DNA of 64,000 nucleotides, from positions 372,001 through 436,000 of the forward strand of contig NC_092672.1 of assembly GCF_964355755.1 (NCBI RefSeq). The letters are read 5' to 3'. The position numbers and the translations under genes are program-made. How positions within the stretch are numbered: position 1 is the first letter of the stretch; every line of letters begins with the position of its first letter. The notes under the pieces are model-generated. The model saw only the letters and a list, made by a program, of their open reading frames with translations, had not been told where the DNA came from and did not search any database. The DNA is from Antedon mediterranea. Its lineage: Eukaryota; Animalia; Echinodermata. Shown piece by piece: positions 1 through 64,000 of this stretch.

Positions 1-153
1 TAACTTCCCAAATTTGCTTATCTACTGAATCCCAGAAAATGTCTGACCTTGTGAAAGGGTCATTTGTTGGGTCAAGTTATGTCAAAATGTATTATTTATG
101 TTATCTTAGAACCTGTTTCTATGCGTAACTAAGGATAATTGTTTTTTTAAATA

Positions 154-684
154 CAGTTGAACCTCCCGTAAGTGGCCACCCTCGGGACCTGGAAAAGTGG
201 CCGCTTACGGGCGGTGACCCCTTACGGGAGGTTCTGCCGATAAAGGGCCAAAATCACTTATTATGGCTATATACGATATTCTTAACGAAACGAGCGTCTC
301 AATTTTCCAGCTAATTGTAGGCCTATTATTATTTATAATCAGGTGGTTTAGTATTTTTTAGCATTTTCAGACAAATTTTAAAAACTTTTATCATATGAAA
401 AATGGTCGGTCAAAATCTGTGTAGTTTTCTCATCTCTTCACAGTAATGTTTTTAAAACCTCTTCAAAATAAAGCTAATATATAAAGAAATACAATAAACA
501 TGCACCTCTAATTCATAGGTCCATGCAATAAGTATCACATTTTTCGATTGGCCGCTTACAAAAAATCTCATTTTTAGTATAAAAAGGTGCCCGCAGCTGC
601 TTACGGTAAGCACCAAATGCACTAATTAGATAGGAAGAACAAACAGGCTTTTCAAAGTGCGTCCGTTAAGGGAGGTGGCCGCTG
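154..684. mobile_element. Truncated Tc1/mariner/pogo-type MITE
   Basis: TA|CAGTTGAACCTCCCGTAAGTGGCCACC terminus with subterminal GTGGCCGCTTA motifs. A matching GGGAGGTGGCCGCT occurs near 670-684, but the right terminus is missing. Confidence 0.55.
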
Positions 685-2461
685 TAAATAAAATATGGGG
701 TTTTCATGAATAAAAATAATCACAGAAGAAAGTGCTTACGAATATGACCTTGTGAAACGGTAATTTGAAAATGCAAATAAGGCATGCCTGCTAATAATCT
801 ACAAATTTAAATTTGTATGAGATAAATATGCAAAATCTAAAGAATATCTCATTTTTAGTTACCATAGTAACTGTTGCTATGCATAACTAAGGGAAATTAA
901 ATAATTATCAGATAATTATTAATTAATAATTAATAATGAATCCAACCATCACAGTAAAAAAAATATAGAATTTAAAACCAATATTTAATAATAAAGTGTG
1001 ATATTTTACATGCTGACCTTAAATGAAATGAAATTTCAAATCAGGGCTTCAATATTTGTTATGTAGCATTAACATACCTGAGTATATCATTGACTTTTGA
1101 TTGGTTCTATTTTGGGGAGGGGAAAGTGGTGGATCAAGGACTTTTAAATAGTTAGGTGGTTGAAGGCGAGGGTCTAAAAACTTAACTTTATGTCCTATCT
1201 TTTGCATTGCAATTTTTAACTTGGGGTGGGTGGGGGCTTGGAGAAAGGGGGAGGGGTGGGATGGAGTGGGATGGAGGAGTTTGAATCCGTCTATTCATTG
1301 GGGCGATGGTAGCGGCAGTGTGGGTGGTGCTTGAATGCATGCATTTGACACTCTATAGTGGATGATCGACCAAAGTGTTGCAGTTTATCTTTTTGTGGTT
1401 ATAGTCGGGGTGGGGGGGGAGGGGTGGTAGTCGAAAGTGGTGGTGGATGGGCATGTGGGATCTGCTTAGGTTAGCAAATAAAAGAAGTAAACAAATGAAA
1501 GAGGAGCTTCAAAATAAGAGAGGAGTAATCTGTTGCAAAGATTAAAATTCACAACGATCTGATAATTTATTCAAATTTCCAGAGGATATAACCTATAAAA
1601 TGACATTAAAACTGGGAATTACAGAATCTATAATTAAAAATTAATTTTTTTTCTCACAACACAACTAGAACTATATAAAACATTAAGAATTTTTCTGACC
1701 AATGAGTTTCAAATCAAATAATCAAAGAAAATAAAATGTTTTTACTAATATACCATGTTTTTTTTTTTATAAAAATGCCTATGTTTCTCGCAACACTGCT
1801 TGTAGATTTTAAATTTACCCCAGTATTTTATTTTAGAAATCAATTATTAAACATTAGAACTACCTATTTGTAATAAATCAGCTAAAAAAATACACCACTT
1901 TGGGCGTTATGGTGAAGTAAAGTTTAGTTGCATTGAACAATTTAAAAAAAGTGAAAAACACCCCTTTTTAAATAAATGGTATCTCCCAAAATATAAAATA
2001 AAAAAAAATAAAAAAATTTGAAACAGGTACACAATGCATTGTTATTATGCATACACTAATTATTTTTTATAATTAAATGAACAACACAAAAATATCGTTC
2101 ATCAAAGTAGTACCAATATCCATTTTAAAAAACCTTAAAAAAAGACAAAATTTGTCAAAAACACAAATTTGGCCGTTGCCATGGAAATATACGTGTGAAA
2201 TAAAAAATACTTCATATTTGATTTCTCTCAACACATATATAGCCATGTGCAAAATTTGAAAGAAATCCATTTTTTTGAGTCTGCCACTTTTTTTGATATT
2301 TCTTTGATTCTTACAGACAATGGCTCTTAAGTATCTTCTTTTGTAAAATAAAAACCATCATCTGATTCCATTATACCAAAACAATTATAATAGAACATCT
2401 TAATACAGTTTCTAAGTACAACCTTAGTATGCCGCTCCTCTCTTTCCTTCTTATTTTGTAG

Positions 2462-5400
2462 GTCAAACCTTTGCGGGCACATCAGAATCAATGGTAACTC
2501 CGAGAACAAACGGAACACAAGGTACGACACAATAGTTACGATATACAACATAACGACATTTTCAGTACCACATACCTTACTATTTGACTTTAAATAATAT
2601 AAATAAACTTTAATTTTAAAATTGTTTCTCTCTCTCTTACTCTGACAAAACGTGATCTAGGTCCCACTTCAGAGTACACGTCAGAATCAACTTAAAAGAT
2701 AGTCCAACACAAGGCAGGATCATTATATCAGTTACAAAAATCCATACGTTTATACATCAGTCAAAAAACATCTATTTTCACCTAGAAAGCATCTTCCTAT
2801 TTTGACTTTAAAATAAATAATGGCCTTGATTCCATCCAAAATCTACCGTATATAATAATATATAATTACCATAATTATTATGAATAATTTATTTATAATT
2901 ATTTTGTTATATATTTACAGAAATGGATTTTCTAAGTGAAATTTCAAATTTATCCAAGGTATTGTGCAAGTTAATAGCGAAACATGAATAGTTATAACAT
3001 AAAACGTTCATAATTTGAATAACACCTTTTTCAAGGAAAGTGTTTGATTATAACGGATAACAATATTGACTCTATTGCCATATAACCATGTCAAAGATGG
3101 CTTTCATTTATTCATTAGAATATCACTGAGGAAAATGTAGAATATGTTGCTAGAGATTTGGAACAACTCACGTATAGAAAAGAAAAAACAGAAGAGGGTC
3201 TATTACCGGCTGAAATTAAAGAGATCTCACATGTACTAGAAAGCATCGTGCAAGTTAAATCACCAAATCAAAATGTTAGTATCGCAAACAATATTGTCTT
3301 ACATTTACCATCATCATCGTAATAATAATTATCATCCTCTTCATCATCGTTATCGTCATCGTTATTATCATCATTTATCATCATGCTGCACCTCTACCTT
3401 CTCATACTCGTCACAGCATCAACGTAACCAACATCATCACCATAATTATTAACATCTTTATTGTCGACATCATCAGTTTTGATTGTATGATTTCTTTTGT
3501 CGTTTTCGTCTTCATCTATGATCGGCACTGATAAAAACAATCTTTGTATTTGCATAACAGGTGACAGAAGCTGTAGTTGGAACAATGAATACTGTTCTTT
3601 CTTCTAATTCCTCTCCTTTTGGGTTAGAAAAAGCAACCACGTCACAGCTCCTTCAATCTTTAGAACAACAAATCGCTACAACCGCTACCGATGGCCAGAA
3701 TTATACGCAGAAAGAAACTATCATTTCGATTACAACGTTTAATTTTGAACCGAAAGAATTACAGTCAGATGTTGTGTTTTTTGTAAACAATCAATTCTCT
3801 GACATATGTGTTGATGATACTTGTGGAAACAATGATAATGTTATGCGTTATTCTATTACACTTCCAAAGTCAATTTTGCTTCCCAGAACTGGTAGCGTAT
3901 ATTTTTTTTTCTTTTTATAACTAACACTGTTCCCTTCAATTCATTTCATTTTGAATTTAAATATATTTTTGACACAAACTTGAACTACAGTTGGTATTAT
4001 TATTAATCTAAAATTAAAATAGACTGGGTTACAATACTAAATTATTATGGTCGTTGTAACTCGTAGTTTCGGGCAGCTTCTAGGTCGGGATTCACTGAAC
4101 AACCCTTTGAAAATGTTACTTTATACTGAATTTTGTCGTTCTAGGAATTATGAACAACGTGAGCTTCGTCACTGAATTTAATACGAACCTGTTCCAGTCT
4201 ACCATGAAATATTTACAAATATCAGACGTGGTTCTATCAGCTACTATTTACGACGAAAACCTCCCAAATGTATTTGATGAACCAGTTACTGTGGTTTACA
4301 GAATGGCAATGGTATGTACAGTGGAATTATTGTTTTCATTACAATTTAACAGATTTAATCCACTACAGTATATGATGATTCAATGTAGGCCTACCAAAAG
4401 AAACTTTATAGATTGTGCACCTAAGAGATTGCGCACCTAAGAGATTGCGCACCTAAGAGATTGCGCACCTAAGAGATTGCGCACCTAAGAGATTGCGCAC
4501 CTAAGAGATTGTAAGATTGTATCTCAGTATATTATGCATATTATGTTCATTACAGAACAGTACAACAGTAACACCTTCCTGTGTATTTTGGAACGAATCT
4601 TTAAACGAGCTTGGCGATTGGTCAGATAAAGGCTGCAAGTTGACAGAAATCAACTACGAAGGCAGTATAACATGTCAATGTACACATTTAACCAATTTCG
4701 CCATTTTGTTTGTAAGTAAATACTAACTATAATCATTAAGAACACAATCTATGTCATGTACGAGAGTGATGTGACTTTTGTTTTTGACTGTAACTCAGAA
4801 AAAATATAATTTCTATGTACATTTTATATGCAAATGACGATAAATGGAAGTAATTTTGCACTGATGAATGAATGAATGTCAGCAATGTTCTTTTAACTTT
4901 CTTTCTAAACGATTGATACATTATATTTACATAACAGTTTCCAAATGATATGGTTCCAGCTGTCGATCGATTTCTTGAGCTAGTAACATACATAGGCTGT
5001 GGAATGTCCGTCATTTGTCTCACATTAACTATCGTAACCATTCTTTTTAATAAGTAAGTTATTTCGTTTCATTTCTCTTTATTTCGGAATTCATAGAAAA
5101 CAGTACATATTATTTAAAAACTAATCCATCAAAGATGATATCAGCATGTTTGATAGTACATTTGAAATAACTGTTCGTTTGTTCTATTACGTATTCTTTC
5201 TTTATACCAGTCTTTATTCTGAATGATACTTTTAATACATTGCTTTTGAAGTGGCTCAGTACGTAAATCATTCTGAATGATACTTTTAATACATTGCTTT
5301 TGAAGTGGCTCAGTACGTAAATCAACAATATGTAATATAGTAAATTTTAATAAAAATTATTATTAATATAAATTCATTAAGGGACGATTGATAAAGAGCG

Positions 5401-8037
5401 AAATATTTGAACATTTAACGAAAAGCGCCTGCCTGCAATTGTTTCTGTACAAATTAGCTATTTTCACACATATTTAAATAAATTGATAATGTATATTTCA
5501 TATAACAATCATGACTTATTTTCACAGAAAGCTGCGTGTTCGTCCGCCTCAAATCATAATGATAAACTTGTGTATATCCTTGCTGTGTTTGTACCTCATA
5601 TTCATGTTAGGTATTGAGCTACCAGATCCTGGAACAACATCATGTAAATTGGTTGCTGTACTCATCCATTATTTTCTGCTATCCTCTATTGCCTGGACGT
5701 CCGTGGAAGCTATCAATATGTATTACCTAGTTGTAAAGGTATTTGACACGCCGAAATCGTCATTTATATGGATGGGAGCAGTATTTGCTTGGGGTATGAT
5801 TAGCGTTTTCTTTTATTTGTTTATTATTATAGTTCATTCTCTAAAAAAGAATCAGGTACTTTTTTAAAACATTTCTAAAGATCATGTGATTACCCGTGAT
5901 TATACAAATATGATTTATGGTAGAAATCATGACTGCTCACCTAAACAGTACACAATGATACCATAATCATCGTCCTTCTCACCCACAGTACACAGAGATA
6001 CCGTAATCATCGTCCTTCTCACCCGCAGTACACAGTGATGCCGTAATCATCGTCCTTCTCACCTACAGTACACAGTGATACCGTAATCATCGTCCTTCTC
6101 ACCCACAGTACACAGTGATACCGTAATCATCGTCCTTCTCACCCACAGTACACAGTGATACCGTAATCATCGTCCTTCTCACCCGCAGTACACAGTGATG
6201 CCGTAATCATCGTCCTTCTCACCTACAGTACACAGTGATACCGTAATCATCGTCCTTCTCACCCACAGTACACAGTGATACCGTACTCATCGTCCTTCTC
6301 ACCCACAGTACACAGTGATACCGTAATCATCGTCTTTCTCACCCACAGTACACAGTGATGCCGTAATCATCGTCCTTCTCACCCACAGTACACAGTGATA
6401 CCGTAATCATCGTCCTTCTCACCCACAGTACACAGTGATACCGTACTCATCGTCCTCCTCACCCACAGTACACAGTGATACCGTAATCATCGTCCTTCTC
6501 ACCCACAGTACACAGTGATACCGTAATCATCGTCCTTCTCACCCACAGTACACAGTGATACCGTAATCATCGTCCTTCTCACCCGCAGTACACAGTGATT
6601 CCGTAATCATCGTCGCTCTCACCTACAGTACACAGTGATACCGTAATCATCGTCCTTCTCACCCACAGTACACAGTGATACCGTACTCATCGTCCTTCTC
6701 ACCCACAGTACACAGTGATGCCGTAATCATCGTCCTTCTCACCCACAGTACACAGTGATACCGTAATCATCGTCCTTCTCACCCACAGTACACAGTGATA
6801 CCGTACTCATCGTCCTCCTCACCCACAGCACAGTACACAGTGATACCGTAATCATCGTCCTTCTCACCCACAGTACACAGTGATACCGTACTCATCGTCC
6901 TTCTCACCCACAGTACACAGTGATACCGTAATCATCGTCCTTCTCACCCACAGTACACAGTGATACCGTAATCATGCGTCCTTCTCACCCACAGTACACA
7001 GTGATACCGTACTCATCGTCCTTCTAATAATATTTTCCTTTTCTTACATTAATGTAGGTACTCCATTTGTTATAGTGGTTGCTTTACTTCTTATCGAGTT
7101 ATATAGACCTTTTGGAAATTCTACGAAAACATCATTCTATGAAAACGATGCATAGTAAGTAGGCCTAATGTCATTGTTACATGTCTCTCATAAGTGAATC
7201 ATAAATGAAAATATTATTATTTTAACTTAAATGGTTCTGCAAAGATGACTCTAAGAAACTTTCTTCCTAAAACAACAAATATGTTAAATCAATCTTTATT
7301 TGCATTTTCTGTACTTTTATCGTTTCTTGTTGTTTACAGCATTTAATATCATAATGTTTATCTTACAGCTGTTACATAGCAAGTGACGTCACATCATATC
7401 GTTTCTTGTTGTTTACAGCATTTAATATCATAATGTTTATCTTACAGCTGTTACATAGCAAGTGACGTCACATCATATCGTTTCTTGTTGTTTACAGCAT
7501 TAAATATCATAATGTTTATCTTACAGCTGTTACATAGCAAATGACGTCACATCATATCGTCTGGAATACATATGCGTTCTACTGGCTCCGATTTGTTCCG
7601 TCGTCCTCTGTAACTGTATCATCTTTACACGAGTTATCTATAAGCTGTTCATTGTAGGTACAATGCCGTCAAGAAAGCATCAAGGATCGCCGAAAGAAAA
7701 GAAAAAACGAGTTTCAAATTCTATAGCAATATGTCTACTTTTAGGTCTCACTTGGATGTTTGGGTTCCTTTCATTCGACTACCCTGGTAACGTGGTATTC
7801 CTAACTTTGTTCTGCATTTTAAACTCTTTCCAGGGCGTTGCTATCTTCTATTTATTTTGTATCAGAAATGAAGAATGTCAAAACGTCTGGAAAATATGCA
7901 GACGTAAAAAAGTTCACAATCGTATCCATTCAGACGACAAACAAGTAATAATGACCATAACAAACAAAACTATAAATGTAACATCTGCATCGTCAGCATA
8001 TCCAGAACGAAAAATTCTGGTCAACAATTTTCTTTAA
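2462..8037 (+). CDS. Adhesion G protein-coupled receptor (ADGRG/GPR126/GPR112-like; Ser/Thr stalk, GAIN/GPS, 7TM), 5'-incomplete
   Basis: Phase-consistent GT-AG exons: 2462-2521 (tentative), 2921-2958, 3119-3274, 3561-3891, 4145-4311, 4556-4711, 4938-5053, 5528-5793, 7058-7154, 7527-8037 (TAA). GPS motif [22 protein letters not shown]|TNFAILF. Seven hydrophobic segments including [41 protein letters not shown] and FCILNSFQG. No start codon or signal peptide identified. Confidence 0.9.
4411..4511. repeat. 16-bp tandem repeat GATTGCGCACCTAAGA, ~6 copies
   Basis: Read directly; GPCR intron. Confidence 0.95.
5216..5324. repeat. 54-bp direct duplication
   Basis: ATTCTGAATGATACTTTT...GTACGTAAATC occurs twice. 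Confidence 0.9.
5946..7025. repeat. 40-bp minisatellite ACAGTACACAGTGATACCGTAATCATCGTCCTTCTCACCC, ~27 copies
   Basis: Read directly; ends about 30 nt before a GPCR splice acceptor. Confidence 0.97.
7319..7560. repeat. 79-bp triplication spanning the last GPCR splice acceptor
   Basis: cttacag|CTGTTACATAGC occurs with the AG ending at 7368, 7447 and 7526. Confidence 0.95.
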
Positions 8038-8525
8038 ATTAACGAATTCTTCTGATACAAAATTAGAATGTTTAAAGCATTGTGTGTTATTTTTCGGACC
8101 ATCAGAGAGCCTGTGTAGTTTTAAGCAAGCCCTGTTTAGTTACCTTTTTGCAAGAACATTCATAACAAAGTTTGTTAAGTGGTTTATCCATCTATGTTTC
8201 CTATGTAATATATTCGGCCCTGGACACATGACAGTCTTGGTGTCCATAGTTTTAAGTACAGTCTTATTTAAATGTTAAAAGTATGTCTATACCTATTTTT
8301 AAATACAATTGCAGTATTACAATACATACACGATAAAGTTTTAAAAGAATTACAATACTTATGTTACCGTAACATTAGGCCTAATGTTATCGTAACATTA
8401 GGCCTAATGTTATAGACGTATTTTGAAATAGAACTTTTATAATTAATAACAATTGTTGTTGTCTACGTTAGCGTTGTCAAAGAAATAATATCGCACAAGT
8501 CATAGAACGATGTTGGTGTTGAAAA

Positions 8526-9104
8526 ATGACATTAAACATAGACTTGCCTTAATGGTCTGCATGCTAAAATGTCATTAAACATAGACTTGCCTTAATGGTC
8601 TGCATGCTATGACATTAAACATAGACTTGCCTTAATGGTCTGCATGCTATGACATTAAACATAGACTTGCCTTAATGGTCTGCATACTATGACATTAAAC
8701 ATAGACTTGCCTTAATGGTCTGCATGCTATGCCATTAAACATAGACTTGCCTTAATGGTCTGCATGCTAAAATGACATTAAACATAGACTTGCCTTAATG
8801 GTCTGCATGCTATGACATTAAACATAGACTTGCCTTAATGGTCTGCATGCTAAAATGACATTAAACATAGACTTGCCTTAATGGTCTGCATGCTAAAATG
8901 ACATTAAACAGAGACTTGCCTTAATGGTCTGCATGCTATGACATTAAACATAGACTTGCCTTAATGGTCTGCATGCTATGACATTAAACATAGACTTGCC
9001 TTAATGGTCTGCATGATAAAATGACATTAAACATAGACTTGCCTTAATGGTCTGCATGCTAAAATGACATTAAACATAGACTTGCCTTAATGGTCTGCAT
9101 GCTA
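8526..9104. repeat. 40/43-bp minisatellite ATGACATTAAACATAGACTTGCCTTAATGGTCTGCATGCT(AAA), ~14 copies
   Basis: Read directly. Confidence 0.97.
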
Positions 9105-10027
9105 TCGTTTGTGATCTTCGAAATAAATACCTCAATAACCAAAAAGATATATTTCTTCTGTATAGTAAGTGAAAATAATAATGTTCTCTACTATGTAAAT
9201 AAAGCAAGAATTTAGCATTTATTTTTTTTTGTTTTTGTGATTTTTCATCACTTCGTTGGTCTCAACATTCCGCCTACCCTCAAAGTTGCCTTGTAGAGAT
9301 AACAAATGTTATGCATGTTCGTAGAGAAAATTTAGAAACGAAGGATGGATTTATTAATTCAGCAAATCAATATGATGGACAGGACCGAACAGCAATTGTA
9401 ACTAATGACTTAACCAATAATTTTAAACACAACAGCATCTCCACTCCAGTTCCATTCTCAAGAATGCCGCCGTTGTATATGCGTCTATTATAATGAATAA
9501 GTCCATACACCATTATCTAATGCATACGTATTCTGCAAATGAAACTCACAAACCAATCCTACAGTTGTAAATATTTTGTTGAAATCTGCCAAGTCGGCCA
9601 TAAACCATTACGTAATACATGCGTATTTTGATTGGTTGAAGTATCCTGCAAATGAAACTCACGAACAAATCCTACAGTTGTGCATATTTGTTGAAATCTG
9701 CCAATTAAATTGTTCATAGAACGTTGGATATTTGCATACCATAACACACCATTCCTCAACTCATAGAGAAGGATTTGTGCGGTTTGTTCGTTTCTGTGAA
9801 GAGAAGCATGAGACACCGCGACAATGTAGGCCTGGTGAGTGACAATCGTGTTAGGGTAAGCCGTCGCCATAATTTTATTTTCTTGCAAAGTTGAATATTT
9901 AATTTGTATTATAATTTCTTTAATATAAATTAATGTTTTGATACACATAAGATGTTCTACCGTGAGAATTATTTTGACTATTTGATTGGTTGTGAGGCTG
10001 GTGGAGTTAGCACGACTTTTCATTAAA

Positions 10028-10234
10028 ACAGGCTATCTCTGTACATTGACGTTTCGCCTCCGTATAATGTATAGCGATACCAATACATTTATTTACAGGC
10101 TATCTCTGTACATTGACGTTTCGCCTCCGTATAATGTGTATAGCGATACCAATGCATTTATTTACAGGCTATCCTATCTCTGTACATTGACGTTTCGCCT
10201 CCGTATAATGTATAGCGATACCAATGCATTTATT
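10028..10234. repeat. ~67-bp tandem repeat, 3 copies
   Basis: ACAGGCTATCTCTGTACATTGACGTTTCGCCTCCGTATAATG.. occurs three times. Confidence 0.92.
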
Positions 10235-12267
10235 TGAGATTATTATAAACAAAAGACGATTCAATATTTATTCGAAATTCTCGATTTGTTCTACGACATG
10301 ATTTTTCATCACTTGTTGTTGTCGGTATCGCGTATTATTTTGGATTTACTCGTTTAACGTTGCATTAAAAAAGATTTTTCTTCACGTTATTTGTATATTT
10401 TCTCTATAAACTTATATTTTTGTGTCATCGTTTATTTCAACACTGATTTTTAGGTAAGTATATCGAAGCTGGTTCGGTACCAACAGGGTTGATATACAAC
10501 AAATCGATGAGTAAATTTTTATTCGAAACAAGATATTTTTTATCACTTTGATTTTTAGTTTCGTCGTTGTAACCTATATTTTCAATCTTTTAGCGTAACA
10601 GAGAGTTTTTCTTCGAATATGTTCACATTTCGTACATTTTATCCTAATAGGTTTTTTTATCACTTTGAATTTTGCTTTCGTCGATTTTTCTTCTCGTCGA
10701 TTTCTTTTCGTCGTTATAACTGATAGCAAATTGTTTTTATTTTCATCTTTTCTTCGAATAGTTTCACGTTTTTAGATATTTTCTGTACATAATTTTATGT
10801 TTGTGACGTGTGAATGTCGTTTACGGTATTTCAACACTAATAGATGTAGGTAACTACATCGAAGTTGGTTCGGACCAAAATTATGTTTAAGTCGATGCGT
10901 ATTTTTTCGAATTTCTCGGATTTGTTCTGCGACAGGATTCTTTCATCACTTCGATATTTGTTTTCATCGGTTTTACTATCGCGAATTATTTTGATTTTCA
11001 TCGTACCGATACATTTTCTCGAAATAGTTTAACGTTTCATCGTCGTTTCGGTACTTGATGCATTAGGTTAGTATCAAAGTTATTCGGACCGACATTATGT
11101 CAAAAACGGATTGAGGAGTGTGTGTTTTTCCAGTTTCCTGATTTGTTCTGCGACAAGATTTTTCATCCCTCGATTTTTCATCGTTATTACGTATCACGAA
11201 TTACTTTTTCATCTGTTAGCGTAATGGAAAGTTTTTCCATTTCACATTTGTACATTTTGTCATCGTCGTTATTTCGTTATCACAGTATTATTTTGTCATC
11301 ACTTCGACAACTGCGGCGTCTCACATGACGAGTTTATTCCAGATTTGGTCTGCGACAGCATTATTTCATTGTTCAATAATCGCGAATTATGTTTTTTTGT
11401 ATGATTTTCGTAACTAGCTAGTTTTTCTTCGTTTCTCCGTACCTCTTCGATACGCTACGTTTGTTTGTGTTATCGATTTTTTCGAGACTATTTGATGCAT
11501 TAGGTAAGTATCGAAAGTGGTTCGCACCGACATTTTGTTTCAGATTATATACCAACCAAAGAATTGTTTATCCTTCGATGTTTGTTTTCATCGTTATAAC
11601 CTATTTAAAATATTTTAGCGTATATAACCAACAAACATTTTTCTTCGATTTTTTTTAACATTTTCGTACCTTTTCTCTTAATCGATGATCGAAGTTTCGG
11701 TACCAACGAGACGAGTTTTTGATTTGTTCATCACTTCGATTTTTTATTTCATCGTTCTCTTTTTGTTCTTGATCTACTTCTTTATACAGTTACTTCGATT
11801 TTGTTGTCACCTTTATCGTTTATTTATTTTTCTTCTAATCGTAATCGTCTTCCCATTACATTTATTTTAATAATTTAAAAAAGAGGAGGAAAAAGGTGGC
11901 CTTCACGTGGCCTACCAGTGAAACCTGGGAAACCGACACCTTTATTTTATATTATTATTAAGGCTGCAATTGAGAAAGGTTGGGCTGACAAGGGAGTGGT
12001 AAAACTCCCTGGCTGACCATCCACTAAAATTTGCGCCGTATGTTAAAAGATTATTTTCATCGAGGGGCCTATAAGCACTGTATGCTTATATCCTGGGAAT
12101 CAAGTAAACAAGTAATTAGTTAGAAATTCAAGGTTAAAATCCGTTGGAATAATATTTTATTAACGCGTTACTGAATCTTTGTAATTAATTAACGCGTTAC
12201 ACATCTTATTTGACGAGAATTGACACTCGCCCACGCCTAACCTCAGAGTTCGTTCGTTAGAGGATTT

Positions 12268-12281
12268 GCGGCGATTTTGAA
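12268..12281 (+). promoter_or_regulatory. CDE/CHR-like cell-cycle element upstream of the RAD51C ATG
   Basis: GCGG, a 4-nt spacer, then TTTGAA, ending 37 nt before the ATG. This matches the canonical DREAM/MuvB CDE-CHR spacing. Confidence 0.5.
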
Positions 12282-12318
12282 ATGTAGGCCTAAATATTTT
12301 GATATTTTAGTTGTACAA

Positions 12319-15300
12319 ATGAACATAGAAAGTCTTCCGTTACCATCGATCATTAGACAAAAGCTCTTTGGAGCTGGTTTTCTTACTCTTGATGATTTTA
12401 ATGGGTTGAAACCGTCTCAACTTTCAAAAGGTAAGCATGTCGCGGTACCTTAAATAACGGCCTAGCTTAGGCCCTGGCCCTATGTCGGATTACTATCTAC
12501 ACACATCGGCTTCCGCCCCAATCTTGCCGGCCCGTGACTAGTCTGTTGTCTATGTTTATGTTCATTCTGATTGGTCAGTTTTGGCTGTTACTTTCCTGGA
12601 ATTAAATATCTCTAGGCTAGAGTAGAAGAGGCTGGTGATGAATGGTTAAAAAAATCTTTTTTTTATTTTAGCTTAATTATAATTTGTTAACAACTTATTG
12701 AAAAGAATGCTTTTTTAATACATTGTCATTGTTGTGTGTGTGATGTTGGTTGGTACTTGACATTCACCAGAGATATTATTTTATAGCGCAATATGCTTTT
12801 ATTTTACCATGAGCCACGAGAATCTTTGTAAATTGTATGTTATTACCATTTTTGTTTTACTTTGAAGAACTTAATAGTTCATTAGAAGAAGCATGTGAAG
12901 TCTTAAAAGCAATTGATGATGTGAATCTGGTCCGGAACACGTTAAAAGATGGCACTAATGGATGTCGGATGGCCTTGGAGATCCTGCAAGAGGAACAAAG
13001 ACAACAAAGCATCATCACCTTCTGTGAAGAGATTGATGATATGTTAGGGGGCGGTATTCCCCTTGGAAAGACGACAGAAATATGTGGTGCTCCTGGTGTG
13101 GGAAAGACACAAATGTGGTTAGTAGAAAATGGTATTACCTCTCTTATATAAATTAACCGTTCCCTTCAATTTCTATTTTTTCATTAATTAATAATTTTTC
13201 AAAAAGAACATAACAAATAGGTTATAACAAAACAAAAAAACAAAAAGAAATAGCTCAAAATCCAAATGACTGGTTAAAACCACAATGCAGAATGAATCAC
13301 TTTCAAGTGGCTCACCAAAATGCAGAATGAATCACTTTCAAGTGGCTCACCAAAATTGAAAATAGTTTTTCCATTTATAATTCTAGTACTGTATGCAATT
13401 TAAACAAATTTACTAACAGTATAACTTAATTTGGATTTACAGTTTCTTGCGCGAGTGTTTTTGTGTAGAAATTGAATTCATTGTTGGGGGTAGCCACGAG
13501 CGGAAAAACAATCATACAAAAAATCTAAATTTTAAAGTAAAAAAGTTGGCTTCTGAGAGTGTGTCCAGTAAAAGAGGTCACAGGGAGACTCAGTTGTAGA
13601 ACAATTGTTTTCACAATCCCCTTTTTTTATTTCTGAGAACAGCATGCAATTGGCAGTTGATGTCCAAATTCCAACCGTTTTTGGCGGAATTGAAGGAGAA
13701 GCTTTGTACATAGACACAGAAGGTAGCTTTATCGTAGAAAGAGCATCGGAGATTGCCACAGCTGTAGTAGAACATTGTGGACGTATAGCAGCAAGCCAAC
13801 AGAATCATGGTAAGCAAACTCCCTCCAAACGATTGGCACAAACTAGTTTGACGAGAAAAGTGTGCCCAAATATGGTAGTGATATGGCATTATCACAATTT
13901 TTTGTCACATACAAAGCTTTATACTTTGTGATTTTTAATTTACATTGCATAATAATTGTAATGCTGTGAAATTCAGATTTTACTGCGATATTTACAAACG
14001 TGATCTTTATGTGAACCTGCATAAAGTTCAGAAATAATGTGCTCTTTAATTCTTTCTAACATACATGAGCAGGTTAGCAAGAAAAAATGTTTTTGTTTTC
14101 ACATTTGTTTTAGATCAACTGAACGCAATGATTACATTTACAGAAGATAGTGTACTGTCTGGAATTCATTACTCAAGATGCCAAGACTTTGTGGAACTCA
14201 TTGCGTTCATAAATACTCTACCCAAGTTCCTCAGCTCACATCCTAAGGTGTTGTTAACATATTGCGTTCATAAATACTCTACCCAAATTTCTCAGCTCAC
14301 ATCCTAAGGTGTTCTTTAACATATTGCTTTCATACTCTACCCAAATTTATCAGCTCACATTATCCTAAGGTCTTGTTTTAACATATTGCATTCATAAATA
14401 CTCTACCCAAATAAGGTCTTGTTTTAACATATTGCATTCATATATACTCTACCCAAATAAGGTCTTGTTGTTAACATATTGCATTCATAAATACTCTACC
14501 CAAATAAGGTCTTGTTTTAACATATTGCATTCATAAATACTCTACCCAAATAAGGTCTTGTTGTTAACATATTGCATTCATATATACTCTACCCAAATAA
14601 GGTCTTGTTGTTAACATATTGCATTCATAAATACTCTACCCAAATAAGGTCTTGTTGTTAACATATTGCATTCATAAATACTCTACCCAAATAAGGTCTT
14701 GTTTTAACATATTGCATTCATAAATACTCTACCCAAATAAGGTCTTGTTTTAACATATTGCATTCATAAATACTCTACCCAAATAAGGTCTTGTTTTAAC
14801 ATATTGCATTCATAAATACTCTACCCAAATAAGGTCTTGTTTTAACATATTGCATTCATAAATACTCTACCCAAATAAGGTCTTGTTTTAACATATTGCA
14901 TTCATAAATACTCTACCCAAATAAGGTCTTGTTTTAACATATTGCATTCATAAATACTCTACCCAAATAAGGTCTTGTTGTTAACATATTGCATTCATAA
15001 ATACTCTACCCAAATAAGGTCTTGTTGTTAACATATTGCATTCATAAATACTCTACCCTAATAAGGCCTTGTTTTAAGATATTGCGTTCATAAATACTCT
15101 ACCCAAATAAGGTCTTTTTTTAACATATTGCATTCATAAATACTCTACCCAAATAAGGTCTTGTTTTAACATATTGCATTCATAAATACTCTACCCAAAT
15201 AAGGTTTGTTTTAACATATTGCATTCTTAAATACTCTACCCAAATAAGGTCTTGTTTTAACATATTGCATTCATAAATACTCTACCCAAATAAGGTCTTG

Positions 15301-18300
15301 TTTTAACATAATTATTGCATTCATAAATACTCTACCCAAATAAGGTCTTGTTTTAACATATTGCATTCATAAATACTCTACCCTAAGGTCTTGTTTTAAC
15401 ATATTGCATTCATAAATACTCTACCCAAATAAGGTCTTGTTGTTAACATATTGCATTCATAAATACTCTACCCAAATAAGGTCTTGTTGTTAACATATTG
15501 CATTCATAAATACTCTACCCTAATAAGGCCTTGTTTTAAGTTATTGCGTTCATAAATACTCTACCCAAATAAGGTCTTTTTTTAACATATTGTGTTCATA
15601 AATACTCTACCCAAATAAGGTCTTGTTTTAACATATTGCATTCATAAATATACTCTACCCAAATAAGGTCTTGTTTTAACATATTGCATTCATAAATACT
15701 CTACCCAAATAAGGTCTTGTTGTTAACATATTGCATTCATAAATACTCTACCCAAATAAGGTCTTGTTAACATATTGCATTCATAAATACTCTACCCAAA
15801 TAAGGTCTTGTTTTAACATATTGCATTCATAAATACTCTACCCAAATAAGGTCTTGTTTTAACATATTGCATTCATAAATACTCTATCCAAATAAGGTCT
15901 TGTTTTAACATATTGCATTCATAAATACTCTACCCAAATAAGGTCTTGTTGTTAACATATTGCATTCATAAATACTCTACCCAAATAAGGTCTTGTTAAC
16001 ATATTGCATTCATAAATACTCTACCCAAATAAGGTCTTGTTGTTAACATATTGCATTCATAAATACTCTACCCTAATAAGGCCTTGTTTTAAGATATTGC
16101 GTTCATAAATACTCTACCCAAATAAGGTCTTTTTTTAACATATTGCGTTCATAAATACTCTACCCAAATAAGGTCTTGTTTTAACATATATTGCATTCAT
16201 AAATACTCTACCCAAATAAGGTCTTGTTTTAACATATTGCATTCATAAATACTCTACCCAAATAAGGTCTTGTTTTAACATATTGCATTCATAAATACTC
16301 TACCCAAATAAGGTCTTGTTTTAACATATTGCATTCATAAATACTCTACCCAAATAAGGTCTTGTTGTTAACATATTGCATTCATAAATACTCTACCCAA
16401 ATAAGGTCTTGTTGTTAACATATTGCATTCATAAATACTCTACCCTAATAAGGCCTTGTTTTAACATATTGAGTTCATAAATACTCTACCCAATAAGGTC
16501 TTGTTTTAACATATTGCGTTCATAAATACTCTACCCAAATAAGGTCTTGTTTTAACATATTGCATTCATAAATACTCTACCCAAATAAGGTCTTGTTGTT
16601 AACATATTGCATTCATAAATACTCTACCCAAATAAGGTCTTGTTGTTAACATAATTGCATTCATAAATACTCTACCCAAATAAGGTCTTGTTTTAACATA
16701 TTGCATTCATAAATACTCTATACAAATAAGGTCTTGTTGTTAACATATTGCATTCATAAATACTCTACCCAAATAAGGTCTTGTTGTTAACATATTGCAT
16801 TCATAAATACTCTACCCAAATAAGGTCTTGTTGTTAACATTTTAAGGTGTAAGACCAGTTTTTAATTCTACAGTTTAATATATTATTCCAAAAAAAATTT
16901 CCAAATAAATATATAAGCAGATAACATATTAATATTTTATTTCTTATTTTAGGTACGAATTATAATTATAGATAGTGTGGCATTCCATTTTCGACATGAT
17001 ATTGACAACTTATCATTGAGAACTCGACTTCTAAATGGACTCGCACAGAATCTTATCAAGCTCGCAATGGAGAATACTATTGCGGTAAGGTGTCTGCTTT
17101 TGTTATTTTTATTTTCAACTTTGTTTATAGAGGGTAACCTATCCAGCTGGACCAATTAATGCCAGTAGATATTTAGGGGCCCTCTTAAATAACAATAAAA
17201 TACATAAAAATGATAAATAACATTTTTATTTATCTTAAATATAAATGGAACAGTCCTCATATTTCAGCACTTACAACAGCCATCAAATAGTACACCCTCA
17301 TATTTCAGCACTTACAACAGCCATCAAATAGTACACCCTCATATTTCAGCACTTACAACAGCCATCAAATAGTACACCCTCATATTTCAGCACTTACAAC
17401 AGCCATCAAATAGTACACCCTCATATTTCAGCACTTACAACAGCCATCAAATAGTACACCCTCATATTTCAGCACTTACAACAGCCATCAAATAGTACAC
17501 CCTCATATTTCAGCACTTACAACAGCCATCAAATAGTACACCCTCATATTTCAGCACTTACAACAGCCATCAAATAGTACACCCTCATATTTCAGCACTT
17601 ACAACAGCCATCAAATAGTACACCCTCATATTTCAGCACTTACAACAGCCATCAAATAGTACACCCTCATATTTCAGCACTTACAACAGCCATCAAATAG
17701 TACACCCTCATATTTCAGCACTTACAACAGCCACCAAATAGTACACCCTCATATTGCAGCACTTACAACAGCCATCAAATAGTACACCCTCATATCTCAG
17801 CACTTACAACAGCCATCAAATAGTACACCCTCATATCTCAGCACTTACAACAGCCATCAAATAGTACACCCTCATATTTCAGCACTTACAACAGCCATCA
17901 AATAGTACACCCTCATATTTCAGCACTTACAACAGCCATCAAATAGTACACCCTCATATTTCAGCACTTACAACAGCCATCAAATAGTACACCCTCATAT
18001 TTCAGCACTTACAACAGCCATCAAATAGTACACCCTCATATTTCAGCACTTACAACAGCCATCAAATAGTACACCCTCATATTTCAGCACTTTCAACAGC
18101 CATCAAATAGTACACCCTCATATTTCAGCACTTACAACAGACATCAAATAGTACACCCTCATATTTCAGCACTTACAACAGACATCAAATAGTACACCCT
18201 CATATTTCAGCACTTACAACAGCCATCAAATAGTACACCCTCATATTTCAGCACTTACAACAGCCATCAAATAGTACACCCTCATATTTCAGCACTTACA

Positions 18301-21300
18301 ACAGCCATCAAATAGTACACCCTCATATTTCAGCACTTACAACAGCCATCAAATAGTACACCCTCATATTTCACCACTTACAACAGACATCAAATAGTAC
18401 ACCCTTATATTTCACCACTTACAACAGACATCAAATAGTACACCCTCATATTTCACCACTTACAACAGACATCAAATAGTACACCCTCATATTTCACCAC
18501 TTACAACAGACATCAAATAGTACACCCTCATATTTCAGCACTTACAACAGCCATCAAATAGTACACCCTCATATTTCAGCACTTACAACAGCCATCAAAT
18601 AGTACACCCTCATATTTCACCACTTACAACAGACATCAAATAGTACACCCTCATATTTCAGCACTTACAACAGACATCAAATAGTACACCCTCATATTTC
18701 AGCACTTACAACAGCCATCAAATAGTACACCCTCATATTTCAGCACTTACAACAGCCATCAAATAGTACACCCTCATATTTCAGCACTTACAACAGCCAT
18801 CAAATAGTACACCCTCATATTTCAGCACTTACAACAGCCATCAAATAGTACACCCTCATATTTCAGCACTTACAACAGCCATCAAATAGTACACCCTCAT
18901 ATTTCAGCACTTACAACAGCCATCAAATAGTACACCCTCATATTTCAGCACTTACAACAGCCATCAAATAGTACACCCTCATATTTCAGCACTTACAACA
19001 GCCACCAAATAGTACACCCTCATATTGCAGCACTTACAACAGCCATCAAATAGTACACCCTCATATCTCAGCACTTACAACAGCCATCAAATAGTACACC
19101 CTCATATCTCAGCACTTACAACAGCCATCAAATAGTACACCCTCATATTTCAGCACTTACAACAGCCATCAAATAGTACACCCTCATATTTCAGCACTTA
19201 CAACAGCCATCAAATAGTACACCCTCATATTTCAGCACTTACAACAGCCATCAAATAGTACACCCTCATATTTCAGCACTTACAACAGCCATCAAATAGT
19301 ACACCCTCATATTTCAGCACTTACAACAGCCATCAAATAGTACACCCTCATATTTCAGCACTTTCAACAGCCATCAAATAGTACACCCTCATATTTCAGC
19401 ACTTACAACAGACATCAAATAGTACACCCTCATATTTCAGCACTTACAACAGACATCAAATAGTACACCCTCATATTTCAGCACTTACAACAGCCATCAA
19501 ATAGTACACCCTCATATTTCAGCACTTACAACAGCCATCAAATAGTACACCCTCATATTTCAGCACTTACAACAGCCATCAAATAGTACACCCTCATATT
19601 TCAGCACTTACAACAGCCATCAAATAGTACACCCTCATATTTCACCACTTACAACAGACATCAAATAGTACACCCTTATATTTCACCACTTACAACAGAC
19701 ATCAAATAGTACACCCTCATATTTCACCACTTACAACAGACATCAAATAGTACACCCTCATATTTCACCACTTACAACAGACATCAAATAGTACACCCTC
19801 ATATTTCAGCACTTACAACAGCCATCAAATAGTACACCCTCATATTTCAGCACTTACAACAGCCATCAAATAGTACACCCTCATATTTCACCACTTACAA
19901 CAGACATCAAATAGTACACCCTCATATTTCAGCACTTACAACAGACATCAAATAGTACACCCTCATATTTCAGCACTTACAACAGCCATCAAATAGTACA
20001 CCCTCATATTTCAGCACTTACAACAGCCATCAAATAGTACACCCTCATATTTCAGCACTTACAACAGCCATCAAATAGTACACCCTCATATTTCAGCACT
20101 TACAACAGCCATCAAATAGTACACCCTCATATTTCAGCACTTACAACAGCCATCAAATAGTACACCCTCATATTTCAGCACTTACAACAGCCATCAAATA
20201 GTACACCCTCATATTTCAGTATATTAATTCACAAAATTGAAATATTAGAGTACACACCTAATTTTGAGGTACACACCTACTGTGTAATTGGTGACAGTGG
20301 CTTAGGCTGCTTTTGTGCTTTCCTGGCAGCTAGTATGATGAAACTATGATTTTTATATTTTCTCTTTGCGTCATGTTTGCTTAACTTGTATAATGTATCT
20401 TTTTTCTCTTTAAGTAATATATATTGTTTGAAGGTTTGCATAGCAAACAGAACTAGATACTGTACGTGGTGTACCGCAAACTTTATATGAAAAAAATTGA
20501 AATCATTGAATTTTTTCAGGTGGTCCTAACAAACCAAATGACAACAAAGTTTGGTGGTGAAGACGGAAGCTCGCGCTTAATTCCTGCTTTAGGAGAAAGT
20601 TGGGGGCATGCTGCGACCATCAGAATGATACTCTATTGGCAAGCAAGTCAAAGGTATTGTTGTCTATAGGAATAATGTCTTAACTGGAGTTATAGTTCAT
20701 AGTTATGAATGTTGGCTATATAATAAATGATAAAACTAAGCACAAATCTTTTTATTTTATCTTTCATCGTTAACCATTACCTTTATTCATTCAATGTCCT
20801 AATTTTGTATACATCTTCTACCTATTTTTGTGTATTATTCTGTTTGTGTATAGATTGTTAACATATATCATACTTATTAATACTATCACCCCATTACATT
20901 ATTTATGTTACAGTAATGCTAACAAATTGTAATACTTCTCTTTCATCTATAACTCTCATCTAAACATGAATCTTGCTTGTACCTAAGAAAGAAGTCTTGA
21001 GCAAATCTATGTTGGTGAATGTAGAACAAATTAAACACTATAAAAAACATTAGTTAATTCATATAGTGTTGTGATCAAAAGTTATTCTATGTTTTATGAA
21101 GAATCGTTATTCCAAATAATTATTAATAAATTAAATAATAAAATATATTTGTTTAGGTTAGCAATGCTATATAAGTCACCCTCAAGACAAGAAAAAACTG
21201 TACCATACCAAGTGGCGGTGAGAAGAATTAGCACAGCTTTCTTTTTTTGTAGATCCAATAGATTGTAAAGTATTAAAATTGGTACTTACTACGACGTTGT

Positions 21301-21896
21301 GCAAACATCCAGTTTGCTTTCGTAAGTATCAATGTCGCAGCAAAACACAGCGCCCTCAAAAAACACTGAGGTGACGTATTGACCAGATGGTAACCAAAAT
21401 CAACAGTCTATTGGATCACAAAAATGACAAATTTTCTTATGTGATATTAGGATCCAACGTAAATTGTTTTTTCTTATATAATATTAGGATCCAAAGTAAA
21501 TTGTTTCTTATATAATATTAGGATCCAAATTAAATTGTTTCAAGATTTTAGAATTAGCACTCTTTCATATATTTCGTCAAAGTATTGTTTTTCCGTTTTT
21601 AATTAATAGTTAATCAACAAACAAGCTAGTGGTAAATACTGTTATTAATATTTACTATTTAAATTTAAAATAAAAAAGAGATTTTCTTTTTATTATAAAG
21701 TATTCCTAGTCCTTTGCTTCTCTTATAAAGTATATATTTTGTTATGGTTTAAATTATGTTTTAAATTCACTTCTTGATTTTTCAGAAATGTGGTATAAGA
21801 AGCAATCCAAGTGAGGTATTTGGACAAAAATGGCAACAAAAGTTAACAGTTGAAGAAAACCCTGCAAAACGCAGAAAAGTGTCGTCAAAGAACTAA
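12319..21896 (+). CDS. RAD51C: DNA repair protein RAD51 homolog 3 (RAD51C)
   Basis: Exons 12319-12430, 12868-13117, 13643-13809, 14114-14247, 16953-17084, 20520-20653, 21157-21217, 21786-21896, all GT-AG and in phase. Walker A GAPGVGKT, Walker [59 protein letters not shown], and a C-terminal basic NLS-like PAKRRKV. Confidence 0.96.
14201..16840. repeat. 46/47-bp satellite ATTGCATTCATAAATACTCTACCCAAATAAGGTCTTGTTTTAACAT, >50 copies, starting inside RAD51C exon 4
   Basis: Read directly; the first and longest unit is coding sequence. Confidence 0.97.
17256..20219. repeat. 41-bp satellite CCTCATATTTCAGCACTTACAACAGCCATCAAATAGTACAC, ~72 copies
   Basis: Read directly; RAD51C intron 5. Confidence 0.98.
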
Positions 21897-21949
21897 AAAC
21901 TTCACCCTAATGAACATTATTCTTATCAAGTGCTTTCTTTAAATATATA

Positions 21950-22128
21950 AACACAACAGACACAGAACATGAATTCTAAACAGCCCGGTGATATCTGAAA
22001 TTTAATTTGAAACAATAAAGATTAGGAAGTCTTTGAGATTGAGAAAAAGCCATGTCAACCAAGATTCAAACACAGAACCTTCTGCTTGATATGCAGATGA
22101 CCTAACCATTAGACCACTGGGGCTTTCA
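21950..22128 (-). mobile_element. Degenerate tRNA-derived SINE-like element just downstream of the RAD51C stop
   Basis: Minus strand GTGGTCTAATGGTTAGG (A box), TCTGC-loop-GCAGA stem and a decayed B box GTTTGAATC. Boundaries approximate. Confidence 0.5.
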
Positions 22129-23097
22129 TGGTATTGTTCAAATTCGATTTGATAGCGACTTATTCTCGGTGTGGTACAGTGGAACAGCACTACTGCAGTC
22201 CCTTTCTTTACATTTATATATACATATATTAGTTCTAAAGTTATGAAATTCCCAAATATGGCAGTGATATGACATCATAATGTCAATATAAGGACACATT
22301 TTTTTTGTCCATAAAGTGTAGACAGAGCTTGCTTCATAATTTATAAACCATTGGAAAACTTATGTTTATCAAGACAGTTGATATTGATACTGTACTACAG
22401 TTTTTACAGGTTTTGCAGTATAGTATATTTATTGTGTAAAGTACAATCCGCAAAGTTTAGAAAAATCACGGAAATAATATCACTTTTACCTAACAATAAT
22501 ATAAATATTGTAAGGACAATTTTGAAATCAATCGCCTTTAAATTTGTTTATTTTATGTGGAACTAGCAATTATACCCGCCCCAGGGCGGGTTTCAAAATT
22601 AGTTTACAGCCTTCTCAGTACATAACACCCGACGCCAGTATCTGTCTATACTCACCAACATCCACCCCTCAATAACACCCCATACTCTTTCTTAAAAACA
22701 AATTCTTCCCAGTGATGGACAAATTCAATTCAACCTAAGCTTCGAATTGAGAGGAGTATTCATAACTACGATGGGTCTAATAATGGTTGTAGTACGTTGT
22801 AAATTGTGTAAATGAATAGGTGTCATATTGGCTGATAATTAAAATTTGTAATTTAGATACTGCGGGCACCCAGCCTTCTTTCTCCTTTCACCACCCCAGC
22901 CACCATCAACAAACCTTAACTCCTCCCCTGGACAGTTCAAATTTAGTAACTTTTCCTAGTACAATCCAATCATATAGGCTACTTCATTACGCTAGTATTT
23001 TTGCTCCTCCTCCCCCTACAAAAAACACACCCCAGATACACTGGGTGATGTGTTGAAGCTGGTTCCAGTACAATTTATATTATTATCACTCCCAACC

Positions 23098-24817
23098 GTA
23101 TCCGGATATTCACCCCCTGGACATTTACCCCCCGGACAACTACCCCCCGGACAACCACCACCTGGACCACTACCCCCTTAGGACAACTACCCCTTTAGGA
23201 CAACTACCTCCCGGACAAATACCCTCCGGACAACTACCCCCTTAGGACAACAACCCCCTTAGGACAACTACCCCCTGGACAACTACCCCCCGGACAATTA
23301 CCCCCTAGGAACAATTACCCCCCGGACAATTACCCCCCGGACAATTACCCCCCGGACAATTACCACCCAGAAAACTATCCCTTTAGAACACCCTAACCAC
23401 CCAGACCATTCAACAACCTGACTCTGCAACTATTAATTAATAACTATATTTTAATTCGTTACTTTGACGAATTACTATTCATTATTGTAAACAAAAGTAA
23501 AAGATTGAACATAAATATAGCCTGGTGGTATAAACTGAAGATTGTCACACATGATCATAGGATAGTCGAACGTATTATATAGTACTCCATGTATTTACTG
23601 TAAAGACTGGGTTCGCTAATAATAATAATAATTTTTGCGTCAGGACAATGCTTCGATAACCACTGGTCTTAAAAGAATTAATTTTTGTCTCAAATTTGTC
23701 ATATATGTATTTTTGTACACTTGAAGAATAATATCACTTTTGATATTTGACCTCAATGTTCACTCACCGAATAAACGTCGATCTTTAAATAAATTCCCCT
23801 CAAATAAACGGTGACCATGTCACTCCTATGAAACATCATATGGAATAATCGGCGTCTATTTCCATTAGATTATACCCCCTCCCATTGAATAAACAACTTT
23901 CTTCCAATAAATGTCCACCTAAAAACCACCTAAACAATAAACAGCCCAGGCCATTTTTTCAATAAATACGGTACTTTAAATCTAGCACATCTAGGGTCTA
24001 GCGTGCTGTTAAACAGAATAATCGGTTAAAAACGGGTGTTTCGAAACTAGAGACCCGAGACCAGAGACCAGAGACCCGAGACCCAATACGAAAAGGGAGA
24101 CCTAAATATAGGAAAAGGGAGACCCATGTACGAAAAGGGAGACCCCACTATACGAAAAGGGAGACCCCACTATACGAAAAGGGAGACCCTAATATACGAA
24201 AAGGGAGACCTAAATATACGAAAAGGGAGACCAAATATACGAAAAGGGAGACCAAAATATACGAAATGGGAAACCTAAATATACGAAAAGGGAGACCCAC
24301 TATAAGAAAAGGGAGACCCCACTATACGAAAAGAGAGACCACACTATACGAAAAGGGAGACCCTAATATACGAAAAGGGAGACCCAAATATAGGTCTCCC
24401 TTTTCGTATTGGGTCTCGTGTCAGGTCTCTGGTCTCGGGTCTCTAGTTTCGAAACACCCGTTAAAAACAGATGATTTCATTTTTACAGAAACCGGTCCTA
24501 TATTATATTTGTCTACTTTTGGATTGGGGGGGGGGGGGGTAGTTGACCGGGGGGTAGTTGACCGGGGGTAGTTGACCGGGGGTAGTTGACCGGGGGGTAG
24601 TTGACCGGGGGGTAGTTATCCTAAGGGGGTAGTTGTCCTAAGGGGGTGGTTGTCCGGGGGGTAGTTGTCCGGGGGGTTGTTATCCTAAGGGGGTAGTTGT
24701 CCTAAGGGGGTAGTTGTCCGGGGGGTAGTTGTCCGGGGGTAGTTGTCCTAAGGGGGTAGTTGTCCGGGTGGTAAACATCCGGGGGGTAACTGTCTAGGGG
24801 GTAGGTGTCCTAGAACC
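23098..24817. mobile_element. Non-autonomous Mutator-like (foldback-type) element with repeat-array arms
   Basis: 9-bp TSD CTCCCAACC at 23089-23097 and 24818-24826. The left arm is an array of GGACAACTACCCCC (about 23110-23390) and the right arm is its reverse complement (about 24530-24812). Confidence 0.8.
24034..24459. mobile_element. Non-autonomous Mutator-like MITE nested in the previous element
   Basis: 9-bp TSD GTTAAAAAC at 24025-24033 and 24460-24468. Perfect TIRs GGGTGTTTCGAAACTAGAGACCCGAGACCAGAGACC; internal repeats of ATACGAAAAGGGAGACC. Confidence 0.9.
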
Positions 24818-25969
24818 CTCCCAACCCATAATCCCTCAGTGGCAGTTTTCAAATGTAGTTTAAAACATTCCAAATAAAGTTTCGGTCATGGTGATAGGCC
24901 TACATGCACATCCCCACCCCAAACTCCCATCCGCTTCCCAGGGATGATTAAATACTTTAAAAGTTTCCAACCACAATTCTGGTGTAAGCAAAATCCCCAC
25001 TCTCTCCTGAAACCAAACTCCCAAACCCTATCTCCCAACCCCACTCTCCCACAATGTACGTTTTTTTCCTTGGAGGATTGGTGATGTAGTTGAACACAGT
25101 AACAGTAAACAACATGTGTATGTTCACACAGGTATGGATGTCTGTAATGAGGCAATCCAAGAGACCAATAAATAGCTGGATATGGTTAAAGTACTTTGCT
25201 AAATGTGTAATTGAATAGGTGTCATATTGTTTAATGAATAAAATATGTATATCTATATCTATATTTCACCAAACGCCTTGCTGAGGATAATTCAAATACT
25301 GTAAAACTTTTGTAGTATAATTTTACAATTCGATAGCCTACAACCCCGAGCCCTAGCAAAAATGACATCACAAACCACCACACAAAAACCACCCCCCCCC
25401 CCTCCACCCATTCCACAAAAACCCCAGGAGTCGGGGGAATTTTTTTAAATGTAGTTTAAAACCTTCCGGGTACAATTGCCATCATTTTGATACCCCATAC
25501 CTATGGTTACGTGCAGAAACAGAAATTTGTATAACGAACAAACATCGAAAGTGGGGGTTTTGACCACATTTTGGTTCCTAACTTGGATCCTAGGTGGCGG
25601 ATGATGTTGAAATGTAGCTTAGAACATTCCCGGTACAATTGCGGTCATTTTGATACCCCATATGTAAGATTATGTGCAGTAACAAAAATGTGTATAACGA
25701 ACAAACAAACAAACAGACAGACAAACTCTCTCACTTATAATATAGATACCATTATTATTATTATCGAGAGCTGCACTGGGGGTGAAAGAACTGTATGGCT
25801 TATTCACTGACCGTCAGTGGTTCTAGAGCTGCATTTAAACAACACGGACCAGAAATACGGGATGGAAATGATAAAATGGTTGTCACTCACGGCGACTGAT
25901 AAAAAATAAGGGATGGAAATTACCCAGAGAATGGGTTGAAAACGGCGAGTGATACACAATAAAGGATGG

Positions 25970-27537
25970 AAATTGCCCATAGAAACCAGTTTTGTCGAAA
26001 AATAAAAGGTTCGAAATTTGGCCATTTTTAACAAAATCCCTGTACTATACTGCCCCGTCATGAAAGAACGACTCAACTGCATAAAGCAAAGTTTTGAGAT
26101 AATCAACAAAACGTGTTCTTGTTTTAACTCTTCACGTGTGTTGATAATATTATTTTGATTAGCATAATAAACATGCGCAGAGGCGACTAATGGGTTCTGC
26201 GCATGTTAATTGTGCTATAACCAGTTTTATCGAAAAATAAAAAGGTCGAAAGGCCATTTAAAAAAAAAATCCCTGTACTGTACAGGGAAATTTTCGAAAA
26301 ATGGCCGATTTTCGACCCTTTTATTTTTTGACATAAATGGTTACTATTGCATAATAAACATGCGCAGAGGCGAATAATGGGTTCTGCATGTCAATTGTGC
26401 TATAGTAACAAGTTTTATCGAAAAATAAAAAGGTAAAAAAGTTGCCCTTTTTTGAAAAATCCCTTTTCGAAAATTGTTTTTCATGTTTCTTGTATTTTAA
26501 CTTTAGTTTTAAGTATTAATAATATTCAATAATAATATCATTACGGTGTTCACATAGTCTCTCCCCGGGGTATTTAATTCTAAATATTCCAGAAATAAAA
26601 TTAATACTCTAATAATAACTACCGGTAACAAGTTTAAGTGAGTATTGAATAAAATAATTATTGACAATTATTCGTAGGCAGTACCAAATTATTTTATGTT
26701 CAAAACAACAACATTACACAGCTTGCTGTGCAATTAACACCATTGTTGTGCACTTGAATGGGTTTCCTATGACATAATAGGTGTTAATATGTCATTTGAG
26801 TTACCGTAGTCTTTGGTGACAATAGTAACACACGCTTGTAATTGAGTGGTATTTTGATTTTTAAATTTCATATTTCTAGTTAAAATGTTGAATATACCAC
26901 AAGGTGTATCATTCCCTAAATAGCCCAAAAAGCTAAAAAAGTGATTTTTGAAAAATGTGTCAGCTGAGTCGTTCTTTCATGACAGGGCAGTATAGTACAG
27001 GGATTTTTTCGAAAATCGCCAAAATATCAGGTTTTTAAAATTCGATTATTATGCGATAATATTGCTATATATGATCATATATTGCATTATCATCTTATAG
27101 TGCCATAGAAACCAGTTTTGTCAAAAAATTAAAGTTTCGAAATTTGACCATTTTTTTAAAAATCCCTGTACTTAGTACAGGGATTTTTTCGAAAATAGCC
27201 AAAATATCAGGTTTTTAAAATTCGATTATTATGCGATAATATTGCTATATATGATCATATATTGCATTATCATCATCTTATAGTGCCATAGAAACCAGTT
27301 TTGTCAAAAAATTAAAGTTTCGAAATTTGACCATTTTTGAAAAAATCCCTGTACTTAGTACAGGGATTTTTTCGAAAATAGCCAAAATATCAGGTTTTTA
27401 AAATTCAATTTATATGCGATAATATTGCTATATATGATCATATATTGCATTATCATCATCTTATAGTGCCATAGAAACCAGTTTTGTCAAAAAATTAAAG
27501 TTTCGAAATTTGGCCATTTTTGAAAAAATCCCTGTAC
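25970..27537. repeat. Complex inverted/tandem repeat of ~180-bp units bounded by GTACAGGGATTTTT...AAAAATCCCTGTAC
   Basis: Three near-identical units at 26995-27170, 27175-27353 and 27358-27537. Inverted arms of ~45 bp at 26033-26079 and 26961-27008. Related degenerate units at 25970-26465. Confidence 0.75.
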
Positions 27538-28553
27538 AATGCTGATATACCATGATGTAAAATAATAACAGACAAGTTAGGGTTAGGGTTAAGTTCCTGC
27601 GGCGGAGATAGAAACTAAGACAACATGTACATAATATTATGAAGACATTTTAAACACAATATTTGTTTTTTAGAAATCTTATTGTCATAAAAAACCAGTA
27701 TATTATCAATTTATTATACCTCTAGTCAACTGCTGGTGTGTATACATCTAACTTTGTATACATACGTAACTTCTTCCCCTCCCATTTTCTAACCCACACT
27801 TCATCAATCATGTACCCAAATGATTCCTAATTGGTATTTACAGTTTTTACATTTTACCATTAAATTTAAAGAGTATTTAAGTTCCAGCCTTCTACCACCT
27901 GGTATGACATAATCAATCATTGCTTGATACAAAAAATAAATACATATTTCAATTCAATTCAATTGAAAACCAAAAGTAAAACTATGTATTTTATATTATA
28001 GTAGTTGAATAAGATTGGTTTTTACCTAGTATTAAAACAATCAATAAACATGATTGATAGCAATCACAAGCAATGCTATAAATTATTGGTAAAATTACTT
28101 TCGTTCAATTTCTTCTCGTTGAGATTTAGTGGATACCAACAAAATGTTATTAGATTGTACTTAACAATGCTTACCATTAAACTATGGAATTACTATATGT
28201 ACTGTAAATACGCCTATTGTTAAATCATTTTTTTCTCTAACTTTTATTTTACTCTGGACGCACCTTCATTCAAGAAGTGTGCCACTGTTTCAAAAGTGTA
28301 GCTTCCAAATAAATTATTATTATATTATATCAAAGCGATAAAAAATTAAAAACAATTTTAGTATAAACAATAACCTTACTACAACATTTAAAATGAACCT
28401 CAGTATTTTATGAATAATGGGTTGTAGCTTTATTATGCTTGTTCCAGACAGGCTTTACAATTCCAATAAAATAAATTTACTATACAGTCTATAGAAAATA
28501 TATCCACACTTTAAAATTTAATTTTGTTCAACAAATTACCCATAATATTATAT

Positions 28554-28587
28554 TCACAGACCAGCTGCTCTCTCATCACAAGTATGT
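28554..28587 (-). CDS. Candidate short alternative terminal exon C of the RILPL gene (HTCDERAAGL*)
   Basis: Acceptor gttgtttcacag|A CAT ACT TGT GAT GAG AGA GCA GCT GGT CTG TGA, phase 2. It could instead be a 3' UTR exon spliced from a donor inside exon B (TG|A stop). Confidence 0.4.
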
Positions 28588-28877
28588 CTGTGAAACAACC
28601 CAATATACACAATGATCTAATAAATGCTACATTTTGACAAGTATGTCTGTGAAACAACCCAATATACACAATGATCTAATAAATGCTACATTTTGACAAG
28701 TGTGTCTGTGAAACAACCCAATATACACAATGATCTAATAAATGCTACATTTTGACAAGTATGTCTGTGAAACAACCCAATATACACAATGATCTAATAA
28801 ATGCTACATTTTGACAAGTGTGTCTGTGAAACAACCCAATATACACAATGATCTAATAAATGTTACATTTTGACAAT
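28578..28877. repeat. 59-bp tandem repeat, 5 copies, spanning a candidate minus-strand splice acceptor
   Basis: Unit ACAAGTATGTCTGTGAAACAACCCAATATACACAATGATCTAATAAATGCTACATTTTG. Confidence 0.95.
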
Positions 28878-29191
28878 TTAACTAAGAATTAAAACCCAAC
28901 TGTGTGATTAGAAAACTTTAAAAAATTAAATCACTCTTTACTTTGAAAAAATGTTATTTATTTATTATCTTAATGTAACTAGCTTTAGCCTCCTCGTATC
29001 ACAAGGTCATCTTAATGTAACTAGCTTTAGCCTTGTATCACAAGGTCCTTGAGTTTCCTTTTCTCTTATTAAAATGTTTTACTCCTTTTTGTCATGTGTA
29101 TTGTTTTGATGGGATGAATAAAGAGATCAAATAACTAATAAAAGAAAACGTCTTCACTGAGAGCAATAAGATGTCCTAGTATAAATCATAT

Positions 29192-29540
29192 TTATATATA
29201 CCATATAGTCCCTCCTGTGGGTATTGGGACAGCACCAACTTCATCATCTCCACTACTTTCGTCATGTGACGTATCTGGGAGTTCATCTTCAATAACCTTA
29301 CTAACTTGAGGTTTTTTACGTCGCTTAACTTTGCTTTCACCATTTGAGTTATTATTGCTACTGAACTCTGTAAACCCATCAAACCATTCCAAGTCATCCT
29401 CACGTCCGACCCAAGTCAGCTCTGTATTGTTCCTTGGATCTAATGTGTTTGCTCGTGAAGATGTTGGCGATGTGTTAGGACTTGCGAAGAGCAGCTTTTT
29501 CACGTTTGGTGAAACTTTCATTTTTATTACACGTTGGAAT
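29192..29540 (-). CDS. Candidate alternative terminal exon B of the RILPL gene
   Basis: Acceptor gatttaacag|A, phase 2 like exon A. Open frame FQRVIKMKVSPNVKKLLFASP...GGTIWYI* matches the ORF 29192..29521. Confidence 0.55.
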
Positions 29541-30549
29541 CTGTTAAATCCAAAAATTAAATTGGAAGACGAAAAAAGACTTGTTATATTTGGGTGGGAT
29601 ATGATTAATTAATGATCCTTGATATTATTAACATAATACCGGTACATAAAATTAAGCATTTACTAAATTATATACACTTATTCTGGAAGACGATATTTAG
29701 TAAACACTTAAGTTGTAATATAAAATTATGAACTATTTTAAACTACATCTCAACATAATGATTTCGCAATGCACCCTTCAAACAATATATATTTTAAACT
29801 AACTGTATATTTCATTTCAAAAAGTTTTTAGCAGAAGCAAAAATTAGTTACTAATTACCAGAAATCAATTATTACTATACTTAGCAAAAATCTGTAATTA
29901 CTTAGCAATGATCATAATAAAATATATTAATTATTATATTTAAGAATACCTTTTACAAACTTTAAAACTATTATACTTGATAATTTTTTTTTTTACAATG
30001 AATGTCCTTAAATGTAAACTACTGAAAAGCCTTAAATGAATGATTTTATGTAAATAAATACAAATCACTGGATTTAGAGTAAATTTTCAAGTTTAAAAAC
30101 TTTAAAATTGAATAACTTTCTTTTTAATATAAAATAATGGCACCAATATTTAGCACAAATTTCTTTGATGAATATATGAATTCAAAATTAATTTTCAATT
30201 TAGAAGGACAATACATCTTACATTCATTCATGTAAAATGGACACACGTTGAAACAATTTTTTTCCAATAAGAAGCAAATTCAATTAAATAAATAAATAAC
30301 TCTATATTACTAAATGAAAATCATCCTTATTTAACCACAGAAAATGTCATTGTCGCTATCCTGGGCTTAATTAAAAAGTGGTTTTTATTTTATTGTATTT
30401 CTAACAATAAAGACATAGACCTCATAAAATCATGTTCAGGTAAAATGCTGTTTTGATGTATATACTGTATATTTCGACAAAACTGGAGTTTTAGTAAAAT
30501 TTTCTTCATAAAAATTTTTTTTTTCATTCCAAATTATTTCCATTACAGT

Positions 30550-33500
30550 CTAAATGACTTTTCCTCTTGATTCCCTCCTTGATATTTTTTTTTCTTCTAC
30601 TGATTTTTTTCTTTCTTTCATCTGAATATTCTCCACTAGTGCAATACTTGAGGACGCTCGTTCTTCGGTAACATTGCCAATTTCTAAGGATGATTCCGGT
30701 GATGGCTCCGCAAAATGATCTTCTTTAATCTCATTTGCATCATCAATGTCAAAGTTCACAATCTCCCAATCACTTTGTGATCGTCGTGGAGTTGCAGGTG
30801 AGCTACCAGCCGCACTTAGTTCTGATAGCTCCCTCATACTATTGCTTGCATCAAGCATTCCATTAGTCTCTGATGCACCAGGTGTATTTGGTGTTGATCG
30901 TTGTGAAGGAGTTCTAGGTGATTTGGAAGACTTAGACTTTGGAGAAAAAATTAGTTGAAAACTGAAAAATAAAAGAAAATTAGCAAATATATATATATAT
31001 CTATACAACAGCACACAAATTCATGTAAAAAAAAGTGATGCAGTAATTGCATCATGTTATCATGATTAGGTGTTATCATAAGGTGTTAACATTATACTTA
31101 TCATTTTTATCAAGCAGTATCCATTCTTAAATAAAGTATAATTATCAAATATTGTTGTCTGTAAATGTGTTTTAATTATTTGATAAAGTAAAGCTACATT
31201 TACACTTTGTTAAAGTAGCTTAATTTGGTACAATTATGTTAATAAAATAACAAAATATGGACAAAGTGAAATCAAATGAAGTGCAAATTGAACATGTAGT
31301 GAATGAAATACAGACATTTAAATGTAAGTAAAGATGATACACAGTGTTCATGGTATCGGTGCAAATACAGTACTAATTTAATTGTGCAAAGTGTGGTACA
31401 GCTAGACAATTACATTTACTGTACTGTGTATGAAGATTTTAGAAGAATACATTCAGTACATCAATTTTGAAATATGATACCAAATTACATTTGTGTACAA
31501 ATTGTAGTTCACATTATATCAATATAATGTATACTGAAAAAAAAATGCAATTTCATGGATTGTGAGTGTAAGACTTCATATAATTAAGTATTCACTTACC
31601 AGTGTAAGTATAACTAAGCCAAAGCAAATATGTATATTTTGATATTAATTAATTCAGATGTATGCACTGTAAATATATTAATTAATTCAGATGTATGCAC
31701 TGTAAATATATTAATTAATTCAGATGTATGCACTGTAAATATATCTTGAATGAATGAATTGTTTTTTCTAATCTCTCAATTTGTAGTATTATTGTAAAAA
31801 AATTCCTAATTCCAAATAAGCTTCATCATCAACATTGATATATTTTTATGGTTATTACAATATCTAATTTATTTATTTTACTTAATACCATTGTGTGGAT
31901 AAAAACAACCATCAACAATTGGTGCTAATGTATATGTTTTTGTTTAATTTAAGAAGTGTAATAAGTAATGTGTAGTGGTTAACATGCTTGCCTTCCAATC
32001 CCAAGGCCCAGGGTTCAATCCTGACCTAGTGCCAGGGTTGTATCTGACAACTCTTTCAACTATATTCCTTCAGCCTCAAATGATACATTTAAAAATAGTT
32101 TATCTATCCCGTAATTGGCGAGTTACTTGCGTATAAAAAAAAGAAATAAAATAATAATATCCTTGTTCATGCTGTGAAACATTCATAACATACTAGGTTA
32201 TATAAACATGCTTAAATATGTATGCATACAACCTTAAAGCTTGGTTCCCACTAGAACGTAACGCAAGGACGTAAACGCAACGCAAGCGTTTTAACCAATG
32301 ACAAGCGAAGTTATAAAAAGTTAGCAATCACAAGCGAATAAGCCATCGCTTGTGATTGGTCAATTCATTTGCGTTGCGTTACGTCCTTGCGTTGCGTCGC
32401 TAGTGGGAACCACGCTTTCCTTATGAAGGGCTTAGAAGCAATATGGTCTCATTTGGAATTTAGGGACTTCAACTTAGCAATCAATTGTTACTAATTGATA
32501 TTTTCCAAATTAAAACACTATAAAAAAAGTATGAGGGAGCTTTGAACATATGAGGTCATAATGAAGGTGTACTATGCTCATATGGTGAGTTTGATTTAGA
32601 AATTGTATGATTCAATTCTATGCCTAGATGATGACATGCTCATTTAAGTTGACTTGATGACTTGAAGAAATGACATAAAGCATAATTTACATAAGTCCTA
32701 GATCAGTTCTTTGCAATTTGGTTTATCCAGGTAAGCTAGGCACGACATAGACTAGACCATTTACAAAGCCCTTCATATATCATTTTACTGTAAATAGAAT
32801 TCATTAGTATTTCCATGCTCAAACGAACCTTGAAAGACAATGGTAAATCAGCCAATCGTATTTGATGAAATCCCATCTAAAAATAGTACTACTGAATCTC
32901 ACCTGTATAACTAGTAAATCATAGCATGTATTCACACAACTTAATTAATGCCATGCAATGGTATTTACATAGGTCACATGATCACTTAATGTGCAGAGAG
33001 GCACCCAGGGTATTCAATCTTTTCCAACATCATTTATGTGTTCATTTTTTCTTTTGTTCACATGAAAAAAGAACCCATATAAAGACAATCAAGGTATCAA
33101 GTATCAATTAATGTTTTTATGGTGAAATAAATTGATACCTAATAATTGATTGTCTTTGTACACATGTTCATTGGTGCTGTGTCTACCAATTGGCAAGGAC
33201 AATGTTAAAACATTTTTACAGCAACTGTTTACATTGGATGAATCTAAAAATAATTAAAATTAATTATTAAATTACAAATTTACACCAATGGGATCATGTG
33301 ACAAATTAACACCATTTTTATAAATGATTATTGTCTGGATCTCCATTGAGATCCAGTGATATACCCACAACATTGCCATTTATTCAGTAATATGCCGTTT
33401 GATTTATATTATTGCCACTCAGATTAATACAGTTATACAATCTTGTAAACTAAAGTACATAGATATTGCTTCACATGATCAAAACATAAATATTACATTA

Positions 33501-36500
33501 ACATAAAACACAACATTACATCACAACTAAAAACCATACCTCAATAAACCTGTGAAATTACACCACCAATAATTAGGAAAATTATGTAATTTAATATCTA
33601 TTATATTTCAGTACTTTTATTACATTTTCCTTATTTTGAAATCTAAAATCATGTCCGTTGTAAGTTTGTAAGTAAGTTTTCATGTAAGTTTTGAAATACC
33701 AAAAGTGAATTCATGACACTAAATAAATTACTGGTGCCAAATGAAAAACCAATAATTTTCCACATTCCAATTTCAAAATTCTTACAAAACTACTAAGTTT
33801 GTCTATGTTCAATTTGTCCGGAAGTGGTAATTTTCTGGCCTCTAGCTTTACTCTGTGGAAAATACATTATATGTTTTTTTTAAATTGCTTTAAATTTATC
33901 ATTATTTATAATTTAAAAACAAATTTTGTAAGTTGTTTTCATACATTTCAAAATTTATATCAATTTTTTTAAATATTATATTACTATACAAAATATATTA
34001 TTATTTGAAAAAGAAATCAATTTACAGTAAAAAAAAATGTCCAATTTAATATTATTTACATACTTTCCATTAGTAATATCCAATTAATATTAAAACACAA
34101 TTAAAGTTTAGTTTTTAAACAAAATCAGAAAAACACATTAATAATAAAATCTTACAAATTTGAAACTTTAGAAACAGTTTCTGGTTCAAAAAGAGCTCGT
34201 CGAATTCTGAAGGTAAAGAATAACATGAACAGTAAACAAATAGATCAACATATGGTATGACACATTCCGAAGATAAAGCTCTGTCTACACTATCAAACTA
34301 ATTGTGATGTGCCCATATGGACATCATGATGTCATATCACTACCATATTTAAGTATATCACTACCATATTTGGGCACATCACACTTTTCTTGTAGACAGA
34401 GCTTAAAAGCATTCTAATAATTATCCAATATATTAACAACATTTTGATACAATTACAGTGTTTGTTACACATAGCTTACAGTACAAATACATACTTAACA
34501 TTATAATACACCAGTCAACACATAACTACATGCAATTCTGTATTAGTATCTTCAGTAATTATATTAACATACAGTATGGTATTTATTACAATATGACATT
34601 TTTAATTGAAATATATCTAATATTACATAACCCATGTCATTTAACACCTTTTCATAACATTTTTTTTAAAACACAAAATGTATTATATTTCATTAAACCG
34701 TTTAAATAATTAAAAAGTCTTTAACAATAACGTCAAACTTTTAAAAATGTTTTCCTAGTATTTTACCCATGCTACAGAGATGATAATGTGGATAGGAAGG
34801 TAGTAAGTACTAACAGTGTGATTCTAGTATAGTATTATGGGTACATAATGTCAACAATAAAATAATGTAAAATATGATTTATTTATGTCATAAATGAATG
34901 ATATGACACCAGTGATTGATACAATATAAAAAAGGTCAAAGTTGAGAAATTATTTTATAATAATGTCTTAATATTAATAGATGAGTTGTAATTTAATAAA
35001 TATAAATTAAGCTAAAAGCAGCTTAAGTATGTACTTACAATTTCCTGATACCTGAATCTTCAGTTTTTTTAGGTGGGGTTACTTGTTCTGTAGAAAGTAT
35101 AAAGGAATCCTCAACTGGCCTGTGAAAACAACAAATACATTACAATAAACTATCCATTCATTGTTGCTTTACTCAAGTTAAGTTGTACTTAATATTGTTG
35201 CTTTACTCAAGTTAAGTTGTACTTAATTGTTGCTTTACTCAAGTTAAGTTGTACTTAATTGTTGCTTTACTCAAGTTAAGTTGTACTTAATTGTTGCTTT
35301 ACTCAAGTTAAGTTGTACTTAATTGTTGTTTTACTCAAGTTAAGTTGTACTTAATTGTTGCTTTACTCAAGTTAAGTTGTACTTAATTTCATTCAATTCA
35401 TCTTTTATTTCGGAAAAAATAATAAAGTACAAACTTTTCCATAGCTCAAGAACAAATTAGTGTCAACATTATTATAAATATAAATGAAATATATATATAA
35501 ATAAACCGACACCAAAGTCACTTAAGTACTGAACTAGATTAGAAAACTTAATTGATTATTGAAAATGCAATTTAATGAGGTTTTAAATTAGGGAGGGAGT
35601 TTTCTGATAGGATTTTTAAATAACTACATCTATTAAATAAATTAAAGGACGATTGTGCTAAGAAAGGTGTTGTGATGATAAAAATGTTAATGATAATACA
35701 TTGGTAGTATAATAGTGTTCTATATTGTACAAAAGTAATATCTATTTCACTTCAGTCAAACATCAATATTGGATACAAAACATAAATATCAATTTTTTAA
35801 AGCAATTTCATGGGTTTAATTGATAAATTAGCATCATTTTGTCTACATGTATGTAGAGGTTGAATGACATTTTCACTTTATTAATGACATAGTGTGCTAG
35901 ATAAAATAACTGTTATTGGAAATATTTAACCCAAGGATGAAGTCAATTGTGTAGTGCAATGTTAAACACTTGAATCTCATGTCACTCAATACACTTACAT
36001 AAATAGCAATTAATATACTGGTTGTTGAGTATACTATATAGAGTACTATATTTCAACATGGAGAAATTAGTCTTAAACCAATTCCACCAAGATTTAAACA
36101 CTTCTTGTTTAAACAAGGAAAAAGGAAACCAACTCCTCAACATTACTTAGAATATTGCATTATTTTATTATTATCTGTAATTTACTTTATGGTTTTACAT
36201 TTTTTTTTTTTTTTAGAATTTTTGGTTTTGAGTGACTGGTACAATGTTAGTTCAATTTGGTTTGGAACAGATTGCTCAGCTAAAATTATAAATTCTATTG
36301 AAGAAAATAAACATTACATGCGTAAAATAATCCTTTATTTCAAATAAAAACATAAGAAGGTAACAAACATCCTAGGGAGTAGTAGTAAGCACAGCTGAGT
36401 TAGAAGGTAACAAACATCCTAGGGAGTAGTAGTAAGCACAGCTGAGTTAGAAGGTAACAAACATCCTAGGGAGTAGTAGTAAGCACAGCTGAGTTAGAAG

Positions 36501-39500
36501 GTAACAAACATCCTAGGGAGTAGTAGTAAGCACAGCTGAGTTAGAAGGTAACAAACATCCTAGGGAGTAGTAGTAAGCACAGCTGAGTTAGAAGGTAACA
36601 AACATCCTAGGGAGTAGTAGTAAGCACAGCTGAGTTAGAAGGTAACAAACATCCTAGGGAGTAGTAGTAAGCACAGCTGAGTTAGAAGGTAACAAACATC
36701 CTAGGGAGTAGTAGTAAGCACAGCTGAGTTAGAAGGTAACAAACATCCTAGGGAGTAGTAGTAAGCACAGCTGAGTTAGAAGGTAACAAACATCCTAGGG
36801 AGTAGTAGTAAGCACAGCTGAGTTAGAAGGTAACAAACATCCTAGGGAGTAGTAGTAAGCACAGCTGAGTTAGAAGGTAACAAACATCCTAGGGAGTAGT
36901 AGTAAGCACAGCTGAGTTAGAAGGTAACAAACATCCTAGGGAGTAGTAGTAAGCACAGCTGAGTTAGAAGGTAACAAACATCCCAGGGAGTAGTAGTAAG
37001 CACAGCTGAGTTAGAAGGTAACAAACATCCTAGGGAGTAGTAGTAAGCACAGCTGAGTTAGAAGGTAACAAACATCCCAGGGAGTAGTAGTAAGCACAGC
37101 TGAGTTAGAAAATAATGGCGGCTAAACCAATATTCAACATGCTTTTCAACAATTAGCTATTTAATCCTCAATTCATTAAGGGATTAAGCTTAATCCTTAA
37201 TTAACAAGAACACCACCATGTTTTATAAAAGCAACAGCTTGTACCTTTTCTATGTAGGTACAGTATGGTTACTTACCTGTAAGACTCCAACTCATCTTCC
37301 AACTCAAGTGTTCTAAACTTAAGTTCATCTCTTTCTTGTAGCACCGTCTGCAGTTCCTTTAGCGTGAATCGTGGACGGTTAGGGTCACGGAGGTCAATCA
37401 CAATCTTGCCATCTGGTTGGTCAAATTCGACCCCATTAGACTCCTATTAAAGAAATAATACATTTCAAGATGTTGGTCATGACAGATTCTAAAATCCACT
37501 AAAACCTTAAAATTGTATTACTGTATATCCTCTGGTATAATTTCACTCCCTTAGAATACAAAATTTGGCTGGGGGGGGGGGGGGGGGGGTGGATTATACC
37601 CGGAGAATCCCTGATTCATGAAAAAACATGTATTTCTTGTACAAACTCATCTGAACTGGCTGGAGAGGTCTACATCAAGACCAAAAGTCAATACTGGGAC
37701 TATCTCATGGATATGCCGATATACCCGAGGATATACAGTAATTAAAAACAGCAACCACAAGTTATTGTCAACTGTCACAAACCTCAGGTACAGAAGTGTG
37801 TTGGACAGTCTCTATTTCAATACCATGCCGCCCCATATCTTGTGCTAAGGCTTCTAATTTGGTCTGCATTTCTGTCTTCTCTTTTATGACACTCTTCGCC
37901 TGCGAGGCTAAAAGTTCACTTTTCCGACGTAATTGCTGGTTAACTTTTGCAAGACGTGCAACTTGTTCTTGGAGCTAATAAATAATTTTTAAAAACATAG
38001 GAAATAAGTATACAGTATTAATATCAGTAATAAAATTACTTGGCATGTCATTGTAAATATAAACTTAAGATATGGTATTACATTTTATACCCCCATGTTT
38101 TTGTTCCTTTCACATCGTCTAGAAAAACTATGGAGTTTGCACACACATTTGTTTTAATGTATTGGCAAACACATTAAATATATTGTTTTACAAATTTAAA
38201 TTGATCTTCTAATGAAAAATTATAATATAAAAATAAAAATTTGATTTCTTTAGGTACACACTGCCAAGGATTGTCAAGAGTGTTCAAAGCTATTATCCTC
38301 CAGAAAGGTGACAATTCTGATGCACTACAAAAAATCAGTATTGGAAGTCTTTGACATGAAGTGGAATTGAGATAGACTTTTGGTCTGATAGAGCCAGCAG
38401 TTTAAAAATACTTTTTAAATGATCAGTATTATTATTTATTTATTATTATTGAACATTTTTGGAAAAAAAATGTGGACATCTGAGCGGATTTGAACCACGG
38501 ACCCAGAATCCAAACCACAAGGCTACTGTATATTATAAACACACTTCACTATAATTCATGAGACTATTAGTAATATTACTGTACCATACATTCAAAAGTT
38601 ACTGGTGGTACTAAATTGATCTTCTAATAAAATATTCAAACTTATAATTATATAAGTTTGATTTCTTTAGGTACACACTGCCAAGGATTGCCAAGAGTGC
38701 CCCCAGAAATGTGACAATTCTGATGCTCTACAAAAAAATCATTCTTGGAAGTCTTTGAGATGGAGTGGAGTGGAGTTGAGATGGAGTGGAGTTCAGTTGA
38801 GTTAGGAGTTCAGTTGAGTTAGGAGTTCAGTTGAGTTAGCAGTGGAGTTGAAATAGACTTTTGGTTTGATAGAGCTCTGAGAGCAGTTTAAGAGTGCTAT
38901 ATAATAAATGCTCAGTATTATTACTTATTATTATTGAACATTTTGGGAGAAAAAATCTGGACATCTGACCGGATTTGAGATAGGTAGCTGAGAATCCAAA
39001 CCACGAAGCTACTGTATATTATTTTAAACACACTTCACTATAATTCCACTATAATTCATGAGACTATTATTAGTATTATTAGCAAACATTCAAAAGTTAC
39101 TGGTGGTACTCAGTCATACAATTTTTATATTTGTTGGCTTATCACTGATATTATTTTAATGTCATTGTTTGGTGATATAACTCTGGCTTAGCGTTTAACA
39201 TATATTTGCAATCTGTAAATGATAAGGACTCATGACTAACACACTTGTGATCAAAAGTAGGTCCATACATTATTGCGTCAACTGATAATGGACCTATTAG
39301 ATACAGTAACTCTTCCAATTACAAACTTGGTTAATAATTAAATTTAAATTTCAAACAGACAAATTTTATTTTGTTCAAAATGAGCACAAACGATAACTAC
39401 ACAGAGTATACACTAATAATTCAACAAAACAATGTAGAATATCAGCATAATCAATTTTAATACGTGTTTGCTACAATAATTATAGTAGCAACAAAAAGTA

Positions 39501-42500
39501 TAGTAGCAAAATATATACTGTATATTTTGTTAATATACTGATTGCAATATTTGAATAAGAAGTATAAATTGTATTTAAACTAATTAAGTATGTTCTAGCA
39601 CAAACACTTTTTGCACAAACACTTTATTTTTCAGATTTTCTGTAAAGTTATAGGAAGGTCATTAGGACAGTGCAGACATCCCTCAAGGATAGAAACATAT
39701 TCATAATTCTATATATAGACACAATAATAAAGAAAGCAATAGAATTGCTTAATGAGTAATATGACGTCATGTATCAACTAAGGGGCACAATGATTCCTGT
39801 CAATGTCACACACAATGTCATGTCACACAATGTCAAACTTTGAAAACACTTGTTAATTTTCTGATATTAGTAAGTCATAAATCATTGACTAATATTTGTA
39901 TTACCATAGTTGATATAATATTCTTCAGGGTGTTGGAAAGTAAATTTGACAAATTACAGAAATTGTATGACATAAACTAAACTAAATGTTATTGCTTAAA
40001 TTTGTAGTTTCATTTGGTTTTGAATCACTGTTAGTGAGTATTTTAGAAAATATGGTAAAGTCAAAACTTCAGAAACGTGCGAGTATTTGAATGTATCAGC
40101 AACAATTAACTTTGGAAGATAACATGTTTAAAGTCGAGACTTTACAGAATGATTCAAGTGTTTGAAGGATTTAGAACTATTATTAATATTGTGAAGTGAA
40201 ATGTCTACAGTACATAGTATCAAAGCAGACTAGTGAAAACCCTGACTCATGATTCCGATTATCATTAAGAAAGCAAATTTGTATAAATACAATAAGTATT
40301 TGTTGTTCTGCTACTGTATGTGAATTTAAAAAATTACATTTATAAATATTTTAGCTTGTACAATACATTTTTAACTCTTGTAATAATCATAATGACACGA
40401 GTGTGTATGCATGCCATCCATTTTGTGATGGTCCAAATTTGGGGGTGGGGATACACGCTTAAGTACAGACTTACTGCATCAACATCTTGTAACCTTTGTT
40501 GTATTTCATTGTCTTTTGGGGGTGGGGTTACACGCTTAAGTACAGATTTACTGCATCAGCATCTTGTAACCTTTGTTGTATTTCATTGTCTTTTGGGGAT
40601 GGGGATACACGCTTAAGTACAGACTTACTGCATCAGCATCTTGTAACCTTTGTTGTATTTCATTGTCTTTTGCTCGAAGTTGGTCTCTCTGTCGATCTAC
40701 AGCTTCTTTTAATTTTGTTATCATCTGAATTTCTTGACGTTCAGCCACTTAAAAAATACAAACATTTATTTACATTGCAATCTAAAAAAAAAAACAATTT
40801 CTAAAACCAATGAAATTTAATGAATAATTTCTGGAATGAAAAATACTTTTAATCTTTATGAGATGCAATTACTTTTGATATTGTTCATTAATTTCATCAT
40901 TTCACATCACCTAGCAATCTCCAGAGTTTACTAACACCGCATCACACAAAATGCCGATGTTGAACTCCTGAGTTTGCTTGGCAATATGACTATTCATAAT
41001 CAAGAACTATTTGGCAGATATGATTATTTATCAATTTAGAATTACATTAAACACAAAAAAAGTATTTAAAAATTGATAATTAATTCTTTGATGTGAAAAA
41101 CGTGTAGAAATCTTTTTCAAATTATCTATTTTGTTGACACATGAGTTAACCCTTCAACTTGAATAATAACAAACACTTCCGGATGGAAAATGCCTTCAGG
41201 AAGCCATTAACCAGTGGGTTCACTTCCTTTAATTGTCATAAGAAATCTTGTCACTTACAAGACGATGAAATAGATCTGTCATTTCAGAGATCATGTTTAT
41301 TAATGAGTCTGAGAAAAGTGGACAGAATCCGACCCGACTCAAGATCCTATATCTTTCTTGGATCCTGCCTTCTTCCACTGTGAAAATTGGGACTGGACCG
41401 TTTTAGAGGTGTTTACCACCTGTTGGTCCAGATCCTTCACTAACTGAGTTAGTGAGAAGTCGAATAAATAAAAAAAAAAAAATTCCCTAAGATTTATTGT
41501 TATTTAAATGTTATTTTTTATTTATTCCGTTATTATTGATTCAATCTTAAAAGGAAGTAAATAAATGTTATTTTGAATTTAATTGAAAAAGGAGATAAAG
41601 GGGAAAGATTAGAAAATTATACTGGACAGTTTGGGATTTCAAACCAAGAAATAGGTTAAACTTTTTTTTAAATTACAAAATGAAAATGAAACTACCGACA
41701 ATTTATGAAAACAAATTTGTTTATAATGTTGCACAATGAACTGTTGTTCCTTAATGTACTATTGATATAGGCATTATTTTTTCATCATGTATTATTATAG
41801 TACATAAAGGAACCATTGTTTGATCAAATTGATATTAACAATGCATTAACATGACTGTGAAATCTAGAAATCGTTGATTTGAAAAGTTGATAAAGTAGAA
41901 AAAATAAAAATGTACTGTATGGCAGGTCAAAGTATAGATTGCATTCATCACATGACAACTCAAAATAGAAAGTTCAGATTGACGTATTTGATATTGATTA
42001 TCAAGTATGTTGACATTTAAAATGGGTAGTTGTATTCAACTGCACTGGGATAGCTATTCAAATTCTGGTATCCCACTACTATAGCTAGGATGGCAACTCT
42101 TTACAGAGTATTCAACATCACACATTTTGTGCACTTATGAAGACTTCTACTCTAATCACAGTATCCAACATTACACATCTTGTGCACTTATCAAGACTTC
42201 TACTCCAATCACAGTATTCAACATCACACATCTTGAGCACTTATCAAGAGTTCTACTCCAATCACAGTGATTATCTGTGCCATTTTCTTTAGTTTTTATT
42301 GAGATAGTACCAGGGTATTATTTGGTATTAAAGACAAGTTCCACTTTAAAAAAAATACATACAGGCTGGGGTTCTGTTGATAGAGATGTTCCAACCCCAC
42401 CCCTTCCCTCATTTATAATACATACAGGCTGGGGTTCTGTTGATAGAGATGTTCCAACCCCACCCCTTCTCTCATTTATAATACATACAGGCTGGGGTTC

Positions 42501-45500
42501 TGTTGATACCCCACCCCTTCTCTCATTTATAAAGCTCTGTTTACATTATCAAACTACTGTAGTTTGACAAACAAAAGGTGAGATATGCCCAAATATGGTA
42601 GTGATATGACATCATTGTGTCCAATGGGCACATCACATTTTTTTGTCACATAAAGTTTGATAGTGTGGACAGAGCTTTAGACCATTGCCCACAGGAACAT
42701 TGGACTCATTTATTCATTTTTAATAATTTAATAAAAAAAATGATCTACAATTTGTTAAGGTTTGTCATCACTTAATACTTAAATCTATTTTGTAAAACAC
42801 AATGCAGAAAGAGACAATGAACAAAGACATTGCTGCATGCATGAATGACATGAAGATCCACAACCTATGCTGACAAAAGAAATTGAAAAAGAATAGTTTT
42901 TAAAAGGATCCTGGCAACAAAAGATTATCAGACAGTATCAGAATTAGCTGTTTAGTGTTAAAAGGATTGCAAGCAATGTACATACATACAAACTCAAAAC
43001 ATTATCCTAATCAAAAATTTAAAATTGAAAAAAAAAATTAATTGATAATTATCTATTGATATTTTAATATTGTAAATTCAACAATGTTTACTTTGTTAAA
43101 ATAAATTTGAATTGATTTGAAATTAAAATTAGTTTTTATTGGCTGCCTCCCATGTTTAACAGGACAACAAACAAATTCAAGAATAATATGAAACCTCAAT
43201 TCAATATTGTTTAATTTTTGTTTACAGTACCAGTTTAGAGAGTCATTAATAGTTAAAATGATTTAATTATAATTTGAGTTTGTATCAGTTACAGATAGCA
43301 AAAGAAGATAGAAGATTTAAACATTCAAAAGACATGCATGGAATACCTGATGTTGGCCAAGCCATGATAACTGATGGGATAAAAAAAATATCAATTTATA
43401 TAAAAAATACTTAACATGCTATAATATGGTAGTACAGTTTACATACTGTAGTAATTAAGTATTTGAAGGAAAGTAAGCAAGCACTTATTTTAAAGTTTAA
43501 GTAATTACTTTATTTGATTCAGGGTAGTTTTTACTAAAGCTCTGTCTACACTATCATTATCAAACTTTATGTGATAACAAAATGTGATGTGCCCTTATAT
43601 AGACATGATGATGTCATATCACTACTGTATTTGGGAATATCAATACCACATTTGGGCACATCACATTTTTTTGTCAAACTAGTTTGAGTGTAGATAGAGC
43701 TTTAAGTTACTATAAAAATGATGCATTTGGTAACAGGATGATTCACTGTTCAAGTAAATAATACATTTTATTTCAATAAACTTAAAATGTAAGCAAGACA
43801 ATTTGGAATTGTCAATTTCCTCATCATCACATCGGGGACTACAGTAACTTTCTTTAGAAGTCAGTAAACCTCTAGAGTAGGTGTGCCTCAACTCTAAAGC
43901 CATGACATTTTATCTCTAATTAATTGTCATTAATGAGGTCATTCGTAAACACAAAAACCCTTTTCTCACTTCCTCATGACAATAAAAGGAAATGTTTTTT
44001 CTATAATGTAATTTTATATTAAAGTGATTTAAAATGATGATATAAAAACAAAACAATAATTTTGGGTAATACTAATAACAACAAAATGATTACGGTAAGT
44101 ACTTAAAAAGGTGTAAATATAATCCTAAAAACTAAATACACTGACTGTATTTATCAATGAAATGTCAACATGAAAAAGTGCTGACTAAAAAAGACAAGTT
44201 TAACTATATAATTTAATAACCAATTTCAAACTTATAATGTACTGTAAAAGTAACCATACTATCAATTGAGTTTTTCAATTTGTGCTTACATAAACTGACA
44301 CTGACAGAAAGTAAATATATTAGGCATGACTTAATGCTTATAAAAACTATGGAATGTTACAGTTGGTTTCCCCCTTTGAATTCTTAAGTAAAGCTTGCAA
44401 GATTCCTGCCTTTCACACGATTTAAGTTTAAGCCAAAGCATTTGCATAACACAACATAACTCCTTCATAGATTAAAAGGAATAGATCCATTTGCATACGA
44501 TTACTCAGTCTTTCCAAGATTAAAAAGAACACCAATTTTTAGATTTGCTTATTCTTGGTCTGGTATAAATAACTTTTTATATTTCAAAATCTCTCAAATT
44601 AAAACAATAAAATATTTTCTTCATAAGGAAAACTGGTAGGATTATTCATAACTTTGTTAAAAACCTTTTTATATTTCAAAATCTCTCAAATTACAGTAGG
44701 TACAGTAGGCTAATTTAACATGAGCATGAATTTAGTAAACATTTAAAATTACTTCCAGCCACTCTTTTCCCCATAAGGGAAACGGTGGTGATTATTTATA
44801 TCTTTGTTATACCCAGGGGTAATAGGACACTAGGCTTTTTTTATTCATTAGACCCAAAATAAAAACATCATCCTACCACCACCACCACCCACATAATATA
44901 AAATAAGGGTCACATGTAGGGTCACAGGTAGATCAGACCCAGTGACTTCCTTTCCCTCCCACTTCTTTCCTTACAACGTGACATGTCTGGGTACTGATTC
45001 TTGCGATAACATAATTCCTTAATACGCAATTTTATTAATATTACAGAATAACAACTTCAAAATAATTGAGGATTGCAGTCATTAATTTTCGCTTTTATTT
45101 TTATTTGTGATGTCATCTTAGTGATACAATACAGTGGACCCATTTGTTTCATATTTTAAAAAATGGTTGAAATATAGAAAATCTTAATGGCTTGATATAA
45201 AAATGATTAATATTAATATAGACTCTTAGTATTATGCTTAATTTTAATTCAATTTACTTACATTTTTCTCGGTTTGCAATGCCATCCCTAGTTTGCAGTA
45301 TACCTTTAATTGTTTCATTTTCTGACTGTATTTCTGTTATCTCTTCTAGCAGTTCTTTACTTTCTTCTCTCCATGCTTGCTCAACTTTATTTACTTCCTG
45401 TTTAAAAGAATAAGATAAGACTGATGCTTAGCTAAGATAAGAACGATATTTTGCTCCTATCACTTGTACCATTGTGATGCTTACAGTACTTGCTGATTTT

Positions 45501-47558
45501 AAACTTAGAAAGAAAAATTGTTTTAATAAAATAAATACTAGTGTTATTCACTATGTTCATCAACTGTGTTCATCAACTGAAGCATTTCTTTAGGTATTAA
45601 TAGTTGCAATGTTTTCAAATACCAGGCAATACTTTTTAAAAGGAAATCCCTTGTACAGTAATTAAACAATGTGTGTGATAAATTTAAAGGGCTAGTTTGT
45701 GATAATTTAAAGGGCTAGTTTGTGATAATTTAAAGGGCTAGTTTGTGATAATTTAAAGGGCTAGTTTGTGATAATTTAAAGGGCTAGTTTGTGATAATTT
45801 AAAGGGCTAGTTTGTGATAATTTAAAGGGCTAGTTTGTGATAATTTAAAGGGCTAGTTTGTGATAATTTAAAGGGCTAGTTTGTGATAATTTAAAGGGCT
45901 AGTTTGTGATAATTTAAAGGGCTAGTTTGTGATAATTTAAAGGGCTAGTTTGTGATAATTTAAAGGGCTAGTTTGTGATAATTTAAAGGGCTAGTTTGTG
46001 ATAATTTAAAGGGCTAGTTTGTGATAATTTAAAGGGCTAGTTTGTGATAATTTAAAGGGCTAGTTTGTGATAATTTTGTAAAATGTTAAACCGACACATT
46101 GTTGATAGCTAAGTACAAAGTGGCTGTGTGTAGTTTACTTATCAGCGCTCAAATAATTAATCATAATTAAAATTTTAACAAATAGTTTCTCTAAATAATC
46201 TGTCCAATTAGTGAATTTAAAAAAAAACAAACAGTGGAATTAAAGCAGACTAAGAGTACTATTAGATAAGACTGAGCGATTCAATCTTATAATTTCACAA
46301 AATAATTTCACTTTGTTTTGTTGACCTTATTTTAAGCAGATTGAAATGATATAGACATACAATTCAACTGAGATTTATTAATTGAAAATGGCCAAGAATA
46401 TCACATTTTTTATTTTTAAATTAAAGAACGTCAGGGTTTGTTCTCCCAATGGCTCACAACAAAGTTTGATGAAATTATCACACTTTATTTGACACTGTTT
46501 AAAAGTTGGATGACGTCATTTAGAAACTGATTTCTGCTGAGTTGTTATGGTGGATTTTTAACACTTTCAAATTAGTTAAAAATGAAACATTTTGATTGCA
46601 AACATTAAAACATTCATGTTTCTTTCATTAATAATAATTTTGTTGAATTCAATTATTGATTTTATCAAAACAAAAATATGTACATTAATTTCATAAGGTA
46701 TTCTTTAAGCTTGAGCGTGGTAGATGTTATAATCTCCTTTGTATTCTGTACTTTAATTGGAAAATGAAAGTGTGACTACAGATATTCTAATCAAGACAGT
46801 ACCAGGCACTCTGCATTTTGTGTTCAGGTACAATATCCACTTTAATACCTAAATCGTTTAAATGTATTATTTATTTTAAATCATAGTCTAAATCATTCTG
46901 TCATAGAGTATAGTAATGTATTTCTCTATATAGTGCATACAGTATGTGACCTAGTTTAAAGTTGTAATAATTGTACATGGGCATATTGAAGTTTGCAATC
47001 TTTCTGATATTACTGTATGTTCTATTGTGGAGACATTCTCCTGACAAATGGATGAAAATAAAATTAAACAAAATAAAAACATTGCATATGACTAGCCTAA
47101 TATAAAGATCCTAATATAAAGATCTTAATATATAGTATATTATATACTACAGTAGTAGTACTCTAGACAACTAGGTACCTATGACGTATGATGTAAATAA
47201 CTAAAAAAAGTATATGTATTAATTATTAAACACTATGAAATTTATGGAATATTATGAACACCAACATTCAAGAACGACAAAATGAAACAAAAATGCTGAC
47301 CGCTTTCAACCTTGCTATTTCCGCAGTTTTCTTTGCATTTTCGTTCATTAAAACACTTATTCTTTCCTTGCCTTCCTCGGACTCCCCACTACGTGTTTCC
47401 AAAGTTCGTACACACGACTCCAGCTGCTCCAAAACACGGATGATCAGCGGCATCAAATCGGTAACAGCCTCGCTACCATAGTCTTCGATTTGTTTCTTTA
47501 GTTCTTCGCCGATATCAGCTGCAATTCCATGTACATCTACTACTGTAAGTTCCGACAT
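30550..47558 (-). CDS. RILPL1: RILP-like protein (RILPL1/2 family; RH1 and RH2 domains), model ending in terminal exon A
   Basis: Core exons 47558-47301, 45397-45262, 40747-40629, 37974-37783, 37443-37277, 35119-35039, then terminal exon 30961-30550. RH1: LTVVDVHGIAADIGEELKKQIEDYGSEAVTDLMPLIIRVLEQLE. RH2: DLRDPNRPRFTLKELQTVLQERDELK, followed by DSGIRKL. The family is clear; exact vertebrate orthology (RILPL1, RILPL2 or RILP) is unresolved. Confidence 0.88.
31600..34206 (-). CDS. Cluster of candidate cassette exons/microexons of RILPL (51, 67, 10, 8 and 14 nt)
   Basis: 34206-34156 (cag|..|gtaaga, phase 2>2); 33852-33786 (cag|..|gtaaga, 2>0); 33549-33540 (cag|GTTTATTGAG|gtatgg, 2>0); 32910-32903 (tag|TTATACAG|gtgaga, 0>2); 31613-31600 (tag|TTATACTTACACTG|gtaagt, 0>2). 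Confidence 0.5.
31643..31744. repeat. ~33-bp tandem repeat, 3 copies
   Basis: ATATTAATTAATTCAGATGTATGCACTGTAAAT x3. Confidence 0.92.
31968..32160 (+). mobile_element. tRNA-Gly-derived SINE-like element
   Basis: Head TGTAGTGGTTAACATGCTTGCCTTCCAA nearly matches the tRNA-Gly at 58 kb. B box GGTTCAATCC, no acceptor stem, unrelated body and A-rich tail. Confidence 0.7.
32236..32418. mobile_element. MITE with long imperfect TIRs
   Basis: AAAGCTTGGTTCCCACTAG..ACGCAAGGACGTAA..CGCAACGCAA pairs with TTGCGTTGCGTTACGTCCTTGCGT..CTAGTGGGAACCACGCTTT. Confidence 0.8.
34276..34404. mobile_element. AAGCTCTGTCTACAC MITE family, copy 1
   Basis: TIR AAGCTCTGTCTACA..TGTAGACAGAGCTT; core GTGATGTGCCC/CACTACCATATTTGGG. 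Confidence 0.8.
35160..35388. repeat. 32-bp minisatellite TTGTTGCTTTACTCAAGTTAAGTTGTACTTAA, 7 copies
   Basis: Read directly. Confidence 0.95.
36355..37110. repeat. 47-bp minisatellite AGAAGGTAACAAACATCCTAGGGAGTAGTAGTAAGCACAGCTGAGTT, 16 near-identical copies
   Basis: Read directly; there are no spacers between units. Confidence 0.97.
37521..37738. mobile_element. TA-flanked pogo/Tigger-like MITE
   Basis: TA|CTGTATATCCTCTGGTATA ... TATACCCGAGGATATACAG|TA. Confidence 0.75.
38198..39110. repeat. Diverged tandem duplication (~415 and ~498 bp copies)
   Basis: Both copies start AAATTGATCTTCTAAT and end CATTCAAAAGTTACTGGTGGTACT. The second copy has an expanded GGAGT-type microsatellite. Confidence 0.85.
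40438..40671. repeat. 77-bp triplication spanning the RILPL exon 3 splice donor
   Basis: Minus strand GACAATGAAATACAACAAAGGTTACAAGATGCTGATGCA|gtaagt.. occurs three times at a 77-bp period. Confidence 0.95.
42105..42530. repeat. Two adjacent short arrays (~54 bp x3 and ~63 bp x3)
   Basis: AGTATTCAACATCACACAT..GCACTTAT.. x3 and ATACATACAGGCTGGGGTTCTGTTGATA.. x3. Confidence 0.85.
42532..42677. mobile_element. AAGCTCTGTCTACAC MITE family, copy 2
   Basis: Same TIRs and core, flanked by TA on both sides. Confidence 0.8.
43347..43370 (-). CDS. Candidate 24-nt frame-preserving microexon in RILPL intron 2
   Basis: tttatcccatcag|TTATCATGGCTTGGCCAACATCAG|gtattc, phase 1>1 matching the flanking exons. 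TGCATG begins 9 nt into the downstream intron. Confidence 0.45.
43537..43702. mobile_element. AAGCTCTGTCTACAC MITE family, copy 3
   Basis: Same TIRs and core, TA-flanked. Confidence 0.8.
45674..46075. repeat. 23-bp minisatellite TGTGATAATTTAAAGGGCTAGTT, ~17 copies
   Basis: Read directly. Confidence 0.97.
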
Positions 47559-48094
47559 GATTATCGTAATTACTTTGCAATATTATTGTTTGTTTGATTC
47601 AACATTCTAGAGTTGATTGACGATTACTCACTTTACCGTGTCGTCTGATGTGTGTGTGTGGGACATTCCTCTCACACTTTTGAAAGAAAGGTCAACCAGC
47701 AAGCTCGGGTTTGTTTTGATTGCCATTTACGAATATCACATGACAGGATCAGGTGGCATCAGCTGCCAAAAATTGGCTATATTAAACACGTGAAAATATA
47801 TCAAAATAAAGTATAAACTTTTAAACATTGTTTCTAAACATTTTAAAGTAAAATTGTAGAGCAAGTTAATAATAATAAATAATACGGAATTAATTTATGA
47901 CGGTAAAAAAAGTGGCCAATCACATTTGGCGATTGTAATTGATTGTGCATTGACCAATCAAATTTGATCTAAGGTTTAAAGGGCATTGCGCTTTTTTTTC
48001 GAACTTTGTGTTGTTATACGTAAACATTTTTCAAACCAGTACGTAGGCCTAGTTGTACTTGTATTTACGTTGGATTTACTGTCTTTTTACAAAT
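47559..48094. promoter_or_regulatory. Probable bidirectional promoter shared by RILPL and KMT5A
   Basis: The divergent ATGs are separated by 536 bp. Motifs: CCAAT boxes near 47916 and 47954, E-boxes TCACATGAC (47736) and CACGTG (~47787), and CHR-like TTTAAA/TTCGAA. Confidence 0.6.
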
Positions 48095-50863
48095 ATGGGA
48101 AAACGTAACCGCAACAGTAAGTTATATGATAATTGTAATACTTGTGAAACAGTGAAAAGATGTAGCTTAGTTAGGTTTAGTAGGCTAGCCCCGGCTCTGT
48201 CTGATATGCCTAAAAAACACAAAGCATCCAGCAGTGTAGTCGGGGCTCATTGCGACGTTGGTCGTAAAGACTTAGTAAAGGGCCTAGCTCAGTAGTAGGG
48301 GCCTTCACAGAATCCGCCTTAGCTAACAGTAACACCATTCATCGAGACTATACTTTTTTATAACTTGTTTTATTATAATTATTAATAAAACTTGTAATAA
48401 TATCAATAAAAACAAGTTTATTCTGTGTTTAATTTAATAAATTATTTTAAATTTTACAGGTAAAGCTGCCAAGAAGCAAGCAAATGATGCGACGGCTTCT
48501 CCTTCTGGGCCACTCAAGAAATTTTCTCCAAATAGAGAAAGACCAGAAAAAAATGTAAAATTATGTTCACCTTCTGTGTGCAAGAAAAAACAAATTGTCT
48601 CTTATTTAATGAATAATGTACTAACCAATGTTGGATAAATATACAAATGGCTTAAATCATAAAACAAAGAGTTGATAATTTAGTTTTATAGAAAACACTA
48701 CATTTTATAATTTTAATAAATTATAACTTTATATATTTCATAGATTGATGTCCAAATAAAGTCTCCAGCTTCAAGAAAGATAACAGAGTTTTTAAGTCCT
48801 TCAAAGGCAGCAGAACACCCTCCAAAAGAAGGGACTCAGACTTCAACCACAGAATATTGCCACCCCATTGAAGCAATTCCAGCTGGTACGATGAGATGCT
48901 TTTCCTACATACGAGTGCTGATGTTGCCTCAATTTGTTGAAATTATAAACTTGAGTTGGATATCTTGTTGATGACTTTATTTAATATTATTTGAATACTA
49001 TTAATGTGAAATAATGCATTAAAAACATATTCAGCTATTGTGGCTTTCTGTAAGTGAATTGATGACATAAATTAATCACATTTTAATTTCAGGTCTTCTA
49101 ACCCCTGAGAAAACCCCAACAAAGGACAACTTGACAAAAGCCCAAGCACAACCAGAAAAGAAGAAAAACAAGAAGAAACCCTTAGTGAAGGAGCTGTTCG
49201 TTCCATCAACCAATGCCGCTCAAGGTACCGATACAACGCTGAAAAGTGTAGAGGATTGTGCACCGAGTAATTGCCAATTTATGGGGGCTACAAAATCTCC
49301 AGAAAAAAAAAAGCCTTCAAAACCAAGGTATTATTTGCAATCCTCGAACATGTTTTAGAGTTTAGCCTCATAAGGTTTCATTACAAACTTATTTCTGAAA
49401 ATATAAATATTATGGATTCTTTGTTTATGCATTTCAGTAAAAAGAAAGAAGAGAAGCCGCAAACAACAACACTTACCAACTACTTTCCAATTAGGAGAAG
49501 CAACAGAAAGAGCAAACGACAGCTTGCGGTAGGTGTTCTTTATCAAATATTTAATTACATCAAGCTCTGTCTACACTATCAAACTAGTTTGATAAAAAAG
49601 TGTGCTTTCCCCAAATATGGTAGTAATATGATATGTCTATATATGGGCACATCACATTTTTTGTCACATAAAATTTGATAGTGTAGACTGACCTTTACAT
49701 TACCTGTGTATTTTATGAATCAAATTCCTTACTTTTAAACATTTATTCTACAAAATTTTTACCTTTGCGTCTTACTTCATATAGATTGAGAAAAAGCAAA
49801 GAATTGAGGAAGCTATTCTGGAGAAGAAAGAAGAAGGCATTGAGGTAAGGTTTACAAGATAAACATAGGTATAACAATATGTAACATTACACAGACTACA
49901 TGGATCTGGAACCAACTTCCTCGATTCACCCGTTACACTCCATTCTCTTTCCAATTCCATTTTCCCTGAACACTCACCTATTTCGATAGTTATTCTTGTC
50001 ATGTGGCGCTGTGAGACTCCGGTAAAGAATGCATTATAAATGTTTGATTTTTTCTATCCCCCAAAGGTTAAAGACATTGTAGGCAAAGGTAGAGGAGTAG
50101 TAGCCACAAGACACTTCAGTAAAGGTGACTTCATTGTAGAGTATGCTGGCAATTTAATTGATAGAAAAGAAGCAAAACTGAAGGAAGCTGAATACTTACA
50201 AGACACTAGCATAGGATGTTATATGTACTACTTCATCTACAAGAACAAACAATACTGGTAAATAATATCAATACTAATTCATTGTACATAAATATAGCAA
50301 CAAATGTATAAAGCCCTGTTTACACTATCAAACTTTGTGACAAAAAGATGGTAGTGATTTGACATAATGTCCATATCACATTTAGTTTGATTAGTGTAGA
50401 CAGAACTTAAGAAACAAAACACGAAACAATGGATGTTGTACACATTACAATGCACAGTGCATTATGTTTAAATATTGGTGTGTGAACCCCTCCCTATCTT
50501 TACACCACATAGAATACTCCCAAGAAAATAACCTGCTATCTATTTACAGTACTTTACATCTAAGTATTATGTTAATATAAGAATAATGTACTAAGCCACT
50601 CTTAAGTGTGCACTTAATACACCAACTAATTAAACCTGTTTATTTTTTTTAGTGTGGATGCAACAGCAGAAAGTGGCCGTCTTGGCAGACTAATCAATCA
50701 TAGTAAACACGGCAACTGTTGTACAAAACTAACATCAATTGACGACACACCCTACCTCATCTTGTGTGCCTCAAAAGACATAGAAATTGACCAAGAGCTG
50801 CTCTATGATTATGGTGATAGGGATAAGGAATCACTAGAAGCCCACCCATGGTTAGCACTATAG
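48095..50863 (+). CDS. KMT5A: Histone H4K20 monomethyltransferase KMT5A/SETD8/PR-Set7
   Basis: Exons 48095-48116, 48460-48554, 48744-48885, 49093-49327, 49438-49528, 49785-49844, 50067-50257, 50653-50863. PIP-degron-like LTNYFPIRRS. SET domain GKGRGVVA..GDFIVEYAG..GCYMYYF..YCVDATAESGRLGRLINHS..ELLYDYGDR..AHPWL. Confidence 0.95.
49562..49695. mobile_element. AAGCTCTGTCTACAC MITE family, copy 4
   Basis: Same TIRs and core, in a KMT5A intron. Confidence 0.75.
50311..50408. mobile_element. AAGCTCTGTCTACAC MITE family, copy 5 (internally deleted)
   Basis: AAGCCCTGTTTACACTATCAAAC ... TAGTGTAGACAGAACTT. Confidence 0.7.
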
Positions 50864-52280
50864 CTGTTTGTGTGTCATTATTTAATAAGTTTAATTCATA
50901 GTTTTTATAATAAATGATAGAATTGCCAAAAACGTTTTATGACTGACGTAGCACAGTAATTACAGTCAAGTCTTTAAATGTGTGTCTAGTATTTTATATT
51001 ATTTAAAATCATGCTTTTTTGTTATAGGTGTTTTTATTTGGTTTAAAAGTTTAATTTTCTTGTTAATCAGAAGATTAGAATCATTTATGATTTAACTGTC
51101 GTTTAAGTTTCAACTAGCATTTAAGTTTCTACTATCAGTTAATATAATTCACTTGGTGCTTTGTATGGTATTATTCTAAATTGCTTTTAAAGTTACTTTA
51201 ATGTTTACCTTTTCTTCAGGTTTACAAAATTACCCTCTATTTTTTATTTAAAGATTTTAGATATTTAAAATAAATAATGGGTATGCCACTGCCAGAGAGT
51301 AATGAACAGTAATCATGCAGGCTGTGTACGCTAATAGTGTAAAGGAGTTATTAGTATGCTATAACCCCTTGATGTAAATAAGCAACAATGCATATAATAA
51401 ATTTGTAAATAATTGTAAAAAGCCATCTCAACCTTAGTGTTGTGTACACACTGTTTTTAATGAATAAAATTTGCATTTTCTAATTACAGTATTTGTCTAT
51501 TTCTGTATTTAAACCTAACCTTGAAATATCAAATAAATGATAGATAGTAAATGCAATCTCAAAAAACATCACAGAGCAATGAGAGAACACAAGATCTACA
51601 CGGCATAACATTTATCTAAAGTACGTTTTCCTCAACACATAAACATTTCTGAGTTGCGATTGGTTTTTCAGCAGCAGTAGACAACACTAACAAAATGTGC
51701 GAATAAATTTGCCTAGTGGAAAAATCTGCTCAATAGGTGACACAAAGACAATTAAATCTGGTACTAACCTCTACTGTCAAATAACAGACCTATGGCATGC
51801 CTTCTAAAAGATTGCATTTCTAATTGTGCACAGACATTCTGATTGACACTAGCCGTTGAGGACACTAACTTCTAGTGGTCAACAGGAGATGACCTATGGC
51901 ATGCTTCATAAAAGGTGTGCTCTTAGTTGTACATTGTATGTGCATTGTAACAATAATCCTACTGGATAAAAAAAGATGGTTAGTAATACACTTTATATAA
52001 TATAACAAAATAATTTGGAATGTGTTTCCAAGATTAGAGAGTACTGTTTCCAATTCTTTGACTTTCTTATGATGATGTTTATATAATAATAAATAAACAA
52101 TTGTTATTAAACTACAACAATACTGTACAAAGAACCAATAATTTTAAAATCTGTTTTATTCATCATCAGAAACACATTAATATTGCACAGGTCATTGTCA
52201 CACAATTAATATTTCATAGTTAATAATATATGCACCTGTTATCATACATAACATAGTAGTTGCAGATTCAGCATAGCAAC

Positions 52281-52452
52281 TATTGAATAAAGATCACACT
52301 CTGACCTGGGGACCACATACCTGACTTGGGGACCACACCCCTGACCTGGGGGCCACATACCTGACTTGGGAACCACACTCCTGTCCTTGGGATTACACCC
52401 CTGACCTGGGGACCACACCCCGCAACTTAGGAACCATACCCCTGTTCTGGGA
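52281..52452. repeat. Degenerate 20-bp repeat CTGACCTGGGGACCACACCC, ~8 copies
   Basis: Read directly. Confidence 0.85.
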
Positions 52453-52863
52453 AACAACAGACCTAGCCTGTGAGATTTTATTACAACAAGGGAATATGTA
52501 GGAAGGCTCACAGCAAAATTACTTGAGCACCATTTTCACATCAATACTGTTATTTACATCATCATTTACCTGATCATGCATAAATGTATATTTTATATCA
52601 AACTTTTGAGTATTACAAATTTGGATTATCAAACAATTGCATAATCAGATATTAAAGTTGAGTAAGTACCTGATTTAAAGTGTTTTGATTATCATACATA
52701 GTGTACATTATTTGTGTAATACAATACAAAAAATAGCCAGTAGTATAAATAGCAAATACATAAACATCAAGTATAAATAGGCATTAGTATAAATAGCCAG
52801 TTTATAAAGAGTAAAATATATTTATTATAAAATTGTACACAAAGCACATTTTTATTTAAAATG

Positions 52864-55429
52864 TTAAATTTCATTATTTTGGTCATAGTTTAACAAAGGT
52901 TCTTCACTATTATTACACTCCTTGATTGAATATAGAAGATGGTATTTTGTATGATCATGTGATAGCACCCTTCGTGGTTTGATTTTAAAAGACCGCCCTC
53001 GTTGGTTTTGATTAATATAATCCTGCGCAAATTGTCTGTTGGCTGCCGATATGTCTGGAAGTGCCACATATTCATCAACCTGAAAGAACATTTGTAATTG
53101 TAATGAATCTTATATACAGGTGGTAAAACAAACACATTTTGGCACACATGGCGTGTCATATTGAAATATATTTATTAACAACTTTGACATACATTATTCA
53201 CATCACATTGGAGGCAGCAATACTATTGGTAAAAATAAACAGTAACTATAACACATAAATTAACTTATTTCTAATTACAGTAATATCAATACGATACAAG
53301 CAAGCATAGTAAAATACTTTAGATAAGTCCATTTATTTATAAAATATGTAATAAATGCAGTTAATAAAGAAATCAATCAATCAATTTATTATTTATTTTA
53401 ATAACTATAAAACATAAATCAACTTATTTGTAATTAATATCATTTCTAATTAATATCAATATGATACAAGCAAGCATAATAATATACTTTAGATAAGTTC
53501 ATTAATACAAGATAAAGTTCCTTGAGAATCTTTGATAGGAAGTGCATGTTAGAAATGATATCTCTAAACTGTATATTATAATGATTGATTGAATATTCGT
53601 CCACTTACGTCCATCCAAATACAGTCAGTAATCTCATGTTTGCAAACTGATATCTCTGAGCTTAAAGCCTTCATTTCACATATGAAGTACAAGTCTGATT
53701 GTCCAAAACGAAATCCATGTTGATGTCGGAATGACACGAGAGATATGAATTCTGAATCAATACCAGTTTCTTCAAACACTTCTCTTTTAGCGGTTACACC
53801 CAAGTCTTCTCCTATAGTGATATAAAAAAATGTAAAAGTAATGATACAAATTGTAGACCATACAAAGGAATACTTAAAATAGTTCATTATACTAAAACAA
53901 TTTAACAACAGGATGCTGAGCTCCGGAGATCAAAGCGTTTATCTGTGGCTGCGACACAATTAGTGTCACACCCCTAAACAGAAACCGCGCGCCACGGAGA
54001 ATAAGTACATAGTACAGTACTGTTGGTATTTGTCGCAGCCAGACATAAGATCAAAGGACTGTTAAAGTTCCTATCTTGGCAGGGTGAGGTCAGTGTCCTG
54101 TTATTAGATTGCCTTGATTATACCATGGAGGAAATTCTTATTTATTTCCTCCATGTAAACCGACCTGGATCAGCCATTCCTCCCGGAAGTTTCCATTTGG
54201 CTTTTTTATGGAATCGTTCTTTCACCAAAAGCACCTGATTAAGTTCATTAACTACAAAACCTGCAACACCTGAAGAGAATTAGCTTTATTATTATCAGTA
54301 TACACATCAATAATGTTTTTATCGAGTACTTCAAAATAAATTCATTGTCATTTGTAAAGCTTTGTCTACACTATCAAACTAGTTTGACAAAAACAGTGTG
54401 ATGTGCCCAAATATATTAGTGATATGCCAAAATTTGGTAGTGATATGCCCAAATATGGTAGTGGTATGACATCATCATGTCCATATTTGGGCACATCCAA
54501 TGCTTTTGTCACATAAAATGTGATAGTATAAACAGAGCTTTATACCAAGTAGTCACTCCTACCTACGTAATGTGTTGTATAACCTGGAAGCTGATTAGGC
54601 TCATTTGTTGGTAGCCATTTTATCATCATAACATAATCTTTCTGTGCATGATGAAAAACAAAGCCATGCTAGATGGAAGAAATGCAAAAGGTAGAAATAA
54701 TATGGATGACATCGGTACACAGTGTTTCCGAATTAGGTGTTTATAAAACAATGGGTTAAAAATGGAGGGTCTAATACACACAAAAAAATGGTTAAAAAAT
54801 ATTTTAATTTGCCATTTTAATTGCAAGGTTTATATTAAATACACTGAAGCAGCAAAAACACTTAATAAACAAATGGAAGGTATTAAATATAGAAGAACAT
54901 TAAATAAAAATATTAAAAGCAGAAGAAACATAGATAAAACATGTGGAATATTAAATATAGAATAGGAAATAAAAAACATTAAACAAAATGAAACACAAAA
55001 TTTAAGAAAAAGCTCAGCTGCATATGAGCCTAACCCATGTGCAAATATACTCCAGCGAGGTTCTGCACGGTATAGGAAGATGATGATGATGAATGTTTAG
55101 TCTTCTCCGACAACCTGCTGCTTGGTATTACCTTGACGGCTTTAGCTATATATATTGAACACTCTATTGCAATGTTCAGCCATACACCTCGAATTCCTTG
55201 CTCCTTCCATTCTTGTAAAGAATCTATCAATGAGAAATAATATTTTAGGATTTTCTGTAAGGTTTGTTTAATTCATGGTTAATTGAAGTAAATAATTAAA
55301 TACTAAAAATGAGTACAGATACTCACATTGAAGACGATCACTGAACCCAGATTCAGATTTACATTTTTGATCCTGAACATTTACTATAATGCCATTGAAA
55401 ATGTCTTTCTTGCCCTCAAATGCTTCCAT
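52864..55429 (-). CDS. NUDT6: Nudix hydrolase 6 (NUDT6)
   Basis: Coding exons 55429-55327, 55223-55132, 54668-54563, 54269-54165, 53811-53609, 53079-52864. Nudix box GGMADPGEDLGVTAKREVFEETGI, plus RGVWL, GFVFHHAQ, LPGYTTHYVGVAG and SFRHQH..FGQSDLYF. A probable non-coding first exon ends at 55861. Confidence 0.9.
54357..54540. mobile_element. AAGCTCTGTCTACAC MITE family, copy 6
   Basis: Same TIRs, TA-flanked, with a triplicated internal motif. Partial copies also lie at about 13840-13925 and 22250-22330. Confidence 0.78.
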
Positions 55430-55860
55430 CCTAAAAGAAAAGGGAAACAATGAATGAAAAAAATCATATGATCAATAAGCTACACAGTATTGAATTTAAT
55501 TTAAATACTAGAATTTAGATAAGATTAGATATATCATCTATCATTGTTGAATTGAATGAGGTAAGTTATTTCAATTGTTAAAGTTTTAGACATTAAAGAA
55601 ACCAAATAGAAAAGAAATTGTGCCAAGGAAGGCAAATTCAAACTACTGTAGCCTAGTAGGCCTGTAAACTGTGAAAGATAATCCAGCATAAAATGCGGAT
55701 TCTACTCCATTCTCCATGCACATTCAACCAGTGGAAGAGGTCGACTACTCCACCATCATTCTAGCCTATCTTAATCTTAGTTTAGTATCTAGTGTTTTCT
55801 GATAATACTGTAGTAATAATAATTTAAATTTAATTAATTGGAAATTGTAGAGTTTAAATA

Positions 55861-56102
55861 CCTGAACCATCGGCTAGGTTTTTACTATCTTACGTCAACA
55901 ATTGTCCCCACCCTCTGCTGCTCATTAAAATACTGTACCACCAATCTGATTTTGTGTTTATATGACACGGTTCACTAAACACATCGTTTCGTTATTTACA
56001 ATTACCCGTGATCCTGTTGATTGATGACACTTTTTGTGGTTTTCATTTCTGATTAAGAAATTTATAAAGGTTAAAAATAAATTCACGATTTTGTAATTAA
56101 AC
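55861..56102. promoter_or_regulatory. Probable bidirectional promoter/first-exon region shared by NUDT6 and CDK2AP1
   Basis: A minus-strand donor (cag|gtattt at 55861) and the plus-strand CDK2AP1 ATG at 56103 lie within about 240 bp. Confidence 0.5.
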
Positions 56103-57378
56103 ATGGATATTTCGAGGGCTAATAGTGAGTTTTAATTTAAATGTTATTCTAAGGATTATAATCTACAACATAACATACATATTTATTTATTAATACGATA
56201 TAATACATGTGATAACATCTTTGATCAGTATATATATGACTCGAGAGCTAGCTAGGCTAGCCTAGCCTAGCCAAAACTGGTCATTTCGTAGGAGATGAGT
56301 GCGTGCTTCCTCCTTGAACAAAGCATATTAATATTGACGACATAGGCTTTAGCCTGTGGGTTGTGCGCCATGCATTAAAAAAAGGTGGTCCAAAATTCGT
56401 AGCATTAAAATAAGAAATTCATGTAAAACTTTTTTTAATAAAGAATACAAAATTAATTTAATTATTTTTTATACAATACAATCATTGCATAATTTGTTAT
56501 TAATATTAATTAGGGCCTAGGCCTAATATTAAAAATGTAATTGTTTTCGATTTTAAAGGAAATTCACCTGCTATTATAAGGAATGAGGTTAAGCCTAAGC
56601 AATCCGTATACCAACATCATCTGAACGGTGAAAGAACAGCAGCACAGGTGGCTGTAGCCAGAGCTCTGGGACAGCAGGGAAGCGGACATTCATCCTCAGG
56701 TAAAAAGGTCAATACATCTTCTTGATCCACAGATGGCTCAGGGTGTGTCAGAATAGCTGTGCCACTGATGACACGCTGCCTTCATGCTTGACGATCCTGT
56801 GCCAACCTAAACTCTTTCCACAGCTCTACTGCATAGACAATTATATAAGGAGTGGCAGTCTTCCAAAAAAATATTTTTTTAAATATTTCTTTCTCTGTTT
56901 ATTCCTCTAGCACAACAAGTACAAGTTTCACAGCAAAGGGTATCTGCTCCACAGAGCAAGTATGCAGAGCTATTAGCAGTTATTGAAGACATGAGTAGAG
57001 ATATAAGACCAACATACGCTGGAAGTAGAACGGCAACAGAACGACTGAAAAGAGGTAAACAAATAACATTTCAAAGTATGTGCACATTCCTGATGATAAT
57101 TATTAACGATCGAAACGTCGAATCATGGCTTGCCTCTCGTTATTTGGAGTCAGTTTTATACTATAATGTTATTTAAACATAATGAGTGCATCTACTGGTT
57201 TTTACACATTTTATGTTCTACAATTTATGCAGTACTGTACCTAGTTTATATAAGCAACAAAGAAAACTGATTTATAAATTGGATATTTACTGTAACTATT
57301 TATTTTTCAGGAATCGTCCATGCCCGAGCTCTAGTTCGTGAATGCCTTGCAGAAACAGAACGTAGTGCACGCACATGA
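56103..57378 (+). CDS. CDK2AP1: Cyclin-dependent kinase 2-associated protein 1 (DOC-1)
   Basis: Exons 56103-56124, 56559-56699, 56911-57054, 57311-57378. Conserved C-terminus [56 protein letters not shown]. The first two exons are less certain. Confidence 0.92.
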
Positions 57379-58006
57379 CACCTCAACATGCTAACACAAT
57401 ACCTAATTTAAGAAATAAACTAAAGAATATTCCTCCCCTCCCCCATTACATAACAACTAAGAGGCCCTAGAGCTTGAGCAGCCCCAACACAACTACCCAG
57501 CGTTGGAGGGCCCATTATGAGTGCTAACTTTTCCACCTGCATTATGCCACTACTGGCTATGGTGTTTCCTTATTCTAATAAATGTATAACCTTGTTTATT
57601 TACTATATTTCTTGGTACTGAATCAGAATATTTAACAATTGTTAGCATTTACGTATACTGCATCATGTTTGTAATAAAAATAATTGTTGAGTTAGTAAAA
57701 GAATTCTTCTTGTGTCATTACGGAGGTGGGGAGGAGTGTAATACAATACAGATAATTAAAAAAAAGATATTTTACTTTGGAATACCAGATGTAGCTAAAA
57801 GAAATGTTAATTGGAAAAACACTACTATAACTTACAGTCTGCCACAAATAGTTTGATATATACAGTAGTAGTACCATACTATTAAAGTTGTTGTCAAGCA
57901 AAATAAAAACATATTCTTTGAATCCATAAAATAATTGGCTTGACCATAATTCATTAAAAAAATACTATAGGATAAGTAATAGTAAAATACTAGCTAATTT
58001 ACAGAA

Positions 58007-58018
58007 GAAAAAAAAAAA
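58007..58018 (-). terminator. RNA polymerase III oligo-T terminator of the tRNA-Gly gene
   Basis: Run of more than 10 T on the minus strand a few nt after the discriminator base. Confidence 0.75.
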
Positions 58019-58021
58019 CTG

Positions 58022-58093
58022 TGCGTCGGCCGGGAATCGAACCCGGGACAATTGCTTGGAAGGCAACTATGTTAACCACTACACCACCGACGC
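58022..58093 (-). tRNA. tRNA-Gly (anticodon TCC)
   Basis: 72-nt cloverleaf GCGTCGG TG GTGT AGTGGTTA ACAT A GTTGC CTTCCAA GCAAT TGTC CCGGG TTCGATT CCCGG CCGACGC A. A and B boxes are intact. Confidence 0.96.
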
Positions 58094-58511
58094 ATCTGGG
58101 AAATGAACGTTTCCATTTGATAAAGTCAGTAAAATGCTGGTCTATTCCATTTGGCAAATAGGTACATAAATTGAGATTTTAATTTTACAACATTGAGGGC
58201 GCCATAGCCTATAAAGTTTTAACAAATCAGAATAAACAGTAAAAGCGAGTAATCTTACCTTATTTCGTATTTACAATAAATTGACAAAGACCAAGGCACG
58301 TGTTTTCTTTTAGGAAAAAATTTCGACTTTTTATTTCAAATGTAAATTTTTTATTGTAGGCTTACCATTTACATAACTTGCTTTAAAAAGCATGTTTGAT
58401 TTCAAATAAAGGAACAGAATGTATACAATCTCTTCACCTGTACCTCCTAATCTATGATCATTATTGAGGCCAAATTTACATTCCCCTGGCTCACTTTAAG
58501 CAAGGGTGACA

Positions 58512-58598
58512 AACAGGTGTGGTGCTTTAGTGTCCAACAGGTGTGGCGCTTAGGCGACCAACAGGTGTGGCGCTTAGGCGACCAACAGGTGTGGTGCT
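58512..58598. repeat. 24-bp repeat AACAGGTGTGGCGCTTAGGCGACC, ~4 copies
   Basis: Read directly. Confidence 0.85.
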
Positions 58599-59174
58599 TG
58601 GGTTCTCTAGAATAGTACCTGTAAACACTAGTGAATAAGTACATATAGATATCCTATACATTACAGAAGGCATGAAAAATATGTACTTGCTAAATTGTCT
58701 ACACAAATTTACAATTTTATTCCTTGAATTCGACCTGGAGGAAGACCAAGTGTAAACAAATTATTAATCATTCATGAATTAATATGGAAACATTTCAATT
58801 ATGACACCAAGAAGAAATACTAAATATGGTTTCCTATCTAGCTAGGAACAATTACTACAAAACAACATTAAAAGCAAATTGTATTCACATTATCACCAAT
58901 TATAGAAACCCTACAAGATTATAGGTCCTAAAGTTCATTTCTACTACACTAAAAAACAAGAATTTACAAAAAAACTGACTTTTTGGGAAAGCCCAAGGCT
59001 GCCCGGTTTTGGTTCAGTTGACTGTATATCATTTTTGGATGATTCCTTCACAATCAACTTGAAACATGTCTTATTGTTTTACAGCTGAGAGTTTTCACTC
59101 TAAAACAAATTGTGGGTAAACTTTTGAAGTTTTATTTAATTTGGTAGAATAGAAAAGACACAATAGTTGGCTTA

Positions 59175-62100
59175 TTACAAGCCATAGAATTTGAGACTCC
59201 TGTCCATTCCAGTGGACGCCAGGAAGCCTGCATGTTGTCCAAAACGTACACCAGTAGCCAATCCATTATGGTCTGTGAAAGAACAACATATCATCATTGA
59301 AAACATAGTACTGTACTACCATACTTATACTTACTTATTTTTATCCAAAAAAAATAAATCAAAACATAAATCGTTGAATATAAATATCTATATTTACATT
59401 TGTATACTACAAGCTTAGGATGCTATAATTTGAATATGATTGGTACTTAAGTATGGATAGTTACCTGTAAGTACAGCCAGCTCCTGCCACTGTTTACACA
59501 GGTAAACACGGACATCAGATCCTGCTACAGCTAGGTAAGTACCACTCTGATCAAATGACAAAGATTTCACCTGAAAAACAAACACATCTCTTTCTTTCAA
59601 TTCAAAATTGTCATAATAAACTATTTAATAATTCAATGTTGCAATAAAATAATTCATGAAACCATAGTAAAAACATTTTTTCTTAACTTAATGAAAAATT
59701 TCTAAAGTAATAAATGTGTTGCTCACCTCATAATGGCTATCCAAAGCAATGTTCTTAAAGTTCTTCAATTTCCGCAAATCCCAGAGTTTGACAACGGAGT
59801 CATCAGCAGCAGTTGCCAGATAATAACCATTCTCAGAGAATGAGATGGCAGTGATTGGTCCAGAGTGACCTGGGAAATTGGCAACATTGGTTCGCTCTTT
59901 AAGATCCCAAATCTTGATGACACTGTCACCGGTACCGGTCCCAAAGATTAAACCATCAGGATGGAATTGGGCACATGTCAATGCTGCAATAGAAAAAGAC
60001 TTTTACATTATTGGTCATTAAGTACAGTGAGACATTCAGTAAATGTAAAAAAATAAATATTTGCTGTACAAAGTATAGTTTTAAGTCTTCCTGAATATGT
60101 AGTGCTATTTATTTTGTTATAAAAATTCTATTAACAGGCGATTATAATAAAAATAAAAATATAATTAGACCTGACTTGTACAGTGTTTTTCTACATGTTG
60201 CTAGACACAAATTAAAGAATAATAATTTCTTACCATGCCCAATGGAATCATCAGACACTTTAGTAAGAACACGTCCAACATTGATATCCGAGAATGCCCA
60301 GTGACGATCCTCAGAACAACTCAGCATGTAGTCACCGGTAGCATGAAGACTAAGCCCAGTCACAGCACCATCGTGAGCACGGATTGTCTGAGCACATGAG
60401 CCGCTCGCAACAGCCCATACACGAATGGTTGAATCAGGAGAAGATGAGAAAACAACATCCTGAAAAATAATTTTAATTTTGGTTCTTTTTTCGGCAGGCA
60501 ACTTTTATTTCATATATGATACACAATCGATGTTTAAATTATATTACACAGTCTGAGGTTAAAAGATTATAGAAAATATTTTGATATTGTGTTGAAATCT
60601 AAATATGATGAAACAAATAAGTATACAGAGAAAATTGATATTACAGAGCTAATAATAATTGATAATAATGACAATTGTTTGACATTTCTACATTCCTTGA
60701 CAATATTAAAATTACATGGTTCTGATATAAGGAGTTACTTAATACTTTAACAGTTACAATATGTAATGGAAAGGATACATTACAAAAACATTGTAAAACC
60801 AGTAATTTAATTATCTAAAAAACTACAATTTAACAACAATAGAATAAATACAAAGAATGGAAACAAAATGCTTTGAATTGTTCACCTTGTTTGGATGGTA
60901 GATAACATGGTTGACCTTCTTTGTGTGACCTTTTAAGATAGTCTCCACTTGTTCAGTCTCCTTGTTAAACACCACCACGTTACGATCAGCACCACCAGTC
61001 AGAATCTTGTTGGTGTTGGCAGCCTGGATATCCAAGGCTAATATACCAGGATTACTAGCGCTATGTAAACCCTATGGAACACAAACTCAAATAATCATCT
61101 AAACATATTATAAATTTCACAAAAATCGGTTGTAAAATAACAACCGATAGATATTCTCAACCCTACTTCATTTCCTTTTAAAAACACATATTAGCCGTGG
61201 TATTTATTCACCATGCAAGCCATTTGACATCAAAGAAATTGGGGCAGATTGGGGTTATTAAACTTACTGGATGCGAAGATTGGGCACGGAAACTGCGGAT
61301 CTCTTCGGCGGGCATAAGGTCTTCTGGAACCTTTTTACCACGTTTCTTACGCTCCGCAGTAAGCAAGGCAGCTTTGTCTTGTAACTGAAAAAGGAGAGAA
61401 AATCAAGATAAATATCCTAAATCATTAATTTCATAATCATGTATAATAAAACAAAAACTACAGGTGAGAATCAATATCGTAAGGCATTTAATGAAAATGC
61501 AAACAGTATTAAAATTATGCGACATGTTTTGAGAAATCTATTCTCATCATCAGAACTATAACCAACACCAGTATGAATACACCTACTTAACAGTTGTATT
61601 TAATTGAGGCAATAATATCTGGTACATTTTAGGACATATTCATTGGATTAAAATTAAGCAAAAATAAAGCAGCACCTTTTGGATGACCTCTTCTGACATG
61701 CCAATCATCCCGGCTTCCTCTGCTTCCATTGGTTCAGCCAGCTGACTGGGTTGTACCATACTCCCAATAGGAGCAATACCTGGTGCTGCCTGGGGTTTCA
61801 GAGTAGCCAGCGCTGGAAACAAACATATGCAATATGTTTTATTTATTTAATACTATCTTTTTTAATAATGGGTTACCTATCCAGTTCCAGTAAAGGAATT
61901 ATCATCAAAGGTATACAGATACATACAAACATGTAACGTAGTGAACAAAATCAACTATATCTGTACATAAAAATTTGATACAGTAGATATATAATACAAA
62001 CAAAATAAACTTTTCTATAAATAAATCGTTTAGGTTGGAATTTAAAAGAGTTAATGTCAACAATGATATTTTCAGAATGAACCTGACTATGTTCAAATGT

Positions 62101-63774
62101 AATTACTTTAAACTAAAAGATACCATTCTAGATTACAATTAACATCTTAGAAAAGTTTTCAACAAAAACAATTAAGGACCTACAACTCTTTATAACTTGC
62201 TATAGTGAAGTATCACAAACACAAACCGGTAAAGAAATTTCAAATAACAATTTATTTAAACCACTGGTGGCAGCATCCAAATTCATGAAACTGCAGAATA
62301 AACTTTTAAATCTAAACTAAATGGCTTTTATTACAAAAAAACCCCATTTTAGTTTCATTTACTAAAAATAATCTACTAAAATAATATCTTCAAAGAACTT
62401 GCACGCAAACTCTACTTTCAATTGAGATAAAAACAATTTAATTTGTAATCTAAAACAAAAATGCGCGATAGAAACCAAGAATAAAACTAGTACTAAAATG
62501 TCTACAAAACGCTTGTGTAAACAACATTACTGATTTTAAAACAGTGTGGAAACAAGTGAAACTATCATATGCTTATCATACAATGATTTTTTTAATTTAG
62601 GCAAATTTCCAAGGATAACCATAAGTGAATTAATTCACTATCCTTCTTAATTAAAGGCCAGGTGCGGGCAAAAAATTTCTATTGATCATACATTCCAATA
62701 ATTATCGATCTATAGTTTCCCCTATGTTTCATAATTTTTGGGATTTTATTTGTGTTACAGGAGCTTGTTGAAAATTAGCACTTTCATATCAGTGGGGGGA
62801 TAGTTCAAATTACACAGTCAAATCTCTATTCTTTTGTACACAAATTTTGAAAATAGAAAGGCATTTTAAAAAGCTATGAAAAATAAACGGTGTGGTAAAA
62901 AATGGTATCAGATGACTAAATATAGGTAATATAACTTGAATTTTACATTTCTGGTATTTTTTATTCAACTTCAGAATTTTATTTTCATGCTATTTATAGC
63001 AAAAATTATCCACCGTATATCCACCATCTTTTTTCACCTTCTAGGGAGTCACCAGACATTTTATTACATTATGTTAACTACCTACTGTAACTACTGAAAA
63101 AAAGGTCTTCCTGTTTTTTTTGGCAGAATTTTGCCAAATTTTGTATTTGACCATATTAAGGGAAATTCATGGTTTTTCGTCTTGATTTCTGTTAAAACTA
63201 TTTGATTTATGTACAATTAACCAGATATTATATTTAAAATTCATGCCTGTACCTGAGCTTTAAAGGTGGCAATCTGTTTACAATACAAACATACACATGG
63301 TGCTCTACATAAACAAAGTCATATTACTATTAGTCTTTGGGATTGTAAATTGTCATTAGAACAAATCCTGACATGACAGGACTTGATTGAACCAAGCACC
63401 CTTTGATTGGTAGCCGGCATCATAACCACCAAGCCACAACTTCACTCCATACTGATGGTTGGCAACATTTACCAGTGGTCAATTTCAAATAGTTTTTTTG
63501 AATGGACAAACAATAATAATAAACAGAACAGGAAAAAACAAATCTACCCACAAACCTTCACGAGCTGCTGTCACTTCCTTCGTAAGTCTAGCAATCACAC
63601 GACAAGCTGCGTCATGTTGATAGAGGGCGTGAGAGAGTTCCTGACGGGCTGTTTGTAGTTGTTGACGTAGGGTGAAGCTGTGTAACATACAAGCATCCCA
63701 TTCATCCTGGAGAAGCTTAAGAATTGCTGGGATACTGGTGGCCGTAGGTGGACGAGGCTTCACTACTGGGCTCA
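59175..63774 (-). CDS. PRPF19: Pre-mRNA-processing factor 19 (coiled coil + WD40); N-terminal U-box exons lie beyond the window end
   Basis: Exons 63774-63556, 61812-61676, 61384-61268, 61071-60886, 60459-60234, 59983-59727, 59570-59465, 59272-59175. [44 protein letters not shown]; WD40 repeats [36 protein letters not shown]. Confidence 0.97.
62655..63259. mobile_element. TTAA-flanked non-autonomous DNA transposon (Kolobok-like)
   Basis: TTAA|AGGCCAGGTGCGGGCA ... TGCCTGTACCTGAGCT|TTAA; imperfect 16-bp TIR with AG..CT ends. Confidence 0.65.
63265..63440 (-). mobile_element. Degenerate tRNA-derived SINE-like element in a PRPF19 intron
   Basis: Minus strand TGGCTTGGTGG (A box) and GGTTCAATC (B box) at tRNA-like spacing, with no cloverleaf. 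Boundaries approximate. Confidence 0.45.
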
Positions 63775-64000
63775 CTGTCAATGTAAAAACATGGTTAATA
63801 ATACAGTACATACATTCATGTTGCTGCACATTAAAATTTCTTTTTTTGTTTCAATGTTTTGTTTAATCCTTTGGATTGTATTTTTTTTATTAATGTTAAT
63901 TTTCATAATTGTAGTGTACTGTCATAGTTACAGAAAAAAACAGATTATCATGGTAAACAGGACAGGCTTTATTTTTAAAATGTTGTATAAATATTTTGTT

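What the first reader, a model, noticed from the sequence alone, without database searches (positions are those of the whole stretch)
31600..35119. Phase-interlocked microexon switchboard right after the RILPL RH2 domain
Seen: after the exon ending DSGIRKL (phase 2) there are five short segments with consensus splice sites. One is a 51-nt 2>2 cassette (IRRALFEPETVSKVSN). Two are 2>0 exons (67 nt, VKLEARKLPLPDKLNIDKLSSF; 10 nt, FIE). Two are 0>2 microexons that both begin TTA TAC (8 nt, LY+; 14 nt, LYLH+). None of the last four preserves frame alone. One 2>0 exon plus one 0>2 exon restores phase 2, whereas 67+10 gives an immediate TGA. The 10+8 route yields GIRKLFIELY(R/S), which resembles the SGIKRLFSFF motif of vertebrate RILPL1. 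TGC motifs precede the 8- and 14-nt acceptors, and TGCATG lies upstream of the 8-nt exon. Known: UGC near the 3' splice site is the SRRM3/4 (eMIC) microexon signature and UGCAUG is the RBFOX site. Inference: two pairs of mutually exclusive, obligately coupled exons diversify the region next to the Rab-binding domain. Gene predictors would likely miss this.
Basis: partly seen in the sequence, partly recalled or inferred. Interest (0 to 1): 0.78.

Follow-up and report, generated by a model that had tools for sequence, protein, structure and literature searches.

The report
Feather-star RILPL1 tail-switching splice hotspot
A feather star's RILPL1 trafficking-adaptor gene has several alternative endings at one splice junction, two added exons of which are already in public gene models, while three much smaller candidate exons remain unproven and are likely not locked into obligatory pairs.

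Summary
The five segments, their lengths, phases and motifs are as described. The gene is RILPL1 of the crinoid Antedon mediterranea. The 51-nt exon is in public RefSeq models and has a homologue in Anneissia. The 67-nt exon is also annotated, but joined straight to the last exon out of frame, or left unspliced. In the one run shown to be RNA, 2 junction contigs reach the first last exon: the skip-all join and an unlisted donor at 32829; neither uses the 8-, 10- or 14-nt segments, but contigs drop rare forms. Those three stay plausible (post hoc shuffle P 0.002-0.013 strict, 0.31 loose), and annotation also misses a conserved 24-nt microexon elsewhere in this gene. Obligate coupling has no enforcer: every out-of-frame stop lies in a last exon or within 26 nt of the last junction, and no steric or RNA-pairing constraint was found. 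Oyster, mantis shrimp and vertebrate RILPL1 also diverge right after this motif. Best reading: an old tail-switching hotspot, not an interlock. The scan noted a similar tail-switch microexon in DCLK2 on other DNA.

The parts
47301..47558 (-). RILPL1 exon 1, coding part (RH1 domain)
   Evidence: PF09744, E 2.8e-20; agrees with P0001
45262..45397 (-). exon 2
43347..43370 (-).
   Evidence: splicing in Antedon inferred from conservation
40629..40747 (-). exon 3
37783..37974 (-). exon 4
37277..37443 (-). exon 5 (RH2 coiled coil)
   Evidence: PF11461, E 1e-06
35039..35119 (-). exon 6, ends in phase 2 inside the GIRK-L/F motif; read-through into the intron stops at once after GIRKL
34156..34206 (-). 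51-nt in-frame cassette exon, real
   Evidence: RefSeq X1, X4, X5; 57-nt homologue in Anneissia, 9 of 16 residues identical
33786..33852 (-). 67-nt frameshifting exon, annotated; no homologue among 5 Anneissia isoforms
   Evidence: RefSeq X4 (unspliced downstream) and X5 (direct join to 30961)
33540..33549 (-). 10-nt candidate microexon (phase 2 to 0), unproven; weak donor
   Evidence: no transcript support
32952..32957 (-). TGCATG, 47 nt upstream of the 8-nt segment; not above chance
32903..32910 (-). 8-nt candidate microexon (phase 0 to 2), unproven; strong donor, TGC at -16
   Evidence: no transcript support
   Evidence: 828-nt contig
31600..31613 (-). 14-nt candidate microexon (phase 0 to 2), unproven; strongest sites of the three; gives a stop if joined to the 29540 exon after 67 or 10
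   Evidence: no transcript support
30550..30961 (-). last exon A, coding part; disordered tail with a W-E-I-V motif after Ser/Asp
   Evidence: RefSeq X1, X2; RNA contigs
   Evidence: RefSeq X3

Best explanation
The intron after exon 6 cuts a conserved motif that is predicted to form a short amphipathic helix, and splicing there gives RILPL1 different endings (two last exons, a 51-nt spacer exon and a 67-nt frameshifting exon), which likely works as a tail switch, with the 8-, 10- and 14-nt segments being unproven extra options that would not need to be paired. Shown: the exons and phases; skip-all splicing in RNA; annotation of the 51-nt, 67-nt and second last exon; conservation of the 51-nt exon and both last exons in a second crinoid. 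Inferred: RH1 and the RH2 coiled coil stay constant; in-frame routes keep a long disordered tail (tail A carries a W-E-x-V/L motif shared across echinoderms that resembles an LC3-interacting region, consensus recalled), while out-of-frame routes end the protein 3 to 21 codons into a last exon, escape junction-dependent decay, and give short-tailed adaptors like those of molluscs and arthropods.
For: Five Antedon RefSeq isoforms differ only after GIRK; Anneissia has the same cassette and both last exons. Run X1 holds the 35039-to-30961 junction (60-nt contig, depth 14.3). RefSeq X5 joins the 67-nt exon directly to 30961; its junction 9-mer scores in the top 0.5% of 6600 intronic 9-mers against the family motif, so it does not need a partner microexon to rebuild the motif. 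No out-of-frame stop lies more than 26 nt before the last junction. Isoforms of one species diverge right after the motif in Saccostrea (4 isoforms, 3 endings) and Oratosquilla (3 isoforms, 3 endings), with the L/F swap expected of a phase-2 junction; vertebrate records show two endings and one 8-residue insert. 27 of 59 non-crinoid homologues with the motif end within 30 residues of it. AlphaFold places short helices at residues 316-323 and 333-339 of isoform X1, at low confidence.
Against: The 8- and 14-nt segments have unusually strong donors, TGC, long AG-free zones, the same first six bases and the same phase, more than shuffles give under strict (post hoc) thresholds, and the 10+8 product fits the motif better than shuffled pairs (P 0.009). 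The 67-nt exon followed by LY scores slightly higher (9.2) than the direct join (7.4) and in the same register as 10+8. RefSeq misses a conserved 24-nt microexon in this same gene, so its silence on 8-14 nt exons is weak; the X5 junction could be an alignment that collapsed a microexon (I could not see its read support). Intron positions in other species were not checked at DNA level. Helix and tail functions are untested. Some short homologue tails may be truncated gene models.
Confidence: 0.6

Rival explanations
1. Frame-restoring pairs: in some cells, likely neurons, the 67- or 10-nt exon is co-included with the 8- or 14-nt exon, which rebuilds the helix motif and keeps the long tail.
For: Phases interlock exactly. 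Strict shuffle tests P 0.002-0.013; the 10+8 product P 0.009. The last seven residues of the 67-nt exon score in the top 0.6% of 7686 intronic 7-mers against motif positions 1-7, and LY in the top 4% of 251 post-acceptor dipeptides for positions 8-9. TGC and AG-free zones of 27 and 51 nt fit the eMIC code as stated in PMC8797185 (passage). Adjacent coordinated exon pairs that keep frame only together are documented in mammals (PMC13247083, passage).
Against: 0 of 5 RefSeq isoforms and 0 of 2 junction contigs contain them. RefSeq X5 shows the 67-nt exon unpaired. No decay, steric or pairing mechanism to enforce coupling or exclusion. Flanks of the 8- and 14-nt segments are not more alike than random intron (p 0.19), nor those of 67 and 10 (p 0.57). 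A contig in X1 runs unspliced through the 10- and 8-nt segments. A 33-nt tandem array starts 29 nt upstream of the 14-nt acceptor. All thresholds were post hoc.
Confidence: 0.27
2. The 8-, 10- and 14-nt segments are chance pseudo-exons and the 67-nt exon and 32829 donor are tolerated, lineage-specific splicing noise next to the real alternatives (51-nt cassette, two last exons).
For: Loose thresholds give 4 candidates against 2.7 expected (P 0.31); intron 2 holds 5 such candidates in 4514 nt. The top-scoring microexon-sized candidate of the whole gene is an unrelated 11-nt segment in intron 2. No 67-nt homologue among 5 Anneissia isoforms. X1 uses a cryptic-looking donor and shows intronic cover.
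Against: No other RILPL intron (0 in 5 control stretches) and 1 site in 16339 nt of the antisense strand reach the strict donor threshold that both the 8- and 14-nt segments pass. The 67-nt exon is open for 22 codons in the entering frame and ends in a motif-like peptide. This rival overlaps the best explanation as far as the three microexons go; it differs in denying function to the short-tail forms.
Confidence: 0.13

Closest known systems
RefSeq isoforms X1-X5 of RILP-like protein 1, Antedon mediterranea (XP_071944980.1 to XP_071944984.1) and Anneissia japonica (XP_033106932.1, -933, -934, -935, -937)
   Same: Same gene; already hold the 51-nt and 67-nt exons, skip-all and the second last exon.
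   Different: None of the 5 Antedon models has the 8-, 10-, 14- or 24-nt segments or a product that needs the 32829 donor.
Non-triplet splicing with alternative C-terminal length (PMC13247117; passages read)
   Same: A non-3n exon near the gene end moves the stop, shortening the protein without decay.
   Different: Here it sits on a junction that cuts a conserved motif, alongside two last exons; expression and decay resistance are not measured here.
eMIC (SRRM3/4, Srrm234)-dependent microexons (PMC8797185; passages read)
   Same: 8- and 14-nt segments have UGC near a weak 3' site and AG-free zones of 27 and 51 nt.
   Different: No long UC-rich tract and no CUAAY branch point before them; not frame-preserving alone; splicing and neural bias not shown.
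Adjacent coordinated exon pairs that keep frame only together (PMC13247083; passages read)
   Different: Coordination there was measured by long reads; here there is no read for any pair, and the layout is two by two.
Vertebrate RILPL1 C-terminal tail (bioRxiv 10.1101/2025.08.19.670962; passages read)
   Same: A flexible tail after RH2 carries a short partner-binding motif (TMEM55B binds residues 391-403), so tail choice can change partners.
   Different: The crinoid tails show no evident likeness to that vertebrate tail; no partner is known for them.

Membership tests
RILP/RILPL family | N-terminal RH1 domain | tested here: met
   PF09744, E 1e-18 on P0001
RILP/RILPL family | RH2 domain | tested here: met
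   PF11461, 29.6 bits over cut-off 24.8, profile positions 1-33 of 69
Non-triplet alternative C-terminal splicing | Alternative exon whose length is not a multiple of three | tested here: met
   67-nt exon in RefSeq X5, absent from X1-X3
Non-triplet alternative C-terminal splicing | New stop lies in the last exon or close to the last junction | tested here: met
   -26 to +63 nt over all routes
Non-triplet alternative C-terminal splicing | Both isoforms substantially expressed and resistant to decay | not testable with these tools
   Only contigs of one RNA run; no raw reads, no decay inhibition
eMIC-dependent neural microexons | Exon of 3-27 nt that is spliced in | tested here: inconclusive
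   Sizes fit; 0 of 2 junction contigs, 0 of 5 RefSeq isoforms, both blind to rare forms
eMIC-dependent neural microexons | UGC close to the 3' splice site and long AG exclusion zone | tested here: met
   8-nt: TGC -16, zone 27; 14-nt: TGC -13, zone 51; the 10-nt segment has no TGC
eMIC-dependent neural microexons | Long UC-rich pyrimidine tract and CUAAY branch point | tested here: not met
   Only TTAAT at -35 to -39 before the 8- and 14-nt segments; CTAAT at -27 only before the 10-nt one
eMIC-dependent neural microexons | Neuron-enriched inclusion that depends on Srrm234/SRRM3/4 | not testable with these tools
   No tissue data
Mutually exclusive exons | Exactly one of the pair in mature mRNA | tested here: not met
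   Skip-all junction in RNA and RefSeq X1, X2, X3 contain neither member of either pair
Mutually exclusive exons | Enforcing mechanism: steric clash, competing RNA pairing or decay of double inclusion | tested here: not met
   Introns of 236 and 1289 nt; no distinctive pairing among the 25 longest of 110 inverted repeats shown; stops too near the last junction
Mutually exclusive exons | Members are duplicates of one exon | tested here: inconclusive
   8- and 14-nt share TAG-TTATAC but flank similarity p 0.19; 67 against 10 p 0.57

The most novel reading that the evidence does not exclude
A two-by-two microexon code: neurons of crinoids build the conserved post-RH2 helix of RILPL1 from interchangeable halves, the front from exon 6 plus the 10-nt exon or from the end of the 67-nt exon, the back (LY) from an 8- or 14-nt eMIC-type microexon, while leaving the back half out flips the protein to a short tail that lacks the LC3-type motif. 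It would sit on a junction that bilaterians have used for alternative RILPL1 endings since their common ancestor.
Probability: 0.25. Interest if true: 0.62.

Novelty: new member of a known kind. Interest (0 to 1): 0.36.

Why it matters
RILPL1 links Rab GTPases to dynein-type motors (general knowledge; RH2-phospho-Rab binding). If one junction is the family's standing site for swapping tails, the uncharacterised helix and the tails behind it are worth a functional test in any model animal. I found no paper holding both 'rilpl' and 'microexon' and none in the listing whose title or abstract start deals with this junction. If the microexon pairs are real they would be a compact case of frame-coupled microexons in an echinoderm, a group for which my two searches (listings only) showed no dedicated microexon study. 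As it stands, most of what is proven is already in RefSeq.

Tried and rejected
No whole genome is held, so no paralogue or SRRM search, and no second crinoid genome for the decisive conservation test. Run search: no listed holder is on record as RNA; X1 is treated as RNA only because it holds GT-AG junction contigs. First laying: the joint table was filled by repeat elements (15 rows shown, 392 not), so no splice joint could be read; absence of cover or joints there is no evidence. X7 laid nothing on the last exon (filter possible). X2 and X3 aligned only inside the last exon and did not show their upstream exon. Search for short protein fragments with the junction peptides: 3 candidates, none scored. 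Metagenome scan: 189 pattern matches, none confirmed. Search for an Antedon homologue of the 11-residue end of Anneissia isoform X5: best score 15 with a stop, rejected. RBFOX site as evidence: rejected, 4 TGCATG in the locus, 14 on this strand. Summed splice-site score as a discriminator: rejected, the conserved 24-nt exon ranks only 10th, the 14-nt 2nd, the 8-nt 16th, the 10-nt outside the top 30. Docking/selector pairing: none convincing. Papers on RILP with LIR motif, RILPL1 and LC3 together: 0. AlphaFold model: pLDDT under 50 for most residues after 294, used only as a weak hint. No complex prediction was run.
Full report
Observation. The segments lie on the minus strand at the stated places. 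Exon 6 (35119-35039) ends on two bases of a codon. The five segments are 51 nt (34206-34156), 67 nt (33852-33786), 10 nt (33549-33540), 8 nt (32910-32903) and 14 nt (31613-31600). Translating all 32 subsets into the exon at 30961 gives a full-length protein for 10: skip-all, 51 alone, and one of 67/10 with one of 8/14, with or without 51; 67+10 stops inside the 10-nt segment. TGC is at -16 and -13 of the 8- and 14-nt acceptors and TGCATG at 32957. The description is right.

The gene. A search with the last exon returned a 100% match named RILP-like protein 1 isoform X2 of Antedon mediterranea, and its Anneissia japonica homologue. Pfam finds RH1 in exon 1 and RH2 in exon 5. Five Antedon RefSeq isoforms were recovered: X1 has the 51-nt exon; X2 skips all; X3 joins exon 6 to a second last exon at 29540; X4 has 51+67 and reads on into the intron; X5 has 51+67 joined straight to 30961, out of frame, ending ten residues later. 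None of the 5 holds the 10-, 8- or 14-nt peptides. Five Anneissia isoforms show a 57-nt homologue of the 51-nt exon (9 of 16 aligned residues identical), both last exons (72 of 133 and 91 of 115 identical; core 279 of 317), one short unrelated ending, and no homologue of the 67-nt exon. I could not see the read support behind these models.

RNA. The run search listed 10 runs, none on record as RNA. Laid on 30550-30986, run X1 gave 3 records: the exon body starting exactly at 30961, a 60-nt contig whose loose end is the end of exon 6 (depth 14.3), and an 828-nt contig (depth 7.82) whose loose end is the window sequence at 32831-32860 with one mismatch. That contig runs unbroken from 33639 to 32829, through the 10- and 8-nt segments, then splices from an AAG/GT donor to 30961. 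So 0 of 2 junction contigs use a microexon. Contigs drop rare variants, this is one run of unknown tissue, and the tool warns that depth is not a level, so this is weak evidence against. X7 laid nothing there; X2 and X3 did not reach the junction.

Chance. I built donor and acceptor models from 16 donors and 19 acceptors of the window (RILPL sites plus sites of two neighbouring genes placed by eye). By summed score the 14-nt segment ranks 2nd, the 8-nt 16th and the 10-nt outside the top 30 among 3-30 nt candidates in the gene's introns. Against 1000 dinucleotide shuffles of the intron: loose thresholds 4 observed, 2.7 expected, P 0.31; medium donor 2 against 0.63, P 0.135; very strong donor 2 against 0.17, P 0.013; with TGC 2 against 0.04, P 0.002. 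No other RILPL intron and one antisense site in 16339 nt reach the strict donor level. The best frame-restoring pair fits the homologues' motif as well as the 10+8 product in 0.9% of shuffles. These thresholds were set after seeing the sites. TGC precedes 45 of 294 intronic YAG sites and TGCATG is common, so neither counts alone. A useful control: intron 2 holds a 24-nt in-frame segment (43370-43347) whose peptide matches a cassette in 4 of 5 Anneissia isoforms yet is in 0 of 5 Antedon models; annotation of this gene does miss microexons. My estimate: about even odds that at least one of the 8- and 14-nt segments is a real exon, somewhat less for the 10-nt.

The motif. Among 163 non-crinoid proteins held, 59 had the RH2 anchor and the motif by my pattern; the rest were fragments, divergent or missed by the pattern. 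Against 42 distinct 9-mers, skip-all scores 22.0, the second last exon 18.9, 10+8 17.2, the 51-nt route 13.9 plus a second copy of 12.2 at its 3' junction; the end of the 67-nt exon gives a second copy of 9.2 with LY and 7.4 with the direct out-of-frame join (top 0.24% and 0.5% of 6600 intronic 9-mers). So the register match that favours pairing is real, but the unpaired join does nearly as well. AlphaFold puts short helices on both copies in isoform X1, at pLDDT near or under 50, in an otherwise disordered tail. In Patiria and Aethina the Pfam RH2 profile reaches to the start of this motif.

An old hotspot. Isoforms of one species diverge directly after the motif in Saccostrea echinata (4 isoforms, 3 endings, one stopping at GIRKL) and Oratosquilla oratoria (3 isoforms, 3 endings), with the L/F swap that a phase-2 junction gives; vertebrate records of different species show two endings and, in Gracilinanus, an 8-residue insert. 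27 of 59 homologues end within 30 residues of the motif, 5 of them within one residue; some may be cut models. That the intron is in the same place is inferred from these protein ends, not checked on DNA. Long echinoderm tails share W-E-I/F-V/L after acidic or Ser/Thr residues (Antedon, Anneissia, Patiria, Acanthaster, Lytechinus, Logan P0020); its likeness to an LC3-interacting region is from memory and untested.

Is coupling enforced? Over all routes into either last exon, out-of-frame stops begin between 26 nt before and 63 nt after the last junction; by the usual 50-nt rule (recalled) junction-dependent decay would not act. The introns within the pairs are 236 and 1289 nt, too long for steric exclusion. 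No distinctive RNA pairing was seen among the 25 longest of 110 inverted repeats. Flanks of the supposed pairs are not more alike than random intron (p 0.19 and 0.57). Transcripts with neither member exist, and X5 has the 67-nt exon alone. The 14-nt segment also makes a stop when joined to the second last exon. Obligate coupling and mutual exclusion are therefore not supported; preferential co-inclusion in one tissue remains possible.

Mechanism. Best reading (0.6): a tail switch. The constant RH1-coiled coil-RH2 adaptor is finished in one of several ways at a junction that cuts a likely helical binding motif: tail A, tail B, a spacer that repeats the motif, or a frameshift or read-through that leaves a stub. 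Rival (0.27): frame-restoring microexon pairs, probably neural. Rival (0.13): everything beyond the 51-nt exon and the two last exons is noise.

Known systems. Non-triplet splicing that changes C-terminal length is described as a common class (PMC13247117, passages). The eMIC code lists UGC, long AG-free zones, UC-rich tracts and CUAAY branch points (PMC8797185, passages); the 8- and 14-nt segments meet the first two only. Adjacent exon pairs that keep frame only together are documented in mammals (PMC13247083, passages). The vertebrate RILPL1 tail binds TMEM55B through its last residues (10.1101/2025.08.19.670962, passages). Searches for 'rilpl' with 'microexon' and RILP/LIR/RILPL1/LC3 found no paper; some searches were seen as listings only, apart from the four papers named. 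The library lacks most subscription papers, and no supplements were read; splicing databases or supplements could list RILPL1 events.

Verdict. Observation confirmed; interpretation partly supported. What is proven is largely annotated already; what is new (three microexons and their pairing) is unproven. Interest 0.36; the novel case has probability 0.25 and would deserve 0.62.

Noticed in passing
window 43347-43370 (-): Conserved 24-nt in-frame microexon in RILPL1 intron 2, homologous to an Anneissia cassette, absent from all 5 Antedon RefSeq isoforms, with TGCATG 9 nt downstream.
   Followed up: partly
window 29192-29540 (-): Second last exon, more conserved between crinoids (91 of 115) than the first; acidic stretch with W/F residues and a conserved hydrophobic end that look like adaptor-binding motifs (recalled, untested).
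   Followed up: partly
window 32829 (-): Donor used in run X1 at the end of an unspliced stretch of at least 811 nt; with the 8-nt segment's acceptor it would bound an 82-nt exon that contains stops in the frames tested. The contig lacks 13 bases net against the window; their place was not shown.
   Followed up: partly
window 40438-40672: 77-nt tandem repeat (3.1 copies) that duplicates the 3' end and donor of RILPL1 exon 3.
   Followed up: no
window 31642-31744: Perfect 33-nt tandem array ending 29 nt upstream of the 14-nt candidate's acceptor.
   Followed up: no
window 32235-32418 and 34274-34393: Two short, very high-copy elements with inverted ends (MITE-like by appearance) in the same intron; depth 10^5-10^6 in all four runs. 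The second element recurs many times in the window.
   Followed up: no
window 44290-44300 (-): 11-nt segment with the best summed splice-site score of all microexon-sized candidates in the gene; no support looked for.
   Followed up: no
window 47560-48200: RILPL1 and a SET-domain-like gene on the plus strand (KMT5A-like, named from memory of the translation) start head to head within about 650 nt.
   Followed up: no
window 52900-64000 (-), 56600-57050 (+), 58020-58092 (-), 12813-14307 (+), 3558-8037 (+): Neighbours recognised by eye from translations, names recalled and unchecked: PRP19-like, NUDT6-like, CDK2AP-like, a tRNA-like gene, RAD51C-like and an adhesion-GPCR-like gene.
   Followed up: no
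P0005 (Anneissia isoform X5): Ends in an 11-residue peptide after the cassette that has no counterpart found in the Antedon intron.
   Followed up: partly
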